Source: an uncultured Bdellovibrio sp. (GTDB taxonomy: Bacteria > Bdellovibrionota > Bdellovibrionia > Bdellovibrionales > Bdellovibrionaceae). From it: a stretch of DNA of 64,000 bases. The DNA lies in NCBI GenBank assembly GCA_963932905.1, contig CAWVRN010000022.1, positions 1-64,000 of the forward strand, given 5' to 3'. How positions within the stretch are numbered: position 1 is the first letter of the stretch; every line of letters begins with the position of its first letter. Below, piece after piece: positions 1-64,000 of this stretch. The notes beneath the pieces were generated by a model. The model saw nothing but the letters and a program-made list of their open reading frames with translations. It did no database searches and was not told where the DNA came from. Both the position numbers and the translations under genes were made by a program.

Positions 1-5
1 AATGC

Positions 6-629
6 TTGTGCTTGAATGACTTTTTGAAATTACCCACCATGGGCCGTGTAGAACCCAATTTTTCGAGGAGGAAAATTGGATGTCCAAAGGCGACAACTCG
101 CAACAATGGAACACCTGTTGATTTTATTGAGTTTTTCCAAAAACGGTCAACTCAATTATTAGATATAGTAGGTCCATTGTACCGTCAAGGTCTGTCCATC
201 AGTGACATTGAAGCTCAGACCGGACTGAAACGGCATTCTATTTGGAAGTGCCTTAGAAAACATAGACAGGAACTACGACCACAGAACCCAGTTCCTTTTG
301 AACGGTGGCGTCAAGGTCATGGAAAGATGAGTGCACGGCCACCGTTTGGCTTCTGCTATTTCCAGGGGCAGGTCATCAAAGACCCGAAAGAATACCCGAC
401 ACTTCAATTGATACAAAGTTTATGGAAACAAGGGACGAGCATTGGTTCCATCATGCGCAAGCTCGATGGAAGAGGGATAAAAACTCGTATGAAAAAGCCG
501 TGGAGCTACAATGTCGTCAAATCCATCATCGGACGTCTGCAAGAAGGCACCATGGAACACTTGGCTTCTTCCCACAAACCAAAGAATTCAAAAACCAATT
601 CAACAGAGGTAAAAAATGAATCTCGATAA
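6..629 (+). CDS. HTH + recombinase (RD-type DNA-binding) domain segment without catalytic domain; probably the detached C-terminal part of the ICE integrase (element-encoded part 81-629)
   Basis: HTH-like LYRQGLSISDIEAQTGLKRHSIWKCL, then PPFGF...E...I..LW..G.S...I...L...GI.T.....W....V..I typical of serine recombinase RD; in frame with the integrase across the att core. Confidence 0.75.
   Translation: MCLNDFLKLPTMGRVEPNFSRRKIGCPKATTRNNGTPVDFIEFFQKRSTQLLDIVGPLYRQGLSISDIEAQTGLKRHSIWKCLRKHRQELRPQNPVPFERWRQGHGKMSARPPFGFCYFQGQVIKDPKEYPTLQLIQSLWKQGTSIGSIMRKLDGRGIKTRMKKPWSYNVVKSIIGRLQEGTMEHLASSHKPKNSKTNSTEVKNESR
74..107. other. Left attachment junction (host half-site + element P arm)
   Basis: AATTGGA-TG-TCCAA-aggcga-CAACTCGCAA; the arm is the inverted complement of the arm at 34299-34319. 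Confidence 0.85.
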
Positions 630-789
630 ACTCATCACCATTTCCGTCGGAGTCGTAGTTGCTCTTTCAGTGACTATGAACCTCGACAAGATCCAAACAT
701 TGATCTGGCGTGCCCAAGCCAAACTCATCTATGAGTCTCGCACGGAAACATGGGGAAGCCCTAGATTCTTCCCGCTCAAGCCAAACTAA
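616..789 (+). CDS. 57-aa small membrane protein (not in ORF track)
   Basis: GAGGT SD, ATG at 616, MNLDKLITISVGVVVALSVTMNLDKIQTLIWRAQAKLIYESRTETWGSPRFFPLKPN; one hydrophobic segment. Confidence 0.55.
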   Translation: MNLDKLITISVGVVVALSVTMNLDKIQTLIWRAQAKLIYESRTETWGSPRFFPLKPN

Positions 790-1394
790 CCCTGTTCCGA
801 TTGCTTTTTCTTTGATCGTTTGTAAAATTCGCGCGCCTTCATAATATTTCCGCAGCTCTTCATCGAACACCAGTTTCGGGTATTGTTGCGGCTGCTATCA
901 TAGAAAAGGTGTGAACAGTTTGGGTTTGCGCATTTTTTTAGTCGCGAAAGTTCAGCCTTACTAACAAAACCCAAAAACTGAAGAACAAGTGTCGATACCT
1001 GCACGGACTCTTTTCTAGTTGATTTCCAAGTGTTCCCAATCTTTCCAGTATTTAATACAAAAACCTCAGGAGAAAAACTGAGCTTTGATAAAAAATCGTT
1101 GATCTGAAGAATTGCCGAATTGGAAATTGATTTCGTAATTAATGATTCAAAAAACTCTCGAAAAATCTGTCTGATTTCTATGGTTTCTTTGAAATCACGC
1201 GGCGTCGGGGTGCACGAAACCCGAAACGCTTCTTTAAAAAAAAGACGCGCATGATCGGGCTGCGATAGCCGGTCTTCGGTCGAGTTCGCATGTATCGCTT
1301 TGGTATTTACAAAATCTAAAACAGGATGCCCTCCAAGTTTGAGAAATTTCTCGGAATCTGTATCTAATTGATTTAAATCAGGTTTTTTTGGCAT
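786..1394 (-). CDS. ABATE/CGNR zinc-finger domain regulator (DUF1470 family)
   Basis: N-terminal GGHPVLDFVNT and C-terminal C-ANPNC..LFYDSSRNNTRNWCSMKSCGN; start at ATG 1394 after AAGGA preferred over 1418. Confidence 0.9.
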   Translation of the reverse strand: MPKKPDLNQLDTDSEKFLKLGGHPVLDFVNTKAIHANSTEDRLSQPDHARLFFKEAFRVSCTPTPRDFKETIEIRQIFREFFESLITKSISNSAILQINDFLSKLSFSPEVFVLNTGKIGNTWKSTRKESVQVSTLVLQFLGFVSKAELSRLKKCANPNCSHLFYDSSRNNTRNWCSMKSCGNIMKAREFYKRSKKKQSEQG

Positions 1395-1411
1395 TTGAAA
1401 CAATTCCTTTA

Positions 1412-1484
1412 TAACCATTAATTATACATTGACTGGTTAAGAAAGACAATATAACCTTCTATATATGCTTAGGAGGTTATATTG
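1412..1484. promoter_or_regulatory. Two tandem TAACC-N18-GGTTA palindromic operators between the CGNR gene and the grx operon
   Basis: Boxes at 1412-1439 and 1452-1479, exactly 40 bp apart; second extends to a perfect 11-bp inverted repeat CAATATAACCT/AGGTTATATTG covering the grx SD and start. Confidence 0.7.
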
Positions 1485-1751
1485 AAAAATCAATCAGCCT
1501 TTCAAATTTATTCCCTTTCACACTGCCCGTATTGCTTGCGAGCAAAACAACTATTGAACCAGGAAGGGTTGCAATTTCACGAGACCGTAATAGCCGATGA
1601 CGACATAAATGGTCGTAGCGAGCTTTTTAATAGAACCGGTATGAAGACTTTTCCGCAGATCTTTTTTAAGGATGAAGTGATCGGTGGATTTTCCGACCTG
1701 AAAAATATTTTTGATCAAAATGGATTCGAGCAATTTCGCAAGAACCAATAA
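1482..1751 (+). CDS. grxC: Glutaredoxin
   Basis: CPYC active site, TFPQIF, IGGFSDL. Confidence 0.9.
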   Translation: MKNQSAFQIYSLSHCPYCLRAKQLLNQEGLQFHETVIADDDINGRSELFNRTGMKTFPQIFFKDEVIGGFSDLKNIFDQNGFEQFRKNQ

Positions 1752-1766
1752 TTAAGGAGAACGCAT

Positions 1767-2213
1767 ATGAAAACTATCTTGATGATTGCAATTATGGCCC
1801 TTTCGCTGATATCAGGTTTTGCACAAGCGGCTGATGAAAACGCACTTCCGGCACTGTCTGGCTATGATCCCGTAAGTTATTTTGCACAAAAAGAACCGAC
1901 GCGCGGAAGCGGAATGCACGCCCATCGACACAAAGGACAGGATTACCTTTTTACTTCAGCCGAAAACTTAGCAGAATTTAAGAAAAATCCGGAAAAATAT
2001 ATGCCGCAATTTGGAGGTTACTGTGCTTTCGGTGCAGCCATGGGAAAAAAATTCCACGCCGATCCTACAGTTTTTTCAGTTGTTGGCGACAAGTTATATC
2101 TTAATTTGAATAAAGATATTCAAATGAAGTGGAACGAAAAACAAGCGCAGATGATTAAAGATGCCGATATGAACTGGAAAAGCATTAAATCCAAAGCTTC
2201 AGACAAACTTTAG
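1767..2213 (+). CDS. Secreted YHS-domain protein
   Basis: Signal peptide; GYDPVSYF, F.S.EN...F...PEKY.PQFGGYCA motifs. Confidence 0.9.
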   Translation: MKTILMIAIMALSLISGFAQAADENALPALSGYDPVSYFAQKEPTRGSGMHAHRHKGQDYLFTSAENLAEFKKNPEKYMPQFGGYCAFGAAMGKKFHADPTVFSVVGDKLYLNLNKDIQMKWNEKQAQMIKDADMNWKSIKSKASDKL

Positions 2214-2221
2214 GAGATGAC

Positions 2222-2815
2222 GTGAAATTTTTTTTAATGACCTTAATGTGTATGATGCCTAGTCTGGCTTTCAGCAAGAGTGATAGCGCAACATACAATT
2301 TAGACAAAAGTCATACGCAGCTGACCTTCGAGGTAGACCATCTTGTGATCAGTACGGTTGTAGGACGGTTTGACGACTTTGAGGGAGAAATTCAGATTGA
2401 TCCAAAGGCGAAAAGTCTAATATCGATAATGGGTAAAGCCAAGGCGAATTCAATCAACACAAATGATGAAAAACGAGATAAACATTTGCGGTCTGCTGAT
2501 TTTTTCGAAGTTGAAAAATATCCTGAACTCACTTTCGAGGCGATCAATCTTAAGCTGAAAGTTGGTAAAAAAGCTAAGGCCAAAGGAAAACTAAAAATTC
2601 GAGATGTGACAAAAGAAATTACGTTCGATCTTCATTACAAGGGCCAAGTCACGGATCCTTGGGGAACCGAAAAAATTGTCGTCGAGGCAACTGCGACAAT
2701 CAAACGTAAAGACTTTGGACTAAAATGGAATGAGGCTTTAGAAACAGGCGGCGTTCTTGTTGGAGAAAAGGTCGAAATTAAAATTAACGCTCAGGCAAAT
2801 CTAAAAACGCAATAA
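2222..2815 (+). CDS. yceI: YceI family lipid/polyisoprenoid-binding protein
   Basis: Signal peptide; D.SHT...F.V.HL..S.V.G.F, SI.T....RD.HL.S.DFF, R.DFG. Confidence 0.92.
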   Translation: MKFFLMTLMCMMPSLAFSKSDSATYNLDKSHTQLTFEVDHLVISTVVGRFDDFEGEIQIDPKAKSLISIMGKAKANSINTNDEKRDKHLRSADFFEVEKYPELTFEAINLKLKVGKKAKAKGKLKIRDVTKEITFDLHYKGQVTDPWGTEKIVVEATATIKRKDFGLKWNEALETGGVLVGEKVEIKINAQANLKTQ

Positions 2816-2825
2816 GGAGATCAAA

Positions 2826-3134
2826 GTGAAAAAATCAAACCTTTTGGCATCAGCTGTGATGTTAGCAGCTATACAAATCACAACCACAGAAGCTTTAGCC
2901 GGCAAAGAAATGGATCCGGTTGGAAAATGTTACGGAGTTGTTGGCAAAGGACAAGGTGAATGCGGCGGTAAAAATCCGGCCAACGGCGAATCTTGGAGCT
3001 GCGCTGGCAATAACCCAACTGCTGACCTGGGTTGGAAAAAAATGAAAAAATCTGAATGTGTAAAGCTTGAAAAGCACATGGATGCTAGCGAAAAAAAATT
3101 CGAGATCAAAAAAGGCAAATTAGAAAAAATTTAG
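2826..3134 (+). CDS. DUF2282 (bufferin BufA1-like) secreted precursor peptide
   Basis: Signal peptide plus four Cys in KCYGV...GEC...SCAG...W....C pattern; directly upstream of a DUF692 gene. Confidence 0.75.
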   Translation: MKKSNLLASAVMLAAIQITTTEALAGKEMDPVGKCYGVVGKGQGECGGKNPANGESWSCAGNNPTADLGWKKMKKSECVKLEKHMDASEKKFEIKKGKLEKI

Positions 3135-3137
3135 CTT

Positions 3138-3968
3138 ATGAATCCAAAAAACAGTGGGCTCTCTTTGCGAGAGACCCACTTCAATCAATTTGAATCCGCA
3201 CCTGCGTTTAACTTGGCTTTTGAAGTTATCTTTGAAAATTACCTTTTCACTAAAGGCGAACGTCGAGAAAAGCTGCAAGATTTTTCAAGAAGTCGATTTC
3301 TGCATTTGCACGGCGTGACTTCAAATGTTGGTAGTCCTGATGTGCTTGATGAAACCTTTTTTTCACAACTTAGAGAGCTTGGAAAAAAGACCAAGGCAAG
3401 TTTGTATTCCGATCATCTTTGCTGGACAAGGCTAAATCAACAATCGACTTTTGAACTATTACCAATACCCCGCACACAAAATATGATCCAACATGTCGGC
3501 GAAAGAGTATCAAAAATTCGTGATCTTTTGGGTTGTGATTTTTTACTTGAAAATATTTCTTCTTATTTTTCCTATGAAATTGATGAGTTATCTGAACTAG
3601 AATTTATGTGTGAACTTCATGACCGCTACCAGATTTGTTTTTTATTAGATCTAAACAACCTTTATGTGAATTCAAAAAATTTTGGTTTCGATGCCAACCA
3701 GTTCCTTCAACAAATTCCGGTAGCGGCTATTTCAGCATTCCACCTTGGAGGACACGAAGATTTTGGAAGTTTCTTGTTTGACACTCATGGTGCGCCGGTA
3801 ACTGATTCAGTGAAAGCTTTGTTTTTAAAAGCTGAAAAACGATTTGGCGAAAAACCTACATTCTTAGAGCGCGATGAAAATATCCCACAAGAAATCGATG
3901 TTTTAGCATTAGAACTAACCGATTTGACATCCGCGGATGAAGATGCTGTCACTGGGGTAAATCAATGA
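3138..3968 (+). CDS. DUF692 multinuclear non-heme iron oxidative enzyme (MNIO)
   Basis: EN, LHGV, SDHLCW, LLPIP, LENIS, LLDLNNLYVN, HLGGH, DTHG, LERD motifs. Confidence 0.93.
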   Translation: MNPKNSGLSLRETHFNQFESAPAFNLAFEVIFENYLFTKGERREKLQDFSRSRFLHLHGVTSNVGSPDVLDETFFSQLRELGKKTKASLYSDHLCWTRLNQQSTFELLPIPRTQNMIQHVGERVSKIRDLLGCDFLLENISSYFSYEIDELSELEFMCELHDRYQICFLLDLNNLYVNSKNFGFDANQFLQQIPVAAISAFHLGGHEDFGSFLFDTHGAPVTDSVKALFLKAEKRFGEKPTFLERDENIPQEIDVLALELTDLTSADEDAVTGVNQ

Positions 3969-4621
3969 ATCGCGAACTTTTGGCCATGCAATTAGTTCAA
4001 GACAAACTTTTTAACACTTCACGAGACTCTGTGATGTTGAGCGGAGCTTCACAAGACGAACTTCTAAAACGCTTTGAAATTTTAAATTACGGATTTCATG
4101 CCAGGACACGCACGGCCTTAGCTACTTGGAGCAAGCAGCTAATCGAAGCCATTGGCGAACAAGAATGGAATCAACTGGGTTTAGAGTTCATAGAACAGCA
4201 TGCAGTCTATGAGCCGCAAATTGGGCGCTTGGCCCTGCTTTTTTTTCAGTGGCTTAAGTCAAAGTCGTTATCTAAGGTAGCGTTTCTGGCCTGCGAGCGC
4301 GACGAGTCCTTTTATTTAAGTCAAAATAATTTTTTTAGCGAATCTAAGCTGTTAGAAAATCCACAGTTGCTGCTTCAAGTTCCTATATGCTTGCAGGAAT
4401 CGACGATACTCATCGAATCGCAGAGCCTAGTTGTTTCAAGAGACCGTCAGCAGTTTTACACGCAAAAACTAGCACAGCTGGAAATTCAAGTTCTTAAAAA
4501 GCTTAATAACCAGTACGTTCTATTGGATTCGCTGTTAGACGATTGTTTCGAACAGGACAAACTAGTCGAGTTTCTAGTCGTTGGCATACAAAAAAAATGG
4601 TTTCAAAAGGAGTTTTCATGA
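3965..4621 (+). CDS. DUF2063-like MNIO partner protein (divergent)
   Basis: Position after DUF692 with ATGA overlap; weak RF.IL..G...R...AL...IG...W..L...F motif. Confidence 0.55.
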   Translation: MNRELLAMQLVQDKLFNTSRDSVMLSGASQDELLKRFEILNYGFHARTRTALATWSKQLIEAIGEQEWNQLGLEFIEQHAVYEPQIGRLALLFFQWLKSKSLSKVAFLACERDESFYLSQNNFFSESKLLENPQLLLQVPICLQESTILIESQSLVVSRDRQQFYTQKLAQLEIQVLKKLNNQYVLLDSLLDDCFEQDKLVEFLVVGIQKKWFQKEFS

Positions 4622-5472
4622 AATTTACGGCGTCTATTTTAATAGTGTTTTGTACTAAGGTAGCATTAGCTTTAGTTTCTGGCCCGGATTCGACTGTGAT
4701 CAAGGGCGAGCAGGTTTTGTCGCTTGGATTTAATAACGAGTCCGGCCTAGCTAAACCACTAGAGACTTCAAATTCATGGATCAGTTCAAAAATTGAAACC
4801 AAAAAACTAACTTATGCTTTGGGGCTCGGAGACTTCGAAGGCTACGGTGCTGAACATATTCTGGGGGTCACTGTTGGCCTAGAAAATTCTGCAGCAGAAG
4901 AAAAAAACGGATCAGTTTTTTATGAAAAAATGGAATCTAAATCAATCGGACTGCAGTATTCAGCAAAACCAATTTCGGAAACAGATTTTTCTTTAACGGT
5001 TTATTCGTCAGTTTTGCTCTTTTTTGAAGGCAAAAAAGAAAAATTTGTCCAAGGTCGAAATGATCAGGTACAGCTTGGCCTGCGATCGAGTTCACGAATG
5101 GCCGAACGTGGAATTTTCGAATCGTGGCTTCATTATGGTTCTGGTTTTTCAGGAAAGCAAAACAGCTATTTAGCAAATTCCTTTTCTTTCGGATATCGTT
5201 TCGGACAGCCAGGACAGATTGAGCCCAGTTTCCGCTTTGGTCCATACATTGAGTTCGATTTAGAATCTCGCAGGGACGCTAACTACGAGGCGGCCTTTGG
5301 CACGGGCCACCCGTCTGAATCTATTCGACAAATTAAAATTGCCGATGCTCTTTACTTTGATATCGCTTTTTACAGAAAATATTTGTTGTCGGTCGTCTCA
5401 TTAAGAAAAAGAGCTGGCGAGGATCTTCGTTCAACGGAAGCTTTCTCGATCCAACTTGCTGCAAAATTTTAA
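4618..5472 (+). CDS. Exported protein, probable outer-membrane beta-barrel
   Basis: Signal peptide from ATG 4618 (ATGA overlap), alternating aromatic/polar strands, C-terminal Phe. Confidence 0.55.
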   Translation: MKFTASILIVFCTKVALALVSGPDSTVIKGEQVLSLGFNNESGLAKPLETSNSWISSKIETKKLTYALGLGDFEGYGAEHILGVTVGLENSAAEEKNGSVFYEKMESKSIGLQYSAKPISETDFSLTVYSSVLLFFEGKKEKFVQGRNDQVQLGLRSSSRMAERGIFESWLHYGSGFSGKQNSYLANSFSFGYRFGQPGQIEPSFRFGPYIEFDLESRRDANYEAAFGTGHPSESIRQIKIADALYFDIAFYRKYLLSVVSLRKRAGEDLRSTEAFSIQLAAKF

Positions 5473-5606
5473 TATTTCGTTTCTAAAAAACATACCTGCG
5501 CTAAGGTTGATCTAATTCAGTTGCTTTAAGTCATTGACGACACGAGTCTATTGGCTTTTGGATGACGACAGAACTCAAGCCAGATAGGATTCAGACAAAT
5601 TTAAAA

Positions 5607-5663
5607 GGGTTTTGCCTTCAGTCTTGAAGGACAAAAGTTAGTCAAATGGTAGGGGCGCCATTT
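5607..5663 (+). ncRNA. Candidate nhaA-I (Li+) riboswitch-like leader
   Basis: GGG + hairpin TTTGCCTTCA/TGAAGGACAAA, then hairpin AAATGG-TAGGGGCG-CCATTT just upstream of nhaA; resembles the GG-UCGGGCCG-CC loop of nhaA-I from memory. Confidence 0.35.
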
Positions 5664-5682
5664 AATTAAAAATGGTGACGAA

Positions 5683-6894
5683 ATGTCAAAATTTAAATTG
5701 AATCCTAACACTTTGCTTCCCAAAAACATCAAAAGTTTTCTACAAAGGTTCTTTGCCGCAGAATCAGCTTCTGGAATTATTTTGGCTGTATGTACAGTTC
5801 TTGCGTTGACCATCGCCAACAGTCAATTCTTAGATTTATATAGCCAATTTCTTAAATTTAAATTGCTGGGACTGACAATCCATCACTGGATTAATGACGG
5901 GTTAATGGCGGTTTTCTTTTTTGTTGTGGGTATGGAGATAAAAAAAGAGATTGTGGTGGGAGAGCTTAGTACGTTAAAAAAGGCCGCCCTGCCAATTTCT
6001 GCAGCCCTGGGCGGAATGATCGTTCCGGCTTTAATCTATTCGTTTTTTAACAGCGGGTCTGATGCTGCTAATGGCTGGGCGGTTCCAATGGCTACGGACA
6101 TTGCATTCGCACTAGGGGTGCTGATGCTGTTTGGATCACGCGTTCCTTTATCACTTAAAATTTTTTTACTGGCGCTGGCCATCGTCGATGATTTGGGTGC
6201 GGTCATGGTCATAGCATTTTTCTATACTGAGGAAGTTCGCGCTATCGGACTTGCGGTGCTGGTGACGGCTTTAGGGATCATATTTTTAGCAAAGCGTTTT
6301 GGATATAGGTCTTATTTTATCTATCTAATTCTTGGCACAATTGCCTGGGGCGGAACACTGTATTCAGGAGTTCATGCTACTGTGGCAGGAGTTCTTCTTG
6401 GTTTGATGACTCCGTATTTAATTTCCTCTAATAAGGCACAATCTCAAAAAACATTTTCGCCGCTAGATGATTTGATACACAAACTGCATCCGTGGGTAAG
6501 TTTCGGTATCATGCCCGTTTTCGCTTTTGCAAATGCAGGTTTATCACTCCAAGGTGTGGATTTTTCTAAAATAGCGTCTAGCCCTGTTTTTTCTGGAATC
6601 TGGCTGGGACTTTTTTTAGGAAAGCCAATTGGCATCGTACTTTTTTCTTTTATAGCAACAGTTATCGGAATCGCTGTGTTACCTGACGGAATGGGATGGA
6701 GACACATAGTCGGCGTTTCAATGCTTGCCGGTATTGGATTCACAATGGCTCTTTTTATTTCAAGCCTTTCATTAGGCTCACATTATGCGGTCTATGCTAA
6801 AACTGGAATCTTGGCAGGATCAATCGTTTCAGGCGTTTTTGGATTTATCTGGCTAAAATTTGCAATTAGAAAAAAATCCGTCGGAAAACCTTGA
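5683..6894 (+). CDS. nhaA: Na+/H+ antiporter NhaA
   Basis: WINDGLMAVFF, ATDIAFA, LAIVDD, GVHAT, GIGFTM motifs. Confidence 0.97.
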   Translation: MSKFKLNPNTLLPKNIKSFLQRFFAAESASGIILAVCTVLALTIANSQFLDLYSQFLKFKLLGLTIHHWINDGLMAVFFFVVGMEIKKEIVVGELSTLKKAALPISAALGGMIVPALIYSFFNSGSDAANGWAVPMATDIAFALGVLMLFGSRVPLSLKIFLLALAIVDDLGAVMVIAFFYTEEVRAIGLAVLVTALGIIFLAKRFGYRSYFIYLILGTIAWGGTLYSGVHATVAGVLLGLMTPYLISSNKAQSQKTFSPLDDLIHKLHPWVSFGIMPVFAFANAGLSLQGVDFSKIASSPVFSGIWLGLFLGKPIGIVLFSFIATVIGIAVLPDGMGWRHIVGVSMLAGIGFTMALFISSLSLGSHYAVYAKTGILAGSIVSGVFGFIWLKFAIRKKSVGKP

Positions 6895-6927
6895 TACTAT
6901 TCTGTTCTTCGATGTAAAAAACATTCG

Positions 6928-7077
6928 CTATTTTAATTTATCATCAAGAGGCATAGTGTTTTTTATATCTTTTTTTCCAAAGTTATTTTCCCAAAAAATA
7001 ATACTAACAATCAAGATTATCGTGGGAATAAGAAAGTAAATGATATCAACAAGTTTAGACGTAACGGCTGGTGACAT
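6928..7077 (-). CDS. Possible 49-aa small membrane protein
   Basis: G-rich SD then MSPAVTSKLVDIIYFLIPTIILIVSIIFWENN...; single hydrophobic helix. Confidence 0.3.
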   Translation of the reverse strand: MSPAVTSKLVDIIYFLIPTIILIVSIIFWENNFGKKDIKNTMPLDDKLK

Positions 7078-7395
7078 AGGCCCCCAAGTTCAAAGTGGCG
7101 ACCCTACCACTTAATTACTTTCATTCACAGAATGCGAACGAAACCCCTTTATTCGACTTAGCTTAATTATAACTGCAGTCCTTAAGAAAGTCTTTGATTG
7201 TTCTAGCTTAAATACGATGATTCCTTCACATACGAACACAATGTCACTGGCAGAAAAAAAGTTAACATCGAAAGACCAAGGTATTGTCTGGTCTAGGATA
7301 GAATCAAGATTATTCATCCACCCCACTTTAAAATGAAGTCCAACTTATTTTAAAATCGAAGCTTCATTTTTTAATAAATTGCATTGCGCTTAGGT

Positions 7396-8145
7396 TCAAT
7401 CAAGTGCCAGAAATAAGAATTCAGACTTCTCATAAAAAGCATTATAGCTTTTCAATACCTCATGTTGGCTTTCGAAATTTGCTAAGACAGATTGTTTTTC
7501 CTCTAAATTAACGGCAACTTCAAAACCGCTGTACGTCTTAAAATTGAACAATATCGAGAGCATCGCTTTAACGAATAATGTAGTCTTGTTCTCGTCTTCG
7601 CTTAAAAGGAAATAACCTTTCAGAAGCAGATACAAAACATACCTCTTTTTTCTAATACTCAAATAATAACTTCTTTTTTTAGTTGATTTTTCCAGTAGCT
7701 TTTGCTCGCTAAAAAATCCAAACTGTATCGAGTGAAAACCACAAAATTCTTTGGTCATCCAATAAAGTTGAAGGTGGTGGGGATGTGGTTTTTCACCTCC
7801 ATGTGGCGGGTGCGTGATGGCCAAGTCAATTTTATACTTTGAAAAAACTTTTATAAAGGCTTGCCTAAGATCACTCTGCCTCAATAGGCGATCAATTCCA
7901 GTATCCTCGCAATGGCCAAAAACGACCTTTAGTCCTAAATCATCCACAACTTTGGTTAGCTCTTTCCCTCTTTTGGATACTGCTGCATGCGTTAAACAAA
8001 AAATCAATATTTCATTTGCAGTCTTTAGCTGTTGAATGGACTGAAAAAACCAAAGTGTTTCGTCATCTGGATGCGCGACAATAAGCAATATTCTTTTGTT
8101 TTTAATTTCACTGAGACGCCGCATAACAATCAGTTCATATTGCAC
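7396..8145 (-). CDS. PIG-L/LmbE family deacetylase
   Basis: AHPDDE and HPHH metal motifs; true start may be ATG 8124. Confidence 0.85.
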   Translation of the reverse strand: MQYELIVMRRLSEIKNKRILLIVAHPDDETLWFFQSIQQLKTANEILIFCLTHAAVSKRGKELTKVVDDLGLKVVFGHCEDTGIDRLLRQSDLRQAFIKVFSKYKIDLAITHPPHGGEKPHPHHLQLYWMTKEFCGFHSIQFGFFSEQKLLEKSTKKRSYYLSIRKKRYVLYLLLKGYFLLSEDENKTTLFVKAMLSILFNFKTYSGFEVAVNLEEKQSVLANFESQHEVLKSYNAFYEKSEFLFLALD

Positions 8146-8193
8146 AATTTTGAAGTATAAGTAAAACTAATATTATAACACGTGACATAGGTA

Positions 8194-9105
8194 TTGCTAA
8201 TGATAAACATGAATCATCTAAGAGCTTTTTATATTTGCGCACTTCAAAAGAATATAACGAAGACAGCTGAAGTATTGCGCGTGAGTCAGCCCTCCATTAG
8301 TCAACAGCTGAAATTGTTTGAACAAGAGTTGGGGTTTCCTGTATTTTTTAGAAATGGTCGAACATTAGACCTTACCTCAGAAGGGAAGCTTCTATTTCAG
8401 AAGTCTAAAAGTGTTTTTGAATCTATAATCGGAGTTGAGGATTTTTTAGAATGCAAGACTGGTTTCTCAGGGAAAATTTCACTTCTTGCAAGTGACGATA
8501 TAGAGCGCCCTTTTCTGGCAAAAATTTCGAATGAGCTAATGAAAAGTGCATCTTTTTATCGTGCTGCATTCTCTGTCAATTCGATCGCTGGTCTTGCAAA
8601 ATCTAATTTGCACAAGACAAAGTCGGATGAATTCTATCTTTCAAATGGAAAAATGAAATCTCTTGAACTTGTTCACGAATTTTCTTTTCCTGTGAAGTTG
8701 ATTTCAACTGTTCAGAATATCGAAATGGGTCAAGTCAAAACAAGTAACTTGAGGTCATTGCTGTCTAGGCTAGGACAGAGGCTACTTGTTCCGAGCAAGG
8801 GTCATGCACTAAGAACTGAATTGGAAGATCATGTGGATATCTCTGAGCTGAAAGAGCATATTCTATTGGAGAGTAATGTCATGACATGTTTAACTCATTC
8901 TGTGCGTGAGGGATTGGGGTGCAGTCTTTTACCCATTCAGTATGTCTATGATGATGTTAAAAAAAATAATCTTTCTGTCTTCGGACCACCCAATGGTTTT
9001 TGGGAGCATCGACTATTCTTGTACTCTTCTAAGAACCAAAGTCATAATGTTGCAAAAGAGTTGGTTCGCATTATTCAAAAATTCTCGATCGAAAAGGGAG
9101 GCTAA
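8194..9105 (+). CDS. LysR family regulator (NhaR-like)
   Basis: N-terminal HTH NHL..FY......ITKTAE.L.VSQPSISQQLK..E..LG; start probably ATG 8200 or 8209. Confidence 0.9.
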   Translation: MLMINMNHLRAFYICALQKNITKTAEVLRVSQPSISQQLKLFEQELGFPVFFRNGRTLDLTSEGKLLFQKSKSVFESIIGVEDFLECKTGFSGKISLLASDDIERPFLAKISNELMKSASFYRAAFSVNSIAGLAKSNLHKTKSDEFYLSNGKMKSLELVHEFSFPVKLISTVQNIEMGQVKTSNLRSLLSRLGQRLLVPSKGHALRTELEDHVDISELKEHILLESNVMTCLTHSVREGLGCSLLPIQYVYDDVKKNNLSVFGPPNGFWEHRLFLYSSKNQSHNVAKELVRIIQKFSIEKGG

Positions 9106-9315
9106 ATGGTCAGTGTCATCATACCAGCGTTAAACGAAGAAAAAAGAATTGCCGATATTGTTAAGTTTTGCCTTTCTTCGAGTCTTATCTCAGAGGTCAT
9201 TGTTATAGATGATGGATCGACAGATAACACCTTTGAGCTTGCAAAGACAGCGGGAGCTAAAGTTTCTTTTAGCTCTATGCTCGGAAAAGGAACTTCGATG
9301 GAAGCCCCGACTTGA
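9106..9315 (+). pseudogene. Truncated family 2 glycosyltransferase
   Basis: VSVIIPALNEE...VIDDGSTD.T...GKG then ends at 69 aa where an IS-like end begins (9299). Confidence 0.85.
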
Positions 9316-9886
9316 AGTTGGACGAAAAACACCGGTATACCGGGAACATGGTCTAAGTATGGACATCGGCTTGAATGTGGACCTTGAACCGCTTTTTTCT
9401 AAAATGATATTCTATTTACTTGCACGACCTTTGTAGCAGTGTCAGTTCAATTAGATTAATAGCTATAGGTTGAGTTGAGTTAGGTACTTGAAATCGGCAT
9501 TTAATTAACAAAGCTCGAATTAATTTCTGAGTCCTTACGATGATTAAGCTCAAGACTGTGTGAAAGGATTTTTTATAAAATTCCATTTTCACCTGAACTA
9601 AATTGTGCGTGAACTTCAGATTTCGTTGCTGCAATGAGTGCTAGGTTCACTTTTTTCATTACCCCACACCAAAACCTATGGCCGATGTTCAACCCATACA
9701 GAAGGGCAACTTAGCGCGTTTCTATAAGCAACAGAAATTTCAATCGTCTTGAACTTTCATGCTTCATACTGAGAGAGCGGCCTGCTTTTATTCAAACAGA
9801 GAAAGTCCATCTTGAAAGCGGTGAATTTTGACCACCCGTGACCGGCATACCGGTGAAAACCGTCCACTTTGAAGCCGGCGCTTCCA
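9299..9886. mobile_element. 588-bp non-autonomous IS remnant (IS21-like ends)
   Basis: TG...CA termini with 45-bp imperfect inverted repeats (34/45 matches by hand); extra internal copy of the end motif near 9819-9836; no transposase ORF. Confidence 0.65.
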
Positions 9887-9889
9887 CGC

Positions 9890-9909
9890 ATGATGTGCCA
9901 GCACACCAT
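9890..9909. promoter_or_regulatory. Operator copy 1 (ATGATGTG-CCAG-CACACCAT) upstream of Crp/Fnr gene
   Basis: 19/20 identical to the palindrome at 10638. Confidence 0.7.
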
Positions 9910-9981
9910 TTTTAGGCTAATTCTTTAAATCACTGTGCGTTAGTTGCTCTTTTTTTCAAATAGGTCTGGTAGGCTTTTGTC

Positions 9982-10626
9982 ATGGAATTCAAAGAGTTAT
10001 GGTCGGACATCGATCCCGAAATACGGTGGTATTTTGAGTCGCAGTCCAAGGCTATACAATATAAACGCGGGGATTATATTTATTCTCAAGGTGAAACGCC
10101 TAAAGGAATCTATTTTGTTAAGTCGGGCTTAGTTGGGCTTACTATGATCAGTTCAAAATCTGGCAAAGAGCATCTTTTGAGATTTTTTCGTCAGGGGCAA
10201 TTTTTTGGACATCGTTCAATGTTTTCAAAAGAAGGCTATCATGGTAATGCTGTGGCCCTGGAGGTAACTAATATTAAATTTGTGCCGAAAGAGGCCGTAC
10301 TTTCAGGTATCGAAAAAAACAAATCCCTTTTAGAAGACGTTGTTTTCGTCCTTTCAAAAGAGCTTAGACGATGTGAAACTCAACACGTTATGATTCTTGA
10401 AAATGAAATCCTAGTTCGAGTTGCACAGTCACTGGTTTATCTTAAAGACTTACATCCCGATCACAATTGGACTCGTCAAGAAATTGCAAACTTCTGTGCG
10501 AGTACGGTTTCAACAGTAATTAAAGCACTAACAGAACTCGAAGAGAGTGGTTTTATTAGTCAAGAGGGCCGATCTATCTCGATTTTAGACAGAAATAATC
10601 TTATTGCGCTGCAAGACCAGACCTAA
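9982..10626 (+). CDS. Crp/Fnr family transcriptional regulator
   Basis: cNMP-binding fold (IY.QGE...GIYFVKSG.V, G.FFG) and C-terminal HTH TRQEIANFCASTVSTVIKAL. Confidence 0.92.
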   Translation: MEFKELWSDIDPEIRWYFESQSKAIQYKRGDYIYSQGETPKGIYFVKSGLVGLTMISSKSGKEHLLRFFRQGQFFGHRSMFSKEGYHGNAVALEVTNIKFVPKEAVLSGIEKNKSLLEDVVFVLSKELRRCETQHVMILENEILVRVAQSLVYLKDLHPDHNWTRQEIANFCASTVSTVIKALTELEESGFISQEGRSISILDRNNLIALQDQT

Positions 10627-10637
10627 TAATTCTAAAA

Positions 10638-10657
10638 ATGATGTGCCAGCACATCAT
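10638..10657. promoter_or_regulatory. Operator copy 2 (palindrome ATGATGTG-CCAG-CACATCAT) upstream of sulfur operon
   Basis: Perfect 8-bp inverted repeat arms, 32 nt before the ATG. Confidence 0.75.
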
Positions 10658-10689
10658 GGTTGCCTTCAACGTTGGGCGATACTTAGTTC

Positions 10690-12123
10690 ATGAGCACGAA
10701 CAAAGTATCTAAAATTACTTGTGAACAAATCTATAACATTTGGACGACTGAGCCAGAACTTATCAGTCTTCTTGATTTAAGATCCAAAGCTGAGTTCGAC
10801 TCGGGCCATATCCCAGGATCAAAACATATTACAATCTCGGATCTTGTCGATGTCTTAAAAAGTATTGAAAAAAAACTAGTCGTGCTTATTGCCAATACTG
10901 AACAAGAACAACAAATAACCCAAACCTGTGAAAATTTCGATAATTTTGCGTTTATGAGTCAATGCCACAGATGGATTGAATTAGACCATCCCCTTTTTGG
11001 TCAGGGGTTTACTCATACATTTAAAAGATTCAATCATATTTTAGAAAAAGGAGAAACTGTGAATAATAATATCATCTTTCATCAACTATTCGAATCTGAA
11101 TCATCAACATATACTTACCTAATCGCAGATAAGAAGACAAAAGAAGCTGCGATTATTGATCCAGTTCTTGAAACTGTCGATCGAGATTTAAAATTGATTG
11201 ATGAATTAGGTTTAAAACTTATCTATGCTCTCGATACTCATATTCACGCCGACCATATAACTGGTGCTGGAGAACTCCGAAAACGCCTAGGAATTAAAAC
11301 AGCAGTTAGTTCAGATGCAGAAGTCGCATGTGTTGATATACCGCTTGAGGACGGACAAGAACTTTTGCTTGGTGATAAAACAATTAAGGTCATTGCGACC
11401 CCAGGCCACACAAACACCTGCTTAACTTATGCTTTTGAAGGACTGATATTTACTGGTGACGCGTTACTAATTAGAAGCTGTGGTCGTACAGATTTCCAAC
11501 AGGGTGACTCAGCAAAACTTTATCACAGTGTTAGAGAAAAGCTGTTTAAGCTTCCTGAGGACACAAAAATATACCCAGGGCACGACTATCGCGGCCATAC
11601 GTCATCGACAGTCGGAATTGAAAAGAAACACAATGCTCGATTGAATGAAAAAATCTCTCTGGATGATTTTAAAAAAATCATGTCAGAGCTTAAATTAGCC
11701 AATCCTAAAAAAATTCATGAAGCTGTTCCAGCAAACTTAGCCTGTGGAAAGCCGAAAGATGCGCGAACTCTTCATCCTCAGGTGGTTGATGGAACACCAG
11801 AGATCACAGTTGAAGATTTGTTAACTCATCTTAGCGATGTGAAAAATAAAAAAATAAGACTTATCGATGTGCGTAGACCAGATGAGTACAACAACGAACT
11901 TGGTCATATCGAAGGAGCAGAGTTGATTACATTAGGAGCTGATCTGACGGCATTCCTAGAAAAAGGTGATCGCTCTGAAGAAATTGTTTTTGTATGTCGT
12001 AGTGGAGGTCGCTCAGGAACGGCCACAGCGGAAAGTATAAAACTTGGATATAAATTTACGATTAATATGGCTGGCGGAATGATTCGGTGGAATGAAAAGA
12101 AGCAGCCCGTGGTGAGACAATAA
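10690..12123 (+). CDS. Rhodanese-persulfide dioxygenase (ETHE1-like MBL)-rhodanese fusion
   Basis: THIHADHITG, TPGHT, FTGD, GRTDFQ, PGHDY; C-terminal rhodanese CRSGGRS; N-terminal rhodanese-like DLRS..EF..GHIPGS. Confidence 0.92.
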   Translation: MSTNKVSKITCEQIYNIWTTEPELISLLDLRSKAEFDSGHIPGSKHITISDLVDVLKSIEKKLVVLIANTEQEQQITQTCENFDNFAFMSQCHRWIELDHPLFGQGFTHTFKRFNHILEKGETVNNNIIFHQLFESESSTYTYLIADKKTKEAAIIDPVLETVDRDLKLIDELGLKLIYALDTHIHADHITGAGELRKRLGIKTAVSSDAEVACVDIPLEDGQELLLGDKTIKVIATPGHTNTCLTYAFEGLIFTGDALLIRSCGRTDFQQGDSAKLYHSVREKLFKLPEDTKIYPGHDYRGHTSSTVGIEKKHNARLNEKISLDDFKKIMSELKLANPKKIHEAVPANLACGKPKDARTLHPQVVDGTPEITVEDLLTHLSDVKNKKIRLIDVRRPDEYNNELGHIEGAELITLGADLTAFLEKGDRSEEIVFVCRSGGRSGTATAESIKLGYKFTINMAGGMIRWNEKKQPVVRQ

Positions 12124-12135
12124 AGGAGAATTTAA

Positions 12136-12558
12136 ATGAGTCAGGATTGGATGAATGCATTATTGGGTGGAGTTTTAATTGGAGTATCGGTTTCGTTGAT
12201 GCTTCTTTGGAACGGACGAGTCACTGGCATAAGTGGGATCGTCAACGGGGCCATGACACCAGTAAAAGGAGACACGCTTTGGAGAGTCTTATTTATTGCG
12301 GGGCTATTTCTTGGTGGATTAGTGATGGGACAATTAAATCCTAAAGTTTTTGAGAATACAATTGCGTCTGATATTTGGACGACAGTGGCTGCGGGGTTAC
12401 TCGTTGGTTTTGGCACTATATTAGGTAGTGGATGCACAAGCGGTCATGGCGTTTGCGGCATAAGCCGGATGTCACCAAGATCTTTAGTTGCAACTGTAGT
12501 TTTTATGGCAGCTGGAATTGCAGCGGTTTTTATCTTCAGAAAGTTAGGAGTTTACTAA
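12136..12558 (+). CDS. YeeE/YedE sulfur transporter family protein
   Basis: GRVTGISGI and GSGCTSGHGVCG motifs. Confidence 0.92.
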   Translation: MSQDWMNALLGGVLIGVSVSLMLLWNGRVTGISGIVNGAMTPVKGDTLWRVLFIAGLFLGGLVMGQLNPKVFENTIASDIWTTVAAGLLVGFGTILGSGCTSGHGVCGISRMSPRSLVATVVFMAAGIAAVFIFRKLGVY

Positions 12559-12986
12559 TGAAAAATTCTATTGCAGCCCTTGTTGTCGGATTTGTTTTTG
12601 CAATCGGTCTTGGTCTTTCTGGAATGACACAGCCTCAAAAGGTGATTGGGTTTTTGGACTTATTTGGCCAATGGGACCCCTCATTAATATTTGTGATGGT
12701 TGGCGCAATTATTGTTCACTTTGTTACATTTAAATTGATTCGAAAAAGAAACTCTCCACTATTCAGTAGCCAGTGGCATGTTCCAACAAAAAAGGAAATC
12801 ACCCCAGCCTTAATGATTGGTGCCTTTATTTTTGGAATTGGATGGGCGCTAGGCGGATTTTGTCCGGGACCTGCTATTACATCTATGGCGAGCTTTGATA
12901 AAACACCTTTCGTTTTTGTCATTAGCATGGTTGTCGGTATGGTGCTATTTCGACATGTCGACAAGAAACTTAAACTTCAAAAGTAG
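12558..12986 (+). CDS. YeeE/YedE sulfur transporter family protein (second half)
   Basis: GLGLSGMT.P.KV.GFLD..G.WDPSL and GFCPGP; ATG 12558 overlaps upstream stop. Confidence 0.9.
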   Translation: MKNSIAALVVGFVFAIGLGLSGMTQPQKVIGFLDLFGQWDPSLIFVMVGAIIVHFVTFKLIRKRNSPLFSSQWHVPTKKEITPALMIGAFIFGIGWALGGFCPGPAITSMASFDKTPFVFVISMVVGMVLFRHVDKKLKLQK

Positions 12987-12992
12987 GAATGT

Positions 12993-13793
12993 ATGGAAAT
13001 CATAGGTTATATTGCTTCGATTTTTATGGGACTTTCTCTGGGAATGATCGGCGGTGGTGGTTCAATTTTAACAGTCCCTATTTTAGTTTATCTGTTTGGG
13101 ACGAATCCGATCACAGCTACGGCGTACTCTTTGTTTATCGTTGGATCAACAGCGCTCGTCGGTGGTATTTCGTATCTTAAAAAGGGAGAAGTCGATCTTA
13201 AGACTGGTTTTATTTTCGCAGTTCCCAGTTTCATCGGGGTTTATTTAACACGAGCCTATGTAGTTCCAGCTCTTCCTGATCCCGTCTTTTCTTTGGGGTC
13301 TTTTGTGTTTTCAAAACCACTTCTTATTATGTTGGTTTTTGCAATTTTGATGGTGGCAGCATCTTTATCAATGATTAAGACCAAAAAAGCAGAGGCAAGT
13401 AAGGCCGAACTAAGCCCAACTGCAAAATTTCTCTTGATTGGTGCAGAAGGTTTTATTGTTGGCGGTGTAACTGGATTCGTTGGAGCTGGTGGTGGTTTCT
13501 TAATTATACCGGCATTAGTTATACTGGTCGGAATGCCCATGAAGATCGCAGTGGGAACATCCTTATTTATTATCGCTGCAAAGTCTTTAATTGGCTTCAC
13601 CGGTGATTTACAACATCACGCTCAGATTGAGTGGTCTCTATTGACGACACTCACGGCGATTGCAGTTTTTGGATTATTTATCGGCATGTATCTTACAAAA
13701 AAAGTTTCAGAAAAAGGTCTTAAAAAAGGATTTGGGTATTTTGTCTTGTTGATGGGTGCCTTTATTTTATTTGATCAACTTAAAAAACTATAA
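12993..13793 (+). CDS. TauE/SafE family sulfite exporter
   Basis: GGGGSILTVP and GAGGGFLIIP repeats, multiple TM helices. Confidence 0.92.
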   Translation: MEIIGYIASIFMGLSLGMIGGGGSILTVPILVYLFGTNPITATAYSLFIVGSTALVGGISYLKKGEVDLKTGFIFAVPSFIGVYLTRAYVVPALPDPVFSLGSFVFSKPLLIMLVFAILMVAASLSMIKTKKAEASKAELSPTAKFLLIGAEGFIVGGVTGFVGAGGGFLIIPALVILVGMPMKIAVGTSLFIIAAKSLIGFTGDLQHHAQIEWSLLTTLTAIAVFGLFIGMYLTKKVSEKGLKKGFGYFVLLMGAFILFDQLKKL

Positions 13794-13808
13794 AAGTCAG
13801 GAGTCAAA

Positions 13809-14102
13809 ATGTCTAAAACAGCTTATAAAGTTCTTATTCTAGGTGGTGGAGCAGGCGGAATTTCTGTAGCTGCAAAACTAAGGCGAGAATTGGATTCAGG
13901 GGAAATTGCGATTATTGATCCCACGGATAAGCATTTCTATCAGCCATTATGGACAGTTGCCGGAACAGGCTTAATGGATAAAACAGAAACAGAAAAAGAT
14001 GAAAGAGACTTAATCCCCAATGGTGTGGATTGGATAAAAGAGTCTGTTCTATCAACAGGTCAAACAAAAATCACACCATCTCCGAAACCTCCTGTGGACT
14101 GA
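13809..14102 (+). pseudogene. sqr: Truncated sulfide:quinone oxidoreductase (N-terminal FAD-binding part)
   Basis: GGGAGG Rossmann motif, H.YQPLWT; similarity ends after ~82 aa. Confidence 0.85.
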
Positions 14103-14336
14103 CATTAAGAGAGAACATTCTCAATCAGAAATGGAATATGAAAACGAAGTTTTAGATCTCTGGCACAAGTTGGCACGTCCATGGCGCTCTGGACCCTGCT
14201 GCCTCCTGACCTCTACTTTTGGCACACTTTCAAAGCCCCGCCAGCAATACCACACCTCAATAAATTCAATTATCGCTGATTTCGCCTTGTACAGATGGGC
14301 AAATGTCATCAATTTTGGATGATGGGATTTTGACAT
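14066..14336. mobile_element. IS debris incl. IS3-family integrase-core fragment
   Basis: Minus-strand AKSAIIEFIEVWY resembles IS3 OrfB C-terminus, cut by another TG-starting end at 14246; truncates sqr. Confidence 0.5.
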
Positions 14337-14477
14337 CTAAAGAATGGGCTCAATTTCTTCAGCCCATTCTGGTATTAGAATTTTTCAAAAAGTAATTGCA
14401 GGCTTTTTATAAAAACGACATGAGATTTCTTAACAGCAGCCACTGACCATTCGGGCATGGCCGGTAGTTCAATGGAT

Positions 14478-16034
14478 CTACCTAACAACCAAAGGCATAT
14501 CGAGAATTTGGCTCTTAGGAATCAAATAAACCCCGTGACGGACGCATGCGGCTTGAACTTCGCTATTATCAAAATGGCCCGTAACCAAGCATCTAGTCGC
14601 GGTTGGTGGCGCTTTTTGAAGCCAGTCGAGACCGGTGTCATCCGCTCCCAAATCAAAGTCAAAAAGAAAGGTGCATAAGTTTGGTTGGATTTGAATATCT
14701 TGTTGCTCCGAGAGCAGTTCTTGTCCTTGGCTCATGAACTTAGTTCGTTTCAATAGATCGGTGTCGTGAAATTTTAATTTCCACAGCGCTCGGCCTGTTT
14801 CTTTATCGTCTAGAACATAAATTCGTGAATCTGCACTAAGTTTTAGTCTTGGTAAATACCATGCAGCCCTGTCCTTTGTCGGCAGTCGAATCCTAACCGT
14901 GGTTCCAATTCCAAGTACGGATTCCAACTTAACAGAACCGCCCCAAGCCTCAATATTTTCTTTGGCATGAGAAAGGCCAATGCCTGATCCACTAATTTTG
15001 CCATGAGAAAAATTCTTCTCAAAAACATAAGGCACGTTTTTAGGATCAATTCCTTTTCCGTTATCAATTACTGAAATTTCAACTTCACCACCGGCATCCT
15101 TAGCACGAACAACAATTTTTCCCGACAAATCAATCGCTTCAATAGAATTTGTTACTATGTTTCCCAAAATAGCTCGAAGCTCAACTGGGACATGTGACAC
15201 TAATGTTGAGCAAATCATGTCGTCTACTTCATATTGAAAATCAATTGTTTTAGAAACATAAAGTGTAAGTTCTCGCTTTGCTTGCAATAAGGTGCTGTAA
15301 AGATCCGACTCGAATTCTTCTGACAGCTCGCCAATGGGTCTATCGTCAAGCTTTGCAATTAGCTCTTTAATCTGACTGATAGTGAGCTCTAAAAGTTCAC
15401 GATCATTACCGACAGCCTCAGGTAATTTTTTTGGAATTCGCATTAGTGCGGCCAAGGGTGTGCGTAAGTTATGTCGCACTTGTTGAGCCACTTCACTTTT
15501 AGCAAGCTTTTTCTCGATTTCTAAATCTCGGTCAAACTGTTCAATTAACTTTCGCTTTAAAAAGCGCGTTTGTGGTATAGACACTAGATTTAAAATCAGC
15601 CAAATTAGAAATGCGTAAGGAATTAAACGAAACCGTTCAAATTCAAAAACAATTTCATCTGTTGTTCCCGATGAAATAGAGCTCTGAATTGGTACACGAA
15701 TAGAATCCCGGCTAGCTGTTTTCCAAAAACTTTGATCTTTAAAAACTTCTGCTTTAGGCGGAATCACGAACGATCTTCCAGGCTGAGTCGATTTATAGTG
15801 AATCGTAGTGAAGCTTGAGAGCCTGGCTTCTTGTAAAATCAAGGTTGCTTCTCTGAAATCCCCGATTTTAACCATCCTAGATAAGAATCGAGTATTTTCC
15901 TCAGCTACTTTTTGCAAATGAAGCGCGTTGAAGACAACTGAAACTCCGCAAAAAATCAGAAGACATAGCCCCGAAATGATGTACTGCTTGCGTTCGAACG
16001 CTTTAATTTTATGCGCCGGTGTTTTATTATTCAT
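14478..16034 (-). CDS. Membrane sensor histidine kinase with C-terminal receiver-like domain
   Basis: Two TM helices around a small periplasmic domain; H-box RHNLRTPL, N-box NIVTNSIEA, DNGKG, GSGIGL; C-terminal VLDD...FD...VTGH...PK. Confidence 0.92.
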   Translation of the reverse strand: MNNKTPAHKIKAFERKQYIISGLCLLIFCGVSVVFNALHLQKVAEENTRFLSRMVKIGDFREATLILQEARLSSFTTIHYKSTQPGRSFVIPPKAEVFKDQSFWKTASRDSIRVPIQSSISSGTTDEIVFEFERFRLIPYAFLIWLILNLVSIPQTRFLKRKLIEQFDRDLEIEKKLAKSEVAQQVRHNLRTPLAALMRIPKKLPEAVGNDRELLELTISQIKELIAKLDDRPIGELSEEFESDLYSTLLQAKRELTLYVSKTIDFQYEVDDMICSTLVSHVPVELRAILGNIVTNSIEAIDLSGKIVVRAKDAGGEVEISVIDNGKGIDPKNVPYVFEKNFSHGKISGSGIGLSHAKENIEAWGGSVKLESVLGIGTTVRIRLPTKDRAAWYLPRLKLSADSRIYVLDDKETGRALWKLKFHDTDLLKRTKFMSQGQELLSEQQDIQIQPNLCTFLFDFDLGADDTGLDWLQKAPPTATRCLVTGHFDNSEVQAACVRHGVYLIPKSQILDMPLVVR

Positions 16035-16834
16035 TGGCCATCCGCCGTTTCTGCAACAAAACGAGCCGTCTGAATCGGCGCACTTGATAGAATTGAAACT
16101 TGTGAATGATCGACGTGAACTCTTTTTAGCATCGGAATGTCAGTGCGGAAATCGTCTGCGTCAATGTCACAAACAAGCAGGGGTTCAATCTGAGATAAAA
16201 ATTTTGAATCTATATGCCATGGGAGCTCTACATCAGACTTTTTGTTTTCATCGGTAAGCCATGCAAAATTTGGCAGAGCTTCCAATAACGATCGCTGAAT
16301 ACTTTTTTCTAAGGAATTCGACAAAGCAAATCCAAAAGCCGTGGCACCGCCAGAAGTGACCTTCATTGAACACACTAATCCGAATAGTTCTTGAGGCGTT
16401 TGCATTTTATAAAAACTTAATTCGGATTCGGGATTTAGATTTCTAAACTTTTTTGTATCGATGCTTTCAAGAAAAATTTGGTGAAATGGAATTTTTTCTT
16501 TAAGATGTTTTTTAAGATAAAATCGTTCCAAAGCCTCGTGACTGGCATGATCGATGGGATCATATGTGCTACCTATCGCAAATCCAACGGAATCAAATCC
16601 CAAGCTTTTACAAATCAATCGCTCGATTGCCTCGGCAACGGATTTTTCAAGTGCAATTTCACGGCTAGAATCTACGCCTCGACCTTTTGCCTCAGTACCA
16701 TCCCAGGAAAGAGTCGTAGAAAAATCGTGTAACCCAGGAAGGATACGATTAGACCAGCTAAACTCTTTAAATCGAGGATTTAGCTCATGCCGTTTTGAAT
16801 AAAGCCAAGCGGCTAGTGGAGTTTTATTCGCCAT
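16031..16834 (-). CDS. Compact YcaO-family protein
   Basis: GRG......ALEKSVAEAIER, S.GFA......HASHEALER, and GFA......SI.RSLLEA match YcaO ATP/Mg-binding motifs. Confidence 0.7.
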   Translation of the reverse strand: MANKTPLAAWLYSKRHELNPRFKEFSWSNRILPGLHDFSTTLSWDGTEAKGRGVDSSREIALEKSVAEAIERLICKSLGFDSVGFAIGSTYDPIDHASHEALERFYLKKHLKEKIPFHQIFLESIDTKKFRNLNPESELSFYKMQTPQELFGLVCSMKVTSGGATAFGFALSNSLEKSIQRSLLEALPNFAWLTDENKKSDVELPWHIDSKFLSQIEPLLVCDIDADDFRTDIPMLKRVHVDHSQVSILSSAPIQTARFVAETADGQ

Positions 16835-18351
16835 AATTGATTATTCGCATAGAGTTCTGATAGTTCGATCTTCCAAGGTTTTCTAACTAAAGCCGCGTAC
16901 GGTGATGCGATTAGCGGTACAATCGCAGGTTCAGATAATGCTTTATAATGAAGTTCCTTAAGCTTATTAATCCGTACTGCTTTATCATCAGTAGCCATGT
17001 AATCAGCTAGCCACGCCGAACGCTGCGACTTTGAAAGCCCCAAGAGTCCAGCATTTAATGAATACGAAATAAGACTAATGTCTTCCATAAATCCGGTGTC
17101 TCCTGATGCAAGCCACGCATGAGGAATATCTTCTTCATTTTCATATTTCTTAAATTCCGGCGAATTTGTTTCTTGGTAACAATTAGCCATAGGAAGTGCC
17201 GTCTGGATCGGGTTCGCCCATTCTTCAATGGCAGAGCGCCGGATGAGTCCAAGTTTAAAATGCTTTTTCGGAGCAGTCATATCTTGAGTGCTTACTTCGA
17301 CGAGACGTTGCTGCTGCTGAACTGTCAGTCCACCTTCGCCAAGGCTTGGAAAAAACTCAGCTCTTTGCTCATAACCCGGAATATTTTCATAAAGTTTTGC
17401 AAAGACGGCTTTCATCTTTTCGCCAATAAATCGTCTTTCACCAGCAGATAGTTCTTTTTGGCCTCGTTCAGTAAAAACGAGAAAAAGACTTCTGATTTTC
17501 ATTGTTACGTGACTTTCAAAATCTGCATTATTTGCAGCAAAGCGAAGCGCCTCACTCACTTTGGTTGAGTCTACTGTGGTTAAATGATCAATCCGATTTT
17601 CTTTTAGAGCGGTAAGGCTTGAATTCATAACCGAAGTGTCCATGGGCACTAATACGATCTTGTCAGCGATCTCAGAAGACGCAAAATAATGATTCGGATT
17701 CAGCCTAAGTACGATGTTTCCATTTCCATCATCTTCTGACAGCGAATATGGACCACTTGTTTCAGAAAAATTCGTAATTTTTAGTGTTTTTGGATCAACG
17801 CTAGATTTTGGGATTATAGCAAAATCAATCGCTGAAAGCATTGGCAGCAAAAACGATTTTCTTCCCTTGGCTTCAAGGTACACATGCCCGTTGTCCTGTC
17901 GAATGCCAGGGCATGGGTCTTCAACTGATTTTAGCTCGACGCCAGGGCAAACAATATCTTTAAAATTCCCATGTGTATTGCCGGAAAGAATTAAAAGTCT
18001 TTTTAACGAAAAAATGACGTCATCAGCGGTGATAGGAGCACCGGAAATAGTTTTTAGACCCTTTCTGATGGTGAGTCGAAGCTCGTCACCGACCCAATCA
18101 ACCTTTTCAGCAACACCAGGCTCGATGGACCCACTTTTTGAGATTTCAACGAGCGGCGAAAACACATTCTCTAAAAAAATATACTCATAGTCCATACTGA
18201 TGCTGGTCGGCTCATAAGTTGAGGCCTTCAGCTTAGCTGGAAAGGCCACTCGCAATGTTCGATCTTTATTTACATTTTTCATAGAAAGCAGTCCTCCGAC
18301 AACGAGCACAACAGCGGTCAATGTTAGCATTTTGATAGTAATATTCTTCAT
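16813..18351 (-). CDS. ABC-type family 5 (oligopeptide) substrate-binding protein, orphan
   Basis: N-terminal anchor; F.PLV......IEPGVA, G.PITADDVIFSLKR, SGPY, L..NPNHY; no permease or ATPase genes nearby. Confidence 0.85.
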   Translation of the reverse strand: MKNITIKMLTLTAVVLVVGGLLSMKNVNKDRTLRVAFPAKLKASTYEPTSISMDYEYIFLENVFSPLVEISKSGSIEPGVAEKVDWVGDELRLTIRKGLKTISGAPITADDVIFSLKRLLILSGNTHGNFKDIVCPGVELKSVEDPCPGIRQDNGHVYLEAKGRKSFLLPMLSAIDFAIIPKSSVDPKTLKITNFSETSGPYSLSEDDGNGNIVLRLNPNHYFASSEIADKIVLVPMDTSVMNSSLTALKENRIDHLTTVDSTKVSEALRFAANNADFESHVTMKIRSLFLVFTERGQKELSAGERRFIGEKMKAVFAKLYENIPGYEQRAEFFPSLGEGGLTVQQQQRLVEVSTQDMTAPKKHFKLGLIRRSAIEEWANPIQTALPMANCYQETNSPEFKKYENEEDIPHAWLASGDTGFMEDISLISYSLNAGLLGLSKSQRSAWLADYMATDDKAVRINKLKELHYKALSEPAIVPLIASPYAALVRKPWKIELSELYANNQLWRIKLH

Positions 18352-18363
18352 ATAATTCTGACC

Positions 18364-18639
18364 TTAATATGGTCCTCCACCAAGACAAACCGTGTCGGGA
18401 TCTGTTGTGCCACGGTCAATACGGCCTTCAGATTCAAGAACGCTTAGAATATCGTGATCAAATTGCACGCACTGGTTTTGGTTTGCTGTCAGGGTTTTAG
18501 TGCTACCTAAAATCCTAATCGCCCAGGCGATCTGCTGTTTTTGCAGCGGAGTCAACTTCTTGGCCTGATCTACATCAGCTAAAGCCGTGACGTTAATTCC
18601 CACCATCCCTGCGAAAATTGCTAAAATTGTTTTCTTCAT
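18364..18639 (-). CDS. 91-aa secreted peptide, candidate signal/RiPP precursor
   Basis: Sec signal MKKTILAIFAGMVGINVTALA; two Cys; C-terminus TDPDTVCLGGGPY; ATGA-coupled to the regulator. Confidence 0.8.
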   Translation of the reverse strand: MKKTILAIFAGMVGINVTALADVDQAKKLTPLQKQQIAWAIRILGSTKTLTANQNQCVQFDHDILSVLESEGRIDRGTTDPDTVCLGGGPY

Positions 18640-20027
18640 AATTCATCCCCCTCTAATGTTTTTTGTTTGAGTTCAAATCCATATTTTTTCATTTTTTCAC
18701 GTACAGTACTCCGACTAAGACCTAGTATTCGGGCTGTAGCTGCTATCGATCCACCTTCTTCGATAGCTTTTAGAACAATTTTTTTCTCGGTGCTCATTTG
18801 ACTCAGTTTAAGCATTTCTAAATCCGCAGGCTTTATTTTTATGTTAGAAATGTCGGCTCGTGTTTTTAATAAATCGGCATCCAGGTATTTTTCTGGCGAA
18901 AGGTTTACTAAAAATCGAATGCAATGCTCTAGTTCACGCACATTGCCTGGCCAACTTAGTTTTTTAAGTTCCTCAGCAGTAGATTCTAGAAGAATTTTAT
19001 TTTCTCCTGACTCTGCATTGGCTTTTTTTAAAAAAGCTTGCGCCAGAATAAGAATATCTTCTGGCCGTTCTCTGAGCGGCTTGACATTAATAGGAAGGAC
19101 ATTGAGCCTAAAGAACAAATCCTCACGAAAAGATTTTTCTGCAATCAGTTTTTCTAACGGAGCATTGGTCGCTGCAATTAGTCTGAAATCTATTTTTTTA
19201 CTTTCATTTGAACCCACAGGAGTAATTGTTTTTTCTTGAAGAACACGCAGTAAAGTGGCCTGCAAATGTTTCGGCATTTCGCCGATCTCATCTAAAAAAA
19301 TCGACCCGCCGCTAGCACTTTCAAAATGGCCTTTTCGGCTGCGAGCGGCTCCAGTGAAGGCGCCTTTTTCATGACCAAAGAGTTCACTTTCAATTAAATT
19401 TTCTGGAATAGCAGCGCAATTGACAGCAACAAATGGCATTCTGTTTCTTGGCGAAAGATTGTGTATGGCGCGGGCCACTTTTTCTTTTCCCGTTCCATTT
19501 TCGCCACGAATCAAGACCGAATCATTTGCTGGTGCAAATTTTTGAATGAGCCTTGCTACATCAGCCATTGATTCTGAAACTCCAATCATGCCAACCGATG
19601 AAATTAATTTTTGATTGTCTGTGTGTGTAGAAATTAACAGCGGTTTTTCACGACGTTCGACTTCACGACAGGCGCGATGCAAAATCCCCAGCAGCTTTGC
19701 TTCGCCGATATCTTTTTCAACAAAGAAAACTGCACCAGAGTTTAAAGATTTATTGTGCGCATCGATAGAATCATCACCAGACAAAGCCAGGACAGTAAGC
19801 TTAGGTTCAATCTGTTTGAGTTTTTGAATAGTCTCAGGGCCTTGGATTTCTGGCATATGGTAATCAACTAGGGCTAAAGAAAATGATGCTACCCTTTGAC
19901 GAATAAGTGCGATGGCCTCATCACCGGTAGACACAGCACGAACAAAGAAGCCTTCATCGTTTAAAAACGAAGTCATTGAACGCCGAAATGCCAGATCATC
20001 ATCTACGAGTAGGATGTTGTGCTTCAA
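18636..20027 (-). CDS. Sigma54-dependent response regulator (NtrC family)
   Basis: Receiver (LLVDDD, DYHMP), AAA+ GENGTGKE, GAFTGA, FLDEIG, WPGNVREL, Fis-type HTH. Confidence 0.97.
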   Translation of the reverse strand: MKHNILLVDDDLAFRRSMTSFLNDEGFFVRAVSTGDEAIALIRQRVASFSLALVDYHMPEIQGPETIQKLKQIEPKLTVLALSGDDSIDAHNKSLNSGAVFFVEKDIGEAKLLGILHRACREVERREKPLLISTHTDNQKLISSVGMIGVSESMADVARLIQKFAPANDSVLIRGENGTGKEKVARAIHNLSPRNRMPFVAVNCAAIPENLIESELFGHEKGAFTGAARSRKGHFESASGGSIFLDEIGEMPKHLQATLLRVLQEKTITPVGSNESKKIDFRLIAATNAPLEKLIAEKSFREDLFFRLNVLPINVKPLRERPEDILILAQAFLKKANAESGENKILLESTAEELKKLSWPGNVRELEHCIRFLVNLSPEKYLDADLLKTRADISNIKIKPADLEMLKLSQMSTEKKIVLKAIEEGGSIAATARILGLSRSTVREKMKKYGFELKQKTLEGDEL

Positions 20028-20064
20028 ATTTTAATTCCCCCCACATTTTCCCTTCAATCACTGT

Positions 20065-20081
20065 TACAAATATAGTGCCCA
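20065..20081 (-). promoter_or_regulatory. Candidate sigma54 (-24/-12) promoter for the regulator operon
   Basis: Minus strand TGGGCACTATATTTGTA (GG-N10-GT, one deviation from GG-N10-GC). Confidence 0.5.
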
Positions 20082-20247
20082 AGCAGTTTGAACGCGAGCC
20101 TGCGTTTAAACAGATTTAGTAAAGTAACTCGCTTTAGATAAGGACTTTTAAGAGCCTAAAATGTGAATTTTCTGCATGGTCAAACTGCACCGGCTTTGCA
20201 CGCACCTCGTAAGTGATTGTAACATCAATCGATTTGAATGGTTTTGG

Positions 20248-20567
20248 GGTGGCGGTTGTCCGCCAGGGGAACCTCCATAGGATTCGCATAATTCGCCAAG
20301 CGATGTTGCTCGCTTGATTGGCCCCGTTCAAATTGGAATAGTATTTGCGATTAGTACCAACACAGCACACGTTAAGAGCAAATTTTTTATTCAATTTAAA
20401 CGATAGGGATTCAATAACATTAATCTGATGGCTAAAGCTTAGTAGTCCGCGGCTTCACCTGGCGATAATCTTGCCGCCACTGGTGGATAGCCGCCACCCT
20501 CATCATTTTTCTAAATCTTTGAATTGCTTTCTAATTTCCAAAACAGGGGTGGCGAATAACCGCCACC
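20248..20567. repeat. Three TGGYG-N6-CGCCACC palindromic boxes, candidate enhancer (UAS) sites
   Basis: Copies at 20248-20265 (inverted), 20481-20498, 20550-20567; degenerate copy at 20460-20480. Confidence 0.7.
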
Positions 20568-20732
20568 TATTTTCATAAAGCATTTTTCTGCTTCGTTCAT
20601 TTTTTTCATTCTTATCATTTACTTAACTGTTTTGGCTTCTCATTAAAATTTGTTGTTGTCGTTCTTGCTCCTTAGATCACCTCAATGGCTGTCGTAGTGG
20701 CGGCTTCTAACACAAACAAAGGAGGTGCATCT

Positions 20733-20939
20733 ATGAATGCAAAACAAAATAGAGAGCAAACAAAACATCGGACACAGCTAAATCTAGCGCTGATCACGTT
20801 AGAAAAAGCTGAGCCGCGCTCAATCTGGCAAAAAATCAAATCAGTGCTTTCAACATCTGATTTAGATTTTGAAAATTGGCAGCGACTGGAGTCAAAAAAA
20901 TTTAAACATGGTTTCTCCGACCAGAGGAGGAATCAATAA
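20733..20939 (+). CDS. Hypothetical protein, first gene of transfer operon
   Basis: Strong SD AAAGGAGGT before ATG 20733; coupled to next gene. Confidence 0.65.
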   Translation: MNAKQNREQTKHRTQLNLALITLEKAEPRSIWQKIKSVLSTSDLDFENWQRLESKKFKHGFSDQRRNQ

Positions 20940-21190
20940 TGTCCCGTACATTAAAAGATAAAAGACCTATTTATCGCCGTGATGATGAACCCATTTACAA
21001 AACTCATGAGGAACCTGTTTTAAAACGACGATTTCTTAACTTCAGAAAATCAGGACCACGCCTGGACGGAGAAGAGTGTCCAGAATGTGGCGGGCTTACA
21101 CACTTTCAAAGTGGTTATCTAACTTGCTGTGAGTGCGGCTGGACAGAAGATGTAGTTGATATGTGTGATTTGGAAAGGTTCGCCGTATGA
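20939..21190 (+). CDS. Small zinc-ribbon protein
   Basis: CPECGG...LTCCECGW. Confidence 0.7.
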   Translation: MSRTLKDKRPIYRRDDEPIYKTHEEPVLKRRFLNFRKSGPRLDGEECPECGGLTHFQSGYLTCCECGWTEDVVDMCDLERFAV

Positions 21191-21600
21191 GTAAGCGAGC
21201 AGATTTTCCTTTTAGCAACGTAATTCCCATCAGAAAAACAGATCACTTTGGCGTATACACCGGCGATGTGCTTCCAAGCGGTGAAGTTATTGAAGGAGAA
21301 AGTGTTGGAATTGCTTTTTTAAAACAAGGCAGCAAGAAATTTCGTCTTAAACTCTTTGTTTATCCGAACAATAGCTACTTCGTCGTTCCCGACGACAAAG
21401 ACGACGCCAAGTACATCGTTCTAAGCCTAGAGGAATACCAGCTTTCCGGGGGCGAAACACGTTCGCATTGGAACCGGATCGGCGAAGGAAAACTTACCGG
21501 AAGCTTTATCGCGCTTCGACTACAGCTCATTCCGGAGCCGCTATTCCTGTGTCTATTTCCAGAAAAAAATATCGCCGAGGAGGACGCAATTGCATCTTAA
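21187..21600 (+). CDS. Hypothetical protein (DUF736-like beta fold possible)
   Basis: Duplicated VGIAF..G...F.LKL / WNRIGEG...G.F..L.L pattern; coupled in operon. Confidence 0.55.
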   Translation: MSKRADFPFSNVIPIRKTDHFGVYTGDVLPSGEVIEGESVGIAFLKQGSKKFRLKLFVYPNNSYFVVPDDKDDAKYIVLSLEEYQLSGGETRSHWNRIGEGKLTGSFIALRLQLIPEPLFLCLFPEKNIAEEDAIAS

Positions 21601-21637
21601 TCAATTTACTCAAAACAAAAATATAGGAGGTGAAAAT

Positions 21638-21922
21638 ATGAATCGAAAACAATTCTTTTTCTATGCCGTACTCACAGCTATGATCTTTATCGTTCCAGAG
21701 ATTGGCCTAGCGAGTGTGGAATCTTCGCTTATGGGGATTCAAACAAAGCTCACGCGAGTAATTCTACCGTCGCTCTCGATCTGCGCCATTGCCTGGGCTG
21801 CATTTTCAATGATGTCCGGCAATGACAAATCAAAAACGCATCTTTGGTATGCGATTATTGCAACGATTGTGGGCTTCGGGGCGGAATCCATCGTTAATTT
21901 TATATCAACGACGGTGCGCTAA
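21638..21922 (+). CDS. VirB2/TrbC-like pilin
   Basis: Small, leader plus two hydrophobic helices, precedes VirB3/VirB4; SD GGAGGTG. Confidence 0.8.
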   Translation: MNRKQFFFYAVLTAMIFIVPEIGLASVESSLMGIQTKLTRVILPSLSICAIAWAAFSMMSGNDKSKTHLWYAIIATIVGFGAESIVNFISTTVR

Positions 21923-22245
21923 TGAGTAACGAATCAATTCTAACTTCGACCGTGCCACGCACGCTAGAAACAAAAAACAAAATTTTAGGATTGGAACTTT
22001 CAGACGTTCTTGTCCTTCTTCTTAACCTTTCAGCGCAAAACCTAGTTTTTGGGTCAACAAGTTTTAAAATTCCGATGGTGTTTGGAACAAGTTTATTTCT
22101 TGGGCTAACTCTTTTCTTTTTCAAAAAAGGAAAGCCCGATCACTACCTTCAACACTTCGTTGAGCATTTCATTTCACCAACGGTTTTCGCGGCGAACGCA
22201 ATTGATCTTCAATACCGCAGATTTAACAAAGGGGGTAAGTTATGA
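21922..22245 (+). CDS. VirB3/TraL-like membrane protein
   Basis: 107 aa, two TM, KGKPD.YL.H motif, directly before VirB4. Confidence 0.7.
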   Translation: MSNESILTSTVPRTLETKNKILGLELSDVLVLLLNLSAQNLVFGSTSFKIPMVFGTSLFLGLTLFFFKKGKPDHYLQHFVEHFISPTVFAANAIDLQYRRFNKGGKL

Positions 22246-24704
22246 TTGAAGCTGCATTGTGTGAACAACTTCCATTTTGGGAATTTGAACAAAACCCGAT
22301 TCCTCATGCCATTTTATCGGACGGCTCTATTTCGGCTGGTATCGAGCTTTTGCCACTAGATATTGAATGCTTTGATGAATCCAGAATCAATCAACTGACA
22401 TTAGGATTAAGAGCGTTTACCAACTCGCTACCAGAAGGAACCACGGCGCAATTTTTAGTAAAGGTTGAATCTGACATTGAAGAAGTTCTTAAAAAACACT
22501 GTGACTTAGTTTCTACTGAAAATGAATTTTTAAAACACCTTGACGAAAAGCGATCACTACACTTATTCGATCAAATTCAGTCAGAATCTATTTTTCGACC
22601 AAGGCTTTTCTTTTTCCTAAGAACGTCTGGTGTTCAAAAGCCCAAGGCGCTTTCTTTCGGTAAAACTAAAACATTTTCAATGGAATTTGAAAAAAGTCAT
22701 GAAGATCGGATTCAGACTCTAGGTCAGGCCATTGAAGGTGCGTCTGGCCTTCTTTCATCACTTGGGTTTACGACAACTCGCTGCGAGCGAGAGGATCTTA
22801 TTCAAATCCTTTACAGCTATTTTAACCCTAAACGATCCAAGGAAATCGAAAAGCCGCATGTTTCAATAAAATCAACCGATTTAGACGACATTTCCCCAAG
22901 GGCACAAATTGTGTTTGGCGATCTGATTCTTGATCGTGAAGATTTTATTTTAGATCAGCGTCGGACTAGAGTCCTCACTTTAAAAACGCTTCCTGAAATG
23001 ACTTTCGGTGGAATGATGAGCTCTTTTCTGGCTTTGCCATTTAAATATGAACTAATTTTTTCGTTTCGTATCCAGGACCAAGCGAGTGAGATAAAAGTAT
23101 TAGAAAGTAAACGCCGTATGGCACATTCGCTTTCCAGCACAGCAAGCAATAGAGTCTCAGATTTGGAGAGCGAATCAAGGCTTTCACAAACGACTGATCT
23201 TCTACGTGAGCTGATCGAAACTGGTCAGCGCATTTACCAAGCTGAAATGATAGTGATTCTTCGTGAATCAGCAAGTATCGAAGGTGAAAAGAAATTAAAC
23301 TTACGAACGAAAGAAGTTTTGTCGCGGTTTAAAACCTTAAGTGGCTCTGAAGGAATTCAAGAAACCGTCGGTGCTTGGAAAACATTTAAATCAGATTTAC
23401 CTTTGGCCCCGCTAAGTCTTGTACGCGCGAAAGCCATGAAGACAAACAATCTTGTTGATTTTCTTCCGCTCTACGGAGCTGCCACAGGTGACGATAATCC
23501 GGTTTGTTTAACAAAGACTCGGCTCGGAACACTGTATTCTTATGATCCCTATTCATCTCGTCTTAGCAACTACAATGTGCTTACGACAGGTTCTAGCGGA
23601 TCAGGAAAAAGCTTTGCAAATAATTTTTTGATGCTTCAGCAGATCGCGCGCGGCAGCAGACTATATGTGATCGACATTGGTGGATCATACAAAAAGATGA
23701 CCGAGGTTTTAGGTGGCCAGTATTTTGAGATCAATCTTTCTGGCACATACGTCATTAATCCTTTTGAATTGTTAAATCCAGCCGAACCTCCAAGTGGAGA
23801 TCGCCTTAAAGGCTTTGTCAGCATCATCGAGCAAATGGTCGTCGATCAGGGTGAAAAATTAAACCGTTTTGATCGAGTTCAGCTAGAGGCGGCATTGACG
23901 GCAGTGTTTGAAAAAGCCCGGAAAGAATCCAAACCTCGCTCGCCTTTACTCACGGATCTTGCAAAACATTGCCTGAACGATTCTGAAGAAAGTTTAAAAC
24001 GAATTGGAAAGCTTCTTTTCCCGTGGGTTGGTAAAACTCCCTATGGAAAATTGCTTGATGGCGAGGGAAAAATTGCAGTTGATAAATCTGTCGTAGCCTT
24101 CGACCTGAAAGGACTTTCGCAGTACCCGGATCTTCAATCAGTGATGATTCTGATTTTGACAAACTTCATTTTAGAGCAAGTCGAAACTAATCGCACAGTT
24201 CCAAAGCGCGTTTTATTAGATGAGGCCTGGGAGCTTTTAAAAAGTCCAGCAGCAAGTTCTTTTATGGAATATGCCGCACGCACGTTTCGTAAAACTGGAA
24301 GCGGAATCACATTCATTACCCAAGGCGTGGAAGAGATTATTGCAAGCGGAATGGGGCCAGCGATTTTAAATAACACGGCCACAAAACTTGTAATGCTCCA
24401 AAAGGGCGACACGAATGTTCTGCGCGAAGCTTTAAAGCTCAATTCACAAGAGCTTAGGCTTATTCAAAGCTTAGAGCAAAGAAAAGGACTATTTAGTGAA
24501 GGCTTTTTAATGGAGGGTGAAAGCCGTCAGATTATCCGAATTGAACCATCACCACTGGAATATTGGATTTCGACTTCTGATGCTCGTGATAATCAGTTTT
24601 TAAATCAATTGCGTGATAAGGGCCACTCGCTTGAGTCAGCTTTATTGAAAGCGGCAGAGCTTGCGCCATTCGGAGTTTCTTCCATGAAGGCGGTGGCCGC
24701 ATGA
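22242..24704 (+). CDS. virB4: VirB4/TraC conjugative ATPase
   Basis: Walker A GSSGSGKS, VIDIGGSY, INPF, Walker B LLDEAW, RTFRK...ITQ. Confidence 0.95.
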   Translation: MIEAALCEQLPFWEFEQNPIPHAILSDGSISAGIELLPLDIECFDESRINQLTLGLRAFTNSLPEGTTAQFLVKVESDIEEVLKKHCDLVSTENEFLKHLDEKRSLHLFDQIQSESIFRPRLFFFLRTSGVQKPKALSFGKTKTFSMEFEKSHEDRIQTLGQAIEGASGLLSSLGFTTTRCEREDLIQILYSYFNPKRSKEIEKPHVSIKSTDLDDISPRAQIVFGDLILDREDFILDQRRTRVLTLKTLPEMTFGGMMSSFLALPFKYELIFSFRIQDQASEIKVLESKRRMAHSLSSTASNRVSDLESESRLSQTTDLLRELIETGQRIYQAEMIVILRESASIEGEKKLNLRTKEVLSRFKTLSGSEGIQETVGAWKTFKSDLPLAPLSLVRAKAMKTNNLVDFLPLYGAATGDDNPVCLTKTRLGTLYSYDPYSSRLSNYNVLTTGSSGSGKSFANNFLMLQQIARGSRLYVIDIGGSYKKMTEVLGGQYFEINLSGTYVINPFELLNPAEPPSGDRLKGFVSIIEQMVVDQGEKLNRFDRVQLEAALTAVFEKARKESKPRSPLLTDLAKHCLNDSEESLKRIGKLLFPWVGKTPYGKLLDGEGKIAVDKSVVAFDLKGLSQYPDLQSVMILILTNFILEQVETNRTVPKRVLLDEAWELLKSPAASSFMEYAARTFRKTGSGITFITQGVEEIIASGMGPAILNNTATKLVMLQKGDTNVLREALKLNSQELRLIQSLEQRKGLFSEGFLMEGESRQIIRIEPSPLEYWISTSDARDNQFLNQLRDKGHSLESALLKAAELAPFGVSSMKAVAA

Positions 24705-25402
24705 AAAAGAAATTTGTCGCAATTTCGTTGTGCTTTTCCATGATGCTTTCCCCAAGGGCCGCGAAAGCGGACCTCTTTGGCGGAGATGTTGCCGTTCTTC
24801 TTCAAATTCTTGCGCAGGCCATTCAAACCGTTACGACACTTCAAAGCGTTTTAGAAAACGGCAAAGATTCCCTTAATCTTATGCGCGATCTAAATGCTGG
24901 GATTAGAAGTGGTATTGATGTCATTCGTATCATCAATCCTAACTTCAATCCAGGTGTCTATGGGGATTTAAAAGATGCTGATCGTGTGCTTGCTGCGATT
25001 GAAGCTGTCTATGGAATTGTACCAAAAGGCATGGACGAAGACCTTATGCGTTCGCAAGATCAAAGCGTTTCTGAAGTTATCGCTATGAATCGTAATCTTT
25101 ACGACTACGCCGATCAAGTGGACCTCGAGCGTGACAAAATTATTTATCACGCTCAAGTCGTTAGCCCCCAAGGGGCTGGCAAGCTTCAAAACCAAGCTTT
25201 AGGCGTTCTAATCGGGGTCACTACGCAGCTTCTTCGCACGCAAAGTCAAATGCTCAAACTCATGGCGCAAAACATGGCCTATGACACGCGACAGGAAAAG
25301 CTATCAACACAGAACTTTCAGGAAAACTATCAGGGGCTCTCGAAAGGGTTTGAAAGTTTACCGAAAGACACAAAGCTTCCGCGCTTAGGTGGTGGCAAAT
25401 GA
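24701..25402 (+). CDS. VirB5/TrbJ-like exported protein
   Basis: Signal peptide, Gln-rich helical protein between VirB4 and VirB6. Confidence 0.6.
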   Translation: MKKKFVAISLCFSMMLSPRAAKADLFGGDVAVLLQILAQAIQTVTTLQSVLENGKDSLNLMRDLNAGIRSGIDVIRIINPNFNPGVYGDLKDADRVLAAIEAVYGIVPKGMDEDLMRSQDQSVSEVIAMNRNLYDYADQVDLERDKIIYHAQVVSPQGAGKLQNQALGVLIGVTTQLLRTQSQMLKLMAQNMAYDTRQEKLSTQNFQENYQGLSKGFESLPKDTKLPRLGGGK

Positions 25403-26274
25403 TGCCAAATCTTGAAGTGCTCGGAACTTTAGTGCGCGAGCTGTACCAAGGGTTAAGCCAGCTTTTCTATCTGATGTTGCCTGTTGCGATTTTATTTTCA
25501 GTGGTCTTTGGCTTTTTGAAGTCAGGTGATCCAAATTATCCAGACATTCTGAAGCGGGCTTTTGTTGCAGCACTTCTTATTGTTTCATTTCCTGAAGTTT
25601 CAAATCTTATTCTGGATGTTTGTGATGGTATAGCTTCAAAAATTGACGATATGTCGGGCCTTGAAGCTTTTATGAAGATTGCGCAAGAGAAATCACTTGG
25701 ATATGCCGCCGCCAAGAAAATTCTGCTGCTAAAATTCGATGGCTTTTTTATGGCGATTTTAAGTTTTGCAAGCTTTGCTCTACTCTATATCGCAAAGTAT
25801 TTGACGGTTGTTCTTTACTATTTTTATTGGGGACTTTTGTCGATTGCAGCACCTCTGATGATTCTTTGCTATATGTTTCCAGCAACAGCCAACATCACTG
25901 TGAATCTCTACAAGGGTCTAATTGAAGTTGCGTCATGGAAAATTATCTGGGCGATTTTATCGGCCATGCTGAAATCAATTTCGTTTGGATTCATCTATGA
26001 AAATGAGCAATCCTATCTGCCACTTGTAGCCATGAATTTTATTATTGCTATCGCTCTACTTTTTACTCCAAGGATTTTGAAATCATTAATTGGTGAAGGT
26101 GTTCAATCAACAGCAGCAAATATCGGAGCAACAGCCGTTTCGGGTGTAATGACTGCTATCACGCCAGCGGCAAAATTAGCACAAGGAGCAAAGCTTTCGC
26201 AAGTCATCATGCCGCGAGCGTGGAGTGTTCCTAATCAAAAATTCAAACCAACAACAACAAACAAACGACCTTAA
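25399..26274 (+). CDS. VirB6/TrbL-like polytopic membrane protein
   Basis: Multiple TM helices, APL motif, operon position. Confidence 0.7.
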   Translation: MMPNLEVLGTLVRELYQGLSQLFYLMLPVAILFSVVFGFLKSGDPNYPDILKRAFVAALLIVSFPEVSNLILDVCDGIASKIDDMSGLEAFMKIAQEKSLGYAAAKKILLLKFDGFFMAILSFASFALLYIAKYLTVVLYYFYWGLLSIAAPLMILCYMFPATANITVNLYKGLIEVASWKIIWAILSAMLKSISFGFIYENEQSYLPLVAMNFIIAIALLFTPRILKSLIGEGVQSTAANIGATAVSGVMTAITPAAKLAQGAKLSQVIMPRAWSVPNQKFKPTTTNKRP

Positions 26275-26294
26275 CGGTCAAAGGAGGTATTTTT

Positions 26295-26885
26295 ATGAAA
26301 GATAAAATTTCAATCCAACTTAGTTCATACCCAAAAGCCATGCGAGAATTTGCCGAAGAAAATTTAAATATCAAATTTCTTCTAAGCGCATTGCTTGCGG
26401 TTACATTTTTAATGCTGATTTTAGTGCTTTACCTTACTAAGCAAGGCCCAAAGGTGATCGCACTTGAAAGTAGTGGCGCAATCGCTACGATTGAAACCAA
26501 AGTCACCGATGCGCAAATTGAATCGGCTGCGAAAGAGTACATTCGTCACCGCTATTCATGGAATGAGCAAACTATTTCCGAAGAGCTATCAAAAGCAAAA
26601 TTTTTTGTTTTGCCGTCGCTAGCCTCAGCGTTTGAACGCTCGATGCAAGAGACAATGAAGTTCGTTCGAGAAAAGAAAGTTCGACAGCGTGTTTATCCAA
26701 AGACCATCACAGTTGATCTAAAAGAAAAACGAATTAGTGTTTTAGCGGATCGAATTACAGAGTTTGATAACCTGAAGGCTGCAACCGAGCTTAGGCTTTC
26801 TCTTCAGTTCACAATTGATGATCGAACTGTCATTAATCCGTGGGGTGTGTATGTAACAAAAGAAACTGAGGAGGCTACACTATGA
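26295..26885 (+). CDS. VirB8/TrbF-like protein
   Basis: Single TM, C-terminal R...NPWG.YV motif. Confidence 0.8.
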   Translation: MKDKISIQLSSYPKAMREFAEENLNIKFLLSALLAVTFLMLILVLYLTKQGPKVIALESSGAIATIETKVTDAQIESAAKEYIRHRYSWNEQTISEELSKAKFFVLPSLASAFERSMQETMKFVREKKVRQRVYPKTITVDLKEKRISVLADRITEFDNLKAATELRLSLQFTIDDRTVINPWGVYVTKETEEATL

Positions 26886-27595
26886 GGTTGTATATAATTT
26901 CTTTCGTTTTTTCGATTTTTATTACAACAACCGCAAGTATTGCTCAGATCCGAAAAACACACGCCAAAGAAGACGACATCCTTACAGTTAAAACGGCTTT
27001 GGGGATTGCAACGCTCTTGCAACTTCCAGAATCCATTCAATCAGCGATTATTGGTGATCTATCAGGGTTTAAAATCGAGTATCTTGAAAAAGCAGTAACG
27101 ATCAAGCCCCTTCGCTTCGGTGCAAAGACTAATTTGTATCTGGTAACGGGATCTCGGCGCTATAATCTTAGGCTGGTAACTGGAACTCAAGAGCTAGCTG
27201 ATTATATCGTGTACTTAAAGAAACCAGAAACACCAAAGCCTGAAACGAAGTGGCGTAATTTTTCTAAATCAGCCACGCAAAAAAATTTGAAACTTTCAGT
27301 TGTTCGAATCGGACAGACGCCAAGTGGATTCATCTTGATGGATGCAATTCTAACTTCGACTCAAGTTCAGCGAATAACAGTTCGGCCTGAATCTATTTGG
27401 ATTAAGCAGGCTGGAAACTCAAAAGTCATAAATAGTCTTTTTATGTCCGATTCTAAGGTCGAAAAAGATAAAGCGCTACGGATCGGTCTATCGCTAGCTA
27501 AGTCTGATTTAGCAGCTGGAAAGCCCATAACAATTGAGGTCAATTCAGAGCAATCTATATCCCTTCAAATCTTGGAGGCTGAATTATGGAAGTAA
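26882..27595 (+). CDS. VirB9/TrbG-like protein
   Basis: Signal peptide, IKP....KTNL..VT..R.Y motif. Confidence 0.75.
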   Translation: MRLYIISFVFSIFITTTASIAQIRKTHAKEDDILTVKTALGIATLLQLPESIQSAIIGDLSGFKIEYLEKAVTIKPLRFGAKTNLYLVTGSRRYNLRLVTGTQELADYIVYLKKPETPKPETKWRNFSKSATQKNLKLSVVRIGQTPSGFILMDAILTSTQVQRITVRPESIWIKQAGNSKVINSLFMSDSKVEKDKALRIGLSLAKSDLAAGKPITIEVNSEQSISLQILEAELWK

Positions 27596-28545
27596 AAAAT
27601 AAACTCTCCGTTATTAGAGACAAGCTTAAAACATTAAAAAATGGACTAAAAACTTCTGTCATCCAAGAAAATGCATTCAGTAAAAAATTTGATCTGAATA
27701 TCAAGACCATAAAACTTTTAGCGATCTTTGGCGTAGTAGTTTTCGTCACCGTTGTATTTATGATTCCAACGGACGTTCCTATCGAATTTACGGAAAAGAT
27801 TGAACGCTCGGATGAAAAGAAACCTGATTCTAACAACTCGCAAAATGCATTGCAAAACCAACAATCAGCTCAAGCGCTATGGGCAGCACCCAGGGTTTCG
27901 ATTCCGGGTGGATCAGCAGGAAACCCGGTCAATTACAATACATCAATGATCGTTGGTTCAAAACTCGGTAACGCAAAGACCGAGCTGCGCTCTGGAATTC
28001 GCGTGGCTTTAAGACTTATGGATAAGGTCATAGTTTCTCAAGACCCTGTTCCAATCTTGGCAGAGTCTATCCTTGATTCGGTTTCTGACTCTGGGTTAAG
28101 GCTTCCAGCTGGAACAAAATTCTACGGACAAGCGAGCTTTCAAAAAGGATCTGATCGTGCGCAAATTCGCTTCGATCAAATTTCTTTAGCCAGCGGACAA
28201 ATCAAACGCATTTCAGCATTTGCGCTAGATAAATCAGGACAGGCAGGCATTTCGGGAAAAGTTTTTTCAGATGGAATGAAAAACGCAACTGGCCAAGTAC
28301 TTACAACCTTTGTTGGGGGACTTGCCGCAGGAAGCATGCAAACCGATATTAAGGGAAATTCCAAAGGCGGCATTGAAAATGGACTACTCGGTGCGGTCGC
28401 TGCAACTGCACAGACTCGTGCGCAAAACTACGGCGAAAAATTAAAAACCGAAAGAGAATGGATCGAATTAAACCCAGGCACCGAGTGTGATGCGGTTTTA
28501 AATGATGCTTTCAAATTACAAGAAGGAGGTGAAAATTATGAGTAA
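27586..28545 (+). CDS. VirB10/TrbI-like protein
   Basis: N-terminal TM, LPAGTK..G, D..G.AG..G motif. Confidence 0.8.
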   Translation: MEVKNKLSVIRDKLKTLKNGLKTSVIQENAFSKKFDLNIKTIKLLAIFGVVVFVTVVFMIPTDVPIEFTEKIERSDEKKPDSNNSQNALQNQQSAQALWAAPRVSIPGGSAGNPVNYNTSMIVGSKLGNAKTELRSGIRVALRLMDKVIVSQDPVPILAESILDSVSDSGLRLPAGTKFYGQASFQKGSDRAQIRFDQISLASGQIKRISAFALDKSGQAGISGKVFSDGMKNATGQVLTTFVGGLAAGSMQTDIKGNSKGGIENGLLGAVAATAQTRAQNYGEKLKTEREWIELNPGTECDAVLNDAFKLQEGGENYE

Positions 28546-30187
28546 TCAAAAATCAGACATGTCAGATCGTGGTTTTTTAATTCTAACCACGGCGCTTGGA
28601 GCCGGAATTCTTTGGCTTAAGTATAAACTGCAAATTGTTACGTTTATCGTTAATTGGCGCATAGCAATTGCTTTTACGATTTCTCTCGGCGCTGTATTTG
28701 GTTTTCAATTGCTTCGCAAAAAGCTCAGAGCTAAGAATAAAGATTTAGACTTAGAGAATGAAATTGTGACACCAATAGATGACGAAGACGCCGTCTATGC
28801 AGGACTTTCAGTTAATGGCAAAAATATCTATGTGAAACAACCATTCAGAAGAATGCACACGCAAGTAGTCGGCACGACAAACGCTGGAAAAACTGAATCG
28901 GTTATTTTGCCTTGGGCCATTGACGACATTAAAAAACGTCGAGGGCTTTTAATCATTGATGGTAAATCCGACATGAGTCTTTTAAATAAGCTCTATGCTT
29001 ATGCCAAAAGACATCATCGTGAAAACGACATTAGAATTTTATCACTTTGTAATGTCGCAATCAGCCACTCTTTTAATCCCTTAAGCGGAGGCTCAGCACT
29101 TGAAATAACAGAGCGCGTTTTTAACGCCTTTAACTTTGAAAATGAATACTTTAAAAGTATTCAGTATGACGTTTTTCTTCATTCGTTGCTGATTCTAGAA
29201 GCTGTCGGTGTTAAACCGACGCCCTTAAGAATGATCGAATGCATGAAAAATGAAAAAGCTTTAGCAGATCTTGCCATTGCTTCAAAAAAGCCCCGACTTC
29301 AAGTTTGGGCCGGAGAATATCTAAAACTAAACCGTGAAGAGCGAGAGCAAAGAACAAGCGGCCTTGTGGCTCAACTTCAAAGTTTTGCGGTGGGCGAAAC
29401 GGCACAGGTGTTTAATACAGAAATTTCAGACATCAACCTTGAGCAAGCGTTAGAGCATAGCGAAATCATTTATTGCCAGCTTCCAGCTTTGAAAATTCCA
29501 ACGCTCGGAAAAGCGACTGGCAAAATGATTCTTCAGTGCTTACAAAGCGCGGTATCATCAAGGCACCTTGGGAAATATAATAACCAGAGCTTCTTTTCAG
29601 TTTACCTTGATGATTTTACAGAATACCTGACGCCAAGTTTTGTGACGCTATTAAATAAATCTCGAAGTGCCAATGTTGGGATCGTTTTTGCGCATCAGGC
29701 TCTCGGCGATCTTGATGGTCTGGGTGATGGGGTAAAGAACACCATTCTTACAAACTCGAATCTTAAAGTTTTTATGCGTACCAATGAACCCGAATCTGCC
29801 GAATATTTTTCATCAGTTATTGGCACGATTCAAGGATCAAAAGTAACTGAACGGCAAACTAAAAGTCTTTTCGGAAGTGAAAAAACTGGTGATGGTTCTA
29901 TTCGTGAAGTCGAAGAGTTTAAATATCATCCAAATGTCTTTAAGCAGGAGCTTGGCATCGGTGAAGCCGTGATGATTATTCCTCATGCTCAAGGCAGTCT
30001 TCCGATTCGGTTGAAATTCAAAAAATCTTTTGATCTAGATGCGCCTCAAGTTCCGCTCATTCAAAAACCAGAGCCGACGGGCCTTCCAAAACTTGAAAGC
30101 TCAGCTCCGGCGAATCAGCCGCAGACACCCTTGCGTGCTCGTGCGGATGTGATGACGGAGCTAACCCAAGAAAGGAAGGCGGTATGA
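28538..30187 (+). CDS. virD4: Type IV coupling protein (VirD4/TraD)
   Basis: Two N-terminal TM, Walker A GTTNAGKT, IIDGK, LDDF, KSRSA...AHQ. Confidence 0.92.
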   Translation: MSNQKSDMSDRGFLILTTALGAGILWLKYKLQIVTFIVNWRIAIAFTISLGAVFGFQLLRKKLRAKNKDLDLENEIVTPIDDEDAVYAGLSVNGKNIYVKQPFRRMHTQVVGTTNAGKTESVILPWAIDDIKKRRGLLIIDGKSDMSLLNKLYAYAKRHHRENDIRILSLCNVAISHSFNPLSGGSALEITERVFNAFNFENEYFKSIQYDVFLHSLLILEAVGVKPTPLRMIECMKNEKALADLAIASKKPRLQVWAGEYLKLNREEREQRTSGLVAQLQSFAVGETAQVFNTEISDINLEQALEHSEIIYCQLPALKIPTLGKATGKMILQCLQSAVSSRHLGKYNNQSFFSVYLDDFTEYLTPSFVTLLNKSRSANVGIVFAHQALGDLDGLGDGVKNTILTNSNLKVFMRTNEPESAEYFSSVIGTIQGSKVTERQTKSLFGSEKTGDGSIREVEEFKYHPNVFKQELGIGEAVMIIPHAQGSLPIRLKFKKSFDLDAPQVPLIQKPEPTGLPKLESSAPANQPQTPLRARADVMTELTQERKAV

Positions 30188-30477
30188 TGAAGCGTTTAGT
30201 TTTATCACTTCCCTTTGTTTTGGCTAGCTGTGCTCATTCGCCAAAGTGCGGAAATCCAGAGGGCGCAAGAATCATTTTTACAGGTAAAAAAACTTGTGAA
30301 GTCCGTATTCGCCAGGTGACGATGGGATCAGAGCTTAAAATCCCACAATCACTAAAAGGTGCAGCACTTGCGGATTTTACCCTAGACTGGATAGAACCAA
30401 CATTAGAATCTGGCCGGATTGAGCTTGGACACTTTGTTTTAATTCCGTCATCTAACTCAAAGGATCAAGCACGATGA
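30184..30477 (+). CDS. Small lipoprotein (VirB7/TraV-like or entry exclusion)
   Basis: Lipobox VLASC. Confidence 0.6.
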   Translation: MMKRLVLSLPFVLASCAHSPKCGNPEGARIIFTGKKTCEVRIRQVTMGSELKIPQSLKGAALADFTLDWIEPTLESGRIELGHFVLIPSSNSKDQAR

Positions 30478-31289
30478 GAACCCCAAGCAATAAAATCATT
30501 TTAGATTCCTTAGAATTCGCAGCACGCTGGGGCTTTTTGACGCGAGAACTTTTTTTTGATTTTATTTGCCCAATGAGTCAGGCGCAGCAGTACCGCTATT
30601 GGAATTACCTAATGACCTCCGGCTTATTTGTAAAATCCCGACACTCAACGAATAATCTAATTTTAGCAAAGAAGGGACGAGCGGATTTTGGCAGCTCCGC
30701 ACGTCCGGCAAGATCACATTTCTATGTCGATCATGACGCACTTGTGGCAAGATTCTTTTTTGCCTTTGAAAATCGAGGCTTGATCGCGAGCTCTTGGCTT
30801 GAAGATGAATTTATGCGTAACCCTGTTGAAGCTTATGACGTTTTGGGTATGCCCCAGATTCAGCGTATACCGGATTTAGTATTTGATTTAAAAACAGCGA
30901 ACGGTTCCACTGTTCGATGCGCATTAGAGATCGAAAAGGTTACAAAATCTCAATCGCGTTATGCAAAAATGGCACTGGCGTATTTGAATGCCAGTAAGAT
31001 TGACGTAATTCTATTTGGTTGTATTCAACCAACAACGGAAAGAATTGTTCAGCGAGCGTTCAACACCGCAGCTCTTTTAGAATCTAAGCGAATACCAGGA
31101 ACATTTTTGCTTGATGAATTCGATCCTGGATCACTTGAAACAAGTTTGAAGTTTCAAAGCAACACAATGAGCATCAAGCGATTTGTCGAAGTTGTTACAA
31201 AGCAAAGTGTTCCGCAAATGAGAAAATCACGAGAAAAACGCGATTCTGAATTCTCATCAGAAATAAATAAAAAACCGGAGGCTGCATGA
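30474..31289 (+). CDS. Replication-relaxation (Replic_Relax)-like protein, putative relaxase
   Basis: N-terminal wHTH-like region, HD, PD....ALEIEK..KS..RY PD-(D/E)XK-type motif; follows coupling protein. Confidence 0.65.
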   Translation: MRTPSNKIILDSLEFAARWGFLTRELFFDFICPMSQAQQYRYWNYLMTSGLFVKSRHSTNNLILAKKGRADFGSSARPARSHFYVDHDALVARFFFAFENRGLIASSWLEDEFMRNPVEAYDVLGMPQIQRIPDLVFDLKTANGSTVRCALEIEKVTKSQSRYAKMALAYLNASKIDVILFGCIQPTTERIVQRAFNTAALLESKRIPGTFLLDEFDPGSLETSLKFQSNTMSIKRFVEVVTKQSVPQMRKSREKRDSEFSSEINKKPEAA

Positions 31290-31780
31290 TGACTTTCCAA
31301 AGTAAATTCAACATGATCGCGCCCACCCAATCCCGTCCCCTTAAATCTACGATTTTTCCTGACCACTCCCACCCAACGATGTTGGTTGAAAGTGGTCAGG
31401 AACCAGGGGACGAGATTGGGTGGAAAACAAAAAATCCAAAAAAAAATAGTAAAAAAGAAATTAGAAGAGAAGAGTACAAAGCGAAACAAAGAGAATTATA
31501 TCCGGTAGGCAGATGGAGTCAGCGGCTGTCGATTGCAGAATTAGTGCCGTTTGATGGGTGTGGCTTTGATTGTAATTTTGTGCAGGGCCTACCAGATATA
31601 ATTCTCATCGCTCCGTATGATGAGGGATTCCGTACCGTCATCCCTAGGCTTGGATGGGATCACCCTAACGAGTGCCCCGCTGTTCTCTGTGTCGCGCATA
31701 AGCGCGACTTTTATCAGCACGATCAAGCTACAACCAAAACAGAAAATTCAAATCACAAACCAAAGGAGGTGCCATTATGA
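31286..31780 (+). CDS. Hypothetical protein
   Basis: ATGA-coupled at both ends with SD; overlaps the hairpin region. Confidence 0.5.
   Translation: MMTFQSKFNMIAPTQSRPLKSTIFPDHSHPTMLVESGQEPGDEIGWKTKNPKKNSKKEIRREEYKAKQRELYPVGRWSQRLSIAELVPFDGCGFDCNFVQGLPDIILIAPYDEGFRTVIPRLGWDHPNECPAVLCVAHKRDFYQHDQATTKTENSNHKPKEVPL
31323..31423. repeat. Nested inverted repeats (~100-nt hairpin), candidate oriT or structured RNA
   Basis: Arms 31323-31341/31405-31423 (18/19), 31356-31367/31391-31402 (12/12), 31373-31377/31381-31385. Confidence 0.75.
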
Positions 31781-32190
31781 AGGAGGAAAAGGAAGTAAAC
31801 GATCCAAAACAAGAATCAGACAACATAATCAAGATTACGATCACGAAGGAAGCTGGTGAAACCCTTGCGACGCTCGTAGTTCGTGCGAACGAAGGGTTTG
31901 ACGGTGGAAAAATCAATCGCCAAAACCTAGCGAGTTACATCATCGAGAAATACAAAAACAGTTTCTCAGATCGCGAACTGGCTCATCTGAGGCAGCTTCA
32001 CTATGACGATGCCGCCATGTTGGAGGCCATGTATAAGAAAATGAAAGAAACTGGCGAGATCCCAGATTTCTTGCGGGAGGCCCTTAAAAAGCAGTTCCAA
32101 GGGAATGACGAGCTGCCCAAACGGAACCGTAAGTCCTTGACTAAGGAGTACATCAATGATGAACTTCGAGAACATGAGGACGCAGCATGA
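31777..32190 (+). CDS. Hypothetical protein (possible ribbon-helix-helix accessory factor)
   Basis: SD AAGGAGGT; KITITKEA...L strand-helix pattern. Confidence 0.6.
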   Translation: MKEEKEVNDPKQESDNIIKITITKEAGETLATLVVRANEGFDGGKINRQNLASYIIEKYKNSFSDRELAHLRQLHYDDAAMLEAMYKKMKETGEIPDFLREALKKQFQGNDELPKRNRKSLTKEYINDELREHEDAA

Positions 32191-32441
32191 TTGGATCAGA
32201 ATTCAAGGCGATAAGAGAAAGGCTCGGCCTATCTCAGGACGAGTTGGCGGTATTGTTATGCCTTTCTGGAAAGCAGGCTGTCAGCAATATCGAAACTGGA
32301 TTTCGGAACCCAAGCAAACTTTCGGCGGTCTTGATGCTTGTATTCAACAGTCTTTCGGATGCCAAATTCAAGGAATTGAAATCACTTATTCTCAAGCATT
32401 CCGATGGCGTTTTGAAGGATTCCAAGCGGAGCAACCGATGA
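32187..32441 (+). CDS. XRE-family HTH regulator
   Basis: FKAIRERLGLSQDELA......VSNIETG.RNPS. Confidence 0.9.
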   Translation: MIGSEFKAIRERLGLSQDELAVLLCLSGKQAVSNIETGFRNPSKLSAVLMLVFNSLSDAKFKELKSLILKHSDGVLKDSKRSNR

Positions 32442-32638
32442 CTGCGGGGCGAAAACCAAATCCCTTTTACATCGTAGATTCAAGCCTTCCAGTGAACCTA
32501 ATCCCGACGCCGGAATCATCTGATGAGTTCCAAAAGCGTCGCGAAGAAGTGCAAGACATGATTGTCCGAATTCTTCTCACGGGAAAGAAACGCGGTCGTC
32601 CATCTAAGAAGGAGGAAAACATTGAAAACGCAGCTTAA
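32438..32638 (+). CDS. 66-aa basic protein, candidate recombination directionality factor
   Basis: ATG 32438 overlaps XRE stop; KKRGRPSKK AT-hook-like motif; overlaps integrase start. Confidence 0.6.
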   Translation: MTAGRKPNPFYIVDSSLPVNLIPTPESSDEFQKRREEVQDMIVRILLTGKKRGRPSKKEENIENAA

Positions 32639-34337
32639 GATAGGAGCTTACCTTCGAGTTTCCACTGATCGCCAAGTTCAGGTCTTTGAAGGATCTTTAG
32701 ATACACAAAAATATCGAATGCTGGAGTTCGTGAAAAACAAAAACAAAGAAGTTAAAAACTGGGGTGAAATCGTCGAATTTTATGTTGATGAAGGTCTCTC
32801 TGCTGGGACAGTCAAAAGACCTCAATACCAGAAGCTCATGACAGACGTTCGCAATGGAAAAGTGAATTTGATTTTAGTGGCCGACATTTCTCGACTTTCG
32901 AGAAGTGTGCATGATTTCAGTATTCTTTTGAAAGAGCTTGAGCAATGCAATGCTAGCTATCTTTCAATGAAAGAGCAATTTGATACAACGACTCCGGCTG
33001 GTCGCCTCATGATAAATATGGTCGTCAATATGGCTCAGTTTGAGCGTGAGCAAACCTCCGAACGAGTATCTATCAATGTCAGTTCGCGAGCTATGCGCGG
33101 CTTTGTTAGCGGTGGCAAAACACCATTCGGTTATGACAGAGACAAAGATCGACCAGGATCATTTTTGGTGAACGAAAAGGAAGCGAAAGACATTCGCACA
33201 GTATTTCGCGTGTTTTTGGAGCAAGGTAGCGTTGGAAAAACTATTCCAGTCATTGAGGCACTCGGGATTTTTCCGCGACCAGCGAAGTCAAAGAAAGATG
33301 GGCTTGTATCCAAGAAGTGGGGATATGACCAGTTGAAGGACTTGTTGTCGAATCCGGCCTATATTGGAATTAAGGAAGTAAACAAGAAGCAACGAAACAG
33401 TGACCCCGATACATTGAAACCATGGCAAACGTACCAGCAAGTTAAAGCTTCGTGGCCTGCAATAGTAAAAGAGAATGAATATCGAGAAGTTCAGAATATT
33501 CTCGAAGAAAATCTACAAATCGAAAGACGACGTGTTGAAGGGAGCGAGCGACGCATCTTTCTTCTGTCTGGAATTTTACAATGTGGGGAATGTGGTAGAG
33601 CTTTAACAGGACAATCCTCGCATGGATCGCAGAATGTTCATCGCTATTACGCCCATGTAGAAAAACGAATTAGCAATGTTAGTTGCGCCGTTAAAAGACT
33701 TCGTGCTGATGAGGTTGAGCAAGCAGTAGTTAATCACTTCACCGAGGCTGTAAGCCGAGCTAGATATTTTGATAATCTTGAAATGAAGTTGGCCGAAAGT
33801 ACAAAGGGTGAACCTGCGCGAATCAAGGAAGAAATTGATCGTGCTAAAGAGGCATTGGCAAATCTAGAAAAGGAAATCGCCGCCACTTTCCGGTTCCAAC
33901 TTCAATCGGCTGGTGGAACTGAGGCGGCTCACCTTACCGCCCAACATTTGGAAAAATTAGGTCGAGACAAGAAGATCGTAATGAATCGTATGTTGGAGTT
34001 GGAAGAAATTGAACATTCACAGAAAGACTCCGCCGGATTGAGAAATGTCATTGAAATCAACATGAAGGAACTCAAGAGATGTTTTCATAAGGCAACGCCT
34101 GCGACCAAGCGACGACTCATCAGAAAAGTTTTATGGAAATTGGTTTATCAACCAAAGGGTTTGGACGCTTATTTTAATTTTGAAGAAGGCCATAGCAGCT
34201 TGAAACCAGCATCTGGCGAATCCGGCGAAATGGGCAAACTGGTGCCTTTTAAACAAAAAAAGCAGGCTGAACCTGCTTTGAATCTCTCGTTTGAATTTTT
34301 GCGAGTTGAAGGAATTGGATGGGGTAGCAGGACTTGA
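32622..34337 (+). CDS. Large serine recombinase (integrase), 571 aa in integrated form
   Basis: YLRVST catalytic Ser, DEG.S...RP, SRLSR, RD domain, CGECG zinc ribbon, coiled coil; TTG start after GGAGG; last codons run antisense into the tRNA. Confidence 0.96.
   Translation: MKTQLKIGAYLRVSTDRQVQVFEGSLDTQKYRMLEFVKNKNKEVKNWGEIVEFYVDEGLSAGTVKRPQYQKLMTDVRNGKVNLILVADISRLSRSVHDFSILLKELEQCNASYLSMKEQFDTTTPAGRLMINMVVNMAQFEREQTSERVSINVSSRAMRGFVSGGKTPFGYDRDKDRPGSFLVNEKEAKDIRTVFRVFLEQGSVGKTIPVIEALGIFPRPAKSKKDGLVSKKWGYDQLKDLLSNPAYIGIKEVNKKQRNSDPDTLKPWQTYQQVKASWPAIVKENEYREVQNILEENLQIERRRVEGSERRIFLLSGILQCGECGRALTGQSSHGSQNVHRYYAHVEKRISNVSCAVKRLRADEVEQAVVNHFTEAVSRARYFDNLEMKLAESTKGEPARIKEEIDRAKEALANLEKEIAATFRFQLQSAGGTEAAHLTAQHLEKLGRDKKIVMNRMLELEEIEHSQKDSAGLRNVIEINMKELKRCFHKATPATKRRLIRKVLWKLVYQPKGLDAYFNFEEGHSSLKPASGESGEMGKLVPFKQKKQAEPALNLSFEFLRVEGIGWGSRT
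34251..34279 (-). terminator. Intrinsic terminator for tRNA-Gln embedded in integrase CDS
   Basis: Minus strand AGCAGG-TTCAG-CCTGCT followed by a T tract, ~40 nt past the CCA. Confidence 0.65.
34295..34321. other. Right attachment junction (element P arm + tRNA half-site)
   Basis: TTGCGAGTTG-aaggaa-TTGGA-TG, mirror of the arm at 83-103. Confidence 0.85.
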
Positions 34338-34391
34338 ACCTGCGAATGATAGAATCAAAATCTATTGCCTTACCAACTTGGCGATACCCCA
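34316..34391 (-). tRNA. tRNA-Gln (anticodon UUG)
   Basis: 76 nt TGGGGTA...TACCCCA-T-CCA, anticodon arm ATAGA-TTTTGAT-TCTAT, T arm GCAGG-TTCAAGT-CCTGC. Confidence 0.97.
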
Positions 34392-34486
34392 ACATAGAAA
34401 TGACTTGTCTAGTAGTATTGAAAATCAAACGAAATGACAAGGGTTTTTTCGGCCCTTGTCCACTTAAAATGGGTATCGCTGATAAA

Positions 34487-35932
34487 CTAATCAGCGATGG
34501 TAACTACGATGATGCGGTTTCCACGGGCAATGCGGAATGTGTTTGCCTTCTGTTTAAGCTTGGCAAATACATCTTTGGCTGTTGTGACCTCTTCTTTATT
34601 TACGTCTAAAATCAAATCTCCGGCTCTTAAGCCTGCCAATGACGCCATTGTCCCCTGTTCTACCTGGATAATGATTGGTTTTTTGACCTCGGGTGGGACA
34701 TCCCATTGGTCCCTTAAGTTGTCATCGAGGTCGGCCAGCGTAAACCCGAAATTGTTCGGGGCCTTCTGACCTGGGGGTAGTTTTTGGCTTTTGCTTATTT
34801 TTTGGGCTAATCTTTGGTCGGATGGGCGTTCAGCGATTTGAACGTTGAGGTTTACTTTTTTGCGGTCACGTTGAACCACCATTTTTACTTTTTCGCCTAT
34901 TTTGCTATCCGCGACCGCATCCATCATGTCTGTCGAAGATTTGATTTTGCGGCCACCAACTTCAATTACTATATCATAGGGTTTTAATCCCGCCATATTC
35001 GCTGGCCCGCCGGCCTCTACGCCCACGATCACCGCTCCGCCGGACTCTTCATCCAATCCTACATGTGTCGCTGCCTCAGGATCCAAATCGCCCAAGCTTA
35101 CACCGATGTATCCCTTACGAATGCTGCCTCTAGATTCTAAATCAGGCAGGATTTTTTTCACGTCATCGATGGGAATTGCAAATCCGATCCCTTGTGCGCG
35201 GGCGTCGATCGCTTGATTGATACCGATCACGTAACCTTTCGAGTTAACCAATGGGCCACCGGAATTTCCCGGATTAATGCTGGCGTCCGTTTGTAATAGC
35301 GGAACCTTATTAATTTCTCCTAGTGATCGGCCCATTGAACTGATGATTCCCTTTGTCATGCTGTGACCATGGCCGAATGGATTACCGAAGGCGGCGACCC
35401 ATTCTCCGACTTGAATATCTTTGCTGGTACCCAAAGAGACTGCCGGCAGTTTGTTGCCCGCATCGATCTTGATCAATGCGATATCCAAACGCGCATCCGA
35501 TCCTATCAGTTTTGCATCGTACGTTTTTTCTGAATTTTCAGTTAGCTGAACTTGGATTAAGTCAGCACCTTGTACGACGTGGTTATTTGTTAGAATCAAA
35601 CCATCTTCACGGATGATGAAACCCGTTCCTAATGACAGTTTCTGAGGTTTATTTGTGCGCGGCTGTTGTTGCGGGCGCACGCCGTAGAACTGTTCAAACA
35701 GTTCCATCATTGGATCACGCAGTCGTGCCCCGCGCGCAATCGCGCTGGTGGAAATATTGACCACGGCAGGGTTTACGTTTTTAGCCAGTTCGATAAATAA
35801 ATTTGCTGGCAATGGATCCGACAACTTTAAGGGAGGGGGCGGCTTCGAAGTAAACTGAGCTTCCGTATTGTAAGAAAAAAGACCGTAAGCCAAAACAACT
35901 AATAGAACCAGCGACGTGGACAGCTTTTTCAT
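34487..35932 (-). CDS. degP: DegP/HtrA serine protease with two PDZ domains
   Basis: TNNHVV, DIAL, QTDASINPGNSGGPL; start ATG 35932 after GGAGG. Confidence 0.95.
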   Translation of the reverse strand: MKKLSTSLVLLVVLAYGLFSYNTEAQFTSKPPPPLKLSDPLPANLFIELAKNVNPAVVNISTSAIARGARLRDPMMELFEQFYGVRPQQQPRTNKPQKLSLGTGFIIREDGLILTNNHVVQGADLIQVQLTENSEKTYDAKLIGSDARLDIALIKIDAGNKLPAVSLGTSKDIQVGEWVAAFGNPFGHGHSMTKGIISSMGRSLGEINKVPLLQTDASINPGNSGGPLVNSKGYVIGINQAIDARAQGIGFAIPIDDVKKILPDLESRGSIRKGYIGVSLGDLDPEAATHVGLDEESGGAVIVGVEAGGPANMAGLKPYDIVIEVGGRKIKSSTDMMDAVADSKIGEKVKMVVQRDRKKVNLNVQIAERPSDQRLAQKISKSQKLPPGQKAPNNFGFTLADLDDNLRDQWDVPPEVKKPIIIQVEQGTMASLAGLRAGDLILDVNKEEVTTAKDVFAKLKQKANTFRIARGNRIIVVTIAD

Positions 35933-36132
35933 TTTTATTCCTCCAAATGAATGCTCAGGATTTACTTTGTTAACATAAGTATGCAAATCCGATGCGCAAG
36001 GTTTAGAAGTAATAAAATTTATTGAAAATGACAATTTAGCTATTTAATTAGCTTTGGGCGTTAGTGGTCCAGTCTGAAATGGATGGCCTAGTTTCGTTTC
36101 GGATCCACCCATTTTGGCTCTGTCTCTGAATT

Positions 36133-36381
36133 TTACATTTGGACAAAGCGAGTTTGCAAATCTTGAATTAGGCTTGCGATTAGGTGGGATTCATCGTCTG
36201 TTAGGTTTGATTTTGTTTTTTCACGTAACATCATCAGTAAATCGATGTTAAATTTAGCCATGTTTTTGTCGACGCGCGTTTCCCCCGTTTCTTGATCGGG
36301 GGCTAGGCCCAATGACATCGCCGCAGATGAGGCAATTGATAGTACCAGTGATGAAAAATCGGCTTTGATCTGATCTGACAT
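36133..36381 (-). CDS. DUF1844 family protein
   Basis: F..LV.S....A...LG..P......AK..ID.L.ML.EKT.GNL-like motif. Confidence 0.8.
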   Translation of the reverse strand: MSDQIKADFSSLVLSIASSAAMSLGLAPDQETGETRVDKNMAKFNIDLLMMLREKTKSNLTDDESHLIASLIQDLQTRFVQM

Positions 36382-36415
36382 TTAAAAAGTCTCCCTTGCC
36401 CTTTATTTATAAAGA

Positions 36416-37249
36416 TTAAAGCGGACTGTGTCCAATTAAATGAACAATTCGGCGTTGCACACTGGGGTGAATGCGTTCGAAAAAACTCTGTAATTGATAG
36501 GACGGGTGCACCAAAAATAAATGTGCGGTTCCTTCGGGAATTGTGTCTGGCAAGGTTTTCGAATAACCATCTAATTTCCAAAGCAATTCACAGAATTGGC
36601 GTTTGTCTTTCAAAACTTCGCAGCATAATCGATCATTGCGATAATAGGAATCTGTGTTCGCGATCGATTTCACTAATGCCCAGATGAGCGGTTTTGAAAT
36701 CGCTGAAAATAATATGAAATTATTTTTGAAAACAAATTTTAGAAAAATAACTTGATCCAAAAAATAGGCAAATCCAGCGATCGTGTTCGCCAGCACGCTG
36801 ACCACACCAAAGGCAAAGGAATCCATTTTTTTAATTTGGCACAGGCATAGTAAAATCACTTGTTCTAATTCTGCGCGCGACAAATGATTAACGCTGCCAC
36901 TGGAAATAAAAATCGTAGGAGAGTTCCAAAATAGACCCAGTGTGAATGAATTGATCGATTCCGATTCGTAAATTCTGATTTTTGGTTTTTCCATTTTTAA
37001 TTGTTCGCACAAAACATCGCGAACTCGCAAAGCGCCGTAAGGATCCTGGCCTTTGAGTTCTGTGGATTTAAAGAAATTGTATAACTTGAAATCCCCGTAA
37101 ATAAATATAAGTACGTTAAAAAACAGCGAAAAGAAAAATCCAACGATCAAACCCAGGCGCCCAAATGCTGAGTAACCATAAAATAGTAACGAGATACTTG
37201 ATACCAGTATGAACAGCCAGACTTTTGTCGAATTTGAAAACGTCACCAT
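36416..37249 (-). CDS. HtpX/M48-like membrane protein lacking HEXXH
   Basis: HtpX layout, N.F..G, L...EL..V, C-terminal HPS...RI; HEXXH replaced by LCLCQ. Confidence 0.7.
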   Translation of the reverse strand: MVTFSNSTKVWLFILVSSISLLFYGYSAFGRLGLIVGFFFSLFFNVLIFIYGDFKLYNFFKSTELKGQDPYGALRVRDVLCEQLKMEKPKIRIYESESINSFTLGLFWNSPTIFISSGSVNHLSRAELEQVILLCLCQIKKMDSFAFGVVSVLANTIAGFAYFLDQVIFLKFVFKNNFILFSAISKPLIWALVKSIANTDSYYRNDRLCCEVLKDKRQFCELLWKLDGYSKTLPDTIPEGTAHLFLVHPSYQLQSFFERIHPSVQRRIVHLIGHSPL

Positions 37250-37400
37250 ACGGATATTATTCTACTGCGTGAAATTTTAAGCAACAAAATTTCCTTAGGC
37301 GTCATACCTATACCTGGATGATTTTATTTATATTTTCATGAATTCTAAAGCATACTTAATTAGTTAGATTTTCAAATCATACATTTGTGAAGGATTAAGG

Positions 37401-38393
37401 ATGGAAGTAGATATCTTAGCGTTGAATGCGGCGATCAAACAGGAAAGTCAGTTCATCGAAAAAATGAAAGTAGAAATCAACAAAGTCATCGTTGGACAAA
37501 GTGAGATGGTCGACGGGATTTTGATGGGCCTATTAACGGGGGGTCACATTCTTCTGGAAGGTGTTCCTGGTTTAGCGAAAACGTTAACGATTTCTTCCGT
37601 GGCGCAATCGATCTCGTTAGATTTCAAACGTATTCAATTCACTCCGGATTTATTACCTACGGATTTAATCGGTACGATGATCTTTAATCCTCAATCGGGT
37701 GAATTTGCTCCGAAAAAAGGTCCCGTATTCACGAACATTTGTTTAGCGGATGAAATCAATCGTGCGCCTGCCAAAGTACAATCGGCATTGCTTGAAGCCA
37801 TGGCTGAAAAACAAGTCACCATTGGCGAGCAGTCCTACAAACTAGAAGCGCCGTTCTTGGTATTGGCAACACAAAACCCATTGGAACAAGAAGGTACGTA
37901 TCCGCTGCCGGAAGCCCAAATGGATCGTTTCATGTTTAAGATCAATGTGAAATACCCAACCAAAGGTGACGAATTAGAAATTCTGAATCGCATGGGCAAA
38001 AATGATAAACCAAAAATCAATTCTGTTATCACAAAAGAAGATTTACTGCGCGCCAGTGAAAAGGCCGATCAAATATACGTAGATCAAAAAATTAAAAACT
38101 ACATTGTTGATATTGTCATGGCTTCGCGCGAACCGTCTCGATATGGACTAAGCAAGATTGCGAATTTAATTAACGTTGGAGCGTCGCCACGTGCGACGAT
38201 CAGTTTGCTTCGCGCGGCTAAAGCGCACGCGTTTTTAAAAGCACGCGGGTATGTGACGGCCGAAGATATCAAAGCGATCGCGTATCACGTTCTACGTCAT
38301 CGTTTGATTCTGACTTATGAGGCCGAAGCGGAAAATATCAGAACGGATGATATCATCAAAGACATCTTAGCCCAAATTGAAGTTCCAGCATGA
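37401..38393 (+). CDS. moxR: MoxR family AAA+ ATPase
   Basis: GVPGLAKT, RIQFTPDLLP, DEINRA, EGTYPLPEAQ.DRF. Confidence 0.97.
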   Translation: MEVDILALNAAIKQESQFIEKMKVEINKVIVGQSEMVDGILMGLLTGGHILLEGVPGLAKTLTISSVAQSISLDFKRIQFTPDLLPTDLIGTMIFNPQSGEFAPKKGPVFTNICLADEINRAPAKVQSALLEAMAEKQVTIGEQSYKLEAPFLVLATQNPLEQEGTYPLPEAQMDRFMFKINVKYPTKGDELEILNRMGKNDKPKINSVITKEDLLRASEKADQIYVDQKIKNYIVDIVMASREPSRYGLSKIANLINVGASPRATISLLRAAKAHAFLKARGYVTAEDIKAIAYHVLRHRLILTYEAEAENIRTDDIIKDILAQIEVPA

Positions 38394-39256
38394 TTCCAAA
38401 AGAGATACTCAAGAAAGTTAAACTGATTGAAATCCAGACTAAAAAAATGGTGAACAACATTTTTTCAGGCGAGTATCATACGCACTTTAAAGGCCAGGGC
38501 ATGACATTTTCTGATTTCAGAGAATACGTGCCCGGCGATGACGTGCGATCCATCTCTTGGCCATTAACTGCTCGTACGGGAAAAACGTTCGTGAAGACTT
38601 ACGAAGAAGAACGGGAATTGTCTGTAATTTTGGCGGTGGACATCAGTGCCTCAACCGATTTTGGTTCTGGCAAATACGTCAAGGGCGAAGTGATCGTGTA
38701 CTTGTCGGCACTATTGGCGTACGCAACGGAAAAGAACAAAGATAAAGTCGGATTGATTTTATTTTCTGATCGAGTCGAACATTTTGTGCCACCGAAAAAA
38801 GGCCGCGGTCATATGCAACGCTTGCTACGTGATTTATTATATTATAAACCGGTGGGCAGAAAAACAAATTTGTCTTCGACCGCAGCGTTCTTGCAGGGGT
38901 ATTTAAAGAAACGCGCGACTGTGTTTTTTATGAGCGATTTTTTCGATCAAAACTATGAACAGAGTTTAAGATTGCTAGCTAAAAAACATGAAGTCATCGC
39001 CTGCGTCGTGAATGATCCCGTGGAAGAAAATTTTCCGGATTTGGGTTTGATTGAATTTGAAGATGCAGAGACGGGTGAACGTATGTTGCTGGACACAACG
39101 TCCGTGTTCACGAAAGAAAAAGTAAAACGTAATTTTTATTTTCAAAATGAAGCGCGCGATAAAATGTTAAAAAAATCGCAGGTCGACAAAATAGTGATTT
39201 CGACTCAAGGGGATTTTGTTCAGCCCTTGATAGCGTATTTTAAAAGAAAGAAATAA
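38390..39256 (+). CDS. DUF58 protein
   Basis: G.GM.F...REY.PGDD.R.I.W..TAR. Confidence 0.95.
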   Translation: MIPKEILKKVKLIEIQTKKMVNNIFSGEYHTHFKGQGMTFSDFREYVPGDDVRSISWPLTARTGKTFVKTYEEERELSVILAVDISASTDFGSGKYVKGEVIVYLSALLAYATEKNKDKVGLILFSDRVEHFVPPKKGRGHMQRLLRDLLYYKPVGRKTNLSSTAAFLQGYLKKRATVFFMSDFFDQNYEQSLRLLAKKHEVIACVVNDPVEENFPDLGLIEFEDAETGERMLLDTTSVFTKEKVKRNFYFQNEARDKMLKKSQVDKIVISTQGDFVQPLIAYFKRKK

Positions 39257-40233
39257 TGGATTTAAACTGTACGTACGAATTTCTTAACAATCAGCCAAAG
39301 CTAACTGTGGGACAGTTATTCCAAGCCCATTGTCAATTGCCGGCGGGCGTGACGGTTGACTTGGCGAAATTGAAACTCAAACCGATGCCCGCGCCTGCGG
39401 ACGCGGCTAAAGGTGCCGAGGCAACTAAAAACTATGATATCGTTTTTGTTAAGGCCGCCCAAGGTGGAGAACAACTAGGTTTGATGCTGACGTCGTACAC
39501 CGTGGGGGCCAAAGATATTCCATCCGTTACATTCACGGATGACACCCAAGATTACGTTCTTGTATCGCCGATTAAATTTGAAGTGACGTCGATTCTAAAA
39601 CCCGATGAAAAACAGGAAATGTTTGGGCCAATTTCAGGACTAGGTGTTGTGATTCCGCTGTTCTATTGGCTATTGCTGGCTGCGATTGTGCTTGCCATGA
39701 TTACTTCGGCTCTGGTGTCCTTACGTTCGCGAATGAAACGTCGTAAATTGTTGGCGCGTTTAGAATCATTGGAAGACGGCACCCAACCACTCCCACAATT
39801 TTTCACAACCTATCGAAAACTTCAGCGCGAAAATGCTGTGTTCAGCGCGCGCAGTAATATCGACGTTGAAGCAGCAACTGACGTGATACAAAATCCGGAC
39901 GAATTATTAAAACTAGTTAAGACCGTTGAATCCTCGATGAGGACATACTTAGCACGTGCATTTAAAATCACTATGTTCGAGCAGTCGTGGAAGAAAATCA
40001 CTGCGGAATTGGAAAAAAATCATGACATTCTATATTCCGCACTGGGTGCTGAATTGGTCGAACTATCCAGTGAATTTCAAAAAGTTGGAATTGGCAAAAA
40101 TAAGCTAGAGCCTAAAGATGCTTTGTTGATCTCGGAAAAATCCCGCAAATGGGTAGAACGGGCGGATCAGTTGCAAGCTGCGATCAAAGCCAAAGACAGT
40201 CAGTTGATTAAACGTTTACGAGGAGCCAAGTAA
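39256..40233 (+). CDS. Membrane-anchored Bat-operon hypothetical protein
   Basis: Single TM; position between DUF58 and batA. Confidence 0.7.
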   Translation: MDLNCTYEFLNNQPKLTVGQLFQAHCQLPAGVTVDLAKLKLKPMPAPADAAKGAEATKNYDIVFVKAAQGGEQLGLMLTSYTVGAKDIPSVTFTDDTQDYVLVSPIKFEVTSILKPDEKQEMFGPISGLGVVIPLFYWLLLAAIVLAMITSALVSLRSRMKRRKLLARLESLEDGTQPLPQFFTTYRKLQRENAVFSARSNIDVEAATDVIQNPDELLKLVKTVESSMRTYLARAFKITMFEQSWKKITAELEKNHDILYSALGAELVELSSEFQKVGIGKNKLEPKDALLISEKSRKWVERADQLQAAIKAKDSQLIKRLRGAK

Positions 40234-41243
40234 TGCAGTGGAAAGACCCCGCTTACCTATGGCTGTTAATCCCGTTAATCGCTGCGATGGTGTGGACGTT
40301 TTTAAAACAGAAAGAAAAAAATAGTTCGTTTAAATTTTCGACGGTGACGATCTTAAGAACCGGTATGAAAAGTATGAAAGTATTATTCAGCAGCCTGCCG
40401 TTCTTTTTAAAAATCGCAAGTTTAGTGTTTGTTATTATCGCGCTATGTCGTCCACAAACGGCCGATACGAAAATCAAAACAAATGTTGAAGGTATCGACA
40501 TCGTTATCGCATTCGATATTTCAGACAGTATGTTGATCGAAGATATGAAACCTTTGAATCGTCTAGAGGCGGCCAAAGAACGTATTCAAGAATTTGTTAA
40601 AAACAGAACAACAGATAAAATCGGTATCGTTATCTTTGCCGGTGAAGCGTTCACGTTGGTTCCGCCAACGTTAGATTACGAATTAATCCTATCACGCATC
40701 GGCGAAATCACAACAGCGCAAGACGCCCGCATCAAAGAAGGTACGGCTTTGGGTGTTGGTCTTGCCAATGCCGTGAGTCGCTTGAAAGACTCACAAGCGA
40801 AAACGCGAGTCGTAATTTTCATGACCGACGGGGAAAACAACAGTGGTACGATCGATCCAGAAACGGGGCTTGAATTAGCGAAGGGATATGGAATTAAAAT
40901 CTATTCGATCGGTTTGGGCAAAGACGGACCGACTCGTATTCCTATCTACGTAAAAGATTTCATGGGTAACAAAGTTAAAACGTATCAGCCGTTTGAATCG
41001 ACCGTGAATGAAGAATTACTTTCTAAAATGGCTTCGGAAACGGGCGGTAAATATTTCCGTGCCTCTAAAGAAGACTCCCTTAAAGGCGTATTCGATGAAA
41101 TCAATAAATTAGAAAAAACTAAAACAGATGTGAATAAATACACCAAATACACCGAGCAATTTCCGACCTACCTGTTAATCGCCGTCGTATTGTATTTGTT
41201 AGCATGGTTGTTGCAGTCAACGTGGTTAAGGAGGGTTCCGTAA
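40233..41243 (+). CDS. batA: BatA VWA-domain protein
   Basis: ALCRPQ, MIDAS DISDS, TDGENN. Confidence 0.9.
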   Translation: MQWKDPAYLWLLIPLIAAMVWTFLKQKEKNSSFKFSTVTILRTGMKSMKVLFSSLPFFLKIASLVFVIIALCRPQTADTKIKTNVEGIDIVIAFDISDSMLIEDMKPLNRLEAAKERIQEFVKNRTTDKIGIVIFAGEAFTLVPPTLDYELILSRIGEITTAQDARIKEGTALGVGLANAVSRLKDSQAKTRVVIFMTDGENNSGTIDPETGLELAKGYGIKIYSIGLGKDGPTRIPIYVKDFMGNKVKTYQPFESTVNEELLSKMASETGGKYFRASKEDSLKGVFDEINKLEKTKTDVNKYTKYTEQFPTYLLIAVVLYLLAWLLQSTWLRRVP

Positions 41244-42307
41244 TGTTTCGGTTTGAATCCCCAGGCGCGTTTTACTTAGTTGTCGTTGCGATCGTGTTTT
41301 ACATTATCGCGGTTATTATGCATAAAACGACGCAAAGAAAATTAAAACAAGTTTTCAATGCTGTGATGGTCAGTCAGATCCTGGCTACATTTGACTATCG
41401 CAAACGTAAATGGAAATGGTTCCTGCAATTTACGGCTTTAGTATTTATGGCTATCGCGTTAGCTCGCCCTCAATTGGGACAGAACCAAGCCGTTGTTAGA
41501 TCCGAAGGTTTTGAAATTATCCTAGCTGTCGACGTGTCGGACAGTATGATGGCTGAAGATTTACGTCCGTCGCGTTTAGATCAAGCAAAATTAGAATTAG
41601 CCAAATTAGTTGATCTAATGCCGGGAAACAAAGTCGGCGTGATTGCATTTGCGGGATCATCGGCTTTGATGTCGCCGTTAACCAATGATATGGGTGCAAT
41701 CAAAATGTACTTGGATTCGTTAACAACGACATTGATTTCAAATCAAGGAACTAACATAGAATCAGCGATTCGTCACGCGATGGACGTGTTTGATCGCGGT
41801 GGTGTCACTGCCGATAGCAGCACCAAAGTGACTCGTGTTATCTTGATTGCCTCCGACGGGGAAGATCACGAAGACGGCGCGATCAAAGCTGTCGAAGATG
41901 CTGTTCAGAAAAACATTCGTGTGTTTTCTATTGCCTATGGTACGGAAAAAGGCGGAACCATTCCTAAACGTGATCAGTTCGGCTATTTAAAAGGTTACCG
42001 AACGGATCGCCAAGGCCAAACAATTTTGACTCAAGTTAAAGGCGATTTCTTGAAATCCATAGCACAAAAGGGCAAAGGATCGTTTTATTTTTCAGTGTTT
42101 GGCGGCAATCACATTCAAAGTCTAGTGGATGATTTCCGTGATTTTGAAAAATCACAGTTTGAATCCACTGTGGTAACAGACTATGAAGAGCGTTTCCAAA
42201 TATTCTTGTTGATTGCATTTATCTTTGGACTAATCGAATTGATTTTGGGTGAGCGTAAAATTCAGGCGCCAAAATGGAAGGGACGTTATGTTGATTCAAC
42301 GAAATAA
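41243..42307 (+). CDS. batB: BatB VWA-domain protein
   Basis: ALARPQ, DVSDSM, SDGED; start ATG 41243. Confidence 0.88.
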   Translation: MFRFESPGAFYLVVVAIVFYIIAVIMHKTTQRKLKQVFNAVMVSQILATFDYRKRKWKWFLQFTALVFMAIALARPQLGQNQAVVRSEGFEIILAVDVSDSMMAEDLRPSRLDQAKLELAKLVDLMPGNKVGVIAFAGSSALMSPLTNDMGAIKMYLDSLTTTLISNQGTNIESAIRHAMDVFDRGGVTADSSTKVTRVILIASDGEDHEDGAIKAVEDAVQKNIRVFSIAYGTEKGGTIPKRDQFGYLKGYRTDRQGQTILTQVKGDFLKSIAQKGKGSFYFSVFGGNHIQSLVDDFRDFEKSQFESTVVTDYEERFQIFLLIAFIFGLIELILGERKIQAPKWKGRYVDSTK

Positions 42308-43088
42308 CGGACTGATTCTATCGATCGTGACGGCAGTGCTGATGGCTGGCTGTCAATTCACAGACCTACGTGCGATTTATTATAACAATCAAACATCGAA
42401 AAAAATTAAAGAAAAATCCATGGATGAAAATCAAGCCGGCTATTTAAAGGCGCTTGAGATCGAGCCATTGCTGCCCGCTGTCCATTCAAACTTGGGCTCT
42501 ACGTACGATGTGTTAAAGGATCCCGAGCGCGCAATGAAATTGTATAAAAACGCAGAAGATTTTTCCAAAACCGAAATCGAAAATTTGGAAAAACAGCCAA
42601 TCCATGCGCAATGGGAACGATCAGCCTTATACACGACCTTGTTTGCTTCGTTATTTAATCAAGGTCAGTTGCTAGCGCGTGAAAATAAAATTGATGAGGC
42701 TTTGAAGAAATACCAAGATGCATTGGCATTAAACCCAACCTCAATCGAAGTTAAAACTAATATCGAATTACTTATGCAGCAAAAACAAGGCGGCGGTCAG
42801 GGTGAAGGCGATAACAAAGACAACAAAGACGAAAATAAAGATAAAGACGGCAAAGGTAAAGGCAAGGGCGATTCCAAAGACGACGATAAAGATCAAGATA
42901 AACAAGGCGACAAACCCAAAGACTATACTGGCAGCCCAAAATATAAACCCCGCGATTTTAAAGGCGAATTAACCAAAGAAAATGTATCTAAAATCTTTGG
43001 CGAAATTTCGCAGCAAGAGAAGAAAATGAGAGCCCAGTTTTCAAAACAGAATCAGACCAAGGAATCACCACGTGACAAAGATTGGTAA
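42288..43088 (+). CDS. batC: BatC-like TPR lipoprotein
   Basis: Lipobox MAGC, TPR repeats, low-complexity linker, C-terminal KDW. Confidence 0.8.
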   Translation: MLIQRNNGLILSIVTAVLMAGCQFTDLRAIYYNNQTSKKIKEKSMDENQAGYLKALEIEPLLPAVHSNLGSTYDVLKDPERAMKLYKNAEDFSKTEIENLEKQPIHAQWERSALYTTLFASLFNQGQLLARENKIDEALKKYQDALALNPTSIEVKTNIELLMQQKQGGGQGEGDNKDNKDENKDKDGKGKGKGDSKDDDKDQDKQGDKPKDYTGSPKYKPRDFKGELTKENVSKIFGEISQQEKKMRAQFSKQNQTKESPRDKDW

Positions 43089-45021
43089 TTTAATAGTCTT
43101 ATTATTTATTTTTGCGGCCTCGGTAGTGAACGCGCAGATCGTCGTTCAAGCCGAATTATTATCCGACAAGATCGGTGTGGGGCAATTTGTAAACTTGGAA
43201 CTGCGGATCAGTTCACAAGGTGAAGTTCAAATCGAAGAACCGGTGCCGCCACAATTTGACGGCCTAGCTGTACGTAGCACCAATCAAAGCACGCAGATCT
43301 CTACGCGCATGCAGTCGGGCGCCAACGGAATGGAATACAACACGCAGAAAACAACGACATTTACATACCGCCTGCAAGCAACCGCGGCAGGTCGAAAAAC
43401 AATCAAACCATTTGTCGTCAATGTAAATGGCAAAGAATATAGAACAGAAAGTATACCGATAAACATTGCGGCAAAACCGGTACAACAACCTCATTCCGAT
43501 CCGACGGAAAGTATGTTCGGTGGTGGCGAGGATGACCCATTTGCACAAATGGATAAATTAGAAGAAGAAATGTTCAAACAGCTGATGCATGGGCGAAATC
43601 TTCCACCGCAGCAAGGAGGCCCGCAAGGTGATCCTCAGGAAGATCAAAATCCGGCGCTATTGAAAGAACCGGCCTACCGATCGACACCGACAAATAATAA
43701 CGAAGCGTTCTTTATCCAAGTCGAAGTCGATAAAACTGAAGTTTATGAAGGTGAGCAAATCGTTGTTAGTTGGTACCTGGTGACTCGCGGCCAACTAGAA
43801 AGCTTAGACCGCACAAAATTCCCAGATCTGAAAGGATTCTGGAAAGAAATTATCGAAGAAGTCCCGGCGATTCAGTTCTACCAAGAAGTCATCAACGGCG
43901 TTCCATTTAAGAAGGCCTTGTTAGCACGACACGCCTTGTTCCCGTTAAAAGCGGGGGACACGGTGATCGATGAATTTAAAATAAAATCTAAAGTGCGTTT
44001 GCCGAATCAGAACTTTGGATTTAATTTGGGTAAAGTGTATGAATACACGAAATCGTCACAGCGTGTGAAAATTAAAGTTAAACCCCTGCCGACGGAAGGT
44101 CGTCCTGCATCGTTCAGCGGAGCGGTTGGTAAATTTAAAATCAGTTCACAAATTGAAGGCAGTCAGCCAATTGCAAATCAGCCCATGAAATTCAAACTGA
44201 AATTCGAAGGCTTTGGGAATGCCAAAGGCATTGAATTACCTGCGATTCAGTGGCCCGAAGGCATCGAAGTTTTTGAAGTTCGTAACGAAGCCAAGTTTTT
44301 CAAAAACGGACAAAGCTATAAAGAATTTGAAATTATATTGATCCCACGCAAAGACGGCAAGATGGTTTTGCCGGCGATCGAAATGGGCTATTTCAATCCT
44401 GAAACAGGTAAATACGATGTGGCTCATTCGGCGGAAATTCCTATCGAAGTTTTACCGGGAGATAAAGCCAGCGTAACGGATTCGTATAAAACAAAATCGG
44501 GTGCAGCAGCGCCAGCCGTTAGCCCTTTGACTCTGCCGTCTGTTATTACAGATGTCGATTCCTACAATCGATCACCTATGCAAAATCGAATGCTATTGTG
44601 GTTTGTCGTATTTGGTTTGATCCTGATTGCCATGGTAGCGTACGCATCGCTGGCCTTCGGATGGCGCCAAATGAGTCGTGACTTGAAAAAAGAATTAGCG
44701 AAAAAAATTGCTAAGGTAGAGAAGAAAATGGGCGCCAAGATGGACAAAGATACATTCATCGAAATTACGAACATTTTCTATTTTGTTTTGGGTGAACTAG
44801 CGGGCGAAGGCGGCGGGTCGCTGGAAATTCGTAAACTACTGGATAAAATGCCAACGAATATTCGCCGTGATTACGAAAAAGACATTCTGGTTTTGTTCGA
44901 ATTCTTCCAGACCTTGTCGTTTGCTCCGGATGAATTAATTGAAAAACTAAAGAACCCGACTGATATAAAAAATAATTTCGAGAAGATGAAGATCGTTCTC
45001 AATAAATGTTTGGAAAAATAA
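43072..45021 (+). CDS. batD: BatD family protein
   Basis: Signal peptide, YEGEQ, V.PLP..G.P..FSGAVG, C-terminal TM. Confidence 0.88.
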   Translation: MTKIGNLIVLLFIFAASVVNAQIVVQAELLSDKIGVGQFVNLELRISSQGEVQIEEPVPPQFDGLAVRSTNQSTQISTRMQSGANGMEYNTQKTTTFTYRLQATAAGRKTIKPFVVNVNGKEYRTESIPINIAAKPVQQPHSDPTESMFGGGEDDPFAQMDKLEEEMFKQLMHGRNLPPQQGGPQGDPQEDQNPALLKEPAYRSTPTNNNEAFFIQVEVDKTEVYEGEQIVVSWYLVTRGQLESLDRTKFPDLKGFWKEIIEEVPAIQFYQEVINGVPFKKALLARHALFPLKAGDTVIDEFKIKSKVRLPNQNFGFNLGKVYEYTKSSQRVKIKVKPLPTEGRPASFSGAVGKFKISSQIEGSQPIANQPMKFKLKFEGFGNAKGIELPAIQWPEGIEVFEVRNEAKFFKNGQSYKEFEIILIPRKDGKMVLPAIEMGYFNPETGKYDVAHSAEIPIEVLPGDKASVTDSYKTKSGAAAPAVSPLTLPSVITDVDSYNRSPMQNRMLLWFVVFGLILIAMVAYASLAFGWRQMSRDLKKELAKKIAKVEKKMGAKMDKDTFIEITNIFYFVLGELAGEGGGSLEIRKLLDKMPTNIRRDYEKDILVLFEFFQTLSFAPDELIEKLKNPTDIKNNFEKMKIVLNKCLEK

Positions 45022-46992
45022 ATGAAATTACTAGCCGTCGTTCTAATGGCTATCTCTGCTCAGGCTGAGGTAGTCGAACTTTCATTTCCAAAGGATTTGA
45101 AAAAATATAAATTTGAAAATGTGTATGAGAATCCTAAATTGAAAGGTCAGCTATCAACCTGGCGTCGTTTAGAAATCGACAAGAAATACAAGGACTGTGT
45201 GACCAAGGGGCCGACGTTATTTTCTAAAAATAAAACCATCGACGGCTGGATTATCAGTGTCTGGTCAAACTGTGTATTTAAAAGCATAGATGAAAAATTT
45301 GATCCCAAAGTCGTTCAAACATTTCTAGATAATATTAAACAGCATCACGCTCGGATTTTGAATGGTCCTTGGCGCGGTGCCATCATTTCACAGACTCAGA
45401 AAATTGTCAGCCTGGCTGCCGCCGCCATTGAGAAAGATCCCAAGAAATCAGCTAAACTGAAATCTAAATTGCTTAGCTTTCTAGAAATCGATGAAGTTTA
45501 TCATAGCATGGATATCAAACGCTGGTATCAAGCTCAGCTGGATCTAAAGCAACCCACAATGACGATGGCGTCACGAAGCAGAATAATATTCGATTCTGCG
45601 CCAGCTGAGGATACCAGCGGTTTCAAAAAGGTAATAGGATTGGAAGAGGCAGCCGCGGTCGTTGATCTTGGAAAAACAATTGTTCAGATAGAACCTGTTT
45701 TTGATTCCATGAAATCCATTTATCGCAAAATGGATTACAAAAAAATTACGGAACTTGGACCGCGCTTAGAAAGCTATTTTAAACACTCGGAACTGTATCG
45801 CGATTATGCGATGATGCTGGGTCGATCGTTCGAATTCACAGGGGAATACGGCAAGTCTTTAGATTATTTTAAAATCATATTGAATTTTTACGCAGAAAGT
45901 GTGGACTACGAAGAGGCCTTATTCCGCGCCGGACTGGTGTGCTTGCGTAAAGGTGACCATACGGATGCCCAAAAGTATTTTCAGCGTCTGGTGCAGCTGG
46001 ATCGCGATAAATATGACATCACTGGCCGCTACTGGTGGCTACGTACATTGCAATATAACAAAGATCCTCGTGAAATTGACGAGAAAACAAAATTCGCAAA
46101 TGATTTTCCATTTTCCTATTATGGTTTGCGTATCAAAGCCGAGCTCAATGGTGGCAAGTTAAAATCCTCAAAGGGCGGCGATATGTCGCCGATCTCGTGG
46201 ACCCTAACGGGAAAGTCTGCCGAAATTTGGAACCGATTTATTAAACTCAGTGAACTGGGTTGGGTACTGGAAGCGCAAACAGAAATGCAGAACTTTTCTT
46301 GGCCAACAAATCCACTGAAAGTATTTTATCTTTCGATGGTTTTATCGCGTGCCGATCTGCATCCCTTAACGGTCAAGAGCGTGACGCCATTGTTAGAATC
46401 GTATAACGAAGTCCGATCCATCGATGCGATCAAAGAAATCTATCCGAAAACCTATTTAAATTTGATCATAAAAGAAAAAGAAAAATGCCCGTTACATGAA
46501 AATATTATTTTAAGTCTGATCCGTCAGGAAAGTTCGTTTGGGTTAAAAGCATTGTCGACTTCGCAGGCAGCAGGACTGATGCAAATGATTCAACCAACGG
46601 CAATGGAAGTCGCCGATCGATTAAAAATGAAAATCGATTTCCCTGAAGATCTGTATCGCCCGGAAATTAATATCCCTATGGGGGTGTTTTACATTCACCA
46701 AGTGGTGAAAGACATGAACTACAACATCCCATTGGCCCTGGCGGGTTACAACGCGGGACCGCATAAAATCAAAACTTTTATCAATCAGCGAGACATAACA
46801 AAGAAAATCTTTGAAACCATACAGGACAACGATTATCCAGGGATGGAAGATTTGTGGATTGACGAACTGCCTTGGGCTGAAACCACGGGCTATGTTAAAT
46901 CTATACTGCGTAATGCACTGATTTATGAACTGATCGCCAAAGGGGAGTTCCAATATAGACCCGACTTCTGGCGAGATTTTATCTTAAAATAA
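45022..46992 (+). CDS. slt: Soluble lytic transglycosylase with TPR region
   Basis: IRQESSF, A.GLMQ, YNAGP, ET..YV. Confidence 0.9.
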   Translation: MKLLAVVLMAISAQAEVVELSFPKDLKKYKFENVYENPKLKGQLSTWRRLEIDKKYKDCVTKGPTLFSKNKTIDGWIISVWSNCVFKSIDEKFDPKVVQTFLDNIKQHHARILNGPWRGAIISQTQKIVSLAAAAIEKDPKKSAKLKSKLLSFLEIDEVYHSMDIKRWYQAQLDLKQPTMTMASRSRIIFDSAPAEDTSGFKKVIGLEEAAAVVDLGKTIVQIEPVFDSMKSIYRKMDYKKITELGPRLESYFKHSELYRDYAMMLGRSFEFTGEYGKSLDYFKIILNFYAESVDYEEALFRAGLVCLRKGDHTDAQKYFQRLVQLDRDKYDITGRYWWLRTLQYNKDPREIDEKTKFANDFPFSYYGLRIKAELNGGKLKSSKGGDMSPISWTLTGKSAEIWNRFIKLSELGWVLEAQTEMQNFSWPTNPLKVFYLSMVLSRADLHPLTVKSVTPLLESYNEVRSIDAIKEIYPKTYLNLIIKEKEKCPLHENIILSLIRQESSFGLKALSTSQAAGLMQMIQPTAMEVADRLKMKIDFPEDLYRPEINIPMGVFYIHQVVKDMNYNIPLALAGYNAGPHKIKTFINQRDITKKIFETIQDNDYPGMEDLWIDELPWAETTGYVKSILRNALIYELIAKGEFQYRPDFWRDFILK

Positions 46993-47085
46993 TCGTGGTA
47001 ATAAATCTGACTAAATAAAGTAATTCACGCGTTGAAATGAGCCTGATTTTTGTTAATCTAAATTTCAACAAAGGATACATATTAT

Positions 47086-48903
47086 ATGCAAAGATGGACC
47101 CGCAAACTCAGCGTACTGCTTTTGAGTATAGCATTTTTATCTAGCTGTGCTCATACTTCGAACAAAGCAGAAAACAACGCTATTCCGACAGATCCTACTA
47201 ATGGTCCAGCTACGGCCACTACAAATGTGACCGGTGATGGTAATGCACCGGCCCCGACATTAGATTCATTCCATTTGCAGGAAGATAAACCATCTAATGA
47301 TAAAGTATCTGAATTTGATGAAATCCCAAGCGAAGTGAACCCATTAGTTGAAAAATGGATTGGTTATTTTCAAGGAAAAGGCCGTGGCCACATGGAACGC
47401 TATTTAGCGCGATCGGCTCGCTATGAAAAACTAATGAAGAAAGTTTTGCGCGACAATAAATTACCAGAGGATTTATTCTACATTGCTTTGATCGAATCTG
47501 GTTTTAGCGCGCGTGCGACTAGTCATGCCGCGGCTGTTGGTTACTGGCAGTTTATCCGAGGAACGGGTAAACGTTATGGTCTAGAGATCAATAAATTTGT
47601 CGATGAACGTCGCGATCCTGAAATTGCAACTCAAGCCGCAGCTGATTATTTCAAAGCTTTGTATTCTATGTTTGGCTCATGGTATTTATCAATGGCATCC
47701 TACAACGTAGGCGAGGGCAAAGTTAAACGTGAAGTGAATCGCCTGGACACTCGTGATTTCTGGGAAATCGCTAAAAAGAAACGTTTACCTCGCGAAACTG
47801 TGAACTACATTCCGAAATACTTAGCTGCACGTTTGATCGCTAAAGATCCAGATAAATACGGTTTCGGTGAAATCGATTATTTACCACCGATTGAATTCGA
47901 TACTGTAAAATTGACGGAGCCTTTGAATTTAAGAATCATGTCTGAAAAAATGAGCTTAAACTACGAAGACTTCAAAGCCTTGAACCCAAAATTTAAAGGC
48001 GAAATAGCTACGCTATCAAATAATGTTCTGACTTTACGTATTCCCGTCGGAACCACAGACGCCGCAAAATTAGCAGCGAATGAAAGTAAAGTCGATAAAG
48101 TGGAATTCGTGGCCGATGCCGGAGATACACAAGAATACCGTATCCGTCGTGGTGATTCGTTATACACGATCGCGCGTAAGTTTCGCACAACTGTCGCTTA
48201 CTTACGTGATCTAAACGACATCCCAAGAAAGAAACGTTTGAAAGTAGGATCGCGAATTTCTGTTCCTGATCGCACGTCGCGTATTTCTAAAGTCAATTAT
48301 AAAACTCAGGCACCAGTCACAGCGACAACAAGCCCAGCCGATAGCAAAGCGTCGGTAGCAGCGGTTTCTGGCGCAGATAAAGAAAAAACAGAAGCTTCGG
48401 TTCCGCAAACAACAGCAGTAGTACAGGATGGCATTTCTAAGTTCTACATTGTGCAATCGGGTGATTCATTGTTTAGCATCGCGATGAAATACAACACGAC
48501 AGTTGACAGTTTGAAAAAGTTAAATTCAATTCGTCGTGGCCGTGTTTTAAAAGTAGGTGCAAAAATCCGACTGCCTGCTGATGTTTCTGATAACAAAGAT
48601 GATCAAACAAACAAGAAGAATCAGAATTCACAAGATTCAACACAAAAGAAAATCAACAAAGGCAAACGCCAAACGGCGATTGCTAGAAATATGTCAACTC
48701 AACGATCTGTCGCTGCGACTAAAGGCAGAGTGGCTAAGAAAGTCGCGAAGAAAACATACCACATCGTTCGACGTGGCGAAAATTTAGAAAAAATTGCGGA
48801 TAGATATGCAATTGATATCGCGGATATCAAATCTAAAAATAAAATTAAAAATTCGTCTAAGATACTTGTGGGTCAACGAATCATGATTCCTACGGTAAAC
48901 TAA
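47086..48903 (+). CDS. mltD: MltD-like lytic transglycosylase lipoprotein with three LysM domains
   Basis: Lipobox LSSC, IESGF, G.WQF, YN.GE, three GD/GE-L..IA LysM repeats. Confidence 0.92.
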   Translation: MQRWTRKLSVLLLSIAFLSSCAHTSNKAENNAIPTDPTNGPATATTNVTGDGNAPAPTLDSFHLQEDKPSNDKVSEFDEIPSEVNPLVEKWIGYFQGKGRGHMERYLARSARYEKLMKKVLRDNKLPEDLFYIALIESGFSARATSHAAAVGYWQFIRGTGKRYGLEINKFVDERRDPEIATQAAADYFKALYSMFGSWYLSMASYNVGEGKVKREVNRLDTRDFWEIAKKKRLPRETVNYIPKYLAARLIAKDPDKYGFGEIDYLPPIEFDTVKLTEPLNLRIMSEKMSLNYEDFKALNPKFKGEIATLSNNVLTLRIPVGTTDAAKLAANESKVDKVEFVADAGDTQEYRIRRGDSLYTIARKFRTTVAYLRDLNDIPRKKRLKVGSRISVPDRTSRISKVNYKTQAPVTATTSPADSKASVAAVSGADKEKTEASVPQTTAVVQDGISKFYIVQSGDSLFSIAMKYNTTVDSLKKLNSIRRGRVLKVGAKIRLPADVSDNKDDQTNKKNQNSQDSTQKKINKGKRQTAIARNMSTQRSVAATKGRVAKKVAKKTYHIVRRGENLEKIADRYAIDIADIKSKNKIKNSSKILVGQRIMIPTVN

Positions 48904-49182
48904 ATAAGTTTGTGCTTATAAAGCATCAAGTTAACGCATCTCTGTGAGAGATTGCATTTTGAATATCAAGGTTTGATTTTTACTTTAGAATTGGTGTCGA
49001 AAGTCCTTAGAAAATCTGCACCAATCGGTAGATATCGAAATAGCCCACCTGACCACTGCAGATTGGTTCAGAACATCTTGTTGGTTAAAAATGACAGTCA
49101 CTTGAGGATGTCGCGGTCTCGTAGAGGGACACTTTATTTACCTTTTGGAAATTTTTGGCTAGCGAGATGTAATTGTTTTATT

Positions 49183-49593
49183 TCAATTTCTAGAAACAAG
49201 ACGCTGAATCATCAATCGCACCAAATAGATCGCGCCTGATGATGTCAATAGTGTGACCAGAATAAAAACGTATTCAAATAGAAATCCTTGAGCAAAAGCT
49301 GTGGTTAATTCAAATCTTGGGATATACTTCGTGATAGCGGTAATAAGAGGAACCAGTGCAAACGTCACTACGATCGGGATATAAGACTCAGAAAAAAAGA
49401 CGAGGGGAAACATCACTAAAAATGCGATAAGAAACTTTTCAGCAAAAGGAATGGGTATCGAGTACACAATCTTATTAAGCCAATCTGGAAAATTCGTGTT
49501 TTTGCAGAACGTGGTCAAGCAGGGTTGCCAAAAAGTCAGTCCGGCGTAAATGGACAGGGTGAATGTAACCAGAAAAATTTCTTTTGTATTCAT
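49183..49593 (-). CDS. Hypothetical membrane protein
   Basis: About four hydrophobic segments; ATG 49593 is the likely start. Confidence 0.5.
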   Translation of the reverse strand: MNTKEIFLVTFTLSIYAGLTFWQPCLTTFCKNTNFPDWLNKIVYSIPIPFAEKFLIAFLVMFPLVFFSESYIPIVVTFALVPLITAITKYIPRFELTTAFAQGFLFEYVFILVTLLTSSGAIYLVRLMIQRLVSRN

Positions 49594-49730
49594 AGAATGA
49601 ATGTTAGTGAGTCCGAACTGTTTTGGCAACTGTGACTCTGTACGAATCAATTTAGAACCTAGAAATATGAATTGTGGTAAGAGATGGGGCTGATACTTTA
49701 TTTTTACGCCGACAATGGATGGCTAAATAC

Positions 49731-49770
49731 AAAAAAGCTAGAAGTCATCCTCAATGATGTTCTTCTAGCT
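49731..49770 (-). terminator. Intrinsic terminator downstream of riboswitch
   Basis: Minus strand AGCTAGAAG...CTTCTAGC followed by T tract. Confidence 0.75.
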
Positions 49771-49818
49771 AAGGGGAATGAAACCAATCCATGAATATAT
49801 TTGAAATTTTCCTTCCAT
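49765..49818 (-). CDS. Possible 17-aa peptide MEGKFQIYSWIGFIPLS
   Basis: SD GAGGTG before ATG; lies between aptamer and terminator. Confidence 0.3.
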   Translation of the reverse strand: MEGKFQIYSWIGFIPLS

Positions 49819-49848
49819 TTGACACCTCGAATTTCCCTCGGGTACTTA

Positions 49849-49940
49849 CCTTTGGTAGCTGGCAGACAAGGCTTTTACACCGTAGTCCCTCTAGCTTTGC
49901 GTCCCTCGCTTTCGCGAAGTTTGCCTTGGGCAAAGAAAGG
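49849..49940 (-). ncRNA. c-di-GMP-I (GEMM) riboswitch
   Basis: GGCAAACTTCGC-GAAA-GCGAGGGACGCAAAGC...GCCAGCTACC matches the GEMM consensus; G at the position equivalent to Vc2 G20. Confidence 0.92.
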
Positions 49941-50295
49941 ATAAACTAACGTTTATCAACCTTTAGGAAACCTCCTTTGAAAAGTTAGTGGTTGCACAGT
50001 CTCCATCTGCATTTCTTCCAACTTCCGTGCTGGATATGATCTAAGTCTAGTTTGAACTGATGAAAATATCCAGTGAAATCAATAGTTTGTATCAAATTGA
50101 TAACTTTGTTGATAGTCGTATAGTTGGTAGACAGTTTTTCGTTTCGGGTTGAAACGTTTTTGAATCAAATCGATTTATTTGCCAAACCAGACGAACAGCG
50201 ACCTTCTCTATCGGCCAATATGGGGACGCCATCCGACGTTACTAAGTTAGTGCCAGTCACTGGCTGAGGAGTTAAATCATCTTGGACAGGTGGTA

Positions 50296-51207
50296 TTAGG
50301 CCGCTTGGGGCTGTTTACGTAATTTTTGTACCGTAATTACAGCTAAGAAACAGATCAAGCCAACAACGACACCGACGATACCATCGAACAAAATACCAAC
50401 GGCTGTGTTCGTAACCACTTGTTCTGATAAATGGTGAATCCACGGCAAACCATGGCTGAAGATACCGCCGCCAACAAGGAACATCGCTGCCGTTCCGGCC
50501 ACAGATAAAAACTTCATCAGGATGGGTGCAAATTTTAACATGCTGGTGCCCAAAAGTTTTTTAAATCCAGATGTGTTTGCGTTCGTCACCAAATGCAAAC
50601 CAATATCATCGATTTTTACGATGAATGCGACAAGTCCATAGACTCCAAAAGTCATAGCTAGCGCAATGCCAGTCAGGACAGCGGCTTTTACACCGATTGA
50701 GGATTCTTGAACTGTTCCTAAAGTAATTGCGATAATTTCGGCAGATAAAATAAAATCAGTGCGAACAGCACCAGTGATTTTTTCTTTTTCAATTTCGATT
50801 AATTTTTCAGGAGTCAGATTCAGATGTTCTTTGTGTTGTTCTGTATGTTTCTGCTGATCTTCTTTTGAGTGAAACAACACATGCCAGACTTTTTCAAATC
50901 CTTCGAAACATAAATACGCACCACCGATCATTAATAGTGGAGTCACTAATGATGGCATTAAAAGACTAATAGCTAGCGCGGCTGGAACTAAAATAGCTTT
51001 ATTCAGTAATGAGCCTTTGCAGACCGCCCACACGATGGGTAATTCACGTTCGGCGCGAACGCCAATCACTTGCTGAGCATTTAGGGCTAAATCATCACCC
51101 AAGACTCCCGATGTTTTTTTAGCGGCTACTTTGGTCAATACAGAAACGTCATCCAGAACGGTTGCAATATCATCTAATAACATCAGAAAACTTGAAGCCA
51201 TAAACAC
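50296..51207 (-). CDS. yedI: DUF808 inner membrane protein YedI
   Basis: LLDDIA..LDDV...K.A.KK..GVLGDDLA.NA, GA.RTDFILSAEI. Confidence 0.92.
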   Translation of the reverse strand: MFMASSFLMLLDDIATVLDDVSVLTKVAAKKTSGVLGDDLALNAQQVIGVRAERELPIVWAVCKGSLLNKAILVPAALAISLLMPSLVTPLLMIGGAYLCFEGFEKVWHVLFHSKEDQQKHTEQHKEHLNLTPEKLIEIEKEKITGAVRTDFILSAEIIAITLGTVQESSIGVKAAVLTGIALAMTFGVYGLVAFIVKIDDIGLHLVTNANTSGFKKLLGTSMLKFAPILMKFLSVAGTAAMFLVGGGIFSHGLPWIHHLSEQVVTNTAVGILFDGIVGVVVGLICFLAVITVQKLRKQPQAA

Positions 51208-51279
51208 CCTTTGTTAATACCAATCATAGTGTAGTGAATGTTGTAGCTTCAAGATAATTTCGCTGGTCGACAAGTTGCT

Positions 51280-52605
51280 TTATGGTGCCGTTCTTGATTT
51301 AGCACGCTCTTCTTTGAAGACATTTAGTATAGTTTCAACCAAATCAAATGGTCGTTCGCTAGGCAGAAAGTGACCGGCTTCAACGCCCGTTTCTTTATCG
51401 GTTGAAAATTCGATAATGGGTCCGCCAACCTCATCGACTATAGTTTTTGATCCAGCTTTGTTAATTAGCTTATCCGAATCACCAAAAACCATCATAGTCT
51501 TGTTTTTAACTTCGTCCGACAAATGTGAAATTTGATAACGAGCTTTAGGATTCACTAAACCAAATCCATTGTCATAGTCGCGTAACGCCATATCCCGATT
51601 GTAAAGAGAAGTGTTGTCGTACCCATGCTGGCTAGTGTCTGATCCTTTCAAACCATCCGCTATTTGTATTGTTGCTAAGGATAAGAACATTCGGGTTACT
51701 TCTTCGGAAAGCTCAATCCCCACTTCTTGTTTTGATTTAGCGGCTTGATGGTTGGTTACGGAGTTGAGAAGAATAGGGTCTGAGATTTTATTAGTTTGTC
51801 TACGTAAAATATTACGCATTTGATTTGCAAAATATTCTGTAAATTGGCCCAAGCCAGGAATAAAAAAGAATGGATTGTAGATTTGCTTGTCAACGATTTC
51901 ATCGACTTTCCAAGTATCATAACCATTCGAAGAAATGTGTTTAATTAATTGTTTATCAAATTGTCCAGTGGCCAGTGCTAAAGACGACACCGCAAAACCT
52001 CGAGAGTGTCCCAATAAAATAAACTTTTCGCCTTTAGGTATTTCGAGTCGTAATACTTCCGCCAGCGCCAATCCGTCTTCAACCGGGCTTGGAGCTTTTA
52101 ACGCGCGACCGCGGTTCTTCAGTGTATGCATTAGAGTGTGACCGGCATTGGCGCCATCCATTGCAACCACTCGGAAACCCATGGCTACTAGAAGACGAGT
52201 CATCGAAGCAAAGTAAATAGCAGATTCAGCAAAACCGTGTTGTAAGACGATGGTCGTTTTGTATTTTCCATTAGTAGGCTGAAGGACGTGATAGCTAGTT
52301 GTATATTTAGTTCCGTCGATTGTTTTTCGCTCGAACGTTTTTTCAGTGTATTGGTAAGGAACCGAATCGTTATTTTCAATCATTGTTTTCCAGCGCGATG
52401 GAACTGCGATTTCACTTCTATCTGAAAAAAATTTAGGTAAGCTCCACGCATCTCTACGTAGGCGCTGAGTTTTTGTTGGTAACACTTGCAGATACGTTTT
52501 ATCGTAGAATCCCAAACAGGCGTCTGCAGGTGCGCTCATAGCTGAATAACTAATAGTCAATGCAAGAACAACAAGTAGATATGTAGTTTTAACGTGGATT
52601 TTCAT
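51280..52605 (-). CDS. Secreted alpha/beta hydrolase
   Basis: Signal peptide, HGF oxyanion, GHSRG nucleophile, G..D, AGH. Confidence 0.85.
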   Translation of the reverse strand: MKIHVKTTYLLVVLALTISYSAMSAPADACLGFYDKTYLQVLPTKTQRLRRDAWSLPKFFSDRSEIAVPSRWKTMIENNDSVPYQYTEKTFERKTIDGTKYTTSYHVLQPTNGKYKTTIVLQHGFAESAIYFASMTRLLVAMGFRVVAMDGANAGHTLMHTLKNRGRALKAPSPVEDGLALAEVLRLEIPKGEKFILLGHSRGFAVSSLALATGQFDKQLIKHISSNGYDTWKVDEIVDKQIYNPFFFIPGLGQFTEYFANQMRNILRRQTNKISDPILLNSVTNHQAAKSKQEVGIELSEEVTRMFLSLATIQIADGLKGSDTSQHGYDNTSLYNRDMALRDYDNGFGLVNPKARYQISHLSDEVKNKTMMVFGDSDKLINKAGSKTIVDEVGGPIIEFSTDKETGVEAGHFLPSERPFDLVETILNVFKEERAKSRTAP

Positions 52606-52820
52606 AGTGATATTCTAAATTACAAGATTGGGTCCAATGCGCCACCCGCAAATCGTTGTGTAGTGTGGATAAAATAGCTATGGAGGTACTGAAAGTATTG
52701 AAAACATTGAGTTTTTGCTACTAGATGACGAAAAAGGCCGACGCTGGGACAATCAAAGTTTTTACTCTTTTCCTTGCTGGCAGCGGATTGTAGGGATTGT
52801 GTTTGGATTCTGTTTAAGTT

Positions 52821-53669
52821 CTATTCTTGTATAGTCTTTGTAAACGAATTTAACCATGTCGACCATTGTTCCTGATTTTTCCAGTAAATATATAATGAAT
52901 GTTGCCAGAAACCTTTCTTTGGGCCGGAACGTGTTACTAACCCTTGTTCCATGGGTTCATTCATATAAGAGATTGGCAGGAATGCAATGCCATAACCATC
53001 AATAACCGAGCGAACGACCGAGGAAATAAAATCCGATTCAATGATAGGACGATAGTTATTTTTAGGTAAGCTGCTTAAGTAGTCTTCGGTTTCGTCACGG
53101 AGAATTGTTTTTTTACCGGGAAGAATGATATTGTTTTCATTTGGTTTATGCACTTGGGATTGAAACATATTTACCGCCATACTGATTTCTTCAAACATCG
53201 ACCAGTCTTGAAACTGCGGCATACGACGATCGGTGATTAGCAAATCAGCCAGCGATAAAATTTCTGATTCTTCTTCATTTAGAGAATTCACTCGAAACAG
53301 TTCTATTTTTAAGTGTGAATTTCTTTTTTTCTCTATTTGAAAAGCTGTTTCCAAAAACAACGATGGATCAACGGATGCCGCTACAGCGATTCGTAAATTT
53401 TTTGAAGTGTCTTTTTCGTTAAAGCGCGAAACGAGTTCATTCGTTCCTTGGAATAATCTGGCAGTCTGTGCGTACAGTCGTTGTCCGCGATCGGTAAGAA
53501 CTACGTTGCGTCCTTTTTTTTCCAATAATTTAAATCCAAGTTGCTGCTCCAAAGTCTTGATTTGAATACTGAGCGAAGGCTGCGAGAGTCTTAAATGCTG
53601 GGCCGCTTTTGTTACACTGTTAAATCTAGCGACCTCGTAAAAGTAATATATGTGATTATAGTTAACCAT
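52821..53669 (-). CDS. LysR family regulator (NhaR-like)
   Basis: NYNHIYYF.EVA...SVTKAA..L.LSQPSLS.QIK.LE. Confidence 0.92.
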   Translation of the reverse strand: MVNYNHIYYFYEVARFNSVTKAAQHLRLSQPSLSIQIKTLEQQLGFKLLEKKGRNVVLTDRGQRLYAQTARLFQGTNELVSRFNEKDTSKNLRIAVAASVDPSLFLETAFQIEKKRNSHLKIELFRVNSLNEEESEILSLADLLITDRRMPQFQDWSMFEEISMAVNMFQSQVHKPNENNIILPGKKTILRDETEDYLSSLPKNNYRPIIESDFISSVVRSVIDGYGIAFLPISYMNEPMEQGLVTRSGPKKGFWQHSLYIYWKNQEQWSTWLNSFTKTIQE

Positions 53670-53793
53670 TTTGTTTTAAACTACCCGAATGTAACATAGA
53701 AGTAAATATATTTAAAATTTAAATGATTAGTATAGAAATTATATATTTTATTTATGTATTAAAAAGGGGGATTCTAGGGTTACAGGAGGCAAA

Positions 53794-54156
53794 ATGAAAA
53801 TTCAAGTTCACTATAAAAATATAGCGATGTCCGAGTCTATAAACAATTTTATCAAAGGTGAGTTAGAATCGATGTTTGAAAAGTATCGTGCCCATAACCC
53901 ATCTGTGGATGTGTATATAGAAAGCATCCGCGCGCGAATGGCTAATCGTCATCCTATTTTTTCATGTGAGTTTATATATAAAACCGGAAACGATCGATCG
54001 ACTCAGAAAATTGTACGAGAAGGTCGCGACCTCTTTATGCTTATTAGCGATTCAATCTCTGTTGTTGAACAGCGAATGAGCGAACTGTCAGCACGAAAAG
54101 CCGATCACCGACGTTATCAACGTCGTGAGGCGCGAACTGCTGCTAGACTTTATTAA
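53794..54156 (+). CDS. HPF/RaiA (S30AE) family ribosome-associated protein
   Basis: MKIQV..KNI..SE.I..FI...L and DL...I......E.. pattern. Confidence 0.7.
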   Translation: MKIQVHYKNIAMSESINNFIKGELESMFEKYRAHNPSVDVYIESIRARMANRHPIFSCEFIYKTGNDRSTQKIVREGRDLFMLISDSISVVEQRMSELSARKADHRRYQRREARTAARLY

Positions 54157-54190
54157 AATATCTTCACTGTAATCTGATCAACTCTCCTTT

Positions 54191-54222
54191 AAGCCCGTTT
54201 TGAAATATAAGCGGGCTTTTTT
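54191..54222 (+). terminator. Intrinsic terminator
   Basis: AAGCCCG...CGGGCTT followed by T tract. Confidence 0.8.
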
Positions 54223-54272
54223 ATGTTGCCCGTGGAACTTGACTGTGGAAGCATTTTCACTAGGAGTTCCCA

Positions 54273-55406
54273 GTGACATCGTTACCTACCTTTCCGCCTT
54301 TGGGGCCAATCAGTAAAAAACTGAATGCCAGCCAATTAAAATGGTCTGACTTTACGAAAGCTATTCCCTTTTCTTACACGGAAATACAAGAGGTGAAAGC
54401 TTGGGCTGTCTTCATGCGCGCAATGGTTTTGTGGGGCGCTTTTGTTTGGTGTGGTTTGACACTATTTTCAGTCTCTTCGTGGACTTGGTATCATTTCCTG
54501 ATCGATGCGCTGATTTGCGTCGGCATTTTTTGTTGCTATGCCAACCTTTTTGTTTTGGCACATGACTGCGGTCATTTCTGTTTTTCAAAAAGTAAACTTG
54601 CTAATAAATTCGTCGGACATTTTATTTTAAGTGTTTTTCATATTGGGTTTCATAACTGGAAAATTGGTCATAACTTTCATCATGTCTATTCTCAAACGAT
54701 CGGACGTGACACCACGTGGACTAAAGATAAAATGACCGTGGACGTGTTTAAAAACAGCGATGCCAAAACACAAAAAAGTTATCTAATTGGATACGCTACA
54801 TTGATTGGAGTTCTAGTCGGATACTATTTTTCCTGTGTTAATTATTTTTTCTTTGTGCGTTATTATAAAATCATTCCCTTGGAAAAAGAACAAAAAAGAC
54901 AACTGATGTTTTCTAGCTTTTTAGTATTGGTATTTAGTTTGGGTCACCTATATTTGTTTTACCGAATAGGTGGGATTGCATTTTATTTTAATTTTCACCT
55001 AGTTCCTTTGATGTTTGGTGCTGTTGCGGCAGTGGGTATTCCGTTGTTACAACATGCTCATAAAAACGGAGTTTATTTTGATAAAGAAAGCTGGACTCCG
55101 ATGCGTGGTCAAATTTTAGGTACTTATAATTTCCGAATGCCTTATTTCTGGGAACGAGTATTCAATGATGTAAATTTACATGTGGGGCATCACATCAATC
55201 CCAAAGTTCCTTGGTATAACTTGCGTAAAGTTCACAATGAACTGAAAACAAAATTTCCGGATTATATTTTTGAATACGATCTGACATGGGACGCGATTAA
55301 AGGAATTTATGCGAATCCTTTGGCAGAATGGGATGCTGAGTTTAATCTATATAGATCAGTGCCTGTTCCTGAAAAAAAACTAATGATGTTTGTGATCCAT
55401 TTTTGA
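54273..55406 (+). CDS. Membrane fatty acid desaturase (delta12/omega-6-like)
   Basis: His boxes HDCGH, HNFHH, HVGHH. Confidence 0.9.
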   Translation: MTSLPTFPPLGPISKKLNASQLKWSDFTKAIPFSYTEIQEVKAWAVFMRAMVLWGAFVWCGLTLFSVSSWTWYHFLIDALICVGIFCCYANLFVLAHDCGHFCFSKSKLANKFVGHFILSVFHIGFHNWKIGHNFHHVYSQTIGRDTTWTKDKMTVDVFKNSDAKTQKSYLIGYATLIGVLVGYYFSCVNYFFFVRYYKIIPLEKEQKRQLMFSSFLVLVFSLGHLYLFYRIGGIAFYFNFHLVPLMFGAVAAVGIPLLQHAHKNGVYFDKESWTPMRGQILGTYNFRMPYFWERVFNDVNLHVGHHINPKVPWYNLRKVHNELKTKFPDYIFEYDLTWDAIKGIYANPLAEWDAEFNLYRSVPVPEKKLMMFVIHF

Positions 55407-55775
55407 TTTAGGCAAAGATAGAGGCAAATCATAACTGACACTATTCCCCTTTTGTCCGAGGCGAGTCGCTTCAACTGTAAGAGAGCCTTTCTTCTTTAAA
55501 TCAAATTTTTTACCTAAATCACAAATAAATACATCGCTTTCCGGATGGCATGCAATCGTGTTTACTAAGACTGCCGAGTTTTCAACAGTCGGGTTTTTCC
55601 ATTCGATATCTAAAAGATAGATTTTTAATTTCGATTTTGAAATAGAAACGACTTCTGTATGAAATCCACCTGGCATTTTGATGTATCCACCGTGTGGTCC
55701 AAGTTTATCTTCCCCATGTGAGAAAGCATTTGACGTAAAAACTATGATGGCGGCAATTAATAAGCATTTGTTCAT
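55380..55775 (-). CDS. Secreted His-containing hypothetical protein
   Basis: Signal peptide, HGEDKLGPHGG, C-terminal DHKHH. Confidence 0.7.
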   Translation of the reverse strand: MNKCLLIAAIIVFTSNAFSHGEDKLGPHGGYIKMPGGFHTEVVSISKSKLKIYLLDIEWKNPTVENSAVLVNTIACHPESDVFICDLGKKFDLKKKGSLTVEATRLGQKGNSVSYDLPLSLPKSKMDHKHH

Positions 55776-55947
55776 TCTGTGATATTAGCAGAATAAAACG
55801 ATCTGGCATCAAAAGATTGTTTTTTCTGGACCAAAAACGTCACCCCTTAGACTAGATAAGTGTAATAACTTCTGTCTTATTTTTTTACACATTAAAATTC
55901 GGTAAAAGTAGTTTAGTATGGCCTTCAATCAAGACAGGAGATTTAGA

Positions 55948-56562
55948 ATGAAAACACTTAACCTTACAAATTTAGCTAAATTGGCTCTTGGCCTTTTAGT
56001 AGTTCTATCGGTGGCGTGTGATAAAAAAGGTGGAGATTCGACTCCTGTTGGTGCTACGGCAAACTACGCTTACGTGAATGGATCATGCCACGATACTACG
56101 ACCAATACAGCTGTCGCTGCCAACTTGTGTGCGAACGTGTTGATTAATGGTGCTTACAGATATGACGGTGCCACTTGTCGTGATACTGCTGGCAATGTAG
56201 TTACGACAACATTGTGCACTCAAGGTATATATACTACAGGTGTAAACAGTCAGTATCATTTGAATGGTGTTACTTGTGTTGATATCAACAACAACCCAGT
56301 CGCTCAAACTCTGTGCACACAAATGGGTGTGAACACTCAATATCAAATCTTGGGTGGAAATTGTATTTATACGTACACTGGTCAAGCGGTGTCTTATCAG
56401 TATTGCTCGGGAGTTGCTGGTTACAATCCAAATATGTGTAATGGTATCTTCTTGAAATACTTAGGCTATGGTATGACGTCATACTTATATTGCCAAGGTA
56501 GTAACTGTTCCGGTCAAACTCTAATCGAATACACTACTGGGATTCAAAAAGTTTGCCCGTAG
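55948..56562 (+). CDS. Cys-repeat lipoprotein
   Basis: SD AGGAG, lipobox SVAC, four Y...G..C...V....C repeats. Confidence 0.75.
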   Translation: MKTLNLTNLAKLALGLLVVLSVACDKKGGDSTPVGATANYAYVNGSCHDTTTNTAVAANLCANVLINGAYRYDGATCRDTAGNVVTTTLCTQGIYTTGVNSQYHLNGVTCVDINNNPVAQTLCTQMGVNTQYQILGGNCIYTYTGQAVSYQYCSGVAGYNPNMCNGIFLKYLGYGMTSYLYCQGSNCSGQTLIEYTTGIQKVCP

Positions 56563-56586
56563 TATTTAATTAGTTTCTAAATTTAA

Positions 56587-58677
<2,091 letters not shown>

Positions 58678-58727
58678 CCAGAGAACGGACTAGCGCATCC
58701 ATCCTAGGCACGCCAGAATTTTAGAAA

Positions 58728-59117
58728 TTATTTTTGCGGAGTATGGCAGACCGCTTCGATGTTGTGACCGTCGGGATCAGTTACAAAAGCACCATAGTAG
58801 TCTTGGTGGTAGTGAGGACGAGGGCCTGGGGCGCCATTGTCGGTGCCACCGTTTGCCAACGCCGCTTTGTAGAATTCATCAACTTGTTTGCGAGTTTCAG
58901 CGCGAATGGCAACATGGACATGTGGTTTTTGCGGTGAGCCTTCGCTAATCCAAAAATCAGGTTTGGGAGCGATTCCGTAGCCAAGGATCACTTTTCCTCC
59001 CGTGTATTCTTTGGGAACTTCCATCAGCATTTTATAGCCAAGCGGAGCCAAAGCGGCATCGTAAAATTTTCTGCTTTTAACGGGATCGCTAATCGCAACA
59101 CCAGTGTGATCGATCAT
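58728..59117 (-). CDS. VOC/glyoxalase family protein
   Basis: MIDH.G..., HVA, GG.DNGAPG.R..Y...YYGAFV.DPDG.NIEAV. Confidence 0.93.
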   Translation of the reverse strand: MIDHTGVAISDPVKSRKFYDAALAPLGYKMLMEVPKEYTGGKVILGYGIAPKPDFWISEGSPQKPHVHVAIRAETRKQVDEFYKAALANGGTDNGAPGPRPHYHQDYYGAFVTDPDGHNIEAVCHTPQK

Positions 59118-59136
59118 ATTTAATCTCCTTGTTTGT

Positions 59137-59997
59137 TTATGTGTTTGGAAGTGGGATAAATTCAGTTTCGCCCGGAACTTGTGGAAATGACCGATCGGCC
59201 CAAGCACGTTTTGCAATTTCAATTTTTTCTTTTGAACTGGAAACCAAATTCCACCACATATAACGAGGGGTAGTAAATGGTTCGCCGCCGACGACAATGA
59301 AGTGGGTGCCTTTATCGACTGTTATATAAAGTTCAGAATCTTTTTCGTAGGCGAGCATTTGAAATTTTGCAATTTCATGAGTCGGTGTATGTGCTGAACC
59401 ATCAATAATGTAAATAGCTAATTCGAATCCAGGAATTTTCAAATTAAAATCAAAATTATTTTTTGCGACGACGTCAGCAAAAATGGTTGGCGAGGTCGTT
59501 TTTACGGGTGATTGTAAGCCAAATCCAGAACCGACTACCAAAGATAATTTGTAATCACTAGTTTCCAGAGTCGGTATTTGATTTTTAGTGTAGTGCTGAA
59601 AATCAGGCTCGCAATCCTCTAAATCATCTGGAAGCGCAATCCAAAACTGCAAACCATGCAGCCGGCGTGCCTTTCCTTTTTCGCTGGCGTGTGCGCGTTC
59701 TGAATGGGAAATGCCTTTACCTGACGTCATCCAATTTACAGCGCCTGGGGTGATCTCGGCAGTGGTGCCTAAACTATCGTGATGAACAATGCGTCCTTCA
59801 TATAAATACGTTAGTGTAGATAGACCAATATGTGGATGCGGGCGCACATCAGTGTTCTGATCGGGTGCTGTTGTAAGGGGACCCATGTGATCTAAAAAAG
59901 TAAATGGGCCAACCATGCGTTTTGTTCGATCGGGTAAAATGCGATGGATAGTAAGTCCACCACCTAGATCGTGTACTTTGCCATTTAGATGTATCAT
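59137..59997 (-). CDS. Pirin family protein
   Basis: GPF.FLDH, HPH.G, MT.G.GI.HSE. Confidence 0.95.
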   Translation of the reverse strand: MIHLNGKVHDLGGGLTIHRILPDRTKRMVGPFTFLDHMGPLTTAPDQNTDVRPHPHIGLSTLTYLYEGRIVHHDSLGTTAEITPGAVNWMTSGKGISHSERAHASEKGKARRLHGLQFWIALPDDLEDCEPDFQHYTKNQIPTLETSDYKLSLVVGSGFGLQSPVKTTSPTIFADVVAKNNFDFNLKIPGFELAIYIIDGSAHTPTHEIAKFQMLAYEKDSELYITVDKGTHFIVVGGEPFTTPRYMWWNLVSSSKEKIEIAKRAWADRSFPQVPGETEFIPLPNT

Positions 59998-60137
59998 GCG
60001 ATCAATCCTTCCCCGAATAAACTCACTGGAATTATTCTTGATTGAGGATGGAGAAAAGTAAATTAAAATTTATATCGGGCGTTTGAATCGTACTTCAAAA
60101 CCGTCCGGTGTTGACACCATCGTGGTGAAGCGATTGA

Positions 60138-60396
60138 GAACTGGCTCCTTAGCTTGCGGCTAAGAAGCTAAATTCTATTGGAAAGACAGTTGTTTAGTTG
60201 AAATTTAAAAGCGCTGTCTTGAAACAGTTTTTCAAAAGAAAAATTATTATCCGAATTACCTCGTAATACATTCGAGTTTCGATCCCTCAAAAAAAGCGAG
60301 CATGTTGGATCTTTCTGGATTTTAGATACCGCTTTTTAAATTCACTTGATTTGGCGATATTTTACTGGCCTTAGCCGCAGGCTAAGGGACCAGTTC
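60138..60396. repeat. ~260-bp segment flanked by 27-bp inverted repeats (REP pair or MITE-like)
   Basis: GAACTGGCTCCTTAGCTTGCGGCTAAG (60138-60164) vs reverse complement of 60370-60396, 24/27. Confidence 0.6.
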
Positions 60397-60975
60397 ATAT
60401 TTAATAATTCTAAACGTTAAATTGATGCGGGGGTTGATGGGATAGGTTAGCTTAGGAAGGCTGTGGTACCAATGTTGTTGAGTTGATCCCCGCATTATCA
60501 AACCGCTACCGTCATTTAATGGAATCGATTTTTTTAACTTGGGTTCGGCCGCGTGGCGAAAATAAAAGGTGCGAATGGCGCCGAAACTGACGGACGCAAT
60601 CACGGGATCTTTACCCAATTCTGATTCATTATCGCGATGCCAACCCATACTGTCTTTCTCATTTCTGTATTGATTTAGTAGTACGCTATTGAAAGTAATA
60701 TCGGCAAATGATTCTACTCGAGTTTTAATTTCTTTCAAGGTCGAGGTCCACGGCAGAGGCTGCATTTTGATTCCTGAATAACGAATGATTTTGCCCTCAT
60801 CGCCGTACCAGGCTGTCAATCGAGGTTGCATAATTTGTTTGCCGAATAACATGATGGGTTCGTGGCGCCATTTGATTTCATCTTGCAATAATTTAAAAAA
60901 TCGCTGGCTTTCCACCGGCGAAAACAAATCAGGTTTGTAAAAAACTTCGCCATCCTTGGGCAAAATATTGATCAC
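60382..60975 (-). CDS. alkB: AlkB-family 2OG-Fe(II) dioxygenase
   Basis: PRLTAWYG, WHRD, H.LPK, RINLTFR. Confidence 0.93.
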   Translation of the reverse strand: MINILPKDGEVFYKPDLFSPVESQRFFKLLQDEIKWRHEPIMLFGKQIMQPRLTAWYGDEGKIIRYSGIKMQPLPWTSTLKEIKTRVESFADITFNSVLLNQYRNEKDSMGWHRDNESELGKDPVIASVSFGAIRTFYFRHAAEPKLKKSIPLNDGSGLIMRGSTQQHWYHSLPKLTYPINPRINLTFRIIKYELVP

Positions 60976-61454
60976 AGAGTTCCCGTTTGTTCTAGACGTA
61001 AAAGTTTTTCCTTAATAGATAAACCGCCGGCATAGCCTCCAAGAGTGCCATCAGCAGCAATGACTCGGTGACAGGGAACGATCAAGCTCAGAGGATTGCG
61101 ACCGTTAGCAGTACCTACCGCGCGTACGGCCTTGTCGTTTTTGATTTTCTTAGCGATATCGCGGTAAGAAAAAGTTGTGCCATAAGGAATCTTACTAAGT
61201 TCAGCCCAAACCTGCTTTTGAAAATTAGTTCCTTCAACGCTCAGAGGTAGTTCAAAAGTTTTCCGTTTGCCGTCTAAATATTGTTCCAGCTGTCGCTGCG
61301 TTTCTTCCAAAATTTCGACAGCACGTCCTTGATGTTTTGAATTTCTATATGGAAATTTTGATTCTTTCCAAAAGACACCCTGCAAGCCGTTGTCCGAGGC
61401 CACCAAATAAATAGGACCGATTTTAGAATTCATTTTAATTTGGATCGCTGACAT
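60972..61454 (-). CDS. ogt: Methylated-DNA-protein-cysteine methyltransferase
   Basis: GT.FQ..VW, RAVG.A, PCHRV. Confidence 0.96.
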   Translation of the reverse strand: MSAIQIKMNSKIGPIYLVASDNGLQGVFWKESKFPYRNSKHQGRAVEILEETQRQLEQYLDGKRKTFELPLSVEGTNFQKQVWAELSKIPYGTTFSYRDIAKKIKNDKAVRAVGTANGRNPLSLIVPCHRVIAADGTLGGYAGGLSIKEKLLRLEQTGTL

Positions 61455-62898
61455 GCGAGGCTCCTTTCTTCTTGTTCTTAACTAAGCTATGAGAATATGT
61501 TCGCCAAAACAGGGCGGCCACATAGCCGCGCCATGGACGCATCTGTTGAATTATTTCTTTCGGATGCAGATCTAAAGCACGCGCCAATATCAAATCGGTT
61601 TCTGGGAATGTATCTGTGTGACGTAATACTTTAAGTGTCATGTAGTTGGCGGTCCAAGGGCCAATACCCTTAATCGACATAACTTGGTTTAAGAATTCGT
61701 CTACGTCTTGTGTCGCTTCTAAAGAAATCGTTTTGTTAGTCACTGCTTTAGCAAATTCAACCAAAGTTTGCTTTCGAACGCGCGTTGTTTTTAATTTTTG
61801 TAAATCAGCGGACGCTAGCTCTTTGGGTGTAGGAAATAGTTTTATATTTTTCCCATTTACGATGTAGCCCGATTCCTTGCCGGCAATTTCAATCAAATCA
61901 CGCACTAGCTTTTGTCCTTGTTCTACACTGACAAGTTGGCCAAGAATCGATCCCACGGCTGTTTCGAATGGATCCCATCCTGACGGCAGTCGTATACCCG
62001 GATATTTCAAAAGCAATTTTTTAATTTGTGAATTGGTTTCCAACTGATTCGCTATCACAACTGGGTCAGAATTTAAGTCAAACAAATGGCGAACTTTGGA
62101 AATAATCGCGTGAATCATCGAAGTATCAGGAAAATCAATATTTACTATCAATTGTGAATTTGGTTCGTCATTGGCGATACTTATTTTTCCCGTTTTACCA
62201 TTCATCGAAATCAATCGGTGCATTTTATAATCGTCAAACCATTCTAGTTCACCGACGCAATGACGTTTGTAATTAGCCAGCAATCCGTCAAAATCAAACG
62301 GTGGGCGGTAAGGAATCGTCACGCGTAGACCATCATCATCCGATATTTTATTTCGACGAATGAGTCGCGGTGATTTTTTAAATCGTTCTTTAAAAGCATC
62401 GTTAAATCGTCGGATAGAGCTGAACCCCGCGGCGAATGCGACCTGAGTTATTGGTAGCGAAGTTTCAGTTAATAATTTTCGTGCTAAGTTTAATCTGTTT
62501 TCAAAAGAAATTTGCTTCGGGGTTTTGCCTATCTCGTCTTGGAATAATCGACGCAAGTGCCGCGCTGATACGCCAAATAGCGATGCAAACTTGTCTTCAT
62601 CGAAATCCAAAGACTCTTGAGCGTTTAAAACTTTGATGGCGCGTTGAATGACTGCTGATTTGCCAATCCAAGCTGGTGATTGCGGCGCACTTTCGGGGCG
62701 GCAGCGTAGGCAGGGACGATAGCCTGCTTTTTCAGCTTCAAAGTGTGTTGAGTAAAACTCAACATTTTCTTTTTTAGGTTTGGCAGGACATATCGGTCGA
62801 CAATAGATGCCGGTGGTTTTGACTCCGACAAAAAACTTTCCATCAAAGCGATGGTCACGTGTTAATAGGGCTTGGTAGTAAACATCCCGCTGTTTCAT
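61435..62898 (-). CDS. alkA: Ada (Zn-binding, AraC HTH)-AlkA glycosylase fusion
   Basis: TTGIYCRP.C, PC.RCRP, AraC HTH, HhH GIGPWTA, PWR.Y. Confidence 0.93.
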   Translation of the reverse strand: MKQRDVYYQALLTRDHRFDGKFFVGVKTTGIYCRPICPAKPKKENVEFYSTHFEAEKAGYRPCLRCRPESAPQSPAWIGKSAVIQRAIKVLNAQESLDFDEDKFASLFGVSARHLRRLFQDEIGKTPKQISFENRLNLARKLLTETSLPITQVAFAAGFSSIRRFNDAFKERFKKSPRLIRRNKISDDDGLRVTIPYRPPFDFDGLLANYKRHCVGELEWFDDYKMHRLISMNGKTGKISIANDEPNSQLIVNIDFPDTSMIHAIISKVRHLFDLNSDPVVIANQLETNSQIKKLLLKYPGIRLPSGWDPFETAVGSILGQLVSVEQGQKLVRDLIEIAGKESGYIVNGKNIKLFPTPKELASADLQKLKTTRVRKQTLVEFAKAVTNKTISLEATQDVDEFLNQVMSIKGIGPWTANYMTLKVLRHTDTFPETDLILARALDLHPKEIIQQMRPWRGYVAALFWRTYSHSLVKNKKKGASHVSDPN

Positions 62899-63041
62899 GA
62901 GGCCAATATAGCGGAAAATGGAATAAAATACTGGCTGTTTTCGGACATTATCGTTCGCGTTAAGAATCGGATGGGTTCTAAATTTGTAGTTCCCAGGCTT
63001 TCAACCATTAGCTAGGATATAAACGTAGCTGAGGAGTATTT

Positions 63042-63743
63042 ATGAACGGTGATACTGTTTTTCACCAATTATTTGAAGCGGAATCGTCGACCTACACTTA
63101 TCTGATCGCGGATAAGAAAACATCGGAAGCTGCGCTTATTGATCCTGTTCTAGAAACTGTGGATCGTGATTTAAAATTAGTCGCAGAGTTAGGCGTCAAA
63201 TTGAAATACGTGCTAGATACACATATCCATGCCGATCATATTACAGGTGCCGGTGAAATCAGAAAACGATTAGGAGTCCAAACAGGCGTCAGTGAAGACG
63301 CCGAAGTGGAATGCGTTGATATCCCCCTACATGATGGCCAAGAGCTGATGTTAGGTCATAAGAAAATTAGAGTTATCGCAACGCCCGGGCATACCAACAC
63401 CTGCTTGAGTTTTAGTTTTGAAAATATGATTTTTACTGGGGACGCTTTGTTAATACGTGGTTGTGGTCGTACCGATTTTCAACAAGGCAGTTCCGATAAA
63501 TTGTTTAATAGCGTTCGCAATATTTTGTTCAAACTTCCGGAAGATACCATTGTTTGCCCGGGCCATGATTACAAAGGCCTGACATCATCAACGATCGGTG
63601 CCGAGAAAAAATACAATTCACGTTTGAATTTATCGATTGATTTAGACGCGTTCAAAAAAATTATGTCGGAATTAAACTTAGCGAATCCAAAGAAAATTCA
63701 TGAAGCTGTGCCGGCTAACATGGCCTGCGGAAAGAAAAGTTAG
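63042..63743 (+). CDS. Persulfide dioxygenase (ETHE1-like MBL hydrolase)
   Basis: THIHADHITG, TPGHT, GRTDFQ, PGHDY. Confidence 0.93.
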   Translation: MNGDTVFHQLFEAESSTYTYLIADKKTSEAALIDPVLETVDRDLKLVAELGVKLKYVLDTHIHADHITGAGEIRKRLGVQTGVSEDAEVECVDIPLHDGQELMLGHKKIRVIATPGHTNTCLSFSFENMIFTGDALLIRGCGRTDFQQGSSDKLFNSVRNILFKLPEDTIVCPGHDYKGLTSSTIGAEKKYNSRLNLSIDLDAFKKIMSELNLANPKKIHEAVPANMACGKKS

Positions 63744-63934
63744 TATGAATTCTGAAAGGTTAAATACACCGTTAGGTTGCGTTCATTGGCTAGTCGTGAT
63801 CTTCAGCCTTTGATTTTTGTTGGGGCATTTTGCGACCATCTTTCTTTGGTGTGTTTTCTGTTCTGTCCTTGTTCGGCTCCGTTATTGCTTTAACTCCATT
63901 GTGGTATTTGTTTAATTTTTTAATGGAGGTCGTC

Positions 63935-64000
63935 ATGCAATTGACTCAAGATCAAAAACAAACTCTTCAAGGGGCCGCGCTGGTTATTGGGGCTAATTTG
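63935..64000 (+). CDS. Partial ORF running off the window
   Basis: GGAGG SD then MQLTQDQKQTLQGAALVIGANL. Confidence 0.5.
   Translation, partial: MQLTQDQKQTLQGAALVIGANL

What the first reader, a model, noticed from the sequence alone, without database searches (positions are those of the whole stretch)
74..107. Both ICE ends are in the window; the rebuilt attP is a symmetric serine-integrase site targeting the tRNA-Gln acceptor stem
Seen: joined ends give TTGCGAGTTG-aaggaa-TTGGA-[TG]-TCCAA-aggcga-CAACTCGCAA, with perfect 5-bp inner and 10-bp outer inverted repeats and equal 6-bp spacers. The central TG corresponds to tRNA C71-A72, and the element restores U73-CCA. The direct repeat is only 9 bp, so tools needing long tRNA repeats would miss it. 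Inference: this defines an integrase/attP/attB set (attB = ...gaggaggaaaattgga TG gggtagcagg...).
Basis: seen in the sequence. Interest (0 to 1): 0.72.

Follow-up and report, generated by a model that had tools for sequence, protein, structure and literature searches.

The report
Serine-integrase site at tRNA CCA end
A 34-kb conjugative island was inserted two bases inside the CCA end of a glutamine tRNA gene by a serine integrase whose relatives enter many different tRNA genes at the same position and whose own gene is cut in two by the insertion; this is an unusual variant of known phage-type integrases and has not been tested at the bench.

Summary
The 9-bp repeat (74-82 / 34313-34321) and mirror arms are real: 20 of 28 positions, the best of 2,579 same-core sites in the genome. 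Relatives fix the register: in 17 of 19 two-ended elements the best symmetry axis lies between tRNA bases 71 and 72, across Gln, Met, Pro, Arg and Val targets. 54 of the 80 closest integrases read into a tRNA/tmRNA 3' end. Three corrections. (1) attP lies inside the integrase gene, so excision would add a 182-residue HTH-plus-recombinase tail (768 aa). (2) The proposed attB is not a pristine site: bases 2-55 are an ISL3-type IS end, and 56-76 probably come from an older island. (3) Across the family only the tRNA half of attB carries the shifted integrase motif, and in this Gln element even that match is absent. No excised circle was seen. Serine recombinases at tRNA/tmRNA genes are rare but published (phiRSM, mycobacterial AICEs, DsiB). 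The scan noted the split gene before, on this window and on paralogues, and the same register in Patescibacteria. Verdict: new variant of a known kind.

The parts
2..55 (.). End of a multicopy repeat, most likely an ISL3-family insertion sequence; not part of the ICE; cause of the contig break
   Evidence: Identical to the ends of contigs C9, C11 and C6, each just behind a tRNA gene. A similar end follows an ISL3 transposase gene in G123 (L297). The own genome holds ISL3 transposase matches.
56..73 (.). Outer arm of the pre-integration site (B arm); probably the stump of an older island's end, not original host trailer
   Evidence: The 20 bases before the core match the tRNA-Gln flank of relatives (19/20 in L135, 17/20 in L134, 11-15/20 in nine others) far better than the element arm does. 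In G107 and G099 this kind of flank sits inside a segment that displaced a short tRNA 3' fragment.
74..82 (+). Left copy of the 9-bp direct repeat; central crossover dinucleotide at 81-82
   Evidence: family register.
83..110 (+). Left element arm (P' arm of attP), mirror of 34292-34319
   Evidence: 20 of 28 positions complementary. Homologous left ends keep GCAA at positions 18-21.
84..629 (+). Detached 3' part of the integrase gene: HTH domain plus a second, short recombinase domain (181 codons after the junction codon)
   Evidence: In frame with the integrase across the repeat. Pfam Recombinase in 33 of 35 homologues and HTH_23 in 21 of 35. The model has two domains, mean pLDDT 79.5. Top fold matches are serine-integrase structures, but weak, E 0.03-0.08.
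83..34321 (+). The integrated element (34,239 bp), an ICE
   Evidence: Bounded by the two junctions; carries a T4SS module and the integrase.
21590..30187 (+). Conjugation module: VirB2-like pilin, VirB4/TraC, VirB8, VirB9, VirB10, coupling protein
   Evidence: Pfam and NCBIfam hits.
30474..31289 (+). Possible replication-relaxation (relaxase-like) gene
   Evidence: Weak hit to NF041423, E 0.004, far below cut-off; tentative.
32562..34337 (+). Large serine integrase ORF (591 aa as an open frame), reading through the right junction into the tRNA antisense strand
   Evidence: Resolvase + Recombinase + Zn ribbon. Y-R-x-S catalytic motif invariant in 18 homologues. Stop codon 21 bp inside the tRNA gene.
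34292..34319 (+). Right element arm (P arm of attP), ending in the element-supplied U73-CCA (34316-34319)
34313..34321 (+). Right copy of the direct repeat; central dinucleotide 34320-34321 (tRNA A72/C71)
34316..34391 (-). Target tRNA-Gln(UUG), the only tRNA-Gln called in the assembly, intact after integration

Best explanation
Bases 74-110 and 34292-34321 are the two ends of a 34-kb ICE inserted by its large serine integrase. The circular form carries a mirror-symmetric attP of about 58 bp inside the integrase gene. The enzyme cuts around the dinucleotide that matches tRNA bases 71-72, and the element supplies N73-CCA, so the tRNA stays intact with only a 6-bp core in common. Integration splits the gene: a truncated integrase ending in the tRNA antisense strand stays at one end, and a 182-residue HTH-plus-recombinase tail goes to the other. 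Shown: sequence, symmetry, register, shared frame, natural fused genes at tandem junctions. Inferred: that this enzyme performs the reaction; that the family recognises attB mainly through its tRNA half (CCA, core, T-loop) with little demand on the other half; and that the fused form is the integration-competent one while the short form is the resting or excision form.
For: Symmetry far above chance. In 19 same-contig pairs the best of 41 candidate axes is between bases 71 and 72 in 17 (one of them a tie). All 19 repeats overlap only on N73-N72-N71, and one is just those 3 bp. The frame is shared in 18 of 19. Cognate arms match at a mean of 16.5/28 against 10.8 for non-cognate arms. Placed by protein homology, 39 of 52 left ends have TGG at the same offset and frame. 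54 of 80 closest integrases read into a tRNA/tmRNA 3' end, and 4 more are fused to the tail. Fused frames of 744-788 codons occur in six relatives. In 17 pairs the P-arm motif matches the tRNA arm at the canonical 5-bp shift (147/306, other shifts 36-98) but not the outer arm (91/306, range 77-103) (shift model from PMC3783163). An independent run holds a 96%-identical integrase with the same right junction (X3).
Against: No excised circle or empty junction was seen in the four runs laid, which were contigs only and covered only the right end. The natural fused junctions are hybrids with weak symmetry (7-14/28), not true circles. Two of 19 pairs do not peak at the expected axis and one is out of frame. 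In this element neither attB arm carries the motif at the 5-bp shift (5/18 and 6/18), and Gln-type elements are poor in general. The best non-cognate arm pair scores 23/28, so symmetry alone does not prove partnership. The genomes are kin and not independent.
Confidence: 0.85

Rival explanations
1. The boundaries are right, but the tail is a separately translated directionality factor or repressor. The shared frame is only a trace of its origin, and the short integrase is the normal enzyme for both reactions.
For: 12 of 39 open tails have an ATG within 45 codons, and this one has a TTG at 177 behind a possible ribosome site. The truncated protein already has all canonical domains. A minority subfamily uses another frame at the core.
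Against: 27 of 39 open tails have no ATG in the first 45 codons, and their frames are open from the junction. The frame is shared in 18 of 19 pairs, including the other-frame subfamily. Fused genes exist and are stop-free.
Confidence: 0.25
2. The element is a dead relic. The sites are recognisable, but the present left junction cannot be recombined, because the outer arm is foreign DNA truncated by an IS about 20 bp from the core.
For: The IS end sits at 55, leaving about 25 bp of outer arm. No circle was seen. Several relatives keep a left end with no integrase at the tRNA (G107, G099, G123).
Against: Integrase, tail and conjugation genes are open and full length. Identical or near-identical integrase DNA occurs in several independent runs. 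Outer arms vary freely across the family.
Confidence: 0.2
3. The true left boundary lies further out, beyond the contig start, and 74-110 is an internal tandem junction between two elements of this same family.
For: The frame stays open through bases 3-82. The outer arm resembles the P arm at a 1-bp shift (13/18). Tandem junctions are common in the family.
Against: Only 26 codons are open, and they run into an IS end. The outer arm matches non-integrase flanks of relatives. Even in a tandem, 82/83 would remain this element's own left end, because its arm mirrors the right arm.
Confidence: 0.07

Closest known systems
Phage-type large serine integrases (Listeria LI/A118, Bxb1, phiC31, SPbeta SprA); att model of Rutherford et al. 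2013, PMC3783163 (passages read)
   Same: Domain order. Best PDB sequence match is SPbeta SprA/YokA, E 1e-16. Two-base central crossover, symmetric attP, and an outer motif near positions 16-24 that reappears 5 bp inward in attB (family-wide, tRNA arm).
   Different: The target is a tRNA acceptor stem. The shifted motif is found in one attB arm only. attP lies inside the integrase gene, and an extra HTH + recombinase tail joins only in the attP state.
Dehalococcoides ssrA islands, integrase DsiB (McMurdie et al. 2011, PMC3146451; passages read)
   Same: A CcrB-like large serine recombinase at a tRNA-like gene, tandem arrays, and an integrase gene overlapping the att site. The authors already propose that it may be fully functional only on the circle or behind another island.
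   Different: DsiB inserts in the tmRNA T-loop with a 20-bp repeat and one target. Here the crossover is at bases 71-72, the core is 6 bp, there are at least seven tRNA types plus tmRNA among the closest relatives, and the missing 3' part is an identifiable two-domain module.
phiRSM resolvase-like integrase at tRNA-Ser (PMC4471427, passages) and mycobacterial AICE serine recombinases at tRNA-Leu (PMC3218068, passages)
   Same: Serine recombinases that integrate at tRNA genes; phiRSM uses the last 13 bp of the gene.
   Different: phiRSM Int is a small resolvase-type enzyme with attP between genes. The passages read on the AICEs give no crossover position or split gene. Each has one target tRNA.
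Mx8 and SSV integrases that extend across attP (mentioned in Hudson et al. 2015, PMC4383910, passages; mechanism recalled)
   Same: The integrase gene is rewritten by its own integration at a tRNA gene.
   Different: Those are tyrosine recombinases; here a serine integrase loses a DNA-binding module.

Membership tests
Large serine recombinases / serine integrases | Catalytic resolvase domain with active-site serine, followed by Recombinase and zinc-ribbon domains | tested here: met
   PF00239, PF07508 and PF13408 all above cut-off. Y6, R8, S10 and two C-terminal arginines are invariant in 18 homologues.
Large serine recombinases / serine integrases | Short sites with imperfect inverted symmetry around a shared 2-bp crossover | tested here: met
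   20/28 in the window; same axis in 17 of 19 pairs.
Large serine recombinases / serine integrases | attP zinc-domain motif repeated 5 bp nearer the centre in both attB half-sites | tested here: inconclusive
   Met for the tRNA half across 17 pairs (147/306), not for the outer half (91/306), and for neither half in this element (5/18, 6/18).
Large serine recombinases / serine integrases | Unidirectional attP x attB recombination, reversed by a separate directionality factor | not testable with these tools
   No activity data; no directionality factor was identified.
Integrative and conjugative element | Integrase plus att-bounded ends | tested here: met
Integrative and conjugative element | Type IV secretion genes and coupling protein | tested here: met
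   VirB2, VirB4, VirB8, VirB9, VirB10 and coupling-protein hits.
Integrative and conjugative element | Relaxase and oriT | tested here: inconclusive
   Only a sub-threshold replication-relaxation hit at 30474-31289. The single PF03432 match in the genome is on another contig. oriT was not sought.
Dehalococcoides ssrA-GI (DsiB) type | Insertion in the tmRNA T-loop leaving a 20-bp repeat | tested here: not met
   The target is tRNA-Gln, the repeat is 9 bp and the crossover is at bases 71-72. No longer tRNA fragment was found elsewhere in the assembly.
Dehalococcoides ssrA-GI (DsiB) type | Integrase gene overlaps the att site at its 3' end | tested here: met
SCCmec Ccr recombinases | CcrA/B/C equivalog score and insertion in rlmH | tested here: not met
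   129 bits against a cut-off of 900 for CcrB; the target is a tRNA gene.

The most novel reading that the evidence does not exclude
A widespread Bdellovibrionota family of serine integrases docks on features shared by all tRNA genes (CCA and T-loop), reads only one half of attB, and changes target tRNA largely by changing the two crossover bases and a few neighbours. The extra HTH + recombinase module, joined only on the circle, makes up for the missing half-site and acts as a built-in directionality switch. Such enzymes could be steered into any chosen tRNA end without damaging it.
Probability: 0.3. Interest if true: 0.82.

Novelty: new variant of a known kind. Interest (0 to 1): 0.6.

Why it matters
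Island finders that look for a displaced tRNA fragment plus a tyrosine integrase are built on the premise that serine integrases do not target tRNA genes (PMC4383910), and a 6-9-bp core is at or below their seed length. These islands are therefore likely to be missed in a group where the left-end module occurs in 77 of 151 genomes searched. The fixed register gives exact, testable att sites for dozens of natural integrases with different central dinucleotides, aimed at essential genes that remain intact. It also makes the 2011 suggestion for DsiB (full function only on the circle) directly testable with a defined two-domain tail.

Tried and rejected
1. Longer or better left att further out in the window: none; base 83 is the best mirror in the window.
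2. Excision in public runs: four runs laid on 32500-35300 showed no circle junction. 
3. A natural cognate attP: none found. The tail had no match in the plasmid collection and one weak partial phage match, and none in viral contigs. Metagenome contigs gave 3 loci, none fused; one is identical to the window and breaks at the same IS.
4. Control of 80 generic viral serine integrases: 0 read into a tRNA, but 36 end at the record edge, so only 44 are informative.
5. T-loop mimicry for this element (lead e1-7685904): holds family-wide but not here.
6. A tyrosine integrase beside the conserved outer flank: none among 27 ORFs scanned in four loci, so the older-island reading rests on repeat layout and displaced tRNA fragments only.
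7. My first automatic junction picker mis-placed three pairs and three of four fused junctions; these were redone with a protein-homology anchor.
8. Foldseek gave no match at E <= 0.001 for the tail.
9. Mageeney 2020 and Williams 2002 were not held; they may describe serine integrases at tRNA genes. Literature searches; none returned a description of this family. No supplements were read.

Full report
Observation. The window is the start of contig C22. The 9-bp repeat at 74-82 and 34313-34321 is the longest shared by the two ends. Base 83 is the best mirror of the right arm in the whole window. In the 4.55-Mb assembly only 2 of 553,290 TG sites reach 20/28, and this site is first among the 2,579 that share the 6-bp core. 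The tRNA-Gln(UUG) gene at 34316-34391 (minus strand) has U73 and an encoded CCA, and the central TG is A72/C71.

The element. Between the junctions lie a T4SS module with coupling protein, a doubtful relaxase, cargo genes and a large serine integrase at 32562-34337. The integrase frame does not stop before the right junction; it ends 21 bp inside the tRNA gene. The left end starts an open frame, 84-629, in the same frame, so joining the ends gives one stop-free frame of 768 codons. The tail has an HTH domain and a short second recombinase domain; fold matches to integrase structures are consistent but weak.

The family. In the same genome seven other integrase matches lie beside a tRNA 3' end; six of them read into it (Met twice, Val, Arg twice, His) and one stops 57 bp short. 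The tail matches 77 of 151 family genomes. Named relatives are almost all Bdellovibrionota. Of the 80 closest integrase loci, 54 read into a tRNA or tmRNA 3' end (Met 17, Arg 14, Ala 9, Gln 5, Pro 3, Val 3, His 1, tmRNA 2; 45 in the window's frame). Four are fused to the tail, 8 end at the record edge and 14 have no tRNA call. Several of the 14 end in a partial tRNA 3' fragment. This set may overlap the genomes used below and consists of kin.

The register. I attempted 31 left/right pairs and kept 19. I dropped 3 without a tRNA call, 4 without an integrase at the tRNA, 2 outer tandem ends and 3 cross-contig pairs. The junction was placed by protein homology plus best match to the 6-bp core, so the presence of a core is partly built in; the symmetry axis is not. 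The best of 41 axes lies between bases 71 and 72 in 17 of 19 pairs (one tie). The repeat ends right after base 71 in 13 and 2-3 bases further in 6, and the stretch common to all 19 is N73-N72-N71, because one element shares only those three bases with its target. The frame is shared in 18 of 19. The two exceptions for the axis are a tandem hybrid in G165 and an Arg element in G003. Independently, 39 of 52 left ends have TGG at the same offset and frame, although my picker favoured that offset.

What lies left of 74. Bases 2-55 also end contigs C9, C11 and C6 behind tRNA genes, and a similar end follows an ISL3 transposase gene in G123; I read it as an IS end. Bases 56-76 match the flank of tRNA-Gln in many relatives that have no integrase there, which supports the predicted empty site over about 20 bp. 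But that flank is a 150-230-bp module shared across genera, with three short direct repeats at 11-bp spacing. In G107 and G099 it lies inside a segment that pushed a short tRNA 3' fragment outward. It is therefore probably the end of an older island of another kind; I found no integrase for it. G004 and G007 instead show a terminator-like hairpin there.

Mechanism. In the structural model for serine integrases, the attP motif at positions 16-24 recurs 5 bp inward in attB (PMC3783163, passages). Across 17 pairs this holds for the tRNA half, where it falls on the T-loop (147 of 306 matches against 36-98 at other shifts). It does not hold for the outer half (91, range 77-103), which is conserved only over CCA and a short T-rich run. 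These 17 were chosen as the clearly symmetric pairs and include two cross-contig pairs and one outer tandem end. Outer arms include terminators, island ends and other elements' P arms, and insertion behind another family member creates fused genes of 744-788 codons. I infer a one-sided attB. This element is an exception on the tRNA side: 5 of 18 at the 5-bp shift, with Gln-type arms averaging 3.0 of 9 against 4.45 for the rest. How Gln-type enzymes read their target is unexplained. I consider it most likely that the fused protein is the integrating form and that losing the tail stabilises the integrated state, but this is inference: 12 of 39 tails have an early ATG and could be made separately.

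Activity. No circle junction appeared in four laid runs (contigs, right end only). One run carries a 96%-identical integrase with the same right junction, and two hold identical integrase pieces.

Known systems. [quoted passage not shown] A 2011 survey calls it rare and names phiRSM and mycobacterial AICEs at tRNA-Leu. DsiB is a large serine recombinase at the tmRNA T-loop whose gene overlaps att, with the circle-only idea already proposed. The main text of a large survey of serine integrases and their targets does not contain the word tRNA (PMC10083194), and a 2026 provirus survey finds serine integrases mostly in coding genes (PMC13626063). I read passages of these papers, the whole of PMC12424338, and passages of PMC12884075, PMC5704250 and bioRxiv 2020.12.28.424599 without finding this family. 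Eight searches returned no description of it, but two key papers were not held and no supplements were read.

Earlier scan notes. The split gene was noted on this window and on paralogues, and a similar crossover in Patescibacteria. I had reached the split-gene reading before looking. The notes gave me the DsiB, Rutherford and T-loop leads, which I checked.

Verdict. The feature is real and correctly placed. It is a new variant of the large serine integrases: fixed crossover at tRNA bases 71-72, many tRNA targets, attP inside the gene, and probably one-sided attB recognition. Function is untested. Interest 0.6.

Noticed in passing
window 2-55; contig ends C6, C9, C11; L021, L034, L297: An ISL3-type IS sits just behind tRNA genes, and in C6, C11 and L021 its end is followed by up to five tandem copies of an 8-bp unit, which may be footprints of repeated insertion or excision.
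   Followed up: partly
L296, L298, L299, L303 (150-230 bp beyond tRNA-Gln): A non-coding module conserved across genera, with three short direct repeats at 11-bp spacing, abuts the tRNA-Gln 3' end; it looks like the arm of a tyrosine-integrase island, but no integrase was found beside it.
   Followed up: partly
L306:15001-15234 (G099): A segment of only about 230 bp lies between a 24-bp tRNA-Gln 3' fragment and the intact tRNA: possibly a miniature non-autonomous element.
   Followed up: no
L050, L053, L055, L057, L101; L069, L079: An Arg-targeting subfamily keeps the same core position but uses a different reading frame at both ends, which suggests the fusion frame is maintained by selection.
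   Followed up: partly
G165:C1:1057533-1156069; G112:C91:72943-131211: Stacked arrays: three Gln-type left ends in G165 and five left ends in G112 ahead of one terminal integrase.
   Followed up: partly
window 2826-4621: Cargo cluster with a small unknown ORF, an MbnB/TglH/ChrH-family (DUF692) enzyme and a DUF2063 gene: a possible peptide-modification locus.
   Followed up: no
window 9982-14102: Cargo cluster of a Crp-type regulator, a metallo-hydrolase/rhodanese fusion, YeeE-type transporters, TauE and a short oxidoreductase ORF; probably sulfur handling, not drug resistance (inference).
   Followed up: no
window 616-789; L004: A 57-codon ORF overlaps the end of the tail gene, and a similar small ORF occurs near tRNA-Gln in G006; no family hit.
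   Followed up: no
G000:C58 (2,063 bp): A small contig with two divergent integrase matches, probably a collapsed repeat.
   Followed up: no
L307: A metagenome record is identical to window 7-3126 and breaks at the same IS end; not independent support.
   Followed up: yes

Follow-up and report, generated by a model that had tools for sequence, protein, structure and literature searches.

A five-gene operon probably encoding a self-inducing, YcaO-linked signalling circuit next to the conjugation genes of an uncultured Bdellovibrio

The locus

The window, i.e. the whole stretch of 64,000 nucleotides analysed here (contig CAWVRN010000022.1 of an uncultured Bdellovibrio sp.), carries an operon of five minus-strand genes (20027..14478) next to a conjugation operon, in an element whose right end harbors a large serine recombinase (Table 1). 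Going from activator to kinase, the peptide gene overlaps its predecessor by 4 nt, the binding-protein gene follows after 12 nt, and the YcaO-like and kinase genes overlap the genes before them by 22 and 4 nt, respectively; the tight coupling is thus real. A metatranscriptome contig from a 93%-identical relative covers the 3' end of the activator gene, the peptide gene and the 5' end of the binding-protein gene, a weak hint of co-transcription, DNA carry-over being possible.

Table 1. Positions of the genes and sequence elements in the window.
Feature	Position	Strand	Description
NtrC-type sigma-54 enhancer-binding response regulator	18636..20027	-	463 aa; REC + AAA+ with GAFTGA + HTH_8; Pfam
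Precursor-like small protein	18364..18639	-	91 aa, ending ...GTTDPDTVCLGGGPY; features read by inspection
Orphan family-5 solute/peptide-binding protein (SBP)	16813..18351	-	512 aa; PF00496, E 1.5e-12
Compact stand-alone YcaO-fold protein	16031..16834	-	267 aa; fold + motif
Hybrid sensor histidine kinase	14478..16034	-	518 aa; Pfam + alignment of 15 homologues
Sigma-54-type promoter element GGCAC-N5-TTGT	20065..20080	-	~40-55 nt upstream of the activator start codon
Palindrome TGGCGG-TTGT-CCGCCA	20250..20265		~180 bp upstream of the sigma-54 promoter
Imperfect copy TGGTGG-ATAG-CCGCCA	20481..20496		distal member of the tra-upstream pair
Palindrome TGGCGA-ATAA-CCGCCA	20550..20565		proximal member of the tra-upstream pair; ~170 bp before the first tra start codon
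Conjugation (type IV secretion) operon	20733..30187	+	Pfam; RBS + ATG conserved at 20733 in six aligned elements
Large serine recombinase	32562..34337	+	right end of the element; Pfam

All five open reading frames lie where a first-pass annotation had placed them, and its reading of a tightly coupled operon encoding an NtrC-type regulator, a Sec-exported peptide, an orphan family-5 binding protein, a YcaO-like enzyme and a two-TM histidine kinase stands, with an addition to the kinase. The activator combines Response_reg, Sigma54_activat (E 9e-71) and HTH_8 domains and its translation contains the GAFTGA motif; its top NCBIfam matches (ntrC, PEP_resp_reg, AtoC and LuxO, the last at E 1e-92) all fall under the cut-offs of their models. 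The binding protein (SBP_bac_5) starts with a hydrophobic signal or anchor that has no lipobox Cys, and is indeed an orphan, as a Pfam scan of 59 window ORFs found no ABC permease or ATPase. The kinase (HATPase_c; H-box VRHNLRTPL) has the two hydrophobic segments expected of it, bounding a periplasmic loop of ~95 aa, and is also a hybrid: its C-terminus forms a receiver-like domain, which Pfam does not recognise, with conserved DD, D, T and K positions, and the operon holds no Hpt partner for it.

The conjugation operon encodes small conserved ORFs, a TrbC/VirB2 pilin, a VirB4/TraC ATPase, VirB8-, VirB9- and VirB10-like proteins and a coupling protein, and the 3' end of the serine recombinase gene overlaps a tRNA-Gln (34316-34391, minus strand; ARAGORN). 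The earlier description of the cassette as divergent from tra applies here (activator start at 20027, first tra ORF at 20685), but this is the rarer orientation among loci; the two operons are co-directional in five of the first 13 loci and in the second copy of this genome. Elsewhere in the window, a bufferin-like cluster occupies positions 2826-5472.

The YcaO-like protein and the small exported protein

The 267-aa YcaO-like protein has no Pfam or NCBIfam match even at E<=10, and its assignment to the YcaO fold is made on fold and motif. A PF02624 match at E<=1 appears for 12 of 40 homologues, the best reaching E 1.2e-5. Residues E68, E71, E100, E103 and R104 are invariant in 40 sequences, and again in 25 sequences that include a type of only 22-23% identity; a GRG is likewise invariant. 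By inspection, these residues align with ...SALGEYFER and ...SAGNTRNEARVQGLSEVFER of E. coli YcaO, the latter corresponding to the ATP-binding motif Sx6-7Ex3Qx3ExxER as described in PMC7774982, and both ExxER glutamate pairs are thus kept. Arg52, otherwise invariant, is a Cys in the second copy of this genome. No gene for a leader-binding partner (E1-like, Ocin-ThiF or TfuA) was found among the window ORFs with Pfam. A proline-rich C-terminus, important in azoline-forming YcaOs, is lacking in this protein.

The 91-aa small protein has no family match in Pfam or NCBIfam. It starts with a signal peptide, with predicted cleavage after ALA21 (by inspection), followed by a conserved helical region, and its tail is variable after a C-x-G. 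C57, C85 and G87 are kept in 30 of 30 close homologues. As anticipated for a precursor, the homologues align with a strongly conserved N-terminal two thirds of the mature part and a more variable C-terminal part in which the Cys is conserved; the former could be a functional folded domain rather than a leader. The C-terminal Cys is the only residue common to both peptide types of this genome (the distant type ends in ...SSICGKQK). In the 18 distant loci with an adjacent binding-protein gene, a signal-peptide ORF lies directly upstream of that gene, and 16 of these peptides carry a Cys 1-28 residues from the end (for example GTICF, GTICF, GTICM, RTICL, SVICY, GGICE), usually in an (I/V)-Cys context, while the other two have a Ser and a Gly-rich tail instead. 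The cassette encodes no protease. Exit of a 69-aa periplasmic protein from a diderm cell needs trimming or a channel.

Spread of the cassette

Co-occurrence of the five genes, proposed earlier as a test of the circuit, extends well beyond this locus: they keep the same order in all 10 related loci whose upstream sequence is long enough (three further loci of the first set of 13 end at contig ends and are outside this count), and this genome alone has four cassette copies of two types. The YcaO-like family comprises 931 clusters at 50% identity, and in a sample of the phylum its gene is present in 71 of 401 Bdellovibrionota genomes (46 of 203 genera), across which identity falls to 22-30%. Among the best 29 places outside the genome itself, 25 have the order SBP–YcaO–kinase, two activator–YcaO–kinase and two SBP–YcaO only. 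The idea that the cassette is an ICE speciality has to be abandoned, as it is phylum-wide and many distant cassettes have surroundings devoid of tra genes, some of them chromosomal-looking. The slowest-evolving parts are the binding protein (mean column identity of 75% in 14 sequences, distant type included) and the activator, whereas the peptide tail varies, unlike what is expected of a receptor that tracks a variable tail.

Promoter, palindromes and the link to conjugation

The sigma-54 promoter predicted earlier in front of the operon recurs at the corresponding position in all 11 aligned upstream regions of close loci and in the C1 and C30 copies, as well as in 10 of 13 distant loci, against a background expectation of 0.012 per 60 nt; the genome encodes rpoN. 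Further upstream, 9 of 11 loci carry a TGGCGG-N4-CCGCCA palindrome before the activator gene, a candidate enhancer or activator-binding site. Only six strict copies exist in 4.55 Mb, four of them in the two ICE control regions. The palindrome recurs as two copies, spaced 65-72 bp, ahead of tra in all 8 elements compared. Among these elements are two whose T4SS is of another type (VirB4 24% identical) and one in which cassette and tra lie 13 kb apart. This shared motif links the upstream regions of the two operons.

Does the cassette control conjugation? The palindromes might instead be terminators, or sites for a small tra-encoded protein, the cassette being cargo or an independent regulator. 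The proximal palindrome indeed scores as terminator-like, and in C1 and L011 a T-run follows the distal copy just past the kinase gene. The tra promoter also looks unlike the canonical sigma-54 type: five of six aligned elements have no -24 GG, nor do the two elements with the other T4SS type, so that an enhancer-binding activator could not act there in the standard way. In addition, the palindromes are accompanied in all elements by small conserved tra ORFs, one of them a zinc-ribbon protein, whose products could be the palindrome binders in place of the activator, and the cassettes without nearby tra genes also fit such independence. However, the T-run is missing at most copies, the GGCGG/CCGCC stem is conserved in sequence while the spacer varies and compensatory changes are absent, and a palindrome is also found in front of the activator gene, a place without anything to terminate. 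In the distant cassette type, the sigma-54 promoter is preceded by a palindrome pair of another sequence that shares the CGG-N4-CCG core, and at least 12 elements, which between them cover several types of cassette and of T4SS, have the cassette adjoining tra. An absence of control is rather unlikely.

A proposed autoinducing circuit

Taken together, the five genes probably make up a signalling circuit that induces itself and is in many cases connected to DNA-transfer genes. In its full form, an agr/ComQXPA-like circuit with a YcaO-modified, Sec-exported peptide sensed by binding protein and kinase and coupled to tra, we give this reading about an even chance. In the cytoplasm, the YcaO enzyme would consume ATP in activating the backbone amide at the precursor's conserved (I/V)-Cys, most simply yielding a thiazoline, a thioamide or another amide-derived product being possible. 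The modified peptide would be exported by Sec and lose its signal peptide; either intact or after trimming by a protease whose gene lies elsewhere, it would be recognised in the periplasm by the family-5 binding protein acting as co-receptor of the hybrid kinase. The kinase would set the phosphorylation state of the activator, which, on TGGCGG-N4-CCGCCA sites, would drive the sigma-54 promoter of its own operon in a positive feedback, and may also modulate the conjugation operon via the paired sites. If true, this would be a self-contained autoinducing peptide cassette built from other parts than agr or com, and fitted to a two-membrane cell.

The same genes can be read as a three-component environmental sensor, in which binding protein and kinase detect an external ligand, for instance peptides that prey or neighbouring cells release, an opine-like compound or a metal chelate, and relay its presence to the sigma-54 activator, a design known from LuxP/LuxQ/LuxO, AioX/AioS/AioR and TorT/TorS. 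The small protein would then be a periplasmic accessory or inhibitor of the sensor with a CpxP-like role, in keeping with its mostly conserved mature part, and the strong conservation of the binding protein would suit a fixed ligand. The YcaO would act in the cytoplasm on another target, for example the activator or the kinase with its receiver domain, or as an ATP-dependent accessory: its gene always lies between those of binding protein and kinase, with overlapping stop and start codons, and two loci (L054 and L055) keep activator, YcaO and kinase without a peptide gene between them, the binding-protein gene lying apart in one, so that the YcaO may have another substrate. Whole proteins can serve as YcaO substrates according to PMC13063428. 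An environmental sensor nevertheless leaves unexplained why a Cys/Ser-tailed signal-peptide ORF, otherwise unalignable, sits with the YcaO in almost every locus, and why the two peptide types of this genome have nothing but that C-terminal Cys in common; an AF2 pLDDT of 51.8 for the small protein is also weak for a stable accessory fold. We consider this alternative unlikely.

Family-5 binding proteins include metal-chelate binders, which would also suit a periplasmic RiPP acting in its own right, for example as a bufferin-like thiazoline peptide that is metal-binding or protective. Binding protein, kinase and activator would then serve only to adjust its production to the condition that it deals with, and the conjugation link would be incidental, mobile elements happening to carry the cassette. 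Sec-exported periplasmic RiPPs of ~60-70 residues exist (bufferins, PMC11626156), and the many cassettes remote from tra genes agree with this, but it is improbable, given that an operon with receptor-type proteins of its own, encoded in an invariable order with the enzyme and driven by the promoter of the activator, looks laid out for autoinduction more than for a stress effector, that one modifiable residue makes a poor metal site, and that the palindromes shared with the tra upstream regions of 8 of 8 elements argue against an incidental link.

Comparison with known systems

The autoinducing reading finds its closest parallels in agrBDCA of staphylococci and comQXPA of Bacillus, where a precursor, the enzyme dedicated to its modification, a membrane histidine kinase and a response regulator likewise come from one autoregulated operon (autoregulation and modification being predicted here), and where the precursors are conserved towards the N-terminus but vary in the part that bears the signal and a single key residue. 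In contrast, a YcaO-fold protein takes the place of AgrB or ComQ here, the precursor starts with a Sec signal peptide, an extra periplasmic family-5 binding protein is invariably present, a sigma-54 activator serves as regulator, and the host cell has two membranes. In LuxP/LuxQ/LuxU/LuxO of Vibrio, AioXSR and TorTSR, a (hybrid) kinase relies on a periplasmic binding protein as its co-receptor and feeds an NtrC-type sigma-54 activator, the layout predicted here; the present cassette differs by another binding-protein family, the lack of an Hpt in the operon and a YcaO as obligate member, and its signal would be a peptide encoded in the same operon.

YcaO RiPP pathways (stand-alone bottromycin-type YcaOs, cyanobactin and microcin B17 cyclodehydratases, thioamide-forming YcaO) share the YcaO fold, both ExxER pairs and a YcaO gene adjoining a short precursor-like gene with a conserved Cys (or Ser) near the C-terminus. 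The proteins described here are much shorter (~260-340 aa) and missed by PF02624, have no partner protein, dehydrogenase, protease or dedicated exporter and only one candidate site, and are always embedded between the binding-protein and kinase genes. Bufferins, as described in PMC11626156, are MNIO-modified RiPPs with a Sec signal peptide and a mature part of ~60-70 residues, as here, whose Cys are modified in the cytoplasm before export to the periplasm, a precedent that makes a Sec-exported RiPP precursor plausible; they differ by their MNIO and DUF2063 enzymes, their chemistry and their role as metal-buffering effectors without a link to a receptor or kinase. Finally, pCF10 (PrgZ/cCF10) and ICEBs1 (RapI-PhrI) of Firmicutes control transfer with similar parts, a Sec-exported pro-peptide and an OppA-family binding protein of the element or the host, but their peptides are unmodified, imported by a permease and perceived by a cytoplasmic receptor, whereas the present cassette has no permease and its kinase would signal across the membrane.

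The cassette and its mobile element

The spacing of the five ORFs (see the table) bears out the tight coupling that the first-pass annotation had ascribed to them, and three of the products carry recognisable Pfam domains, whereas the 91-aa and 267-aa products have neither a Pfam nor an NCBIfam match, even at E<=10. The translation of the first gene shows a GAFTGA loop, and combines a receiver domain, an AAA+ domain and a Fis-type HTH as in NtrC-type enhancer-binding proteins, in a genome that holds rpoN and downstream of a -24/-12 element. The binding protein had been described as an orphan, and neither an ABC permease nor an ATPase was detected by Pfam among the 59 window ORFs scanned, those of the cassette and of the integrative and conjugative element (ICE) included.

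The element that carries the cassette has some of the ICE hallmarks (T4SS genes, a coupling protein and a serine recombinase), and its right end is marked by a tRNA-Gln. On the left side, a sulfide:quinone reductase gene breaks off after 97 codons, so that the cassette lies at the left boundary of a ~20-kb mobile element; the remainder of this gene was not found on the contig, nor was a convincing flanking direct repeat between the two ends of the element. The four ORFs that separate coupling protein and recombinase have no Pfam match, hence no recognised relaxase, and nested inverted repeats in this region may represent a transfer origin. The start of the first tra ORF is probably 20733 rather than 20685, a conserved AAGGAGGTG plus ATG being aligned there in six elements.

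Coordinates of the features of the window
Feature	Position	Strand	Description
Bufferin-like RiPP cluster	1767-5472		YHS-domain protein and YceI first
Signal-peptide protein of this cluster	2826-3134		102 aa, signal peptide, several Cys
MbnB/TglH/ChrH-family enzyme	3138-3968		Directly after the 102-aa protein; Pfam E 1.6e-73
Two ORFs of the same cluster	3965-4621, 4543-5472		No Pfam match
Sulfide-detoxification operon	9982-14102		CRP-type regulator, persulfide dioxygenase-rhodanese fusion, YeeE/YedE-like pieces, TauE exporter; last gene, sulfide:quinone reductase, cut at 14102, exactly at the start of the mobile element
Five-ORF operon (cassette)	20027..14478	-	Junctions -4, +12, -22, -4 nt
NtrC-type activator, ORF 1		-	463 aa; Response_reg, Sigma54_activat (E 9e-71), AAA lid, HTH_8 (Pfam)
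Binding protein, ORF 3		-	512 aa; SBP_bac_5, E 1.5e-12 (Pfam)
Kinase, ORF 5		-	518 aa; HATPase_c (Pfam)
Kinase C-terminal part	14478-14852	-	Residues ~395-518; receiver-like
Palindrome upstream of the operon	20250-20265		TGGCGG-N4-CCGCCA
Palindrome pair upstream of tra	20481-20496, 20550-20565		First copy imperfect
T4SS/conjugation (tra) operon	20733-30187	+	TrbC pilin, VirB4/TraC, VirB8/9/10-like proteins, coupling protein (Pfam)
Zinc-ribbon protein	20939-21190		Conserved, present even beside the other T4SS type
Four ORFs after the coupling protein	30474-32638		Up to the recombinase
Nested inverted repeats	31323-31423		19-nt arms, 95% complementary, 22-nt pair inside
Large serine recombinase	32562-34337		End overlaps tRNA-Gln (Pfam)
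Bat-type (aerotolerance) operon	37401-45021		MoxR ATPase, DUF58, BatA/BatB-like VWA proteins, TPR protein, BatD; two lytic transglycosylases downstream
Adaptive-response cluster	60382-62898	-	Ada/AlkA fusion, Ogt-type methyltransferase, AlkB-type dioxygenase

Outside the mobile element, the bufferin-like cluster resembles the buf1 layout, as far as it is described in the excerpt of PMC11626156.

Conservation of the cassette

The expectation of the first-pass annotation that the five genes should co-occur elsewhere is borne out both in relatives and within the genome itself. A scan of close relatives, with one genome per species, returned 13 loci, and the five genes stand in the same order in all ten that have enough sequence; the other three stop at contig ends, with the downstream genes in order. 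These relatives are named as Bdellovibrio, Pseudobdellovibrio, Bdellovibrionaceae and Oligoflexia genomes, and identity to the window's proteins is 63-75% for the activator, 59-76% for the binding protein, 53-71% for the peptide, 46-68% for the kinase and 40-58% for the YcaO-like protein. One cassette-plus-tra contig (locus L011) is assigned to an uncultured Chlamydiae MAG, likely through a binning error or a transfer, the other named relatives being all Bdellovibrionota.

The window's own genome (98.6% complete) holds four cassettes. Another complete element of this family lies on contig C1 (523,800-543,000, locus L015); its cassette runs in the same direction as tra, with only ~300 bp between tra and the kinase gene. 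Two near-identical cassettes of a diverged, distant type lie at contig ends (C30, 1-6227, and C56; loci L016 and L017), with a YcaO-like protein only 26% identical and the order activator, small signal-peptide protein, binding protein, YcaO-like protein, kinase; C56, of 5.7 kb, is probably a collapsed repeat.

In a phylum-wide sample, a profile of the YcaO-like protein found members in 71 of 401 genomes and 46 of 203 genera, often several per genome. Among the 29 best places outside the window, the YcaO-like gene is kept between the binding-protein and kinase genes in 25, follows the activator directly and precedes the kinase in two, and accompanies the binding-protein gene only in two others, one of them at a contig end. 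Twenty matched places (19 within those 29) were examined with ~7 kb on each side: an NtrC-type activator gene also lies upstream of the binding-protein gene in 11, two have activator, YcaO-like protein and kinase with no binding-protein gene between, and seven have no detectable NtrC-type neighbour. At loci L054 and L055, the variants combine activator and kinase with a YcaO-like protein that is longer (321-336 aa, ending ...PHPLG); they lack the peptide gene and have a large SNF2-type helicase gene just upstream; at L055, a binding-protein gene lies downstream on the opposite strand.

A compact YcaO-like protein

Is the 267-aa protein a YcaO at all? The Pfam model PF02624 does not match it at E<=10, so that the gathering score is not reached, and finds nothing in the whole genome; weak matches occur in 12 of 40 aligned homologues at E<=1, the best at 1.2e-5. 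Homologues of the protein form 102 clusters of 190-282 aa, and an exhaustive profile search extends the family to 931 clusters at 50% identity, 562 of them at E<=1e-10, the best 150 being 115-410 aa long. In 40 sequences G51-R52-G53, K64, E68, E71, E100, E103 and R104 are invariant, and remain so after addition of a type with 22-23% identity; the copy on C1, with GCG instead of GRG, has a Cys at the otherwise invariant Arg52.

The protein has the YcaO domain fold, and two of its conserved segments were matched by eye to E. coli YcaO, GRG...EKSVAEAIER to GKG...ASALGEYFER and SVG...D-x3-H-x3-EALER to SAGNTRNEARVQGLSEVFER. The ATP-binding motif is quoted as Sx6-7Ex3Qx3ExxER in the part of Dunbar et al. 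(PMC7774982) consulted, and by the same visual comparison with E. coli YcaO and this quoted form, both SxxxExxER and Sx6-7Ex3Qx3ExxER were judged present, with His96 at the Q position and mostly Asp92 at the upstream E position. An hhalign comparison of the family alignment with the single E. coli YcaO sequence gave a probability of 2.8% and was mis-registered, leaving the motif regions unaligned, so that the motif correspondence rests on inspection. Against solved structures, a sequence search with the single 267-aa protein returned nothing, and a search with the family profile only two matches, both at chance level. Fold and motif agree nevertheless, as the first-pass annotation had it: the 267-aa protein is a YcaO by its fold and nucleotide/Mg motif, though the Pfam model misses it.

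It is one third below the usual YcaO length and has no partner gene: no leader-binding partner (E1-like or Ocin-ThiF) or fused domain was found by Pfam in the operon or the ICE, and TfuA, the thioamide partner, was absent both from the operon proteins and from the 59 ORFs of the window that were scanned. Stand-alone YcaOs exist, so the missing partner is compatible with activity. A PxPxP or proline-rich C-terminus is important in azoline-forming YcaOs, and the C-terminus here (...FVAETADGQ) is not proline-rich.

A probably Sec-exported, precursor-like peptide

The 30 close homologues of the 91-aa peptide share a signal peptide and a strongly conserved stretch, KKLTPLQK-QIAWAIRILG-TKTL...NQC-FD-DIL--LE, followed downstream by a looser segment, G-x-x-x-P-x-x-(I/V)-C-x-G, and C57, C85 and G87 are invariant in all of them. 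The tails beyond fall into discrete kinds (GGGPY, GASGITK, GASGGITK, GSQ, GGGAF, GGGPGAASATK and others); that of the C1 copy (…VCFGGGPGAASAS…) differs from the window's. The alignment therefore has the form foreseen by the first-pass annotation, with a conserved N-terminal part and a more variable C-terminal tail holding an invariant Cys.

In the distant type, only the last Cys is kept in the genome's own copies (...AAQSSICGKQK). Eighteen distant loci have a binding-protein gene alongside, and in each of them the ORF just before this gene begins like a signal peptide, as assigned by eye. Sixteen of the 18 have a Cys 1-28 residues from the end, preceded by I, V or L in 13 of these 16, with ends such as ...GTICF (two loci), ...GTICM, ...RTICL, ...SVICY, ...GGICE, ...SAICLKQ and ...SICADGSN; the two that have no Cys carry a Ser and then a Gly-rich end (...VLSKGGGGA, ...ASLGNGGR). 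A short precursor-like gene beside an enzyme gene, with a conserved part and a modifiable residue, is the arrangement of a RiPP cluster, and a conserved N-terminal part with one nucleophile near a variable C-terminus would be the expected look of a YcaO precursor. A Sec signal peptide on a modified precursor is unusual, a precedent being the bufferins (PMC11626156, in the portion consulted).

For the peptide, AlphaFold2 gives at low confidence (pLDDT 51.8) two helices and two short strands that would place C57 near C85, and an ESM Atlas search returned no match above 0.8. The predicted complex of binding protein 27-512 with mature peptide 22-91 scored 0.00 in two runs, without controls, a result that weighs on neither side of the question of binding.

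A possible receiver domain in the kinase

The C-terminal part of the kinase has receiver-like DD, D, T and K positions (the acidic pair, the phospho-accepting Asp, the Thr/Ser and the Lys) that are conserved in both cassette types, and all four are kept in 15 aligned homologues; the Pfam Response_reg model does not match this part at a threshold as loose as E<=10. The surroundings of the cassette contain no gene for an Hpt protein.

Promoter and palindromes

In all 11 aligned upstream regions, GGCAC-N5-TTG(T/A) lies ~35-55 nt before the activator start codon. The C1 copy also has the element and the C30 copy a perfect GGCAC-N5-TTGC, and 10 of 13 distant loci have a TGGCAC-N5-TTGC-like element 21-66 nt upstream (at least 8 of 11 consensus positions), for an expectation of 0.012 per 60-nt window at the genome-wide rate. 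A first scan that required GC at -12 missed the operon promoter, because this cassette type has TTGT or TTGA there. The operon is predicted to be read from this sigma-54 promoter and encodes its own activator, hence a positive-feedback layout.

About 180 bp upstream of the promoter, the palindrome TGGCGG-N4-CCGCCA is present in nine of 11 loci. It recurs in paired form, with the two copies 65-72 bp apart and ~140-250 bp before the first tra gene, in all eight elements (the window, C1, L001, L003, L011, the L005 genome, L012 and L013). These include the L005 genome, whose cassette is removed from tra by 13 kb of other genes, and L012 and L013, which have another T4SS type (VirB4 24% identical). 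The strict form TGGCG-N6-CGCCA has six copies in the 4.55-Mb genome, four of them within the two ICE control regions. The distant type has two GTCCGR-N4-CCGRAC sites before its own sigma-54 promoter, with the core CGG-N4-CCG common to both kinds of site. Such a distribution fits palindromes that are putative binding sites of the cassette's activator.

That the cassette exerts no real control on tra is a separate question, and to us rather unlikely. Small conserved tra ORFs, one of them zinc-ribbon, accompany the palindromes everywhere, and their products are alternative binders. A terminator-like hairpin is also scored at the proximal palindrome, and a conserved TTGC(A/T) block follows it by ~110 bp, at a spacing suited to a promoter. 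The tra promoter nevertheless departs from the sigma-54 pattern, the -24 GG being present in only one of six aligned elements and off-register in L012 and L013, and a sigma-70 pattern scan for the tra promoter gave fewer matches than shuffled sequences.

Part of the stretch is covered by a single metatranscriptome run, in contigs from a relative with 93% identity, and gaps in this coverage carry no meaning; one contig spans the 3' end of the activator gene, the peptide gene and the 5' end of the binding-protein gene (unstranded, with neither start nor level), a weak hint of co-transcription at best.

Association with conjugation

The cassette has conjugation genes for neighbours in the window, C1, L001, L003, L011, L012, L013, the L005 genome, L049, L051 (the distant cassette type), L052 and L064, and L061 has TraU- and VirB11/PilT-type genes by the cassette. 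Other cassettes adjoin restriction-modification genes, SNF2 helicases or a transposase, and further ones have common chromosomal genes around them, mfd, ybeY and tatC for instance. Between the window and the L005 genome, VirB4 identity reaches 92% and that of the cassette proteins only 52-74%, therefore cassette and tra modules have been exchanged between elements; VirB4 is 88-93% identical to the window's in the L006-L009 genomes, and of L005-L009, same-contig linkage was seen for L005. We read the cassette as a general signalling device of the phylum, repeatedly adopted by conjugative elements.

A proposed modified-peptide circuit and its alternatives

How might these parts work together? 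In the preferred reading, to which we give an even chance as a whole, from enzyme to tra, the YcaO enzyme would act in the cytoplasm on the precursor, modifying the amide at its conserved (I/V)-Cys, and the product would leave via Sec. The binding protein would then present it, whole or trimmed, to the putative hybrid kinase, which would set the state of the activator, and the latter would drive its own sigma-54 promoter and may reach tra via the shared palindromes.

Several points count against this circuit: L054 and L055 keep YcaO, kinase and activator but no peptide, the binding protein evolves slowly whereas the peptide tail varies, the C1 enzyme has the Cys at Arg52, neither a protease nor an Hpt protein nor a route through the outer membrane is in sight, and whole proteins are also YcaO substrates, as stated in the part of PMC13063428 consulted. 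The next reading, which we hold to be unlikely, is a three-component sensor of an external ligand, in which binding protein, kinase and activator would do the sensing and the small protein and the YcaO would be accessories; the slow binding protein and the peptide-less loci favour it, as does the YcaO-like gene kept between binding-protein and kinase genes, and the signal-peptide ORF with a Cys (or Ser) near its end, present at almost every locus, speaks against it. Quite improbable, in our view, is a periplasmic RiPP effector whose production the sensor only regulates.

Returning to the modified-peptide circuit, a wider claim is made more tentatively, at well under even odds: that the cassette is the founding example of a phylum-wide pheromone class, in which a compact YcaO would form a backbone heterocycle or thioamide at the single C-terminal (I/V)-Cys of a Sec-exported precursor, an orphan OppA-family protein would hand the product to a hybrid kinase, and the sigma-54 activator would complete the positive feedback and license conjugative transfer.

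Significance and comparison with known systems

Antibiotics-type RiPPs and a few backbone modifications of proteins are what YcaO enzymes are known for; to our knowledge, most of the superfamily has no assigned role, and gene-encoded, enzymatically modified peptide signals are almost unknown in diderm bacteria. The large and short clade that Pfam misses was previously unrecognised, and the locking of its gene between those of the binding protein and the kinase provides a definite candidate substrate as well as a read-out, with candidate operator sites already located. If true, the circuit would give a diderm lineage its first known case of modified-peptide quorum sensing, and YcaO enzymes their first part in signalling; it would bring a gene-encoded, enzymatically modified signal to diderm bacteria, and equip Bdellovibrionota ICEs with a switch comparable to the Firmicutes pheromone and Phr systems.

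The first-pass annotation knew of no system of this composition, and full-text searches, judged from their search results, agree: none was found for YcaO with histidine kinase, solute-binding protein or sigma-54, with Bdellovibrio, or with quorum sensing, two-component system or precursor peptide, nor for Bdellovibrio ICEs. There is a substantial chance that the cassette is the first YcaO-dependent signalling system. The novelty lies in how the parts are combined, in the compact YcaO clade and in the constant position of its gene between those of the binding protein and the kinase; the families of the parts are known already, and the logic has analogues in agr, ComQXPA, LuxPQ-LuxO and PrgZ/Phr. 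In the Opp-dependent pheromone systems (PrgZ, Phr), the peptide is imported by an ABC permease to a cytoplasmic receptor, whereas the cassette and its ICE have no permease or ATPase gene, and encode a kinase instead.
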